From sequence record SRR20825006_567: a stretch of DNA of 36,535 bases, one strand, 5' to 3'. The position numbers and the translations under genes are program-made. Within the stretch, counting starts at the first letter, position 1; each line of letters begins with the position of its first letter. The notes beneath the pieces are model-generated. The model did not search any database and was not told where the DNA came from. It saw only the letters and a list, made by a program, of their open reading frames with translations. This document shows, in pieces, positions 1 through 36,535 of the stretch.

Positions 1-1
1 G

Positions 2-28
2 TTCGTCCCCTGGAAGGGAACTCCTACA
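2..28 (-). repeat. GTAG-family REP element (single copy visible; partner probably outside the window)
   Basis: Reverse complement reads TGTAGGAG-TTCCC-TTCCA-GGGGA-CGAA: GTAG head, internal hairpin and CGAA tail, the same layout as the REP pair at 21770-21850. Confidence 0.7.
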
Positions 29-130
29 GGATCTCTTTGTGTGTTCGTGCGCAGCTGCCTCTGTCGTTGATCGTGGCATTCTCTCCCTGTGTTATCATCC
101 CTCCCTTTCCGGCCAGCTGATGTATGCACC

Positions 131-1327
131 ATGACCGAACCGACTGTTATTCGCCTGCGCAAAAATGAAGAGCGCCGCCTGAAGGCGGGCCATCTGTGGG
201 TCTACGCCAACGAAATTGATACCCGACAAACCCCACTCAAGGATTTGTCTGCCGGTACCTGTGTTGTGGAAGACAGCCGTGGCAAGCCTCTGGGCCGTGC
301 GCTGCTTAGCCCCCATTCGCTGATTGCGGCTCGCCTTTACAGCCGTGATGTGAAGCAGGCGTTGTCGCGCAGTTTTTTCAAGAAGCGGATTGAGCAGGCG
401 CTGACCTTGCGCGAGCAATTGTTTGATGACGCCTGTTACCGCCTGATCTACGGCGAAGCCGATGGCCTGCCGGGCCTGGTAGTGGATCGTTTCCATGACG
501 TGTTGGTGGTGCAGACCGGCTCCGGTGCCATGGAAGCGCACCTTGAGGTGATTGTCAGTGCCTTGGATGCGGTGCTGGCGCCGACTCACATCATTGCCAA
601 AAACGAAGCGGCCGCCCGTGAGATTGAAGGGCTGGATCGTTACACCAAGGCATTGAAAGGCGAGATGCTGGACGAAATCAGCCTCACGGAAAACGGTGCC
701 AAGTTTGTAGCACCGCTAGCGGAAGGGCAAAAGACCGGGTGGTTCTACGATCACCGTGTTGCCCGCCAGAAAATGCAGGCCCTGGCCAAGGGCGCTCGCG
801 TGCTGGATGTGTTCAGTTACTGTGGTGGTTGGGGCGTGCAGGCCGCACTGGCCGGAGCGGAATCGGTAACCTGTGTGGATGGTTCCGAAGTCGCCACGGA
901 TTATGTGCATCGCAACGCAGAGCTGAATGGTGTCGCTGACACGGTGGGCAGCATTCAGGGCGATGCGTTTGCGGCCATGAAGCAGTTGATCGCGGATGGG
1001 GAAAAGTACGATCTGGTGGTGCTGGACCCGCCGGCGTTCATCAAGCGCAAAAAAGATTTCAAGAATGGCCTGGCCGGTTATCACGCCATTAACGAGCTGG
1101 CCATGCGTTTGGTAAAACCGGGTGGCTATCTGGTGTCCGCGTCTTGTTCCATGCATATGCCCGCAGAGCGTTTGCTTGATGTGGTGCACAGCAGTGCCCG
1201 ACACATTGATCGCAGTATTCAGGTGGTGGGCTATGAAGGGCAGGGGCCGGATCATCCGGTGCACCCGGCCATTGCGGAAACCGCGTACCTGAAGACCTGG
1301 TTCTGCCGGGTGCTGTTCAGCCTGTAG
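131..1327 (+). CDS. rlmI: Class I SAM-dependent rRNA methyltransferase, RlmI (23S m5C1962) family
   Basis: N-terminal PUA-like GHLWVYANEI; GEADGLPGLVVDRF; GQKTGWFYDHR; VLDVFSYCGGWG SAM motif; DLVVLDPPAF; SCS; DHPVHPAIAETAYLK. Start set at ATG 131. Confidence 0.88.
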   Translation: MTEPTVIRLRKNEERRLKAGHLWVYANEIDTRQTPLKDLSAGTCVVEDSRGKPLGRALLSPHSLIAARLYSRDVKQALSRSFFKKRIEQALTLREQLFDDACYRLIYGEADGLPGLVVDRFHDVLVVQTGSGAMEAHLEVIVSALDAVLAPTHIIAKNEAAAREIEGLDRYTKALKGEMLDEISLTENGAKFVAPLAEGQKTGWFYDHRVARQKMQALAKGARVLDVFSYCGGWGVQAALAGAESVTCVDGSEVATDYVHRNAELNGVADTVGSIQGDAFAAMKQLIADGEKYDLVVLDPPAFIKRKKDFKNGLAGYHAINELAMRLVKPGGYLVSASCSMHMPAERLLDVVHSSARHIDRSIQVVGYEGQGPDHPVHPAIAETAYLKTWFCRVLFSL

Positions 1328-1338
1328 AGTGGTTACGA

Positions 1339-1662
1339 ATGGATTTCGTCTTTGCCTTTACCGCCCTGTTCCTGAAAGCCATGGTGTTGGGCGCCCCTTT
1401 TTTTGCCGGCTTCCTGGTGGTGATTGTCGGGCTCGGACAATGGGTGGGGTATCGCGAAGGCTGGAGCCGGTTTGATGCGTTCTACTGGTCGATGATCACA
1501 GCGCTGACGGTGGGGTATGGTGATCTGCGCCCGTCGCGTAAAAGCACCAAGTTCATGGCGATACTGGTAGCCATTGTGGGGATAATGTTCAGCGGGGTCT
1601 TTGTGGCGGTAACCGTGGCGGCGGCCACCGAAGCCTTCAGGACCTATATGATCGGTGCCTGA
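1339..1662 (+). CDS. Small two-TM potassium channel family protein (KcsA-like pore, no RCK domain)
   Basis: TM helix, DAFYWSMITALTVGYGDLRP selectivity filter, second TM helix; 107 aa. Confidence 0.88.
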   Translation: MDFVFAFTALFLKAMVLGAPFFAGFLVVIVGLGQWVGYREGWSRFDAFYWSMITALTVGYGDLRPSRKSTKFMAILVAIVGIMFSGVFVAVTVAAATEAFRTYMIGA

Positions 1663-1678
1663 AGGCGGTGCTTCTTCT

Positions 1679-2062
1679 CTAGCCCAGTTTTTCCAGCATG
1701 GCCGCCATGTTGGTGCGTACCACTTCAATGGCTTTGTAGGGGCGGATCATTACTTTGAAGTCGACGATTTTTCCGTCGTCATTCCAGGTGATCATATCCA
1801 CGCCATTCACTGCGATGCCATCCAGTTCCAGGGCAAACTCCAGCACGGAATGCTGCCCGTCATTGATTTCCCGCACATAGTGAAAGCTGTCGTTGGCCAG
1901 CACGTGCATGGCTGCGGTCAGGTAGGCCGTGGTGATGGGCTTGCCAACCTGTGGCGTGTGCACCAGCGGTGAATGGAATACCGCCTGGTCCGCAATCAGC
2001 TCGCTGAGCGCCTGTGGGTCCTGGCTTTTGACGACGGCGTGCCAGGCTTCAATATTCGCCAT
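1679..2062 (-). CDS. NTF2/SnoaL-like family protein
   Basis: LIADQAVFHSP...VNGVDMITWNDDGKIVDFKVMIRP pattern; AGGAGA RBS upstream. Confidence 0.8.
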   Translation of the reverse strand: MANIEAWHAVVKSQDPQALSELIADQAVFHSPLVHTPQVGKPITTAYLTAAMHVLANDSFHYVREINDGQHSVLEFALELDGIAVNGVDMITWNDDGKIVDFKVMIRPYKAIEVVRTNMAAMLEKLG

Positions 2063-2091
2063 GGTGTCTCTCCTTGTTTATCCGCGTTGGC

Positions 2092-3057
2092 TCAGGCCGC
2101 ATTCAGTGCGCGGCGGGCCTGCTGGTATTCTTCGCTGAGTTTGGCAATGGCATCGCTGGCGCTTTGCACTGCATCTACCGCGCCGATGCCCTGGCCGCAG
2201 CCCCAGATATCTTTCCAGGCTTTCTTGTCGGAATTGCCGCCGGAACCGAAGTTCATGGCCGAGGGATCGCTTTCCGGCAGGTTGGCCGGGTCCATGCCGG
2301 CGTTAACGATGGAGGGCGCCAGGTAGTTGCCGTGCACACCGGTGAACAGGTTGCTGTAGACGATATCGGAGGCGTTACTGTCCACGATCATCTGTTTGTA
2401 GGCAGCGTCAGCGTTGGCTTCCTGAGTGGCGATGAACAAGGAGCCGATGTAGGCCAGGTCTGCGCCCATGGCTTCAGCAGCGAGTACAGAGGGGCCGCTG
2501 GCGATGGAGCCGGACAGGGCCAGCGGGCCGTCGAACCAGCTGCGAATTTCCTGCATCAGCGCGAACGGGGACAGCTGCCCGGCGTGACCACCGGCGCCCG
2601 CGGCGACAGCGATCAGGCCGTCGGCGCCTTTCTCAATGGCTTTGTGGGCAAAGTGATTGTTGATCACATCGTGCATCACCATGCCACCCCAACCGTGGAC
2701 GGCCTGGTTCACATCTTCACGGGCGCCCAGGGAGGTAATCACCATGGGCACCTTGTACTTCTCACACAGCTCCAGGTCTTTTTCCAGGCGATCGTTGGAG
2801 CGGTGAACAATCTGGTTTACTGCGAACGGTGCAGCGGGCTGGTCCGGGTGGTCCCGATCCCAGGCGGCCAGTTCTTCGGTAATGCGGTGCAGCCATTCGT
2901 CCAGCTGTGACAGCGGGCGGGCGTTCAGTGACGGGAACGAGCCGATGGCGCCGGCCTTGCACTGGGCGATCACCAGGTCCGGGTTGGAAATGATGAATAG
3001 CGGTGAGCACATCACCGGCAGGCGCAGGCGAGAGCGAATTTCAACGGGCAAAGACAT
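2092..3057 (-). CDS. Nitronate monooxygenase / FabK-like flavin-dependent oxidoreductase
   Basis: LRLPVMCSPLFIIS, GAGGHAG, GADLAYIGSLFIATQEA, KAWKDIWGCGQG; start at ATG 3057 with GAGGA RBS. Confidence 0.88.
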   Translation of the reverse strand: MSLPVEIRSRLRLPVMCSPLFIISNPDLVIAQCKAGAIGSFPSLNARPLSQLDEWLHRITEELAAWDRDHPDQPAAPFAVNQIVHRSNDRLEKDLELCEKYKVPMVITSLGAREDVNQAVHGWGGMVMHDVINNHFAHKAIEKGADGLIAVAAGAGGHAGQLSPFALMQEIRSWFDGPLALSGSIASGPSVLAAEAMGADLAYIGSLFIATQEANADAAYKQMIVDSNASDIVYSNLFTGVHGNYLAPSIVNAGMDPANLPESDPSAMNFGSGGNSDKKAWKDIWGCGQGIGAVDAVQSASDAIAKLSEEYQQARRALNAA

Positions 3058-3131
3058 GACGGTGTCCTCAATCTGAGCCCCGAATGTCATGCGGGGCGGG
3101 GTCCGGGCCACCGGGAAACGGGCCCGGTGGG

Positions 3132-3176
3132 ATAAATATACGAAGTAAAATTTACACCGTATATTTATAGAGTCAA
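3132..3176 (-). promoter_or_regulatory. Sigma70-like promoter overlapped by a palindromic (probable TetR) double operator
   Basis: ATAAATATACG-AA-GTAAA-A-TTTAC-AC-CGTATATTTAT inverted repeat (3132-3168); minus strand has TTGACT-N16-TAAATT. Confidence 0.7.
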
Positions 3177-3207
3177 GCCCGGCCGATACCGAGACTGAGC
3201 GAAACGG

Positions 3208-3825
3208 TCAGGAATCCAGGGTAGGGGGCGTGACCTGCATGCCGGCATAGAGGGTGCGCATGATCTTTTCACGCAAGGTATCGCCGTTCATGCCGCGCAG
3301 GCCGCTGGCCAGTTCCAGCACCACGATGCCGTGGAGCGTTGCCCAGAACATATACCCGATCAGTTGGGCGTCGCCCTTGAGCAAGCCCGCCTCAATCATA
3401 TCGCGCACATAGCCCACCATGGTTTCCTGGGCGCGGCCATTGGCGGCCTGCAGCTCCGGGTAGCGGTCTTCGTCGGGCTGGGTAAAGGAAAAAATCAGCT
3501 GGTAGGCCGCTGGGTAGGCCTTGGCAAAGTCCACGTAGGCATCGCCTACGGCGCGGCCCTTGCTGCGGGCGTCCGGGGCATTGGCGACGGCGGTCTCAAG
3601 GGCGGTGGAGAAGCGATTGAAAGCGGCGGCGCGGACCGTGGCCAGAATTTCATCCTTGTCGCGGAAATAGCGATAGGGGGTCATGGGGCTGACGCCCACT
3701 TCGCTGGCGATTTGCCGCATGGTCACATTCTGCGGCCCGCGTTCAATGAAAAGCCGGGTGGCCACATCGCACACGGATTCACGAAAAGTCGCGATTTCGG
3801 CCTCGGTTTTTGCTTTTTTGGCCAA
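3208..3825 (-). CDS. TetR/AcrR family transcriptional regulator (WHG-type C-terminal domain)
   Basis: HTH VTMRQIASEVGVSPMTPYRYFRDKDEIL; C-terminal FWATLHG; likely TTG start at 3825 with GGAG RBS. Confidence 0.88.
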   Translation of the reverse strand: MAKKAKTEAEIATFRESVCDVATRLFIERGPQNVTMRQIASEVGVSPMTPYRYFRDKDEILATVRAAAFNRFSTALETAVANAPDARSKGRAVGDAYVDFAKAYPAAYQLIFSFTQPDEDRYPELQAANGRAQETMVGYVRDMIEAGLLKGDAQLIGYMFWATLHGIVVLELASGLRGMNGDTLREKIMRTLYAGMQVTPPTLDS

Positions 3826-3851
3826 CGCAGGGCTCCACGGCAAGAGTAACG

Positions 3852-3864
3852 CGTACAGTGTAAA
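3852..3864. promoter_or_regulatory. Probable autoregulatory TetR operator copy
   Basis: Reverse complement TTTACACTGTACG resembles TTTACACCGTATA (3151-3163); lies just upstream of the tetR start. Confidence 0.5.
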
Positions 3865-3966
3865 GCATGTGGTGGTGATGTGCCTGACGCGCGATAAACA
3901 AACCGGCATAGATATTGAAAGGCATACAGAGTCGGCATTAACGCTGGCGAACAGAGAGGTAATCGC

Positions 3967-4410
3967 GTGCCTTTACCCCCGGACTTTATGCATGCCCGCG
4001 TGGATGCAGTGAGAAACAAGCTTAATGTGCAGGTCTGCAGCCTGTACCAGGCTGATGGTCAGCAGCAGACGCTGGAAATTGTTGCCACCAGTGGCCTCAA
4101 TCAGCGTGTTCTGGGCGCCACCCTGGCATACAGCCAAGGGCTGACCGGCAAGGTGGCCCGAACGCGCCGTGCAGTGGCGGCCCGGGACATTCAGGCGCAC
4201 ATGGATTACTTCTATGTGCCGGGCTCTGACGAGGAACATTTTCGCAGTTATCTGGGCATTCCCCTGGAGTACGACAGCGTGCTCTATGGGGTGCTGGTGG
4301 TGCAGACCCGAGTGAAGAAAACGTTTTTCCTGAAGGACATTAAGGAACTGCACAGCGGCGGTCGGGATTTACTGGATGCGCTGAAACTGGGTGCCCGGCA
4401 GGCGGGGTAG
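3967..4410 (+). CDS. Stand-alone GAF domain protein resembling the N-terminal GAF of PtsP (EI-Ntr)
   Basis: VCSLY...ATSGLN...GLTGKVA...EEHFRSYLGIPL...GVLVVQ; GAGG RBS before GTG. Confidence 0.8.
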   Translation: MPLPPDFMHARVDAVRNKLNVQVCSLYQADGQQQTLEIVATSGLNQRVLGATLAYSQGLTGKVARTRRAVAARDIQAHMDYFYVPGSDEEHFRSYLGIPLEYDSVLYGVLVVQTRVKKTFFLKDIKELHSGGRDLLDALKLGARQAG

Positions 4411-4457
4411 ACGCGGTTGTGAGCGCCGGGCTACCTGCGGTGGCTCCAGGCCTTGCC

Positions 4458-4823
4458 CTACTCACTGGCCAGCCAGCTTAGCGCGTCTTTCTGTTCGGCC
4501 CATTCGAAGACTTTGACCTCGCCGGGGATCAGCGCACTGGCCTGCTGGACGGTGTTGCGGATCCAGTCATGGCTGGTGACGACCGCAATCCGGTGCCAGC
4601 TTAGCGGGTGTCTCAAGCCAACCAGGGCATCTTGCAGCATGGCCCCGGCGGAGAAATTTTCGAAAGTGGGGCCGATTTCATACAACACATTGATCTTGTC
4701 GTGCTGGCTCAAAGCCCCTTCGATGGCAGGAGCCAGCACTTTGCGGTAGTCCTCGGCGGTGAGTTCGCCGTGGGCGCTGACGCCAACGGTATCGCCGGGC
4801 AGATTGTCGATCAGTTCCAACAT
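4458..4823 (-). CDS. STAS/SEC14 (SpoIIAA-like) domain protein
   Basis: MLELIDNLPGDTVGVSAHGELTAEDY...WHRIAVVTSHDWI...VKVF...ALSWL; AAGGAGG RBS before ATG 4823. Confidence 0.85.
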   Translation of the reverse strand: MLELIDNLPGDTVGVSAHGELTAEDYRKVLAPAIEGALSQHDKINVLYEIGPTFENFSAGAMLQDALVGLRHPLSWHRIAVVTSHDWIRNTVQQASALIPGEVKVFEWAEQKDALSWLASE

Positions 4824-4897
4824 AAATGCCTCCTTGGCATGGGAACGCCTTCGTGGTCTGGTTATCATGCCATGGTTACTGGCCAGGAATATTTCAA

Positions 4898-5575
4898 GTG
4901 CCCGCTGTACTGATCGTAGAAGATGAGCCGCGCATTGCCGAACCGTTGATGTTTGCGCTGGAGCGTGAGCATTTTGCGGTGACTCACGTGACCTTGGGCC
5001 AGCAGGCACTGGACGCGGTCGCGGCGAGTGCGGTGGATCTGGTGGTTCTGGATGTGGGGCTGCCGGACATGAATGGCTTTGATGTGCTCAAACAGTTGCG
5101 TCAGCGCAGTGAGCTGCCGGTGCTGTTTCTCACCGCTCGCCAGGATGAAGTGGACCGGATTCTGGGGCTGGAACTGGGGGGCGATGATTACGTCACCAAG
5201 CCGTTCAGCCCCCGTGAAGTGGTGGCTCGCATTCGGGCGATTCTAAAACGCCTGGCGCCGAAATCGGATGCCGACATCGACACCGATAAAACAACGCCGT
5301 GGCAGGTGGATGACAGTGGCTTTCGGGTCTTCTTCCGGCACACCGAATTATCCCTGACGCGTTCGGAATACCGCATTCTGGCGACCATGGTGCAGCGACC
5401 CGGGCAGGTATTCAGTCGTGCCCAGTTGCTGGATATCTGCGACAGCGACGAAGACAGTTTCGAGCGGAGCGTGGATACCCACATCAAGACCTTGCGCGCC
5501 AAATTGCGCCCGCTGAATGGCGACCACCTTATCGTGACCCGGCGCGGTATCGGTTATCTGCTGGATACACCATGA
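4898..5575 (+). CDS. creB: OmpR-family response regulator CreB
   Basis: Receiver (LIVEDE, LDVGLPD, DDYVTKPFSPRE) plus winged helix (RSVDTHIKTLRAKL, TRRGIGY); directly upstream of creC and creD; GTG start at 4898. Confidence 0.88.
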   Translation: MPAVLIVEDEPRIAEPLMFALEREHFAVTHVTLGQQALDAVAASAVDLVVLDVGLPDMNGFDVLKQLRQRSELPVLFLTARQDEVDRILGLELGGDDYVTKPFSPREVVARIRAILKRLAPKSDADIDTDKTTPWQVDDSGFRVFFRHTELSLTRSEYRILATMVQRPGQVFSRAQLLDICDSDEDSFERSVDTHIKTLRAKLRPLNGDHLIVTRRGIGYLLDTP

Positions 5576-6978
5576 AGCTCGGTCAGCGCCTGCTGGTATT
5601 CTATTTCCTGATCCTGGGTCTGGTGGGCTGGTTCGTGCTTGATCTGGTGTTTGGGCAGGCCAAGCCGCTGGTGCGCCAGTCTGCAGAAGAAACCCTGGTG
5701 GATGCGGCCAACCTGTTGGCCGAGATTGTTGCCAGCGATGCCCGCGATGGGCAGATCGTGATTACTCCTGCTTTGCGCGATGCCTTGAATCGTTATGCCG
5801 GGCGCACGCCGGATGCGGATATCTGGGGGTTAAAGAAAACGCGCATCCACACTCATGTGTATATCACCGGCCCCAGCGGCACGGTGCTGTTTGACTCCCG
5901 TGGCCAGGATGAAGGAAAGGATTTTTCCCGCTGGAACGATGTGCACCTGACCCTGCAGGGGCGCTATGGCGCCCGCACTACACGCAGTGATCCACAGGAT
6001 CCATCTACCTCGATAATGTACGTGGCCGCGCCGATTCGTGATCAGGGCAGCCTGATTGGTGTCATCAGTCTGGGTAAGCCCGGGCGTGCCATTGAGCCTT
6101 TTGTACAGCGTGCGGAACGTTATCTGATGCTCTACGGCGGCCTGGCGCTACTGGTCTGTTTATTGTCGGGTGTGCTGCTGGCCTGGTGGCTCAGTCGCCG
6201 GGTCAATCGGTTGCGACGCTATGCCGAAGCGGTGGCCAACGATGAACGTCCGTCACCGCCGCGCTTTCGTGGCCACGATGAAATTCGTGACCTTGCAGAT
6301 GCCGTCACCGCCATGCGTCGTCGCCTGGAGGCGCGGGCGCAGCTGGAAGATAACGTGACCCTGCTGACCCATGAAATGAAAAGCCCGTTGGCGGCGATTC
6401 GTGGTGCCGGGGAAATTCTCGCGGATGAAGTGAAGGAGCCCGCGTTGCAGCGGTTTACCGACAATGTGATTCATGAAAGCCAGCGCCTCAGTGACCTGTT
6501 GGATAGATTGCTGGCCATGGCACGGTTGGAAAAACTGGAAAGCCTGCCGGCTCGCAAAACTTCCGTTTCGGTTTCTGCGTTGGTGCAGGAGTGGCGGCGT
6601 AGCCGCTATGCGTTGCTGGCCGAAAAGCAACTGGAAATCAGCGTGAATGAGGGCTCCCTGCAGGTGGAAGCGGAAACTTTCAAGTTGGCCCTGTTCAACC
6701 TGCTCGATAACGCCCAGCGTTTTGCCAATGAAAACACCACTATCACGGTGCATGTGGAGGCGGCTTGCCTGACAGTCACCAACACCGGCCCCATGATTCC
6801 TGACTATGCGCTTGGACGCGTCACTGAGCGTTTCTATTCCTTGCCGGCGCCGGGCCAGGAAAAGAGTTCAGGCCTGGGGCTGGCCATGGTCAACGAAATT
6901 GCCAGCCTGCACGGTGGCAGCCTCAAGCTGGAAAACACCCATCAGGGCGTTCAAGCCAGGCTAACTCTCCCCGCATAA
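5572..6978 (+). CDS. creC: Sensor histidine kinase CreC
   Basis: CreC-type periplasmic motifs (RQSAEETLVDAANLLA, DFSRWNDVHLTLQGRYGARTTR, MYVAAPI); H-box LTHEMKSPLAAIRGA; ERFYSLP; SGLGL; ATGA overlap with creB. Confidence 0.93.
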   Translation: MKLGQRLLVFYFLILGLVGWFVLDLVFGQAKPLVRQSAEETLVDAANLLAEIVASDARDGQIVITPALRDALNRYAGRTPDADIWGLKKTRIHTHVYITGPSGTVLFDSRGQDEGKDFSRWNDVHLTLQGRYGARTTRSDPQDPSTSIMYVAAPIRDQGSLIGVISLGKPGRAIEPFVQRAERYLMLYGGLALLVCLLSGVLLAWWLSRRVNRLRRYAEAVANDERPSPPRFRGHDEIRDLADAVTAMRRRLEARAQLEDNVTLLTHEMKSPLAAIRGAGEILADEVKEPALQRFTDNVIHESQRLSDLLDRLLAMARLEKLESLPARKTSVSVSALVQEWRRSRYALLAEKQLEISVNEGSLQVEAETFKLALFNLLDNAQRFANENTTITVHVEAACLTVTNTGPMIPDYALGRVTERFYSLPAPGQEKSSGLGLAMVNEIASLHGGSLKLENTHQGVQARLTLPA

Positions 6979-7059
6979 CCCCTACCGTAGGCGCGTCGCT
7001 GGTAGCGCGAGAAGCGAGAAGAAAAACCTGGCCCGGTTTTCGAAACTCGCAACGACGTT

Positions 7060-7078
7060 TCCCCACACAATCCCCACA
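7060..7078 (+). promoter_or_regulatory. cre-tag-like CreB binding direct repeat upstream of creD
   Basis: TCCCCACA repeated with an 11-bp period (CCCAC-N6-CCCAC), compared with the E. coli cre tag TTCAC-N6-TTCAC. Confidence 0.6.
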
Positions 7079-7143
7079 AAAAACCCAAGCAGGTTTCGCA
7101 CACTGGCTTTTCCATAGGAGGCGTCATTTGTGGGAGAGAAACC

Positions 7144-8520
7144 ATGCGACCCAATCTGTTATTGAAAATGTTCACCATTGCCGGGCTGATGCTGGTGCTG
7201 GTGGTGCCGCTGTTGATGATTCAGGGAAAGATCACCGACCGTAGCAATGAAGCCCTGCAGGTCAAACACCAGATTACCCGGCAAGTGAGTGGTGAGCAGC
7301 AGATCAGTGGGCCGCTGATTGTTGTGCCCAGAACCCGTAAACAATTGGTGGAAAAACGCGACTGCCGCAGTGGTGAAACCTGTACGGCCATCGAGCACAG
7401 GCAGGTACTGGATAGCCAGATTCCGGACACCCTGAACATTGATGGCGAGCTGCAAAGTGAAATGCGCTATCGCGGTATTTACGGCGTGCCGGTATACCGA
7501 AGCCTGTTGCACATCGAAGCCGTGTTTCCTGCCAACTGGCAGCAAGTGAGTCAGCCGCAACAGGTGGTGTCGTCACAGGCGCCGTTGTTGCTATTGCAGA
7601 TTCAGGACTTGCGTGGGCTGGTGGAGCGGCCACAAATCCTGGTCAATGATGTGCCGTTGCCCTTGGTGGAAACCGAGCAGTTGCCGGATGGCGTGGGCGG
7701 CAATGCGGTGGCTGTGGCACTGCCAGATGATTTGACCGGGGCTTTTACCGTCAAGGTGCGTTTGAACCTGAACGGTACGGAATCACTCGGTACGCTACCG
7801 CTGGCCAAGGAAACCCGCATGTCACTTCGGGCCGATTGGCCGCACCCCAGCTTTGAAGGGCTGGTGCTGCCGGTGGAGCGGGAGATTACCCCGGAAGGGT
7901 TCACCAGCCAGTGGCGTACCAACAGCCTGGCGGCGGCCAGTGTGATCCACTGCGCCCGGGGTGATGCGGCTTGCGGTGACAGTGGCCAGGCTCTGCGGGT
8001 GCGGTTGGTGCAGCCGGTGACCGGGCTGCTCTCCAGTGAGCGGGCACTGAAGTACAGCTACCTGATTGTCGGGCTGGCTTTCGCGGCTTTCTTTCTGTTT
8101 GAGGTGTTGCGCCGTTATCCATTACACGCCATGCAATATCTGTTGGTCGGTCTGGCGCTGGCCATGTTCTATCTGCTGCTGGTGGCACTGAGTGAACATA
8201 TAGATTTTGTGTTGGCGTATCTGGTGGCCGCGTTATCGTGCTGTGCGCTAATCGGCGTCTATCTGATGGCGGCCATGCGCTCCCTCACCGCTGGCTGGAC
8301 TTTCGCCTTGAGCCTGCTGCTGGTGCAAGGGTTGATCTACGGGATTCTTATGGCCGAAGACTATGCCTTGTTGCTGGGAGCCTTGTTGTTGTTTGCCGCC
8401 TTGGCGGCGGTGATGGTGGTGACGCGCCGGTTGGACTGGTATGCCTTTGCCGTGCCTGGCAAGGCCGCCGCCAAAGTGCAGGCGAGTGCGGCCAGTGCCG
8501 AGAACGGTAACGCACCGTGA
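7144..8520 (+). CDS. creD: Inner membrane cell envelope integrity protein CreD
   Basis: N-terminal TM; RYRGIYGVPVY; ADWPHPSFEG; ERALKY; HAMQYLLVGLALAMFYLLLVALSEH; EDYALLLG; TRRLDWY. Confidence 0.95.
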   Translation: MRPNLLLKMFTIAGLMLVLVVPLLMIQGKITDRSNEALQVKHQITRQVSGEQQISGPLIVVPRTRKQLVEKRDCRSGETCTAIEHRQVLDSQIPDTLNIDGELQSEMRYRGIYGVPVYRSLLHIEAVFPANWQQVSQPQQVVSSQAPLLLLQIQDLRGLVERPQILVNDVPLPLVETEQLPDGVGGNAVAVALPDDLTGAFTVKVRLNLNGTESLGTLPLAKETRMSLRADWPHPSFEGLVLPVEREITPEGFTSQWRTNSLAAASVIHCARGDAACGDSGQALRVRLVQPVTGLLSSERALKYSYLIVGLAFAAFFLFEVLRRYPLHAMQYLLVGLALAMFYLLLVALSEHIDFVLAYLVAALSCCALIGVYLMAAMRSLTAGWTFALSLLLVQGLIYGILMAEDYALLLGALLLFAALAAVMVVTRRLDWYAFAVPGKAAAKVQASAASAENGNAP

Positions 8521-8759
8521 GTGGCGATGAGCTGGGGCATATTGCAACGCTTGTACGGGCCGCCAGGCGGTTCCCCCGCCATCGCCAGTGCTTGCTTGGG
8601 CGAGCGTTACGCATCGCCCAGCAAGCTCTGTCCTGCAATGCAGAGAATCGTCTGGCGATGCGGTGGCTTGGGGTGATCTGGTGGCAATTGGGTGAGCGGC
8701 GTCGGGGCAGGGCTCTGCTTTATGCCGCAGAAGTGAAAGCGTTGCGTGGCGTGTCTTGA
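8517..8759 (+). CDS. Small Arg-rich hypothetical protein with one TPR-like repeat
   Basis: GTGA overlap with the creD stop; AQQALSCNAENRLAMRWLGVIWWQLGERRRGRALL resembles a TPR unit. Confidence 0.55.
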   Translation: MSGDELGHIATLVRAARRFPRHRQCLLGRALRIAQQALSCNAENRLAMRWLGVIWWQLGERRRGRALLYAAEVKALRGVS

Positions 8760-8910
8760 ATCAGTGTTGGCGGGGGAAGGGTCTGGTGCGGTAAATGTAT
8801 TGTATATTGCGGTTTTTTTACAATTGGGCTATCAATGGTCTGGAGGCAGGGATGCCAGTGGTCGGGCTTAAGGCATCGTTGGCTCGTCTTTATATAACAG
8901 GGAGAAAGTT

Positions 8911-9585
8911 ATGAACAAGAAAATTGCAACGCTTGCATTTGCCACCCTGATGGGGACCACGGGTCAACATGCCTTTGCGGATGCGCCCTCGTTCAACTAC
9001 GTGCAGTTTGACTATGTTGTATCCGGGGACTCGGAAGTTAGCGAGGGCGGCATGTCCGAGTCGTTTGATCTTGAGCAGGGATTCGGTCTACAAGGCGGAT
9101 TCGAGATCGGTGACTATGTCATGGTAATGGGGCGGCATTTGTCGCTGGACTATGAAGATGACCTGGGGTTTGCATTGGGTGAAGCTGATAATGCTGTGTT
9201 CAACGACATGACATTTATTGGTGTCGGTGCGCATATTCCGGTGGCGGATATGGTCGACCTTTATGGTGCAGTCGGGTTCAGCCGGCCAACGTTCATTGGT
9301 ATTGCCGGTGAGGGGTATGGTCTGGAAGTCGGCGCCCGTGCCAACTTTGAAATGGTGACCGCATCACTTTGGTACAACATGGGTGACACGGATACCAAGA
9401 TCGGCACGGACTCTCTGGATATTGACCCGGAATTGTTAGGTCTGGATGTAGCCATCGCCTTCGCCCCTGATGCGCCAGAGCTGGTGTTGGGGTACGTTGA
9501 TGCGACCCACGAACTCGAGATTGACAACGATAAACTTGACCTGGATTACGACCACTTCTCCATCGGCGTCAGAAAATCTTTCTGA
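8911..9585 (+). CDS. Outer membrane beta-barrel protein
   Basis: Signal peptide ending AFA; PSFNYVQFDYV N-terminus; alternating beta-strand pattern; C-terminal SIGVRKSF; AGGGAG RBS. Confidence 0.82.
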   Translation: MNKKIATLAFATLMGTTGQHAFADAPSFNYVQFDYVVSGDSEVSEGGMSESFDLEQGFGLQGGFEIGDYVMVMGRHLSLDYEDDLGFALGEADNAVFNDMTFIGVGAHIPVADMVDLYGAVGFSRPTFIGIAGEGYGLEVGARANFEMVTASLWYNMGDTDTKIGTDSLDIDPELLGLDVAIAFAPDAPELVLGYVDATHELEIDNDKLDLDYDHFSIGVRKSF

Positions 9586-9595
9586 TCTTTTCAGG

Positions 9596-9614
9596 GCGGG
9601 GCCCAAGGCCCCGC
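9596..9614. terminator. Hairpin between convergent genes (possible terminator)
   Basis: GCGGGGCC-CAA-GGCCCCGC stem; U-tract weak. Confidence 0.45.
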
Positions 9615-9648
9615 TGCCTTAAATGCATGACTATGCTGCTAAATCCGT

Positions 9649-10299
9649 TTATTCCCTTTCCTTTCCGTAAGCCCGCAGGAACATATCCACCACTTGTTCG
9701 GCATGGGGGCGTGCTTCATCGGGTGTCATCGGCTGGTTACAGCCAATAATCACACGCATATGCTCACAGCCTTGCAGCAGGCTGAAGAAATTCTCTGCCG
9801 CCTGTTTGGGGTTGTCCGCCTGCAATCGGCCCGTGTTATTGCCGTTGCGTACCAGGTTTTCCATGGCGGTGATGGTGCGTTGCGGGCCAGCTTCAAAAAA
9901 CAGTCGCGACATGGCCGGGTCCTGGGTGGCCAGGCTGCCCATGAGCCGCTGTAGCTCAATCACTTCCGGGTTATGGATAAGCTCGAGAAACGCCAAACCA
10001 ATGTTGATCAAGGTGGTGCGAATCGGCAGTGCCGGGTCCAGCTCGAAGATCGGTACGGGCAGCATGTTGTGACATTCCGCCTCAATCGCTGACGAAAATA
10101 ACGTTTCCTTGTCACTGAAATGGCTATACACCGTGAGTTTGGAGACGCCAGCCTGTTTCGCCACGGCATCCATGCTGGTGCCGGCAAACCCCTGCCCCAG
10201 AAACAGCGTCTTCGCCGCCTCAAGGATAGCGGTGCGTTTGGCCGGGTCTTTGGGGCGGCCGCGCGGATTGGGCTGATCAGGGGAGGCGGTATCGGTCAT
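9649..10299 (-). CDS. mexL: TetR family repressor, MexL-like
   Basis: GRPKDPAKRTAILEAAKTLFL...TSMDAVAKQAGVSKLTVYSHFSDKETLF; FFEAGP; FLRAY; divergent from mexJK-like genes. Confidence 0.8.
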   Translation of the reverse strand: MTDTASPDQPNPRGRPKDPAKRTAILEAAKTLFLGQGFAGTSMDAVAKQAGVSKLTVYSHFSDKETLFSSAIEAECHNMLPVPIFELDPALPIRTTLINIGLAFLELIHNPEVIELQRLMGSLATQDPAMSRLFFEAGPQRTITAMENLVRNGNNTGRLQADNPKQAAENFFSLLQGCEHMRVIIGCNQPMTPDEARPHAEQVVDMFLRAYGKERE

Positions 10300-10334
10300 A
10301 TTTCAATACTGGACGGTTTAGTTTAATAAAATTA

Positions 10335-10352
10335 CTATACTGGCGAGTATAG
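10335..10352. promoter_or_regulatory. Palindromic operator in the mexL/mexJ divergent region
   Basis: CTATACT-GGCG-AGTATAG; related ATACTGG half-site near 10306. Confidence 0.65.
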
Positions 10353-10437
10353 CATGCCGGCAAGCCAAGACCGGCAAAATCCGCCGACTTAACGGGCGGA
10401 TCCGTCTAAAGAGGTGGGGTCAATGAGGGAACCTGTC

Positions 10438-11658
10438 ATGTTTCGTTCTGTTGTGCTGTCGAAAGGGCTGTTGAGAGTGCTGTCGGGGCTGATCGCCACG
10501 GGAATGGCGGCGGGGGCGTTGTCCCTGCAGGGGTGTTCCGATCCGGAGTCGGAAGACAAGGCGCCGGCCCGCCCGGCACTGGTGGCCCAGCCGCTGTCGG
10601 CGGATGCCAGTCAGGACGTGTTCCCCGGTGAAATTCGTGCCCGTTATGAGCCGGAGCTGGGGTTTCGCATTGGTGGCAAGATCAGCCAGCGTCTGGTGGA
10701 CGTGGGTGACCGGGTCAGTGAAGGGACGGTACTGGCCAAGCTGGATACCGACGATGTCAGCCTGAAACTGGATGCGGTGCGGGCGCAGATGGCGTCTGCC
10801 CAGGCCGATCACAAGCTGGCCAGCAGCGAACTGGAGCGCTACCGCGAGCTGATGGAACGCAATGTGATCAGCCGTTCCCAGTTCGACTCTTTTGAAAGCC
10901 GTTATGACGCCAGTGTGGCGCAGTTACGCCAGGCCCGTGCGAACTTGAAGGTGGCCCGTAATCAGGCGGATTACGCATCGCTGAAAGCGCCCCGCGATGG
11001 GGTGATTGCCCAGCGATTGGCGGAGGCTGGCCAGGTAGTGGCTGCTGGTCAGGCGGTGTTTGTGCTGGCAATCGACGGCGACCGCGAAGTGCGGATCGAT
11101 TTGCCGGAGCAGGACGTGGGCCGCTTCAAAATTGGTATGCCGGTGGCGATCGAATTGTGGTCGCGCCCCGGAGAAGTATTCGAAGGCAAGATCCGCGAGT
11201 TGTCCCCTGCGGCAGACCCCCGCTCGCGTACCTTTGAAGCACGGGTCGCTTTCGAAAATGCCACTGTTGGCGCAGATCTGGGCCAATCTGCCCGGGTCTT
11301 TGTCAGCGGAGCCGCCAATGCCGACGTGCTCAGTATTCCCCTGTCGGCGCTCACTGCCGAGGAAGGCGACACCTATGTGTGGGTGGTCAACCCGGACGCG
11401 CTGACATTACAGAAAACGCCGGTAGAAGTGGGGCCCTATCAGGAGCAGGTAGTGCCGGTATTGCGCGGTCTTACATCACAGGACTGGATCGTGACTGCAG
11501 GCACGCAGTTGCTGCGTGAAGGACAGAGGGTTATTCCGGTGGATCGCCAGAACCGTCAGCTGGATCTGGCTGAGGCTGAACCTGGCGAGCAGGCGGCCCC
11601 GGATGCACCGGCTGATGACAGTGCAGACGCGACGCCAAGCCCAGACGCGGACCAATAA
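10438..11658 (+). CDS. mexJ: RND efflux periplasmic adaptor (MFP) lipoprotein, MexJ-like
   Basis: Lipobox LQGC; GEIRARYEPELGFRIGGKI; LKAPRDGVI; RELSPAADPRSRTF. Start uncertain (10423 or 10438). Confidence 0.85.
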   Translation: MFRSVVLSKGLLRVLSGLIATGMAAGALSLQGCSDPESEDKAPARPALVAQPLSADASQDVFPGEIRARYEPELGFRIGGKISQRLVDVGDRVSEGTVLAKLDTDDVSLKLDAVRAQMASAQADHKLASSELERYRELMERNVISRSQFDSFESRYDASVAQLRQARANLKVARNQADYASLKAPRDGVIAQRLAEAGQVVAAGQAVFVLAIDGDREVRIDLPEQDVGRFKIGMPVAIELWSRPGEVFEGKIRELSPAADPRSRTFEARVAFENATVGADLGQSARVFVSGAANADVLSIPLSALTAEEGDTYVWVVNPDALTLQKTPVEVGPYQEQVVPVLRGLTSQDWIVTAGTQLLREGQRVIPVDRQNRQLDLAEAEPGEQAAPDAPADDSADATPSPDADQ

Positions 11659-11665
11659 GGAGAGT

Positions 11666-14600
11666 ATGGCCATGTCGTTCAATCTCTCCGAATGGGCGCT
11701 GAAAAACCGCACCCTGGTGCTCTACGCCATGATTCTTCTCGGTGCCATGGGGGCCATTTCCTATGCCAACCTGGGCCAGAGTGAAGATCCGCCGTTTACC
11801 TTCAAGCTGATGACCATCAACACCCTGTGGCCCGGTGCCAGTGCCGAGGAAGTGTCCCGGCAAATCACCGACCGGGTGGAGAAGAAACTGATGGAGACCG
11901 GCGACTTCGAGCGCATTACCTCCTATTCCCGGCCCGGTCAGTCGTTGGTCATGTTCATGGCTCGCGATGAAATGCGCTCCAAGGAAATCAAGGATCTCTG
12001 GTATCAGGTGCGCAAGAAGGTGGGCGATATTCACCATGCCCTGCCCCAGGACATACAAGGTCCCTTCTTTAACGACGAATTCGGCACCACCTTCGGCAAC
12101 ATTTATGCGCTGACCGGGCAGGGATTCGATTACGCCATCATGAAAGACTACGCCGACCGCTTGCAGCTCGCGCTGCAACGGGTGGATGACGTGGGCAAGG
12201 TGGAATTGATCGGCCTGCAGGACGAAAAAATCTGGGTGGAAATCGCCAATACCAAGCTGGCCTCCCTGGGTATCCCGCTGGTGACGGTGCAGCAGGCGTT
12301 GCAGTCACAAAATGCTGTCGCCGACGCCGGATTCTTTGAGACCCCCAGCAGCCGCGTGCGGCTGCGTGTTTCCGGTGAATTCACCAGTGTGGACGATATT
12401 CGTAACTTCCCCATTCAGGTGGAAAACCGCACCCTGCGTCTTGGCGACATCGCCAACGTTTATCGTGGTTTCAGTGATCCGCCGCAACCGCGCATGCGAT
12501 TCATGGGCGAGAATGCCATCGGTATAGCCGTTTCCATGAAGGATGGCGGCGACATCCTCAAGCTGGGTGACAACCTGGACAAGACCTTCGCCAGATTGCA
12601 GGAAAACCTGCCCATCGGCATGGAGCTACGCAAAGTCTCGGATCAGCCGGCGGCGGTGGAAGCCGGTGTGGGAGAGTTTGTTCAGGTGTTGATGGAAGCA
12701 CTGGCCATCGTGTTGCTGGTGAGCTTTTTCTCGCTGGGCTGGCGCACCGGCCTGGTGGTGGCGTTTTCCATTCCGCTGGTATTGGCGATGACCTTTGCGT
12801 CGATGAAATATTTCGACATCGGCCTGCACAAGATTTCCCTGGGGGCGTTGGTGTTGGCGCTGGGCTTGATGGTGGACGATGCCATTATCGCCGTGGAAAT
12901 GATGGCGATTAAAATGGAGCAAGGCTTCAGCCGTATCAAGGCGGCCGGTTTTGCCTGGACCAGTACCGCCTTTCCCATGCTTACCGGCACCTTGATTACC
13001 GCTGCAGGCTTTCTGCCCATCGCCACTGCGGAATCGAGCACCGGGGAATATACCCGCTCCATCTTCCAGGTGGTGACCATTGCATTGTTGGCTTCCTGGG
13101 TGGCGGCGGTGGTCTTTGTGCCGTATCTGGGGGAAAAGTTGCTCCCCAGTCTGGCCCGTCGTGATGCCAGTGGCGATGTGCATGACCCTTATCAGAAACC
13201 GTTTTATCGCCGTTTCCGTGGCTGGGTAGAGTGGTGCGTGCGTTACCGGAAAACGGTCATCGGGCTGACCGTGGGCATCTTTGTTTTTTCTCTTCTTTTG
13301 TTCAGTTTTGTGCCCCAGCAATTCTTCCCGGCGTCCGGCCGGCTTGAGTTGATGGTGGACATGAAGCTGGAAGAAGGGGCATCGCTGACAGCGACCCAGG
13401 AAAAGGCACTGCGCCTGGAAGCCATGCTTGGCGAAAACGACATGATCGAAAACTACGTGGGTTACATGGGCAGCGGCTCGCCCCGTTTTTATCTGTCGCT
13501 GGATCAGAAATTACCCGCCGCCAGTGTGGCCCAGTTTGTGGTGCTCACCCGAAACGTGGAAGAGCGCGAGGAAGTCCGTGAATGGTTAATGGACACCCTG
13601 GAGCGGGAATTCCCGGCGGTGCGTACCCGTGTCTCACGGCTGGAAAACGGCCCGCCGGTGGGGTATCCCATTCAGCTGCGTATTTCCGGGGAGCATATTC
13701 CCCAGGTGCGCGAACTGGCTCGCAGGGTGGCAGAAAAAGTTCGCGACAACGAGCACACTGCCAATGTGCATCTGGATTGGGAAGAGCCCAGCAAGGTGGT
13801 GCGTTTGATTGTGGATCAGGATCGTGCCCGGACCTTGGGCATCACCACCTCGGATTTGTCCACTGCGTTGCAGGCGTCGCTTTCCGGCGTGGCGGTGAGC
13901 CAGTACCGGGAAGACAACGAACTGATCAATGTGGAAGTGCGTGGCGATAGTCATGAGCGTCATGCGCTGGGCTTGCTGGGCAACCTGGCGGTGCAGACGG
14001 AAAATGGACGCAGTGTGCCGTTGAATCAGGTGGCAACGCTGGAGTCCGGGTTTGAGGAAGGCATCATCTGGCATCGCGATCGTTTGCCCACGGTGACGGT
14101 GTTGGCGGATGTGAAAGACGATGCCTTGCCGGCCACGTTGATGCAGCAAATCATGCCGACTCTGTCCCAGGTGCAGGCAGATCTGCCGCCGGGTTATCTG
14201 CTCCAGGTGGGGGGCACGGTGGAGGAATCCGCGCGGGGTCAAAAATCGGTGAATGCAGGGATGCCACTGTTCATTCTGGTGGTGATTACCTTGCTGATGC
14301 TGCAGCTGCGCAGTTTCCCGTTGTCGTTGATGGTCTTTATTACCGCGCCGTTGGGGCTCATCGGGGTGACTTTCTTCCTGTTGCTGTTCCAGAAGCCATT
14401 CGGGTTTGTGGCCATGCTGGGCACCATTGCACTGGCCGGCATGATCATGCGAAACGCGGTGATTCTGGTGGACCAGATTGGTCAGGACATGGATCAGGGG
14501 CTAACCGCCTGGGACGCCATTATTGAGTCCACGGTCCGTCGTTTCCGGCCGATCGCGTTGACCTCGCTGACGGCGGTTTTGGCGATGATTCCGCTGTCGC

Positions 14601-14737
14601 GCAGTGTGTTCTTCGGCCCCATGGCCGTGGCGATCATGGGGGGGCTGATTGTGGCCACCGCGCTGACCCTGCTGTTCCTGCCCGCGCTCTACGCGGCCTG
14701 GTTCCGGGTGAAAGAAGAGCATGCCGATACAGCATAA
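11666..14737 (+). CDS. mexK: RND efflux permease, MexK-like
   Basis: MSFNLSEWAL...LGQSEDPPFTFK...WPGASAEEV; GPFFNDEFG; GLMVDDAIIAVEMM; RLENGPPVGYP; RFRPIALT; AAGGAG RBS. Confidence 0.9.
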   Translation: MAMSFNLSEWALKNRTLVLYAMILLGAMGAISYANLGQSEDPPFTFKLMTINTLWPGASAEEVSRQITDRVEKKLMETGDFERITSYSRPGQSLVMFMARDEMRSKEIKDLWYQVRKKVGDIHHALPQDIQGPFFNDEFGTTFGNIYALTGQGFDYAIMKDYADRLQLALQRVDDVGKVELIGLQDEKIWVEIANTKLASLGIPLVTVQQALQSQNAVADAGFFETPSSRVRLRVSGEFTSVDDIRNFPIQVENRTLRLGDIANVYRGFSDPPQPRMRFMGENAIGIAVSMKDGGDILKLGDNLDKTFARLQENLPIGMELRKVSDQPAAVEAGVGEFVQVLMEALAIVLLVSFFSLGWRTGLVVAFSIPLVLAMTFASMKYFDIGLHKISLGALVLALGLMVDDAIIAVEMMAIKMEQGFSRIKAAGFAWTSTAFPMLTGTLITAAGFLPIATAESSTGEYTRSIFQVVTIALLASWVAAVVFVPYLGEKLLPSLARRDASGDVHDPYQKPFYRRFRGWVEWCVRYRKTVIGLTVGIFVFSLLLFSFVPQQFFPASGRLELMVDMKLEEGASLTATQEKALRLEAMLGENDMIENYVGYMGSGSPRFYLSLDQKLPAASVAQFVVLTRNVEEREEVREWLMDTLEREFPAVRTRVSRLENGPPVGYPIQLRISGEHIPQVRELARRVAEKVRDNEHTANVHLDWEEPSKVVRLIVDQDRARTLGITTSDLSTALQASLSGVAVSQYREDNELINVEVRGDSHERHALGLLGNLAVQTENGRSVPLNQVATLESGFEEGIIWHRDRLPTVTVLADVKDDALPATLMQQIMPTLSQVQADLPPGYLLQVGGTVEESARGQKSVNAGMPLFILVVITLLMLQLRSFPLSLMVFITAPLGLIGVTFFLLLFQKPFGFVAMLGTIALAGMIMRNAVILVDQIGQDMDQGLTAWDAIIESTVRRFRPIALTSLTAVLAMIPLSRSVFFGPMAVAIMGGLIVATALTLLFLPALYAAWFRVKEEHADTA

Positions 14738-14780
14738 CGAACGCTGACTCTGTTGCCGGACAGTTTCCGGTTTTCCCCTT

Positions 14781-14807
14781 GCCCTGGCACTTGCCGGGGC
14801 TTTTTTT
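14781..14807 (+). terminator. Rho-independent terminator after mexK
   Basis: GCCCTGGCA-CT-TGCCGGGGC stem followed by T7. Confidence 0.85.
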
Positions 14808-14884
14808 GGGTTTATCACGCAATTGCGACAAAACGGACCTGATTGTTTGCGGCGTGTGGCGATGGATCTCAGGCCGGTGAAGCA

Positions 14885-15367
14885 CTATCGGGGGGCAATG
14901 GCTCGGACGGTAATCGTTAATGCGGGGCTGTGTTGCTGGTGCTCGGCACGTAAACAACGCAGGGTATACTCGCCGGGTTTGTCGAAACGCCAGGGCAGTT
15001 GCACACGGGTGCCGGGTTCGCTCAGGCGGGTGTTGGGGTAGTCCTTGCGCAGGTCAGGCATCAGCCGGTGGATCAGGCTCTGGTCGCGCAGGGCCGCATC
15101 ATCGACCAGGGCAAGCAAATGCCACTCCGGGCTGGCATTATCCAGGGTCAGTAACACTGACTGTCCCTGAGTAAAGCTCAGTGAGTGCGGCGCCCAGTGA
15201 TCCGTGAGCACCGCCGTTTGTGGTGTCAGATTGCCGGGCTCGCGCAGAGCCGTGCCGGCGGCCATGGGGATTTCATCCGGTAGAATGCCGTGGGCGTCGC
15301 CTGGCGGCGAGAGCAAGAATAAGTTAACGAGCATCAACAGGCTCAATGCTCGCGGGCGTTGGGGCAT
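14885..15367 (-). CDS. Exported cupredoxin-like protein with an atypical copper site
   Basis: Signal-like N-terminus; WAPHSLSFTQGQSVLLTLDN...WH; PGTRVQLPWRFDKPGEYTLRC-x4-H cupredoxin pattern. Confidence 0.7.
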   Translation of the reverse strand: MPQRPRALSLLMLVNLFLLSPPGDAHGILPDEIPMAAGTALREPGNLTPQTAVLTDHWAPHSLSFTQGQSVLLTLDNASPEWHLLALVDDAALRDQSLIHRLMPDLRKDYPNTRLSEPGTRVQLPWRFDKPGEYTLRCLRAEHQQHSPALTITVRAIAPR

Positions 15368-15406
15368 GGGTTACCGCGTTGGTGGTGGAAGAAAAGGAGT
15401 AACACA

Positions 15407-16468
15407 TTGAACGGCAGAATACTCGCACTGGTACTGGTTTGCCTATGGGGACTGGTTTCAACGGCGCAGGCCGCACCGTTAACGGTGGCGGTGAAAGCGT
15501 CGCCGCCTTTCAGTTATCAGCAAGGAGACCGCTGGGACGGCATCAGCGTGGAACTGTGGGAAAAGGTGGCAGAAAAGGCCGGCTACGAGTATCGCCTGCG
15601 GCCCTACGGATCGGTGTCGGAGATGCTGGCTGCTGTGGAGCAAGGGCAGGCTGACGTGGCGATTGGCGCAATCAGTGTGACTGCCGACCGGGAGCGACGT
15701 CTGGATTTTACCCAGCCCATGTTCCGGGCGGGCCTGGGGATTGCCACCCGTAACGAAGCCAGTGGCTGGGTGACCACCCTGCGTAATCTGTTTAGCTGGA
15801 AGTTTGTGTCGGCAGTACTGGCTCTGGTGTTGGTATTGCTATTGGTGGGCTTGCTGATCTGGTTGCTGGAGCGGCGCAAGAACCCTGAACAGTTTGGGGG
15901 GTCCGCCAGTCAGGGGATTGGAAGTGGCTTCTGGTGGTCGGCGGTGACCATGACCACGGTGGGGTACGGCGACAAGGCACCGGTGAGTACCGGCGGACGG
16001 GTTCTGGGTCTGGTCTGGATGTTTGTCAGCATAATCACCATCTCCGGTTTCACGGCGGCTATCGCTTCCAGTGTGACGCTTAATGAGTTGCAGTCGCGCA
16101 TCAATGGCGCGGCCGATTTGCCACGGGTAAAAGTGGCGGCGGTGGAGGGCACCAGTGGTGCGAACTGGCTGGCCGGTCAGGGCACCAACTTTGTGCCCTA
16201 TCCGAATAACGAGCAGGCCTTGCGCGCGGTGGTGATCGGAGAGGTGGATGCGCTGGTGTCCGATGCACCGGTCATGCGTTATATGTTGCGCGAACGCGGC
16301 ACCACCAATGCGCTGGTGTTGCCATCGCTGGTTCGCGAAGAAAGTTATGCCTTTGCCATGGCCAATGGCAGCGCATTGCGCGAGTCTCTGGACCAGGCCC
16401 TGCTGCAAGTGCTGCCAACCCAGGAATGGCGCACGGTATTGAATCGTTATCTGGGCGCGGAAGAATAA
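15407..16468 (+). CDS. GluR0-type ligand-gated potassium channel (SBP family 3 domain split by a K+ pore)
   Basis: Signal peptide; S1 (PPFSY, GISVELW, AISVTADRERRLDFTQP); TM; FWWSAVTMTTVGYGDKAP; TM; S2 (GTS, DALVSDAP, YAFA); TTG start after AAGGAG. Confidence 0.9.
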   Translation: MNGRILALVLVCLWGLVSTAQAAPLTVAVKASPPFSYQQGDRWDGISVELWEKVAEKAGYEYRLRPYGSVSEMLAAVEQGQADVAIGAISVTADRERRLDFTQPMFRAGLGIATRNEASGWVTTLRNLFSWKFVSAVLALVLVLLLVGLLIWLLERRKNPEQFGGSASQGIGSGFWWSAVTMTTVGYGDKAPVSTGGRVLGLVWMFVSIITISGFTAAIASSVTLNELQSRINGAADLPRVKVAAVEGTSGANWLAGQGTNFVPYPNNEQALRAVVIGEVDALVSDAPVMRYMLRERGTTNALVLPSLVREESYAFAMANGSALRESLDQALLQVLPTQEWRTVLNRYLGAEE

Positions 16469-16565
16469 CGGTGGGTTTTGGTTGGGGTGCTGATTGAATG
16501 GGGGATTGCGTTTGCTGGTGCCGGGTTACGCGGCTAACCCGACATCCTGGCGCCTGGGCGTTTAT

Positions 16566-17258
16566 CTAACCGTCGCTTCCGGGAAAAAGCGCAGCCAGGC
16601 TCTCCAGTTCCTCTTCCAGATTCCAGTGCATTTCCCGCGCGGTGACATGCAATAGCACCAGTGCATTGATCGGCGCATCGGATTCGCCGCGCTGGCGCAG
16701 TCTCCCGGTAAAACAACGATTCAGTTCATTAAGCGCATCGTAGCGAGCGTTTAACCCTTCCAGTGAAACAGTGGCGTCCGGTTGTTTGCGGTTGAGGAAA
16801 TAACGTTGCAGCAGGTACAGGCTGGCGGTGCGCACCAGGGTTTCGGTGTCGCTGCTCAGTGGCAGGTGAAAGCTGGCCATGGGGCGCAGGAAGCGCGTAT
16901 GCGGGCAGTCGCTCAGCGCGCAGATCAGGCCGAACAGGGAACTGAGAGCGCGCTGCAGGGTGGTGTCCTGATGGTAGTTCCGTTGCGATGTTTGTACGTC
17001 CAGGGTCACCGGCTGAAACGAATCCCCCAGGGCGCAATCGGGTAACAGATAGGCCAGGTTGCGGGCGACGGGGCAGTAGCGGTGCTCGCGGGGGTCCAGT
17101 GGGCAGTGGCTGCACTGGTGATAGCTCAGCTCTGCCCAGTCCGGTGGGGTAAAGGTATCGGGGATGGCGATGGTGCCGTGTTCCTCAACCAGCGTAATCG
17201 GGATGCGTTGCTGTGCCCCGGCGGGTGTGGTGAGGGTGTAAACGAAATCAGGCTGCAT
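16566..17258 (-). CDS. Cys-rich conserved protein, DUF6901-like
   Basis: PDWAELSYHQCSHCPL...YCPVA; ALSSLFGLICALSDCP; FLRPMASFHLPL..ET..R; start overlaps the kinase 3' end. Confidence 0.7.
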   Translation of the reverse strand: MQPDFVYTLTTPAGAQQRIPITLVEEHGTIAIPDTFTPPDWAELSYHQCSHCPLDPREHRYCPVARNLAYLLPDCALGDSFQPVTLDVQTSQRNYHQDTTLQRALSSLFGLICALSDCPHTRFLRPMASFHLPLSSDTETLVRTASLYLLQRYFLNRKQPDATVSLEGLNARYDALNELNRCFTGRLRQRGESDAPINALVLLHVTAREMHWNLEEELESLAALFPGSDG

Positions 17259-18702
17259 CGGCCCGGTCGGTCTGTTTCAGCGGCAGCCGGATGGTAAAGG
17301 TGGTGCCGGCGCCAAGTTGGCTTTCCACGGTCATGGTGCCGCCGTGGTGCTGGATGATGTCGTGGGAAATAGACAGCCCAAGTCCGGTGCCCTGGCCGAT
17401 CGGTTTGGTTGTATAGAAGGGTTCGAAAATCTGCTTGAGAGTATCTTCAGCAATGCCGGGGCCGTCGTCGGTAATAGTCAGGGTGCACCATTGTTCATCG
17501 CAGTCGCCGGCAATGGTGATATTGCCTTTCCCTTCGATGGCCTGGGCGGCGTTGACGAACACGTTCATGAAAACCTGCGACAGCTGGCTTTCCGAGCCGT
17601 TAATAAGCGGCAGGGAATCCGGCAGTGAGTGGCTGACGGTAATGCGGTTTTTCAGTTCATGCTTTGCCAGGTTCAAAGACATTGCCATACAGGTGGCGAT
17701 ATCCGTTGGCGAAAAGGCTTCTGGCTGATTGTGGGAAAAGTGTTTCAGGTCGCGAATGATTTTCTTGATCCGTTCGATGCCTTCGTCGGTTTCGTCCATC
17801 AAGGCGGGATAGTCCGCCATCATGAAGGTCAGCTTGCGGGCATCTACATTCAGGTCGGTTTCTGCATCAAGAAATTGCTGAAATTTTTCTTCGCTAATGC
17901 GTTTTTGTAGCCCCTGAATGATCCCCGCCATGGCGCCAAGATAGTCCCGGCTGCGGTTCAGGTTGGATGACACAAAGGCAATCGGGTTATTGATCTCGTG
18001 GGCGATGCCCGCCGAGATAGTGCCCAGGGAGGCCATTTTTTCCGAGTGCAGCAGTAGTGACTCCACCTGGTCGAGTTTCTGGTTCTTGTCTTTTACTTCC
18101 TGCATCAGCTGGTTGTTTTCGGTCTTGATGCTGGTGATGTCTGTGCCGAAATAAATGTAGCCGTCGTCTTCATCGGAAATGTAGGAAAGCGGGAACAGGA
18201 ACATGTTCATCCAGTAACGGCTGCCCTCCGCATGGCGGTTGCAAACCTCCCCGTTCCATACCCCGGACAGTGCCTGGTTGCACTGCATTACCGGAAGGGT
18301 GTCGTCATCCTTGGGGTGGTTGAAGCTTTCGTTCTGGCCGATCAGTTGTGAAAAAGAGTGTCCGCTCAGCGCGAGAAATTTGCCGTTGGCAAAGGTGATG
18401 GTGCCGTGGCGGTCGGTGGTCAGCACGCAGTACTCGTCGATGATGCGCGCCAGTGGGCCGAGCAGGGCCTTGTTGAGTTTGTATTCGTCCGCATTCACTT
18501 CAATCAGGTGCATCTTGCGGCCAAACCGGTTATCCGTCAGAGATGAGAATTCCGCCAGTTTGGCTTCCACATTGATGGAAGTGCGATAGGTTTTGTATAG
18601 AAAGAAAATAATGATCAGCAGAATCACGGTGGAGCACACTAGGAATAACCCCTGGGCCTCCATGCCAAAGCCGATCTCCGTTTTGTCCAGCAAGCTATTC
18701 AT
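17248..18702 (-). CDS. PAS-domain sensor histidine kinase (NtrB-like HisKA/HATPase), one N-terminal TM
   Basis: PAS (TDRHGTITFANGKF...WNGEVCNR...YW); HSEKMASLGTISAGIAHEINNP; QVFMNVFVNAAQA; DDGPGI; FEPFYTTKPIGQGTGLGLS. Confidence 0.92.
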   Translation of the reverse strand: MNSLLDKTEIGFGMEAQGLFLVCSTVILLIIIFFLYKTYRTSINVEAKLAEFSSLTDNRFGRKMHLIEVNADEYKLNKALLGPLARIIDEYCVLTTDRHGTITFANGKFLALSGHSFSQLIGQNESFNHPKDDDTLPVMQCNQALSGVWNGEVCNRHAEGSRYWMNMFLFPLSYISDEDDGYIYFGTDITSIKTENNQLMQEVKDKNQKLDQVESLLLHSEKMASLGTISAGIAHEINNPIAFVSSNLNRSRDYLGAMAGIIQGLQKRISEEKFQQFLDAETDLNVDARKLTFMMADYPALMDETDEGIERIKKIIRDLKHFSHNQPEAFSPTDIATCMAMSLNLAKHELKNRITVSHSLPDSLPLINGSESQLSQVFMNVFVNAAQAIEGKGNITIAGDCDEQWCTLTITDDGPGIAEDTLKQIFEPFYTTKPIGQGTGLGLSISHDIIQHHGGTMTVESQLGAGTTFTIRLPLKQTDRADAA

Positions 18703-18744
18703 GCGCCGCGCCGTTAGTTGTTGTTTGAAGCGTTAAAGGGCGTC

Positions 18745-19194
18745 CTAGCCCTCGTAACCCATGCTGCGCAGGGTCTCGCGTTGTTCCCGCACGGTTTCCG
18801 CCAGAATACGATTTTCCAGCAGAATATCGCGAAACTTCAGGCCTTCGCGGATATTGTCCAGCAGCTGCTCGTCGTCCCAGGGTTTGGGGATAAAGCGGAA
18901 GGCGCCGGCTTTGTTAATGGCGGACATGACCGTTTCGATGTCGATCACCCCGGTCAGCACAATGCGAATGGTATCGGGCTGCAGATCGCGCAATTCCTGC
19001 AGCAGCTCCAGGCCATTCATCTCCGGCATCATATAGTCGGTGATCACTGCATCGAACACGGTGGTGCGTGCCCGGCGCAGGGCTTCGTGCGGGTTCTGGT
19101 AGGTTTCCACCTCCCAGTCGGTGTAGGTGTTGATGGTGCGTTTCAAGGCTTTGAGGATGTATTCCTCGTCGTCCACGACCATGATCTGATACAT
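18745..19194 (-). CDS. Stand-alone response regulator (receiver plus short coiled-coil tail)
   Basis: IMVVDDE, ITDYMMPEMNG, LTG, FIPKPWDD; no output domain; GAGGG RBS before ATG 19194. Confidence 0.9.
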   Translation of the reverse strand: MYQIMVVDDEEYILKALKRTINTYTDWEVETYQNPHEALRRARTTVFDAVITDYMMPEMNGLELLQELRDLQPDTIRIVLTGVIDIETVMSAINKAGAFRFIPKPWDDEQLLDNIREGLKFRDILLENRILAETVREQRETLRSMGYEG

Positions 19195-19426
19195 GCTGAA
19201 TCCCTCACTCACGGCGTGCTACTACGCTGGCATCCTGCCGGCGACTGCATGCGTTCAACAACGTTGCGCTCCCCCTGACGGGCCAGGGGGGTACCCGGTT
19301 TTACAATACGCCCCGCTCTAGGGGCTGACAATTGACGCCGCCGGCCAGAGGGGGCCGGTCATGCAGCCCGTTTTGCCGTTTGTCTGTGAGGGAGCGCAAA
19401 GCGCAAGAAACGCAACAAAACAGGGG

Positions 19427-19849
19427 CTACGCAGTGTGAATAATGGCCTTGGTGACCGACCCGGTGGCGATCAGTCGTTCCTGTTGTTGTGCGTTTAGCG
19501 CATAGGCTTCTGCACGCATGGCGGCGAGTGTGCGGCCCAGCCGATCCACATGGGCACGAATAATGATCTGCTCGCCCTGGCTGGCGGCGCGCAGCACGCT
19601 GCTGTGGGTTTCGATGGTCACCGCGTGCTGGTCCGATGGCAGTTTGGAGATGGCCGCAAAAAAGCAGGCCACATCCATCAAGGCATAAACGATACCGCCG
19701 TGCAGCGCGCCCTGGGGATTGGTGGTGAAGTCGTTCACCGGAAAGCGGACTTCGCTGCGGCCATCCACCGCGCTGACCAGTTCCAGCTCACAGGCCCGGT
19801 GCAGCGGGTGGGCAAGCACGTCGTCTTTGACCTGATCGATGTGGCTCAT
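19427..19849 (-). CDS. PaaI family (hotdog-fold) thioesterase
   Basis: NPQGALHGGIVYALMD motif; AGGAGG RBS. Confidence 0.88.
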   Translation of the reverse strand: MSHIDQVKDDVLAHPLHRACELELVSAVDGRSEVRFPVNDFTTNPQGALHGGIVYALMDVACFFAAISKLPSDQHAVTIETHSSVLRAASQGEQIIIRAHVDRLGRTLAAMRAEAYALNAQQQERLIATGSVTKAIIHTA

Positions 19850-20012
19850 GGTTCCTCCTGTCAGAATCGTTTTTATGGCGCCGTCACTATACGGCGTCTA
19901 CCGGAAAAACGGGATGGCAGGCTGTTCCGCCCGGTTCCGGGGAACCGTCAGCCTTGACGGCGGTCTATGGGTATCGCAAGGTTGCGACTCTTCCCTCGTT
20001 AGCGGGCATCCC

Positions 20013-20312
20013 ATGAAAGCACTGGTCTACACATTGCTGCTTGTCATCAGTACTCATGTACTGGTGCTGGATGCCATGCATCACGGGCACGATGGTGGCG
20101 CAGCTGCCTCGCTGGAACAGGTCCAGCAGGATCTGGTCAGTGCGGATGTGCTGGACAAAGGCGGCGACCATTGCTGTCAATGCCATGGTTTCATGGCCTC
20201 CACCGATTGTGAGCCGCTGCGCCTGGCCCCGCCCTCTGCAGGTCAAATGGCGTTGCGCCCCTTCCTGCCGGATGCCCCGGCCGATAACCCTTTCCGTCCT
20301 CCTATAGCCTGA
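20013..20312 (+). CDS. Small exported His/Cys-rich protein upstream of czcCBA (CzcI/DUF2946-like; candidate regulatory leader peptide)
   Basis: Hydrophobic N-terminus; HHGHD; DHCCQCHG; Pro-rich C-terminus ending PFRPPIA; likely ATG at 20013. Confidence 0.7.
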   Translation: MKALVYTLLLVISTHVLVLDAMHHGHDGGAAASLEQVQQDLVSADVLDKGGDHCCQCHGFMASTDCEPLRLAPPSAGQMALRPFLPDAPADNPFRPPIA

Positions 20313-20422
20313 TCGTTTCTTCGTTTCCCCGACTTTGTTGCCTTGTCCATCGGTGAATGTGCGCCGTGGCGAGCGTCGGCATTGTTCTTGACGTAACGTT
20401 TTGAGACATCAGGAGTTTCCCC

Positions 20423-21664
20423 ATGGGAATCCAGACCCCAGTGCGCATGGCCGCACTGTTACTGGCCGTGTGCGCGTATGCCAGCGCGTCGGCCGATTCT
20501 TCTTCCTCGCCCGCGCAGTGGGCGCAATGGGTGCAGCGCCAGGTCAGCCAGCTACCGGCCAGCCGGGCCATCCAGGCGGAGCAGGAACGGTTGCTGGCGC
20601 AAAGCCGGGCTTTATCGCAGCCGCTTTATAACCCTTCATTGAATATCGACTACGAAGACAGCCTCGATATCACCCAGACCGTGGGCCTCAGCCAGACGCT
20701 GGACTGGTCCGGCAAGGCCCGCGCCCGCCGTGATGCCGTGGCCGTACGGGATCAGCTGGCGCAGCTGCGTGGCGACAAGGCCCGCGCCCGCCTGCTGGCG
20801 GACAGCCTCAATGCGCTGGTGGCCCATGCCGCCGCCCGCGAGCAATTGGCGGCCGCCCGTGAGCAGGAACAGCAGCTGCGCGATCTCACCGACCTGATTC
20901 GCCGCCGCGAACAGGCGGGGGATGTGGGGCAGGTGGATGCGCAATTGGCCTACCTGTCACTGGGGCAGGCCCAGCAGGCCCTGGCGGATGCGGAAAGTGC
21001 CGCCACCCGTGCTGCCACCACATTGCGCCAGCAACTGGCCAGCCAACAACCCGCGGTGGCCTTGCCGGCGGCGGACCGTTGGCAGGCCCCGTCACTCACC
21101 CATGGTGTCGTGCAACGGCTCCCCACCAGCTTCGATTTGCAGTTGGCCGAGCAGCAACTGGCGCTGGCTGAGCGAGGGGTATCGGTGGCAGACAAACAAC
21201 GCAACACCGACCCGACCCTGGGCCTGCGCGTGGGCCAGGAAGGTGGCGAAAATTTGTGGGGCGTGGATTTCAGCCTGCCATTGAAGTTCTTCAATACCGG
21301 CAAGCCAGGCTATGAAGCTGCCCTGGCGGACAGTGAAGAGCGGCGTGCACTGCTGGAGAAAACCCGCAACGACATTCAGGCCCGGCTGGACGGAGCGTTG
21401 AGCGATTACCAGCAGCGGCGCGAGCGCTGGGAAACCTGGCAACAACTCACCGGCGATAGCCTGGCGCGCAGCGACACCTTGCTCAAGCGCGTCTGGCAGC
21501 AGGGCGAACTCACCACCCAGAACTATCTGCAGGCCTTGAATCAGCGGCTCGATACCCGGCTGGCTGGCATCGCCCTGCGCGATGCCATGCAGCAGGCCTG
21601 GGTGCAGTGGCTCTATGAAAGCGCCCAGCTTAACGACTGGCTGAACCAGTTGGCCAACGAATGA
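20423..21664 (+). CDS. czcC: TolC-family outer membrane factor, CzcC-like
   Basis: Signal peptide; YNPSL; SQTLDWSGKARAR; AGDVGQVD; FSLPL; QGEL; first gene of a CBA set. Confidence 0.82.
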   Translation: MGIQTPVRMAALLLAVCAYASASADSSSSPAQWAQWVQRQVSQLPASRAIQAEQERLLAQSRALSQPLYNPSLNIDYEDSLDITQTVGLSQTLDWSGKARARRDAVAVRDQLAQLRGDKARARLLADSLNALVAHAAAREQLAAAREQEQQLRDLTDLIRRREQAGDVGQVDAQLAYLSLGQAQQALADAESAATRAATTLRQQLASQQPAVALPAADRWQAPSLTHGVVQRLPTSFDLQLAEQQLALAERGVSVADKQRNTDPTLGLRVGQEGGENLWGVDFSLPLKFFNTGKPGYEAALADSEERRALLEKTRNDIQARLDGALSDYQQRRERWETWQQLTGDSLARSDTLLKRVWQQGELTTQNYLQALNQRLDTRLAGIALRDAMQQAWVQWLYESAQLNDWLNQLANE

Positions 21665-21670
21665 TTGTTC

Positions 21671-21738
21671 TGTAGGAACCGAGCTTGCGAGGTAACAGCC
21701 GCAGGCTGGGCCGAAGGGTGAGCGAAGCGAATAACACC
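21671..21738. repeat. GTAG-headed, hairpin-rich extragenic repeat-like element
   Basis: Begins TGTAGGA; contains CAGCC-GCA-GGCTG and ends GAGCGAAGCGAA; adjacent to the REP pair. Confidence 0.45.
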
Positions 21739-21769
21739 GCTTGAAACGAGAAATTAAGCGAAAAATTAC

Positions 21770-21850
21770 TGTAGGAGTGCCACTTGAGGCGCGAATGGTT
21801 TCTGCGACACGCGGTGCCAACTTCTTCGCGCCCTGAACGGCGCTCCTACA
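21770..21850. repeat. Inverted pair of GTAG-family REP elements (REPIN-like)
   Basis: TGTAGGAGTGCCACTTGAGGCGCGAA (21770-21795) and reverse complement TGTAGGAGCGCCGTTCAGGGCGCGAA (21825-21850). Confidence 0.85.
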
Positions 21851-21868
21851 AAAAATGGAAAATTTTTT

Positions 21869-23113
21869 ATGAAAGCGAAAATGACATTTCAAAAAACGCC
21901 GCTAGCCATTGCACTGCTGGCCAGCCTGTCTTTTCCCGTCTGGGCAGAAGGCGAACACGGCCATGATCATGAGGATGTGCCTGCGAAGAGTGAATCCCAT
22001 GCGGACGAATCCCATGATGGTCATGACGACCACGATGCCCATGAAGAGGAAGAAGAAACCGCGCACAATCATGAAGCCGAACACGGCGAACATGACGATG
22101 AAGAAGCGGCACTGGAGCTGACCGCAGAACAACAAAAGACGCTTAACCTGCAGGTCATTACCCTGCAGCCTGATGCCGACGCTACCCGGACCCTGACCGT
22201 GCCGGCGGAAATTATCAGCAACCAGTACCGCACCTGGGTGGTGCCGGTGCGTATCGATTCCCAGGTGCAGTCTCGCAGTGCCACGCTTGGCCAGCACATG
22301 GAAAAAGGGGATGCCATTGCCACCCTGTTCAGCCCGGCCATGGCGCAGTTACAAAGTGATCTGCAAGTGGCAGCGGACGGCTGGCGGCGGGTTAAAAACC
22401 TCGGCCGGCGTACCGTGGGCAACCAGCGCTATCTGGACGCGCAAAGTCAGTACCAGTCCCTGCGAGCCCGGGCCAAGGGTTATGGCCTCAGTAACAGCGC
22501 CATCGCTGATATCGAAGCCGGAAAAAATGAAAAAGGGGTTTATACCCTCACAGCGCCGGACGATGGCCTGGTGCTGGAAGATGCCTTCCAGCAAGGGCAA
22601 TGGTTAACCGCGGGCAGCGCCCTGGTCACGCTGGTGGATGAATCCGAACTGTGGGCCGAAGCCGCCCTGCCGCCGAGCCCCGGTTTGCAGATCAGCACCG
22701 GTACCCCGGCCCGCGTCATCGTGGGTGGCACATCCGTGGACGGCAAGGTGATCCAGTCTGGCCATCGCCTCAATCCCGTCACCCGTACCCTTGCGGTGCG
22801 AGTGGCGATTCCCAATGCGGGCCATCTGTTGCACCCCGGCATGTTTGCCGATGTGGCACTGGCGTTGGCGGCACCGGAGAACACCCTCACCGTGCCGGAA
22901 GAGGCGCTCACCCGTAGCGCCGATGGCGATTGGCAACTGTTCGTGGAAGAAGAGCCTGGCCACTACAAACCCGTGGAAATCCAACTCAATGGCCAGCTGG
23001 AAAACCGCCGCATCGTTACGGGTCTTGAACCGGGTACGCGCGTGGTCACTCGCGGGGCGTTTTTTCTGGCCAGTGAAATGGCTAAGTCCGGTTTCGATAT
23101 TCACAATCACTGA
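21869..23113 (+). CDS. czcB: Heavy-metal RND periplasmic adaptor, CzcB/CusB-like, with His/acidic N-terminal tract
   Basis: Signal peptide; 12 His in an approximately 50-aa acidic tract; LTAPDDGLV; TRTLAVRV; LHPGMFA; C-terminal DIHNH. Start could be 21881. Confidence 0.88.
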   Translation: MKAKMTFQKTPLAIALLASLSFPVWAEGEHGHDHEDVPAKSESHADESHDGHDDHDAHEEEEETAHNHEAEHGEHDDEEAALELTAEQQKTLNLQVITLQPDADATRTLTVPAEIISNQYRTWVVPVRIDSQVQSRSATLGQHMEKGDAIATLFSPAMAQLQSDLQVAADGWRRVKNLGRRTVGNQRYLDAQSQYQSLRARAKGYGLSNSAIADIEAGKNEKGVYTLTAPDDGLVLEDAFQQGQWLTAGSALVTLVDESELWAEAALPPSPGLQISTGTPARVIVGGTSVDGKVIQSGHRLNPVTRTLAVRVAIPNAGHLLHPGMFADVALALAAPENTLTVPEEALTRSADGDWQLFVEEEPGHYKPVEIQLNGQLENRRIVTGLEPGTRVVTRGAFFLASEMAKSGFDIHNH

Positions 23114-23124
23114 GGATCACCGTC

Positions 23125-26100
23125 ATGTTTAATCGACTTGTCGATTGGGCGGTGAACAACCGCCTCATTGTGTTGCTGTTACTGGTCATCACCATTGGCG
23201 TGATCGGCTGGCAATTACCCAACCTGAAGCTGGATGCCTTCCCGGATGTAACCAACGTCCAGGTACAGGTGAATACCGAGGCCGAAGGCCTGGCCGCGGA
23301 AGAAGTGGAGCAGCTGATCACCTATCCCATCGAGGCGGTGATGTACGCGCTGCCCCAGGTGGCCGAGGTACGCTCCATCTCCAAGACCGGCCTGTCCATC
23401 GTCACCGTGGTGTTCGAGGAAGGCACCGATATCTACTTCGCCCGCCAGCTGGTGTTCGAACGCTTGCAGGCGGCACGGGAGGATATTCCCGACGGCGTCG
23501 GCACCCCGGAAATGGGCCCCAACACCTCCGGCCTGGGTCAGGTCTATCAATACCTGCTCACCGCCGAGCCCGGCTCCAATGTGGATGCCATGCAGTTGCG
23601 CAGCCTCAACGATTGGGTGGTGAAACTGCTGCTCATGCCGGTGGGTGGCGTCACCGATGTGCTCAGCTATGGCGGTGAAGTGCGCCAGTATCAGGTCAAC
23701 GTGAACCCCACCCGGTTGCTGGCCTACGACCTGAGCTTGCAACAGGTCATGGATGCCATCGCCGCCAACAACCGCAACGCCGGTGGCTGGTATCTGGATC
23801 GCGGTGCCGAGCAATTGGTAATTCGTGGCATGGGCTGGGTAGGCAGCGGCGAGCAAGGGCTCGGCGACATTGCCGCCATTCCCCTCAAGGAAGTGGACGG
23901 CACCCAGGTGCGCGTAAGCGATGTGGCCAAGGTGGAGTTCGGCGGCGAAATTCGTCAGGGCGCCCTCACCATGACCCGCCGCGATGCCAACGGCGAACCG
24001 GAAGCCCTCGGTGAAGTGGTAGCCGGAATTGTGCTCAAGCGCATGGGCGCCAATACCAAGGCCACCATCGACGGCATCAAGGAACGCGAAGCGCGCATCC
24101 AGCAGGCCCTGCCGGACGGTGTGCAGTTCGAGGTGTTCTATGATCAGGCAGATCTGGTGGAAAAAGCCGTCAGCACCGTGGTCACCGCCTTGCTGCTGGC
24201 CTTCGTGTTTATCGTCATCGTGCTGGCCCTGTTCCTGATGAACCTGCGCGCCACGGCGTTGGTGCTGCTGTCCATTCCGCTCTCCATCGGCCTGGCCTTG
24301 CTGGCGATGGCAAGCCTGGGCATGTCTGCCAACCTGATGTCACTGGGCGGATTGGCCGTGGCCATCGGCATGCTGGTGGATGGCTCCGTGGTGATGGTGG
24401 AAAACATCTTCAAACACCTGAGCCGCAAGGAAGGCAGTCATGACTCACAGGGCGGCATCGCTCTGAGAGTCAAAGACGCCGCCCAGGAAGTGGCCCGCCC
24501 GGTGTTCTTTGCCGCCAGTATTATTCTGGTGGTGTTCCTGCCCCTGTTTGCCTTCGAGGGGGTGGAAGCCAAGATGTTCGTGCCCATGGCCATCAGCATC
24601 ATGCTTGCCATGACCGCCGCCGTACTCGTGGCGTTGATCGTGGTGCCGGCCCTGGCCGGCTTCCTGTTCCGCAACGGCGTGGAAGAAAAGCCCAACAAGC
24701 TGATGCAGTGGCTGGAAGCCCGCTATCGCATCCTGCTGGGCAAAGCCATGCAGGCCCGTAAAGTGGTGGTCGGTGGCGCGGTGGGTTTGTTTGCCCTGGC
24801 ACTGGCAACCACGCCGTTTATTGGCACTGAATTTGTGCCGGTGCTGGAAGAGGGAACGTTGGCGTTACGTGTGACGCTGGCGCCGTCCTCCAGTCTCGAT
24901 ACTGCGTTGGACGTGGGTAAAAAACTGGAGAAGGAAATCATGACCTTCCCGGAAGTGACCTACGCGCTCAGCCGGGTAGGGCGTGCCGAAATCGGTGGCG
25001 ACCCGGAACCGGTGAGCAACGTGGAAATCTATATCGGCCTGAAACCGGTTAGCGAATGGGAAAGCGCCAGCAATCGCCTGGAGCTACAGGAAAAAATTCA
25101 GCAGAAACTGGAAAAACATCCCGGCCTGCTACTCAACTTTTCCCAACCCATCGCCATGCGCGTGGACGAACTGCTCTCCGGGGTAAAAGCCCAGCTCGCC
25201 ATCAAACTGTTCGGCCCGGATCTCAACGTGCTGCAGGAAAAAGGCGAAGCCATCACCCAGGCCGTCAAAGAAGTTGAAGGCGCCACCGATGTGCAACTGG
25301 AACAGATCGCCGGGGAAGCCCAGCTGGTGGTCACCCCGGACCGGAACGCCCTCAGCCGCTACGGCCTGAGTGTGGATCAGGTCATGGACCTGGTCAGCAA
25401 CGGCCTCGGTGGCGGCAGCGCCGGGCAGGTGATTAACGGCAACGAACGCTACGACATCTATGTGCGCCTGGAGCAAGACGCCCGCAAGGACGCCGAAGCC
25501 ATTCGCAACCTGCGCCTGAAAGCGGCAGACGGTGCCTGGGTGCGCCTTATGGATGTGGCAGAGGTATCCCTGGTCTCCGGCCCGCCACAGATCAGCCGCG
25601 ATGACGTGCAACGCCGCGTGGTCATCCAGGCCAATGTGGCTGGTCGCGACATGGGCTCCGTAGTGGCCGACATCCAGCAGGCCATCGACAGCGAAGTCGA
25701 CCTGCCCGCCGGCTACAGCGTGGACATCGGCGGCCAATACGAAAACCAGCAGCGCGCCCAGCAACGCCTGGCCATGGTGGTGCCCGTGGCAGTGGGTCTG
25801 ATCGCCCTGTTGCTCTACTTCGCCTTCGGCTCCGTGGCCCAGGCCGCTCTCATTCTGGTCAACGTCCCCCTGGCCCTCATTGGCGGCATCCTCGCCCTGG
25901 CCCTCAGCGGCCAGTACCTGTCCGTGCCCAGCTCCGTGGGCTTTATCACCCTGTTCGGTGTGGCGGTGCTTAATGGCGTGGTGATGGTGGAAGCCATCAA
26001 TCATCGCCTGCGCGAAGGCGAAGCCCTGGAGGCGGCGATCTTCGAAGGGGCGGTATCACGCCTGCGCCCGGTACTGATGACCGCACTCACTTCCATGCTG

Positions 26101-26268
26101 GGGTTGATTCCCATGTTGCTGGCTACCGGGGTGGGCAGTGAGGTGCAGCGGCCGTTGGCGGTGGTGATTGTGGGCGGGCTGGTGTCGGCGACGGCGTTGA
26201 CGTTGTTGGTGTTGCCGAGTCTTTATGGGGTGTTTTCGAGGGGGAATGTGGCGGAATTGCAGCGATAA
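23125..26268 (+). CDS. czcA: CusA/CzcA family heavy-metal efflux RND permease
   Basis: DAFPDVTNVQVQV; EVEQLITYPIE; TDIYFARQLVFERL; ANLMSLGGLAVAIGMLVDGSVVMVEN; FSQPIAMRVDELLSGVKA; RLRPVLMTA; GSEVQRPLA. Confidence 0.93.
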   Translation: MFNRLVDWAVNNRLIVLLLLVITIGVIGWQLPNLKLDAFPDVTNVQVQVNTEAEGLAAEEVEQLITYPIEAVMYALPQVAEVRSISKTGLSIVTVVFEEGTDIYFARQLVFERLQAAREDIPDGVGTPEMGPNTSGLGQVYQYLLTAEPGSNVDAMQLRSLNDWVVKLLLMPVGGVTDVLSYGGEVRQYQVNVNPTRLLAYDLSLQQVMDAIAANNRNAGGWYLDRGAEQLVIRGMGWVGSGEQGLGDIAAIPLKEVDGTQVRVSDVAKVEFGGEIRQGALTMTRRDANGEPEALGEVVAGIVLKRMGANTKATIDGIKEREARIQQALPDGVQFEVFYDQADLVEKAVSTVVTALLLAFVFIVIVLALFLMNLRATALVLLSIPLSIGLALLAMASLGMSANLMSLGGLAVAIGMLVDGSVVMVENIFKHLSRKEGSHDSQGGIALRVKDAAQEVARPVFFAASIILVVFLPLFAFEGVEAKMFVPMAISIMLAMTAAVLVALIVVPALAGFLFRNGVEEKPNKLMQWLEARYRILLGKAMQARKVVVGGAVGLFALALATTPFIGTEFVPVLEEGTLALRVTLAPSSSLDTALDVGKKLEKEIMTFPEVTYALSRVGRAEIGGDPEPVSNVEIYIGLKPVSEWESASNRLELQEKIQQKLEKHPGLLLNFSQPIAMRVDELLSGVKAQLAIKLFGPDLNVLQEKGEAITQAVKEVEGATDVQLEQIAGEAQLVVTPDRNALSRYGLSVDQVMDLVSNGLGGGSAGQVINGNERYDIYVRLEQDARKDAEAIRNLRLKAADGAWVRLMDVAEVSLVSGPPQISRDDVQRRVVIQANVAGRDMGSVVADIQQAIDSEVDLPAGYSVDIGGQYENQQRAQQRLAMVVPVAVGLIALLLYFAFGSVAQAALILVNVPLALIGGILALALSGQYLSVPSSVGFITLFGVAVLNGVVMVEAINHRLREGEALEAAIFEGAVSRLRPVLMTALTSMLGLIPMLLATGVGSEVQRPLAVVIVGGLVSATALTLLVLPSLYGVFSRGNVAELQR

Positions 26269-26271
26269 GCC

Positions 26272-26302
26272 GTTATCCCCGGCTTCGCAGGCCGGGGATA
26301 AC
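26272..26302 (+). terminator. Strong hairpin directly after czcA
   Basis: Perfect 12-bp stem GTTATCCCCGGC / GCCGGGGATAAC, followed by a C-run and then T5. Confidence 0.65.
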
Positions 26303-26653
26303 CCCCCCCCGTTTTTCACCCGCGCGCAAGTTGAATTTGTAGGATATGGCTTGCAGAAGATTGAAGCGAACATTGGGATCAGGTCTTGCCCCGTGCGTTT
26401 GAGTCGAGCTCAGCAAGTTCTATTCATTAGCCCAACTTATAGCACCTTTTCGAAATCGCTCTCTAATAAGAACAATCTCCGCTTGCTACTGTGAATCCCA
26501 TCGCTATAAATTTATGCGTGTCCCCGAGTTCCGTTGTCAACAATCCCCGCCCCCCATTCGTCGAAATAAAAATGGCTCCGCCCGACCTGTTATTGTCTTG
26601 TGGCATAGTGAAACTGCTAGCTGACGTTAACGCAGAGGATGAGAGGAAGGGCC

Positions 26654-27802
26654 ATGAAAGCAGTTGTATGTCATCACGGTGAATTTGAGGTTCAGGACGT
26701 GGCAGATCCGGAGCCCGGCAAAGGCCAGATTTTGCTTAACGTGTTGCGCTGCGGTATTTGCGGATCGGACCTGCATGCTCGTCACCATGCTGATGAGCTG
26801 GCAGAGGCCACAGAGCGCGTTGGTTACCCGCATATCATGCGCAGCCACGAGCATGTGGTGCTGGGGCATGAGTTTGTGGGTGAGATTGCGGATTACGGTC
26901 CCAAGACCCATCGCCGCTGGAAGGGTGGGCGGCGCATTGTGGCCATGCCGATGCGGCGGGGCAATGGTGTTGCGCACCTGACCGGGCTATCCACGGCGGC
27001 ACCGGGTGCCTATGCCGAGCAGGTGGTGGTGGAAGAGTCTTTGGCCTTTCCTGTGACTAACGGTATTTCCGATGATCATGCGGCGCTCACCGAGCCCATG
27101 GCGGTGTCTCTACATGCCGTGAATCGCTCCGGGATCGGCCGTCGGGACACGGCTATTGTGATTGGCTGTGGGCCGATTGGTTTGGGTGTTATCGCCATGC
27201 TCAAGGCAAAAGGCGTTCGCCACATTGTTGCCAGCGATTATTCACCGACACGACGCAAGCTCGCCACGGCTATGGGGGCGCATGTGGTAGTGGATCCCTC
27301 TCAGGGGAGCCCCTATGAGGGCCTGGAGAAACGTGGCTTTGTGGTCAATGCTCCGCAGCTGTTCGACATGGCGCTGGATGGCATGTCCATGTTGCGCATG
27401 ACGCCATTTCCCTGGGAGCCCCTGTGGCGGGCGGCGGAAGTGGCCGGAGCCACCGAGCCCAAACGCCCGGTGATTTTTGAATGCGTGGGCGTTCCGGGTG
27501 TCATTAACAGCATCATTGCCGAGGCACCGCTACGCTCCTGTGTCGTGGTGGTGGGTGTGTGCATGAAGACCGACAACTTTGTGCCAGTGAATGCGATCAA
27601 CAAGGAAATTGACCTGCGTTTTGTGCTGGGCTACATGCCCATCGAATTCCGTGATGCCCTGCATATGATTGCGGAAGGCAAGGTTAATGTGGACCCGTTG
27701 ATTACCGGGACCGTGGGGTTGAGTGGGGTGGACGAGGCGTTCACTGCGCTGGGTGATCCAGAGCTGCATGCCAAGATTCTGATTGATCCTCGCCAGCCTT
27801 AA
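26654..27802 (+). CDS. Zinc-binding (MDR) alcohol dehydrogenase family protein
   Basis: CGICGSDLH, VLGHEFVG, LTEPMAV, GCGPIG; start ATG 26654. Confidence 0.88.
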   Translation: MKAVVCHHGEFEVQDVADPEPGKGQILLNVLRCGICGSDLHARHHADELAEATERVGYPHIMRSHEHVVLGHEFVGEIADYGPKTHRRWKGGRRIVAMPMRRGNGVAHLTGLSTAAPGAYAEQVVVEESLAFPVTNGISDDHAALTEPMAVSLHAVNRSGIGRRDTAIVIGCGPIGLGVIAMLKAKGVRHIVASDYSPTRRKLATAMGAHVVVDPSQGSPYEGLEKRGFVVNAPQLFDMALDGMSMLRMTPFPWEPLWRAAEVAGATEPKRPVIFECVGVPGVINSIIAEAPLRSCVVVVGVCMKTDNFVPVNAINKEIDLRFVLGYMPIEFRDALHMIAEGKVNVDPLITGTVGLSGVDEAFTALGDPELHAKILIDPRQP

Positions 27803-27888
27803 TTAAGGTAAAGAGCATTTTTACGCAACAGTGCCGGGGGCGATTGCCCCCATGCTGGCTGTTAGGTCATTTCTGCTTTTGGGCGGCG

Positions 27889-29490
27889 CTAGCCAATCCG
27901 CGACTGCCCGCGAATCATATCCACTGCCTTCTCGGCAATCATCATCACTGGTGCATTGGTGTTGCCGCCAATCAGCGTGGGCATGATGGAGGCGTCGATG
28001 ACGCGCAGGCCTTCGATGCCGTGAACCCGTAGCTGTGGATCTACCACGGCCGCTTCATCGGTGCCCATCTTGCAGGAACCCACCGGGTGGTAAACGGTGT
28101 CGGTGCGTTGCCGGATGACCTCGCGGATTTCTTCATCGCTGTTCACGTTTTCGGTGAACATGTCTTTTTTCATCCAGCGCTTGAGTGACGGGGCTTCCAT
28201 GATATCCCTGGTCATCTTGTAGCCGGCGACCATGTCTCCCAGGTCTTGCGGGTCGTCCAGAAATGCCGGGTCGATGAGCGGCAGATCGTCCGGATTGGCG
28301 CTGGCCAGTTGCACGCTGCCACGGCTGCGCGGGCGTAACAGGCAGACATGGCAGGAGTAGCCCTGGGTGTAGTGTTTTTTGCGGCCGTGATCGTCCACCA
28401 GGGCGGTAACCATGTGCAGCTGCAGATCCGGCGCGGAGAGCGTCGGTTGTGTTTTCAGAAAGGCGCCGGCTTCCGCAAAGTTGGAGGTCCACAGTCCACG
28501 CCGTTCCTTGCGGTAGGTGCGCATGGCCATCAGGGCTCGCCACATGCCCCCTGGTGAGAGGCCAAAGGTGGCAGTACTGTCGGTGGTGTAACCGAAAATG
28601 AAGTCCGGGTGATCCTGCAGGTTCTTGCCGACGCCGGGCAGGTGGTGCACCACGGGGATGCCATGTTGTTTGAGTTCGTGGGAATCGCCCACTCCGGAAA
28701 GCATCAGCAGCTGGGGGGACTGGAAGGCACCGGCGGATAGCAGCACTTCCTTGCGAGCCCGAACACTGCGAAGCTGTTTGCCCTGCTTGAATTCCACACC
28801 GACGGCGCGTTTGCCCTCGAACACAATGCGCTGGACCTGGGCCAGGGTTTCCACGGTCAGGTTGCTGCGATCCAGATGGGGGAACAAGTAGGCCCGGGCG
28901 CTGCTCCAGCGTTCGCCATTTTTCTGGGTGACCTGATAGACCCCGGCGCCTTCCTGCTCGGCGCCGTTGAAGTCATCGGTAATGGGAATGTTGCACTCTC
29001 TGGCCGCATCCAGAAAGTAGTTCTGGAAAGGGTTGCCGGTACGGCTGTCGCTTACCCAGAGCGGCCCATCGGTGCCGTGGTACTCGTTGTCGATGCGTTC
29101 ATTGTGCTCATTAAGCCGGAAGTAGGGCAGCACATCGTCATAGGACCAGCCGTCATTACCCAATGCGGCCCAGTGGTCGTAATCCTCGCGGTGGCCGCGG
29201 ATATAAACCATGGCGTTGATCGCTGATGAGCCGCCCAGGCATTTTCCTCGAGGCTGAAAGCCTTGCCGGCCGTTCAATCCTTTCTGTGGCACGGTTTCCA
29301 TGACCCAGTTATTGACGGGCTTGGCGAGCATGGCCACGGCGCCGGAGGGGACATTGACCAACAAGCCGTCCCCCTGGCCGCCGGCTTCCAGCAAGCAGAC
29401 GCGGGTGTCCGGGTTTTCGCTCAGCCGGCCAGCCAGGGCGCACCCTGCGGAACCGCCGCCGATAATGAGATAATCGAATTCGTTTTCCAC
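27889..29490 (-). CDS. GMC family oxidoreductase (AlkJ-like alcohol dehydrogenase / choline dehydrogenase family)
   Basis: GGGSAG FAD motif; PRGKCLGGSSAINAMVYIRG; SPQLLMLSGVG; YHPVGSCKMG; GGNTNAP; likely GTG start at 29490. Confidence 0.9.
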   Translation of the reverse strand: MENEFDYLIIGGGSAGCALAGRLSENPDTRVCLLEAGGQGDGLLVNVPSGAVAMLAKPVNNWVMETVPQKGLNGRQGFQPRGKCLGGSSAINAMVYIRGHREDYDHWAALGNDGWSYDDVLPYFRLNEHNERIDNEYHGTDGPLWVSDSRTGNPFQNYFLDAARECNIPITDDFNGAEQEGAGVYQVTQKNGERWSSARAYLFPHLDRSNLTVETLAQVQRIVFEGKRAVGVEFKQGKQLRSVRARKEVLLSAGAFQSPQLLMLSGVGDSHELKQHGIPVVHHLPGVGKNLQDHPDFIFGYTTDSTATFGLSPGGMWRALMAMRTYRKERRGLWTSNFAEAGAFLKTQPTLSAPDLQLHMVTALVDDHGRKKHYTQGYSCHVCLLRPRSRGSVQLASANPDDLPLIDPAFLDDPQDLGDMVAGYKMTRDIMEAPSLKRWMKKDMFTENVNSDEEIREVIRQRTDTVYHPVGSCKMGTDEAAVVDPQLRVHGIEGLRVIDASIMPTLIGGNTNAPVMMIAEKAVDMIRGQSRIG

Positions 29491-29729
29491 GATAGCTTCC
29501 CTTTTATTGTTTATTTTCGCGGTGCGGAACGACGACGGCACCGGGGTTGCCGGTTTGTCGCGGGCGTAAAGGCTTTGGCCAAGCGATATGGGGCGTCAGG
29601 TCCGCTTTATCACAATGCTTGCCAGCAGGTTAGCACTGGTTTTTTGTGGCAGTAAGTACTGTTTTTGTCAGCCCCGGACAGGTAGTTTGAGCCACCAGAA
29701 CAGGGTTTGTTGATGGCGGTGGAGTCATA

Positions 29730-30152
29730 ATGATTAATACCAAGATGCACAAGGCGGTTTACGGTCTGGCTGAGCAGCTGATGGAGGCTGACAGAAAAGG
29801 GCATAAAGACCATTTTGATTCGTTGTATGCCCAGCTGCAGGCGATTTGTGTCGACAACGAAAAAACCGATAAAGATCATCCTGAGCAATGGGAAACCCTG
29901 GCTGACTTCACTGAAGAGCTGGAAGTGGCGTTGAACCTGTACGAAAAGGCACTGGGCAAAGCCCGCGATATGAACGCGAAGGACTATCTCTCATCAATCG
30001 CGTTTTCCATGGCCACGCTGCAGGTAGAACTGGGTAAAACTGATGCGGCGATTCAGAGCCTGGCGGATGCCAAAGTCAGCGCGAACAAGATAGAAGATAA
30101 AGAGCTCAAGGCGGACATTGATGGATTACTGCAACGTTTGCAGGATTGTTAG
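29730..30152 (+). CDS. Tetratricopeptide-repeat-like helical protein
   Basis: DHPEQWETLADF...ALNLYEKAL...LGKTDAAIQSL helical repeats; GGAG RBS. Confidence 0.7.
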   Translation: MINTKMHKAVYGLAEQLMEADRKGHKDHFDSLYAQLQAICVDNEKTDKDHPEQWETLADFTEELEVALNLYEKALGKARDMNAKDYLSSIAFSMATLQVELGKTDAAIQSLADAKVSANKIEDKELKADIDGLLQRLQDC

Positions 30153-30200
30153 CATCAGATAATGGTCTGATCGTCTCAGTGGTGCGTCTGCTGAGGGTGG

Positions 30201-30230
30201 AAAACGCCGCGCTTATGCGCGGCGTTTTTT
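30201..30230. terminator. Bidirectional-type terminator overlapping the 3' end of the SDR gene
   Basis: AAAACGCCGCGC-TTAT-GCGCGGCGTTTTTT. Confidence 0.8.
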
Positions 30231-31187
30231 TGTATTGCCGTCAGTGTTGGCGACAGCCCCGGCCCGTACTTTGCTGGACACGTAATGAGTGGGCGGCTCT
30301 TCATAGAGGCTTTGGTAGCTGAAGTTGACGATGGACTCGGATGTTTTCGGCAACAGGTAATACATGGCCAGTGCTCCTTTTCCGAGCACGCCCAGTTTGC
30401 GTTTGTCCTGGGTGATGATCATGTCCAGCATCCAGTTCACGGCGGTTTCCGGTGACATGACCGGCATGTATTTATAGATCTTGGTCGGTGCAATCATGGG
30501 GGTGCGCACCAGTGGGTAGTTGAGTGATGAGAAGCGCACATTGGTGTGGGCGTACTCATTGGCGGCCACCCAGGTCCAGCCTTCCAGCGCCCACTTGGAC
30601 GCCAGGTAGGCGGAAAACCGTGCCGGGTTCGCTTGTACGCCTACAGTGGAGACGTTGATGATGTGGCCCTCGTCGCGCGCTTCCATACCGGGTAACAGGT
30701 TCATGGCCAGGCGGATGGATGCGAGATAGTTGAGCTGCATGGTCCGTTCATAATCGTGGAAGCGGCCCACGGTGAACTTGATGGAACGGCGAATGGAGCG
30801 CCCGGCATTGTTGATCAACACATCCACCCGGCCATGATCCTGCAAGGCCTGCTGACAGATGCGGTCGCACTCTTCCAGGTCGGACAGGTCGCCAGGGTAT
30901 ACGAATGCCTGGCCGTCTCGTTGATGAATGGCGCTGGCAATCGCCTCCAGCTTCTCTCTGTTGCGGGCCACCAGCAGTACCGTAGCGCCGGCATCGGCCA
31001 ACTTGTCGGCGACCAGCGCACCAATGCCGGAACTGGCGCCGGTGAGCAGAATGACCTTGCCGTTGACCCGTTGCTGCAATGCTTTGCCGGGCGCAACAGC
31101 ACGTTTGAGGTGCCAGGCCCAGTGATCCCGCAGCCGGTTTACATAAGGCAGGACTTTTGGGGTTCTGAATTTCACGGCATTGGACAT
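30213..31187 (-). CDS. SDR oxidoreductase, Acr1-like fatty acyl-CoA reductase
   Basis: TGASSGIG; NNAGRSIRRSI; RFHDYERTMQLNY; FSAYLASK; PLVRTPMIAPTKIY are typical of the Acinetobacter Acr1 subfamily. Confidence 0.85.
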   Translation of the reverse strand: MSNAVKFRTPKVLPYVNRLRDHWAWHLKRAVAPGKALQQRVNGKVILLTGASSGIGALVADKLADAGATVLLVARNREKLEAIASAIHQRDGQAFVYPGDLSDLEECDRICQQALQDHGRVDVLINNAGRSIRRSIKFTVGRFHDYERTMQLNYLASIRLAMNLLPGMEARDEGHIINVSTVGVQANPARFSAYLASKWALEGWTWVAANEYAHTNVRFSSLNYPLVRTPMIAPTKIYKYMPVMSPETAVNWMLDMIITQDKRKLGVLGKGALAMYYLLPKTSESIVNFSYQSLYEEPPTHYVSSKVRAGAVANTDGNTKKRRA

Positions 31188-31292
31188 GGTGGACTCTCGG
31201 CTTGATGCATCAGGGTGACTAATGCATCCAGTGTAACCTGAGCATATACTCGGAAATACTCGGATTTATCCGTTGCAAAGGTGTTGGGTTTT

Positions 31293-31928
31293 ATGGGGCG
31301 GATTCGTTGGGATGTCTCTGATTTTACTGCCAAAAAGGAGCCGCGGCAGGCCCGCTCAAGGGCCTCGGTGCAGGCCATGGTGCAGGCATGTGCTCGGATT
31401 TTGGAAAGCCGGGGCTATGCTGGACTAAGCACCAATGCGATTGCGGAAGTGGCAGGGGTCAGCATCGGTTCGGTGTATGAATACTTTCCTGGCAAGGATG
31501 CCATTGTGGCGAGGTTGGTGCAGGAGATGGTGACAGAGGCCAGAGCCATGCTGGAAGGCCGGTTGGCGCTCACTGACAGTCGCAATGATTTAAACAGCGC
31601 CATGCGATATTTTCTGGGCGCGATTTACAGGCTAATGCGCAAGCATCGAGAGTTATTGCGTGTGTTGGTTTTTCAGGTGCCTTACTTGCACCAGCTGCCA
31701 GCCACTCGGCAGTTGGAAATCGAATTACAGCAGGTCTTGATGACAGGGCTGGATTATACGCGGGAACAGTACGCCTTGAGCGCCCAGCAGCATACTCTGT
31801 ACCTGATGACCACTTCGGTGGCCGGGACGCTGACGCACCTGGTGCTGGTGGCTCCGCCCGCCATGGACCCTGACGGGGTGCTGGATGCGTTGGCGGACAA
31901 AATGGCCGCTTGGCTGATTGAGGGGTAA
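31293..31928 (+). CDS. TetR/AcrR family regulator
   Basis: KEPRQARSRASV...STNAIAEVAGVSIGSVYEYFPGKDAI; start uncertain. Confidence 0.88.
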   Translation: MGRIRWDVSDFTAKKEPRQARSRASVQAMVQACARILESRGYAGLSTNAIAEVAGVSIGSVYEYFPGKDAIVARLVQEMVTEARAMLEGRLALTDSRNDLNSAMRYFLGAIYRLMRKHRELLRVLVFQVPYLHQLPATRQLEIELQQVLMTGLDYTREQYALSAQQHTLYLMTTSVAGTLTHLVLVAPPAMDPDGVLDALADKMAAWLIEG

Positions 31929-31997
31929 TGCATGGCAATGAGGGTGATGAGGAGAGTAACGTGCAACAAGGCGTGGCATTGAATGAGGAGTTCAAGG

Positions 31998-33899
31998 ATG
32001 GGGAACTGGAAATCTGTACCGTTGATGCTGGTGGCCACGCTGATTACCGGCCCCGTTACCGCTGAGATGGACTTCCCGGCCTGGACACAAAGCGATTGGC
32101 GTATTGAGGAGAATCGTGCCGCGCTCAATGCGCGGACCCCGGCGAGCATGCGTACGCCAGTCCTGATTCTCGGCGAGAACCGCCGCACTGCCTCGGAATC
32201 TGTGGTGATTTTGATTGATGCACCCTTTGAGTCGGTGCGTCCGGTGGTGGAACAAGTCTGGGAGAAACGAGGGTATGCGGTAGAAAAGGCGTCTCTGCCC
32301 TTGGCCGATTTGGTATCGCAATGGCAGCAGATCATGTTGGCAGCTCAGCCCGATTTGCGCTCCGCGCTGGTGGACGGTGTGTATGGGCCGGCTCTCGCGC
32401 AGGCAGTGAAAGAGGGCGCATTGACTGAAACCGAGCGACGTCAGCGTTTGCAGCGCCTTGCTGTTCGTACTCAAGCCACTGAAGACGCGTTGCTGCAGGT
32501 GCCGGTTTTTCGCAAGGAGGCGCAACGTTCACGTTTTTATCGCGAACAGCGCGTAGATGACGATGCCCGCTGGGTCGATGATTACAGCATTCTGGATTTG
32601 CGCTTGGTTATGGGCTTGCCGGTTACTGCCGTGACCGTTAAGCGTGAACATATACTTCGTGTGCCACGGCAGATACTCAGCGGGTTGGCGGACTCGCCGC
32701 AATTTTTCAAGCAAGGTCTGGTGCCCGGTGGTGACTTTCAGGCGACCTTGGCGGCGTTGACGCAAGCGCTGCCGGATGCCGCTCTGCGCCTGGCTGAATC
32801 GCCGGAAGTTTGGAAACCAGCGGTGCCGATGCCGCCTGAATTGCCCGCGCCGGATTGGCGTCACCCGCCGGAAAGCGCAGCGATAGAGCCAGCAGTTCGT
32901 TCGTTGCGCACCACGGATGCGCTGACCTTGCGCGCAGTGCACTCCTTGCCTGATGGCGCCTTGATTGTCGGCGTACAGCGGGAGGCGCGATTGAATGACG
33001 AGACCGTGATGATTGCCCAGCTTTGGCGACTGGTGCCAGAGGCGCCCACGCCGGAGGTACTTTGGCAGGGCCTGAGCGGCGCCGATGATCTACACGCAAA
33101 CCCGAAAGGTTCGCGGTTTTGGTTCACTGGTCAACCGCTAAATAGCGCGCAGACGGCACTGTTCCAGTACCAGCAGGGTGAAGGCGTCAGCGCGCTGGAT
33201 TTACCCGCCGAAGATCGCCAGCGACTGCCTTTTGCGCAGTGGTGGGTGAATGGCGACGATCCGGTAATCGCTGCGTATTCGGTGAGCAATTTGCGCCATT
33301 TAGAGGGTGGCATGTTGTCATCGCCACAGCCGGTGCCTCGCAAAGAGTGGTTTCCCAATGGCTTGCGGCTGCTCGCAGGCGGTGCTGCGCCCTGGGTAGA
33401 AGACGGTCAGGGCGTGGCAGAGTTGGATCCGGAGAGTGGGCGGGTCACGCGTTCGTTGCAGGTGCCCGCGCGACGGGACGGTCTGCCGGGTGCGTCACCA
33501 TGGCCAGGTCTGGATCCCCGTGCGATGAAAGGTAACTTTCCAGGCATCGTTTCCGCCAAGGGAAAATGGTTGGCTACAGCATTCAGCTTTGAAGAAAAAG
33601 ACGGAGGCCCTTTAGCAGGGGTGCATCTGTTCGACACGGATAAGAGCGAGCTGTTGTATTCAGCGGTGCTGCCTGGCGCTGGATCTGTGCGACTCACTGC
33701 TGCCTCGAGCGACGGCCGTTGGCTTGCGATCCATGGTGGCAATGGCCTCGTCTTCCTCTGGGATGTCCGGGGTAATTCCCCGCCGCTTCGCCTCAACGCT
33801 GACAGCGTTTATCTGGAAGACTTAACGTTCTCCAATGACAGTCGTTATCTCTATGGTGTGGGTAACGAGCATATTCTGACTTGGCAATGGCGTAATTAA
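31998..33899 (+). CDS. Secreted hypothetical protein with C-terminal beta-propeller/WD40-like repeats
   Basis: Signal-like N-terminus after GAGGAG; SAKGKWLAT, VHLFD, SSDGRWLAI, VFLWDV, LTFSNDSRYLY, ILTW. Confidence 0.7.
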   Translation: MGNWKSVPLMLVATLITGPVTAEMDFPAWTQSDWRIEENRAALNARTPASMRTPVLILGENRRTASESVVILIDAPFESVRPVVEQVWEKRGYAVEKASLPLADLVSQWQQIMLAAQPDLRSALVDGVYGPALAQAVKEGALTETERRQRLQRLAVRTQATEDALLQVPVFRKEAQRSRFYREQRVDDDARWVDDYSILDLRLVMGLPVTAVTVKREHILRVPRQILSGLADSPQFFKQGLVPGGDFQATLAALTQALPDAALRLAESPEVWKPAVPMPPELPAPDWRHPPESAAIEPAVRSLRTTDALTLRAVHSLPDGALIVGVQREARLNDETVMIAQLWRLVPEAPTPEVLWQGLSGADDLHANPKGSRFWFTGQPLNSAQTALFQYQQGEGVSALDLPAEDRQRLPFAQWWVNGDDPVIAAYSVSNLRHLEGGMLSSPQPVPRKEWFPNGLRLLAGGAAPWVEDGQGVAELDPESGRVTRSLQVPARRDGLPGASPWPGLDPRAMKGNFPGIVSAKGKWLATAFSFEEKDGGPLAGVHLFDTDKSELLYSAVLPGAGSVRLTAASSDGRWLAIHGGNGLVFLWDVRGNSPPLRLNADSVYLEDLTFSNDSRYLYGVGNEHILTWQWRN

Positions 33900-33973
33900 A
33901 GACTCAATAGGTGAAGTGTGGTTCACCCGGCATTGCGCCGTCTGCCATTGCTATAAATAAAACCGGGAGCCCG

Positions 33974-34447
33974 ATGAAGACAGTACTGATCCTCGTTGAT
34001 GTGCAGAATGTGTATTACACAACACGGCAAGCCTTTAATCGCCGCTTCGATTACAACCAATTCTGGTCCACAGTGACAGCAGAGGGCCAGGTGGTGAAAG
34101 CGATCGCGTATGCCATCGACCGGGGTGATAAAAAGCAGCGTGAATTCCAGAATATTCTTCGTGCTATCGGTTTTGAAGTGAAGCTAAAACCCTTTATCCA
34201 GCGCGCGGATGGCTCCGCCAAAGGGGATTGGGATGTGGGTATCGCCATTGATGCGCTGGAGTATGCTGCGCAGGTGGACAGCGTGGTGCTGGTCTCCGGG
34301 GACGGTGATTTCGATCTGCTGGTGGATAAGTTGCGAGTGGGCAAGGGCAAGCATGTGGATGTCTATGGCGTCGCGCCACTGACAGCGGATTCATTGGCCC
34401 GTGCGGCGAGCCGGTTTGTTCCCATTGAGGGAGACCTTTTGCTGTAA
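33974..34447 (+). CDS. NYN (LabA/DUF88, PIN-like) domain protein
   Basis: ILVDVQNVYY, KGDWDVGIAIDA, LVSGDGDF; GGGAG RBS before ATG 33974. Confidence 0.9.
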   Translation: MKTVLILVDVQNVYYTTRQAFNRRFDYNQFWSTVTAEGQVVKAIAYAIDRGDKKQREFQNILRAIGFEVKLKPFIQRADGSAKGDWDVGIAIDALEYAAQVDSVVLVSGDGDFDLLVDKLRVGKGKHVDVYGVAPLTADSLARAASRFVPIEGDLLL

Positions 34448-34535
34448 TCGCGTTTCGCCGTGGCAGTGTGGTTATCGGTGGTTGTCGCTTTACGCAATTT
34501 GCTACCCTGTGCCGTTAACGTGCCAGGAGACACCG

Positions 34536-34862
34536 ATGTCAGAAGCCGCCCTTGAAGTCTTGTCCGATATGATCACCGCCGCCCATACGCGGATCCAGCA
34601 GACCTATGAGCATATTAATCCAGTGGTCGGTGTGCGCCGTGGCATGCGTGATGTGGGTATTCCTGCCGATGCCATGACCATTGATTGTCTGCAGACCCGC
34701 GGGCGTATTGTTCTGATCCTGCACGACGAACAGCCCGGTGTGCTTCTTTACCAATTTGGCAGCATTGATGAGGATGCTGGCGAGGATTTTCAGCGAATGG
34801 ATCTGGCCGAGGTGAGTGGGGAGACGTTATTTACCTGGATGCAGGATTACTTCTCCGCCTGA
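34536..34862 (+). CDS. Conserved-looking hypothetical protein
   Basis: AGGAG RBS before ATG 34536; globular composition; fills the gap between neighbours. Confidence 0.65.
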   Translation: MSEAALEVLSDMITAAHTRIQQTYEHINPVVGVRRGMRDVGIPADAMTIDCLQTRGRIVLILHDEQPGVLLYQFGSIDEDAGEDFQRMDLAEVSGETLFTWMQDYFSA

Positions 34863-34897
34863 GTCAGCAGGCAGGCGTTGGGGCTGTTTTACCAGCG

Positions 34898-35266
34898 TCA
34901 GTGCTCTCCCAGCGTCAGAAAGGGCACCAGTGTCACCAGTATCAATACCGTGACGGCGATCAGCACACCCAGCGCGCGGCCGGGCTGATCGCGCAAGCGG
35001 CCACCCAGCGTTGGTGCGGTACCATCGCGCTGGGCTTCCTCGAACCGCTCCCTTTCCCGCCGGGTGCGTTGTTCCTGATAGTCTTCCATCAGTGCCTTGG
35101 CGCGCTCCCGGTCTGCCGGGTTGGTGAGCCAGATGCCTCCTGAGGAAATGCCCCACAAGCTCGGTGTGGTTTCGTAGAACGGGATCTGCTGTTCATCTAA
35201 CAAAGTGCGCACTTCCTCGGCCTCGTCGTCCGGTACCTGGCGCAAATTCAGCAGTAGTGTGGTCAT
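34898..35266 (-). CDS. DUF6164-like membrane-anchored protein
   Basis: LLLNLRQVPDDEAEEVRTLL...FYETTPSLWGISSGGIW; C-terminal TM helix. Confidence 0.75.
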   Translation of the reverse strand: MTTLLLNLRQVPDDEAEEVRTLLDEQQIPFYETTPSLWGISSGGIWLTNPADRERAKALMEDYQEQRTRRERERFEEAQRDGTAPTLGGRLRDQPGRALGVLIAVTVLILVTLVPFLTLGEH

Positions 35267-35364
35267 GGCGTATCACCGTTGGTCGGGCGTGGTCGTTGCT
35301 GTCTGTCTCGGTGACATTATCGCATTTTCCCGCGCGTTTTTGCTTTCTTCCTGTCAGAGGCTCC

Positions 35365-35865
35365 CTAGTACAGGATGAGGTGGCTGGCCCAGCCTCCGAT
35401 ATACAGGCCCACGCCGAACACGCCATGGTTAAGCAGACTTTGCAGCCTGGTCTTGTTCGGTGCCGGGGTGCGTGAGGCGGCGATGCCTGCACCCATGCCC
35501 GGCTGCATGAGCAGGAAAGGGGCTGCCACGGTGACCAGGCCGATCAGGATGGGTAGCCCGGCAGTAGGGTGCTCAATCCATGCCAGTCCTCCCGTGGCCA
35601 GTACCAGGCTCGCAAAGGCAATGCCGATCAAGTAGTGCGCCAACCATCCGCTGACGGTTTCTCCAGCTACCGGCGCGGATTGGGTGATCGGGTTGTGCCG
35701 GAATTGGCCGTGGCGCATATGCAGTATCCAGCGCCCGACCAGCCCGTAGTTGGGGGCGGCAATGGCGAAGGCCCGTTGACGTAGTACGCTCCAGCCATCC
35801 ATGACCAGAGTGGCGGTAATCCCGGTGATCAGGGCAGCGAGAAAACAGGTTGTAGTAGTGGCCAT
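35365..35865 (-). CDS. DUF2938 family membrane protein
   Basis: GITATLVMDGW; LVGRW; GWLAHYLIGIAFA; APFLLMQPGMGAGIAASRTP; SLLNHGVFGVGLY. Confidence 0.85.
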   Translation of the reverse strand: MATTTTCFLAALITGITATLVMDGWSVLRQRAFAIAAPNYGLVGRWILHMRHGQFRHNPITQSAPVAGETVSGWLAHYLIGIAFASLVLATGGLAWIEHPTAGLPILIGLVTVAAPFLLMQPGMGAGIAASRTPAPNKTRLQSLLNHGVFGVGLYIGGWASHLILY

Positions 35866-35894
35866 TTCGGGTGCCTCGTTGAGAGTGTGGTGGT

Positions 35895-35925
35895 AACGTA
35901 CTTCTTCAAGTCAACTTGAGGTCAA
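35895..35925 (-). promoter_or_regulatory. MerR-type promoter with a 19-bp spacer and a soxbox-like operator, driving the DUF2938 gene
   Basis: Minus strand TTGACC-N19-TACGTT; dyad CTTCAAGTCAACTTGAGG at 35904-35921. Confidence 0.85.
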
Positions 35926-35929
35926 GGCC

Positions 35930-36370
35930 GTGCTGGATATTTCAGAAGTGGCGCAGCGCGCTGGGTTGCCTGCGTCGACCCTGCGCTATTACGAAGAGAA
36001 AGGATTGATCATGTCCACGGGGCGGCGGGGGATAAAACGCCTGTTTGCGCCTGTAGTGCTGGACCAATTGGCGTTGATTGCGCTGGGTCGGGCGGCGGGC
36101 TTTTCACTCGACGAAATTGGCGCCATGTTTGATGCCCGTGGCGAGCCGCAGATTGACCGTCAAACCCTGGTCGACCGGGCGGATTCGCTGGACGTCACGA
36201 TTCGCCGGTTGTCTGCCATGCGGGACGGGCTGCGGCATGCGGCAAAGTGTCAGGCACCCAGCCATCTGGAGTGCCCACAGTTTCGGCGCCTGATGACGGT
36301 GGCGCTGGCTAGGAAGAAGGGAGAAAAAGCGCGCGGGTCTGCGGGTGCGGGCCGGTTCGGAAAGCCGTGA
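35930..36370 (+). CDS. MerR family transcriptional regulator
   Basis: LDISEVAQRAGLPASTLRYYEEKGLI; AGFSLDEI; C-terminal C-x7-C (CQAPSHLEC). Confidence 0.9.
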   Translation: MLDISEVAQRAGLPASTLRYYEEKGLIMSTGRRGIKRLFAPVVLDQLALIALGRAAGFSLDEIGAMFDARGEPQIDRQTLVDRADSLDVTIRRLSAMRDGLRHAAKCQAPSHLECPQFRRLMTVALARKKGEKARGSAGAGRFGKP

Positions 36371-36422
36371 TGGTTCTGGCGTTGAGTGACAAGCGTATAT
36401 TGATGTCATCAGGGAGGTGAGT

Positions 36423-36524
36423 ATGGATAGAAAAGAACGATCCCGCAGGATGCAGTATTCCAGCAACCGTGGAGGCGCCCGGCATACCGTGCGCTATGTG
36501 GAAAGCAAGGGAGCCTCTGAATAA
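36423..36524 (+). CDS. Possible 33-aa small ORF (MDRKERSRRMQYSSNRGGARHTVRYVESKGASE)
   Basis: Strong SD GGGAGGTGA just before the ATG; no recognisable family. Confidence 0.3.
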   Translation: MDRKERSRRMQYSSNRGGARHTVRYVESKGASE

Positions 36525-36535
36525 CTCCTTGCATG

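Follow-up and report, generated by a model that had tools for sequence, protein, structure and literature searches.

Metal sensing by a nascent polypeptide has been demonstrated experimentally for one oxidase and one importer, which are governed by the leaders CutF and CruR, respectively (PMC9973294, PMC9426467). CutF, from the cutFOG operon of Rhodobacter capsulatus, is described as inducing a detoxifying function, its target being a multicopper oxidase (PMC9973294), whilst CruR (Bp2923) of Bordetella pertussis is reported to act on TonB-dependent importers via Rho-dependent termination, with copper relieving the arrest (PMC9426467). In SecM–secA and related RAPP/RAGP leaders, an exported leader stalls its ribosome close to the C-terminal end, and this opens a stem in which the downstream Shine-Dalgarno (SD) sequence is hidden; as described there, these leaders monitor secretion activity rather than a ligand and carry RAGP, RAPP or RGPP cores (PMC12992588). 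Arrest has been demonstrated for RAPP and RGPP cores (PMC12992588, PMC9426467). CutF-like genes have been defined as encoding fewer than 150 residues, with an N-terminal signal, a PP among the 15 final residues and a downstream gene sharing their strand and less than 1000 nt away; outer-membrane efflux protein (OEP) and RND genes are reported as their commonest neighbours, and leaders of this type upstream of RND efflux genes have already been described on bioinformatic grounds (PMC9973294). Our literature search found no experimental report of such sensing for RND efflux pumps.

The window analysed here, a stretch of 36,535 nucleotides from sequence record SRR20825006_567, contains a 99-residue open reading frame on the plus strand (20013–20312, stop included; ATG at 20013, TGA at 20310–20312). 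It is followed, after a 110-nt gap, by a czcCBA-like operon on the same strand, comprising an OEP gene of the czcC/cusC type (20423–21664; 413 residues; PF02321, E = 5.6e-17), a periplasmic adaptor of the HlyD family (CzcB/CusB-like; 21869–23113; PF16576, TIGR00999) with a His/Asp/Glu-rich N-terminus, and an HME-RND pump of the CusA/CzcA family (23125–26268; TIGR00914, 1069 bits). The pump scores 678 bits against ZneA and 602 bits against CusA; its TM4 reads AIGMLVDGSVVMVEN, with the motif AIG..VDGS..VEN. By tblastn, 54 of 55 loci have an OEP gene next after the leader, and Pfam identifies OEP in all eight distant downstream ORFs, among them the sole locus missed by tblastn. The intergenic region ranges from 37 to 117 nt across loci.

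No OmpR-type two-component regulator lies adjacent to the operon in the window, in keeping with an earlier sequence-only reading of this DNA, which had noted the lack of a neighbouring czcRS/cusRS-type regulator. The nearest regulators are a receiver-only response regulator (18745–19212) and a PAS histidine kinase (17248–18702), both on the minus strand; a CreBC-like pair (4826–6978) lies 13 kb from the operon, and a MerR-family gene is found at 35930. In four of four RNA-library runs, from three studies, contigs span the leader, the intergenic region and the start of czcC, with DNA carry-over being possible. Cover upstream of approximately 19950 is missing in three of the four runs, which is uninformative. 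The contig ends at 20538 (X12) and 20570 (X10) and the lower depths of later contigs are not taken as signs of attenuation; coming from RNA runs only, they cannot rank parts of a gene.

On the evidence of its conservation, the leader ORF is a real gene. Its homologs form 16 clusters, and it is carried by all 24 genomes sampled from the nearest genus and by 39 of 70 from the family; a tblastn search of 72,556 plasmids returned no match to the leader. Residues 2–25 (20016–20087) form a hydrophobic helix, a candidate signal peptide or N-in anchor, which is invariant in alignment A1 and is the sole confident part of the AF2 model (pLDDT 92–95); no fold is predicted beyond it (pTM 0.27), which, given the shallow alignment, is weak evidence. 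The helix runs into an HHGHD motif (residues 23–27; 20079–20093), of which H23, H24, H26 and D27 are invariant in A1. A Cys/His motif, HCCQCH, follows at residues 53–58 (20169–20186); H53, C54, Q56, C57 and G59 do not vary among the 12 diverse family members compared. The C-terminal tail reads PDAPADNPFRPPIA. The ORF, both motifs and the Pro-rich tail are located as the sequence-only reading had described them.

The tail contains Arg95-Pro96-Pro97 (20295–20303), a candidate arrest or pause core in which the peptide is fixed and the codons vary. Every one of the close clade's 32 unique ORF sequences has RPP, as do all 12 diverse family members (alignment A4) and eight further distant loci, bearing out the expectation that it would be conserved in orthologs. 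Among the 32 sequences, R95, P96, P97 and I98 are each a single amino acid encoded by two to three codons, with three codons in use at each position of RPP. The motif stands 2–4 residues before the stop in every member checked, and its context in the 12 diverse members and eight distant loci is [F/Y/D]-R-P-P, with the Arg directly abutting the Pro pair. Counted from the last Cys to the first Pro, the spacer measures 39 residues in 11 of the 12 diverse members and 38–44 in the eight distant loci; in the remaining diverse member, L057, which has a CDHC motif upstream of its CCQC, it is 43 residues from CCQC. The linker varies in sequence and is held at 38–44 residues in length.

The leader falls within the CutF-like definition, with 99 residues, PP at positions 96–97, a 110-nt gap to the next gene and a signal judged from the hydrophobic helix only. 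It resembles CutF, as described (PMC9973294, preprint 10.1101/2025.02.05.636593), in that its gene is small, stands first and encodes an N-terminal export signal, here a candidate one, and in its Cys metal motif, its Pro-Pro-containing C-terminus and the shielding of the next gene's SD by a stem-loop; the same inducing role is proposed for it. It differs from CutF in its core (RPP, as against PPP), in its metal motif (CCQC plus HHxHD, as against CxxxC) and in its target, an HME-RND pump (PMC9973294). Additionally, unlike in CutF, the anti-SD strand holds the leader's own stop codon. CzcI of Cupriavidus metallidurans is likewise encoded by a small ORF upstream of czcCBA and has a proposed regulatory role, but is described as being without a C-terminal proline motif (PMC9973294).

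With CruR, as reported, the leader shares a CXXC motif, an R..PP 2–4 residues from the C-terminus, a spacing of the motifs that is constrained in both though shorter here, an export signal (here a candidate one) and its place as first gene of a metal-related operon, although the family heads efflux pumps rather than importers (PMC9426467). CruR combines RAPP with 45 intervening residues between CXXC and the Pro motif, a number kept within 1–2 in its relatives, and regulation is impaired on adding five residues; the present family combines RPP with 37 (PMC9426467). The sequence-only reading had cited a RAPP/Pro-rich motif for the DUF2946-type leaders CruR and CutF; the core found here is RPP, and a relation to DUF2946 is not borne out by profile searches. 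The leader protein has no match in Pfam at E ≤ 10, nor any in NCBIfam; of nine distant relatives only P0020 gives a score against DUF2946 (PF11162), 13.2 bits (E = 0.16) with a cut-off of 23.7; and hhalign of the family (A4) against eight genomic DUF2946 proteins (A3) gives a probability of 0.95% (E = 0.057), confined to the N-terminal helix. A language-model atlas places DUF2946 among the 30 nearest clusters twice, which is a lead only. By these profile searches the family is not detectably DUF2946, although a CXXC motif of the DUF2946 type is present (C54-C-Q-C57). The last Cys to first Pro distance is 45–50 in the eight DUF2946 sequences as against 38–44 here, and the C-termini encoded by genuine DUF2946 genes in this genus are RGPPVSA or RAPPYYA. 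Among these genuine genes, L064 has the same stop-to-SD pairing as the leader family, CCUGAUU/AAUCAGG (shuffle fraction 0.001). RPP differs from the RAPP and RGPP cores with demonstrated arrest, an observation that counts against arrest.

The czcC SD, AGGAG, lies at 20411–20415, 7 nt before the ATG at 20423. The sequence-only reading had pointed to CTCCT (20299–20303) and CCTGAT (20308–20313) as complementary to the ribosome-binding region ATCAGGAG (20408–20415), and these elements are indeed where it placed them. It had further suggested folding 20280–20440; the minimum-free-energy (MFE) structure does contain a helix between leader end and SD, whereas the fold of the window's own sequence is no better than chance (z = −1.23; 23 of 200 shuffles equal it). 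The 5′ strand of the helix (20308–20319; CC-UGA-U, a bulged C, and GUUUC) holds the leader stop codon, and the 3′ strand (20403–20413; GAGAC plus AUCAGG) covers the AGG of the SD, which is all of AGGAG that the helix sequesters. In the centroid fold a small hairpin (20417–20429; UUCCC-CAU-GGGAA) places the czcC start codon in its loop and stem; its pair 128/136 (alignment A2) is C-G in 13 sequences, U-A in 10 and U-G in five, and is unpaired in none. In all 14 representative loci, the MFE structure has SD bases paired at the stop codon or within approximately 7 nt of it. Masking of the 5′ strand raises the modelled unpaired probability of the SD from 0.15–0.31 to 0.2–0.5, a modest opening; in L011, L019 and L053 the thermodynamic model gives no rise.

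Within the close clade, all 32 unique ORF sequences have GCC as final codon and TGA as stop, and 31 of them have T directly after it. CUCCU is found in just 12 of the 32, and CUCC in 28. The SD block, AUCAGGAG, shows no variation among 28 unique sequences, and the helix core pairs are kept in all 28 except U13-A117, at 27; the close variant L028, with C for U after the stop, loses one pair. The flanking pairs change on both sides (14/116: C-G 10, U-A 3; 15/115: G-C 9, G-U 5, U-A 3). With its invariant core and covarying flanks, the pairing CCUGAU:AUCAGG exceeds chance across relatives; in the window alone it does not. In these comparisons the conserved anti-SD is CCUGAU, with the leader stop codon, plus the bases downstream of it, and not CUCCU; of the two elements proposed earlier, only the former stands.

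Column-wise covariation is modest (score 0.107 vs 0.080, reached by 7 of 500 shuffles). Because the helix registers differ between clades outside the 6-bp core, a clade-swap test was added, with clades assigned by eye from intergenic similarity, without a tree. Native 5′/3′ duplexes average −15.7 kcal/mol (n = 21) as against −10.8 kcal/mol for cross-clade duplexes (n = 310), and the native assignment ranks best among 120 clade permutations; the exception is the clade A 5′ strand with the clade B 3′ strand (−14.0), which is stronger than clade A native (−13.2). Helix cells are paired in 87% of cases, as against 27–52% with the partner slid. The anticipated covariation of the anti-SD/SD pairing across orthologs is borne out by the swap test and by this partner-slide control.

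Distant lineages appear to rebuild the stop-to-SD pairing with different sequences. The pairing is CUCUAUCU/AGAUAGAG in L071, CCUGUUC/GAACAGG in L057 and UUUAGUCCU/AGGACUAAA in L074, where the stop is UAG. Shuffle fractions in eight such lineages range from 0.0005 to 0.58 (Fisher's combined p = 4.2e-6); L053 (0.05) and L072 (0.11) are borderline in this test, and the pairing is not significant in L054 (0.58) or L076 (0.19). Coupling of the leader to czcC through the helix is well supported by these comparisons, and a ribosome reaching the end of the leader would be close enough to act on the SD-sequestering stem, as in mechanisms of the SecM/CutF type.

We consider it probable, with some reservation, that the leader is a cis-acting, RPP-paused and metal-responsive switch of the czcCBA-like operon. 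On the transcript, the leader's final sense codon, its UGA and some seven further bases (20308–20319) pair just upstream of and inside the czcC SD (20403–20413), with the small hairpin keeping hold of the AUG. Sequence and geometry show that a ribosome on the last leader codons must unwind this helix. Numbered from the start of the Pro96 codon, the 5′ strand occupies +11 to +22, and the leading edge of the ribosome in toeprinting is usually at +16; by our own geometry on this basis, a ribosome with Pro96 in the P site would cover the mRNA to approximately 20313, which is exactly the CCUGAU strand, in agreement with the earlier proposal that a ribosome at RPP covers the anti-SD. The invariant Arg-Pro-Pro, 2–4 codons before the stop, may slow or arrest the ribosome, and the pause would keep the SD exposed for the time that a 30S subunit needs to initiate on czcC. 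We infer arrest and metal sensing by the leader from analogy: as in CutF, metal bound by the portion of the nascent chain already exported would prolong the pause, giving more pump as periplasmic metal rises, and the identity of the metal and the direction of the response we likewise infer. Two considerations weigh against this model. With the ribosome at the proposed stall site, the Cys motif would lie only some 39–42 residues from the peptidyl-transferase centre, probably near the tunnel exit or translocon rather than plainly within the periplasm. In addition, EF-P normally relieves bare X-Pro-Pro pauses, a point taken up in preprint 10.1101/2025.02.05.636593.

The helix and its covariation would be expected just as much if czcC were simply coupled in translation to a small exported metal-binding protein, such as a CzcI-like accessory factor, chaperone or regulator, with no regulated arrest and with RPP as a structural or interaction motif. 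The strong conservation of the N-terminal helix and of the His and Cys motifs is like that of a functional protein, RPP is not among the demonstrated arrest cores as described in PMC12992588, and CzcI, upstream of czcCBA, has been considered a possible metal-sensing regulator although it has no Pro motif (PMC9973294). Nonetheless, we regard this explanation as rather unlikely, since a variable linker of fixed length (38–44 residues) suits a ribosome ruler better than a folded domain, and with RPP 2–4 residues from the stop, a ribosome holding RPP in its active site would have the anti-SD at its leading edge. The same layout in unrelated DUF2946 leaders also argues against it, as does, weakly given the shallow alignment, the lack of a predicted fold past residue 25. 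That the ORF and the complementarity arose by chance and have no function is exceedingly improbable: five or six complementary bases within 100 nt are common and the fold of the window is unexceptional (z = −1.23), but chance would not account for presence in 39 of 70 family genomes, a fixed peptide with synonymous variation, covariation and rebuilt distant pairings.

Control could alternatively act on transcription, as in CruR (PMC9426467), with the paused ribosome blocking Rho and early termination occurring within czcC once the pause is relieved or czcC goes untranslated; the helix would then be secondary. The first 40 or so nucleotides past the leader stop are, by eye, pyrimidine-rich and G-poor, and a consensus scan of 19700–20600 for promoters and terminators found no site of either kind, hence no intrinsic terminator, both of which suit such attenuation. 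A covarying helix that sequesters the SD points instead to control of initiation, the intergenic regions of 37–117 nt are shorter than the 162 nt given for cruR-bfrG (PMC9973294), and the CruR logic, in which metal lowers expression, runs in the wrong direction for a detoxifying pump. We therefore think Rho-dependent attenuation improbable at this locus.

The switch proposed above, in which a ribosome paused at RPP opens the czcC SD, has in this locus a clean test case, with a short leader, helix partners defined by covariation, a fixed ruler and natural variants. The latter predict the outcome of mutagenesis: the UAG stop with a compensating partner in L074, the U-to-C change in L028 and the spacer longer by four residues in L057. 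The host belongs to a marine hydrocarbon-degrading genus, and because it has no CzcRS adjacent to the operon, the leader may be the main metal switch of the pump. Tentatively, and with rather more doubt than conviction, it is possible that a sequence family separate from DUF2946 has independently reached the same design of export helix, Cys/His sensor, 38–44-residue ruler, R-P-P and stop-codon anti-SD, such that an HME-RND pump, possibly for divalent metals, is tuned purely at translation without a two-component system. If so, RPP would be a pause core of a new kind, tuned by a ligand, and the helix between stop codon and SD would be a general grammar that the family shares with true DUF2946 leaders such as L064.

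The 99-residue leader ORF (MKALVYTLLLVISTHVLVLDAMHHGHDGG...DHCCQCHGFM...PDAPADNPFRPPIA) occupies 20013–20312 and precedes an outer-membrane efflux gene (OEP, czcC-like; 20423–21664, PF02321) starting 110 nt past it, a CzcB/CusB-type adaptor gene (21869–23113) and a CusA/CzcA-family RND pump gene (23125–26268; TIGR00914, 1069 bits). The Shine-Dalgarno (SD) block of czcC, ATCAGGAG (20408–20415), is located 7 nt upstream of the ATG, and both stretches that the sequence-only reading held to be complementary to it, CTCCT (20299–20303) and CCTGAT (20308–20313), lie where it had placed them. A divergent hotdog thioesterase, a receiver-only response regulator and a PAS histidine kinase neighbour the leader upstream; the window has a single OmpR-type pair, which is CreBC-like and 13 kb away, such that no czcRS/cusRS-type regulator is adjacent, as had been claimed. 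With the ORF, stretches, SD and neighbours as described, the initial observation is confirmed. By bit score the pump is slightly nearer ZneA (678) than CusA (602), the adaptor N-terminus is rich in His/Asp/Glu, and the leader contains Cys, His and Met as potential metal ligands. The 204-nt OEP–adaptor gap (21665–21868) carries CTGTAGGA(G/A) units in several copies along with inverted GC-rich segments, which we take to resemble REP-type intergenic repeats. The window also contains a second RND system (adaptor 10414–11658, pump 11516–14737; divergent TetR gene 9649–10299) and the CreB/CreC-like pair followed by CreD (4826–8520).

The leader is, on several counts, a genuine gene. Homologs form 16 clusters in a 5.8-billion-protein collection, the named ones all Alcanivorax-like, and a profile search run exhaustively over 1.84 billion representatives gave just 14 clusters at E ≤ 0.001, hence the family is narrow; a 12-member profile matched in 39 of the 70 genomes sampled from the taxonomic family (24/24 in the nearest genus, 10/19 in a second). 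Across the 32 unique nucleotide versions in the close clade codons vary and many peptide positions are fixed: R95, P96 and P97, the RPP motif, each use three codons, and I98 two, for a single amino acid. An AF2 model built on a 12-sequence alignment reaches confidence only in an N-terminal helix (residues 2–25), with no fold beyond (mean pLDDT 65.5, pTM 0.27); given the shallow alignment, this is weak evidence that the remainder is unstructured. At 20085–20086 all four RNA-library runs carry CA in place of the GG of the window, changing Gly25 to Gln (HHQHD), a form also seen in L002 and L007; the His motif varies here between strains. L002, whose leader is 99% identical to that of the window, is a 1.6-kb contig from a MAG carrying the label Sedimenticola and is probably a mis-binned Alcanivorax-like contig; L050 (N-terminal half clade B; C-terminal half and intergenic region clade D) arose either by recombination or as an assembly chimera.

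Minimum free energy (MFE) folding of 20280–20440 pairs CCUGAU (20308–20313) with AUCAGG (20408–20413), the helix continuing past one bulged C between GUUUC (20315–20319) and GAGAC (20403–20407). The fold has no excess stability over shuffles (z = −1.23; 23/200 equally stable); the window fold alone proves nothing and the case for the helix depends on relatives. We gathered 19 genome and 40 metagenome loci, leaving out L052 and L056 (cut inside the leader), L058 and L059 (not relatives) and L051 (N, broken frame), and handling L053–L055 and L057 apart as distant; the 51 remaining sequences, including the window, gave 28 unique versions of the leader tail, intergenic region and czcC start. In the 32 unique close-clade ORFs the last sense codon is always GCC and the stop TGA, followed by T in 31 and by C in L028, and AUCAGGAG is unchanged in 28/28 aligned versions. 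The six core pairs, being invariant, are uninformative by themselves. The flanks beside them change together (clade B, UCG...CGA; L009, UUC...GAA; L011, UUUUUU...AAAAAA; window clade, a bulge followed by GUUUC...GAGAC or GAAAC), with alignment pair 14/116 being C-G in 10, U-A in 3 and other in 15 versions, and pair 15/115 G-C in 9, G-U in 5, U-A in 3 and other in 10. Overall 87% of cells are paired, versus 27–52% when the 3′ (SD-side) partner is slid by 1–3 columns; the covariation score, 0.107 (versus 0.080), was reached by 7/500 shuffles. Since registers differ between clades, a swap test on 18-nt segments was added: native duplexes have a mean of −15.7 kcal/mol (n = 21 unique combinations), against −10.8 for cross-clade duplexes (n = 310) and −10.2 for those with shuffled 3′ flanks, and among the 120 permutations of the five clades, assigned by eye from intergenic similarity, the native one alone attains the observed mean. 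There are counter-examples: the 5′ (leader-end) strand of clade A forms a slightly stronger duplex with the clade B 3′ strand (−14.0) than the native one (−13.2), and the L018 duplex is weak, being matched by 27% of shuffles. On balance, the covariation expected of an anti-SD helix at CCUGAU is borne out in its flanks.

The other proposed anti-SD is not the conserved one: CUCCU, which is Pro-Pro encoded CCU-CCU, occurs in 12/32 unique ORFs, with no covariation found, and CUCC in 28/32 because Pro96 is CCU 28 times. CUCCU could nonetheless offer an alternative register, for example CUCCUAUCG against CGAU-C-AGGAG in the distant locus L072. The CCU preference at Pro96 (20298–20300; 28/32), alongside other conserved Pro columns favouring CCG (27/32 and 25/32), may point to such a CUCC anti-SD or to an influence of the codon on pausing.

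Eight distant leaders, from metagenomes (L053, L054, L057) and family genomes (L071, L072, L073, L074, L076), retain the H/C cluster and, in line with the supposed conservation of RPP, all end in [F/Y/D]RPP 2–4 residues before the stop; an OEP gene follows in 8/8. In them the leader end pairs with the SD region of the same locus by way of other sequences, judged by the share of mononucleotide shuffles reaching the native duplex energy: CUCUAUCU/AGAUAGAG in L071 (0.0105), CACUUC-UGAUCA/UGAUCG-GAGUG in L073 (0.039), a UAG stop within UUUAGUCCU/AGGACUAAA in L074 (0.012), CCUGUUC/GAACAGG just past the stop in L057 (0.0005) and CCUCGUC/GACGAGG just ahead of it in L053 (0.0505). These five are at about 0.05 or below, with L072 (0.11), L076 (0.19) and L054 (0.58) above; Fisher's combination over all eight is 4.2e-6. 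In MFE folds of 14/14 representative loci, SD bases pair at or within ~7 nt of the leader stop.

A second conserved element is a hairpin at the czcC start (20417–20429), UUCCC-CAU-GGGAA in the window and CUUUCC-CAU-GGAAAG in other clades. Its pair 128/136 is C-G in 13, U-A in 10 and U-G in 5 versions and never unpaired, the C-G to U-A change between clades being compensatory and also replacing Gly by Glu at codon 2 of czcC. Both SD and AUG thus lie in conserved structure, and the hairpin could stack on the SD helix or serve as a second lock. In toeprinting practice the ribosome leading edge lies at ~+16. With Pro96 in the P site, the edge would fall at 20313, the end of the CCUGAU strand; once the stop codon occupies the A site it would fall at ~20322, covering the entire 5′ strand. 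In L057, where the anti-SD follows the stop, only a ribosome on the final codons would cover it. The SD would stay free if the ribosome pauses at any point between RPP and termination. Modelled mean SD unpaired probability rises from 0.15–0.31 in the full RNA to 0.17–0.50 after masking, with no gain in L011, L019 and L053, where the SD finds other partners, such that the thermodynamic model backs SD opening only mildly.

RNA contigs from four runs of three studies bridge the leader, intergenic region and czcC start (X10, 20001–20570; X12, 20005–20538; X5, 19953–21337; X7, 20273–20674), which is compatible with co-transcription, although an assembled contig is no proof of one continuous transcript and carried-over DNA may contribute. 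The X12 and X10 contigs, from two studies, end ~115–150 nt into czcC, only a pointer toward Rho/attenuation; later contigs of these runs have lower depth figures, and contig depth cannot rank gene parts. Upstream, a block at 19932–19987 is kept across clades, with GGAAC, TTGAC (19954–19958) and GTC unchanged in all 11 aligned loci. In the window clade it contains an inverted repeat, CGGTTCC-GG-GGAACCG (19932–19947), and a palindrome, TCGCAAGGTTGCGA (19974–19987); in other clades a direct repeat, TGACCG.., ~23 nt apart, takes their place. The block could hold a sigma-70 −35 box whose −10 is weak (TTGACG-N17-CAAGGT), an ECF-type promoter (GGAAC-N17-GTC) and operator sites. One X7 contig stops at 19988, where it runs into adapter-like letters, a hint of a 5′ end at this point.

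The leader had been likened to DUF2946 proteins, an assignment for which sequence comparison gave no support: Pfam gave no match at E ≤ 10, one distant relative scored 13.2 bits (below the 23.7 cut-off), and hhalign of the family profile against eight genomic DUF2946 proteins gave a probability of 0.95%. DUF2946 and DUF6660 clusters each account for 2 of the nearest 30 in a language-model atlas, a lead only. True DUF2946 genes occur in the same genus (L060–L062, L064; genomes G001, G008, G010, G013), their products ending ...PPRGPPVSA or ...RAPPYYA; in L064 the end GCC-UGA-UU pairs with AAUCAGGA of the next gene, a CCUGAUU/AAUCAGG stop-to-SD pairing as in the leader family (shuffle fraction 0.001). 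The two groups have a common design, with sequence kinship not demonstrable. By the rules of PMC9973294 the leader also counts as 'CutF-like'; in that account the genes most often found next to such leaders are OEP, ACR_tran and HlyD_D23, and stem-loops hide the next SD.

Spacing is a further likeness. The last motif Cys and the first Pro of RPP are 39 residues apart in 11 of 12 diverse members (33–74% identical to the protein of the window), with 43 in L057 from its CCQC (46 from the upstream CDHC), and 38–44 apart in the eight distant loci, while the linker sequence varies. As described in PMC9426467, CruR has 45 intervening residues, kept within one or two in >2000 DUF2946 proteins, and loses copper control when five spacer residues are added; the same count gives 45–50 in eight genomic DUF2946 sequences. 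The principle is thus common, but the ruler of the leader family is shorter. The cores also differ: PPP in CutF, RAPP in CruR, RPP here. For CutF, preprint 10.1101/2025.02.05.636593 describes copper on an exported CxxxC causing a stall at the C-terminal PPP, normally relieved by EF-P, that melts the stem hiding the cutO SD, whereas CruR is described as arresting at RAPP until copper relieves the arrest and allows Rho termination (PMC9426467). RAPP and RGPP are named as robust EF-P-refractory cores (PMC12992588), and the literature on CutF, CruR and these cores yielded no demonstration of arrest at RPP, which would more likely be a context-dependent di-prolyl pause.

Selection acts on both the leader ORF and the stop-codon/SD helix, which are real features, and translational coupling through this helix is well supported and, in our judgement, probable. 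What best accounts for the ruler of fixed length, the export helix and the design shared with CutF and CruR is a predicted, metal-influenced and regulated pause at RPP, which we put at about an even chance; the explanation as a whole we regard as somewhat favoured. In the CutF direction, the sensible one for an efflux pump, metal would prolong the pause and yield more pump. The leader belongs to a known, recently described kind, distinguished by its RPP core, its shorter ruler and a stop codon within the anti-SD strand.
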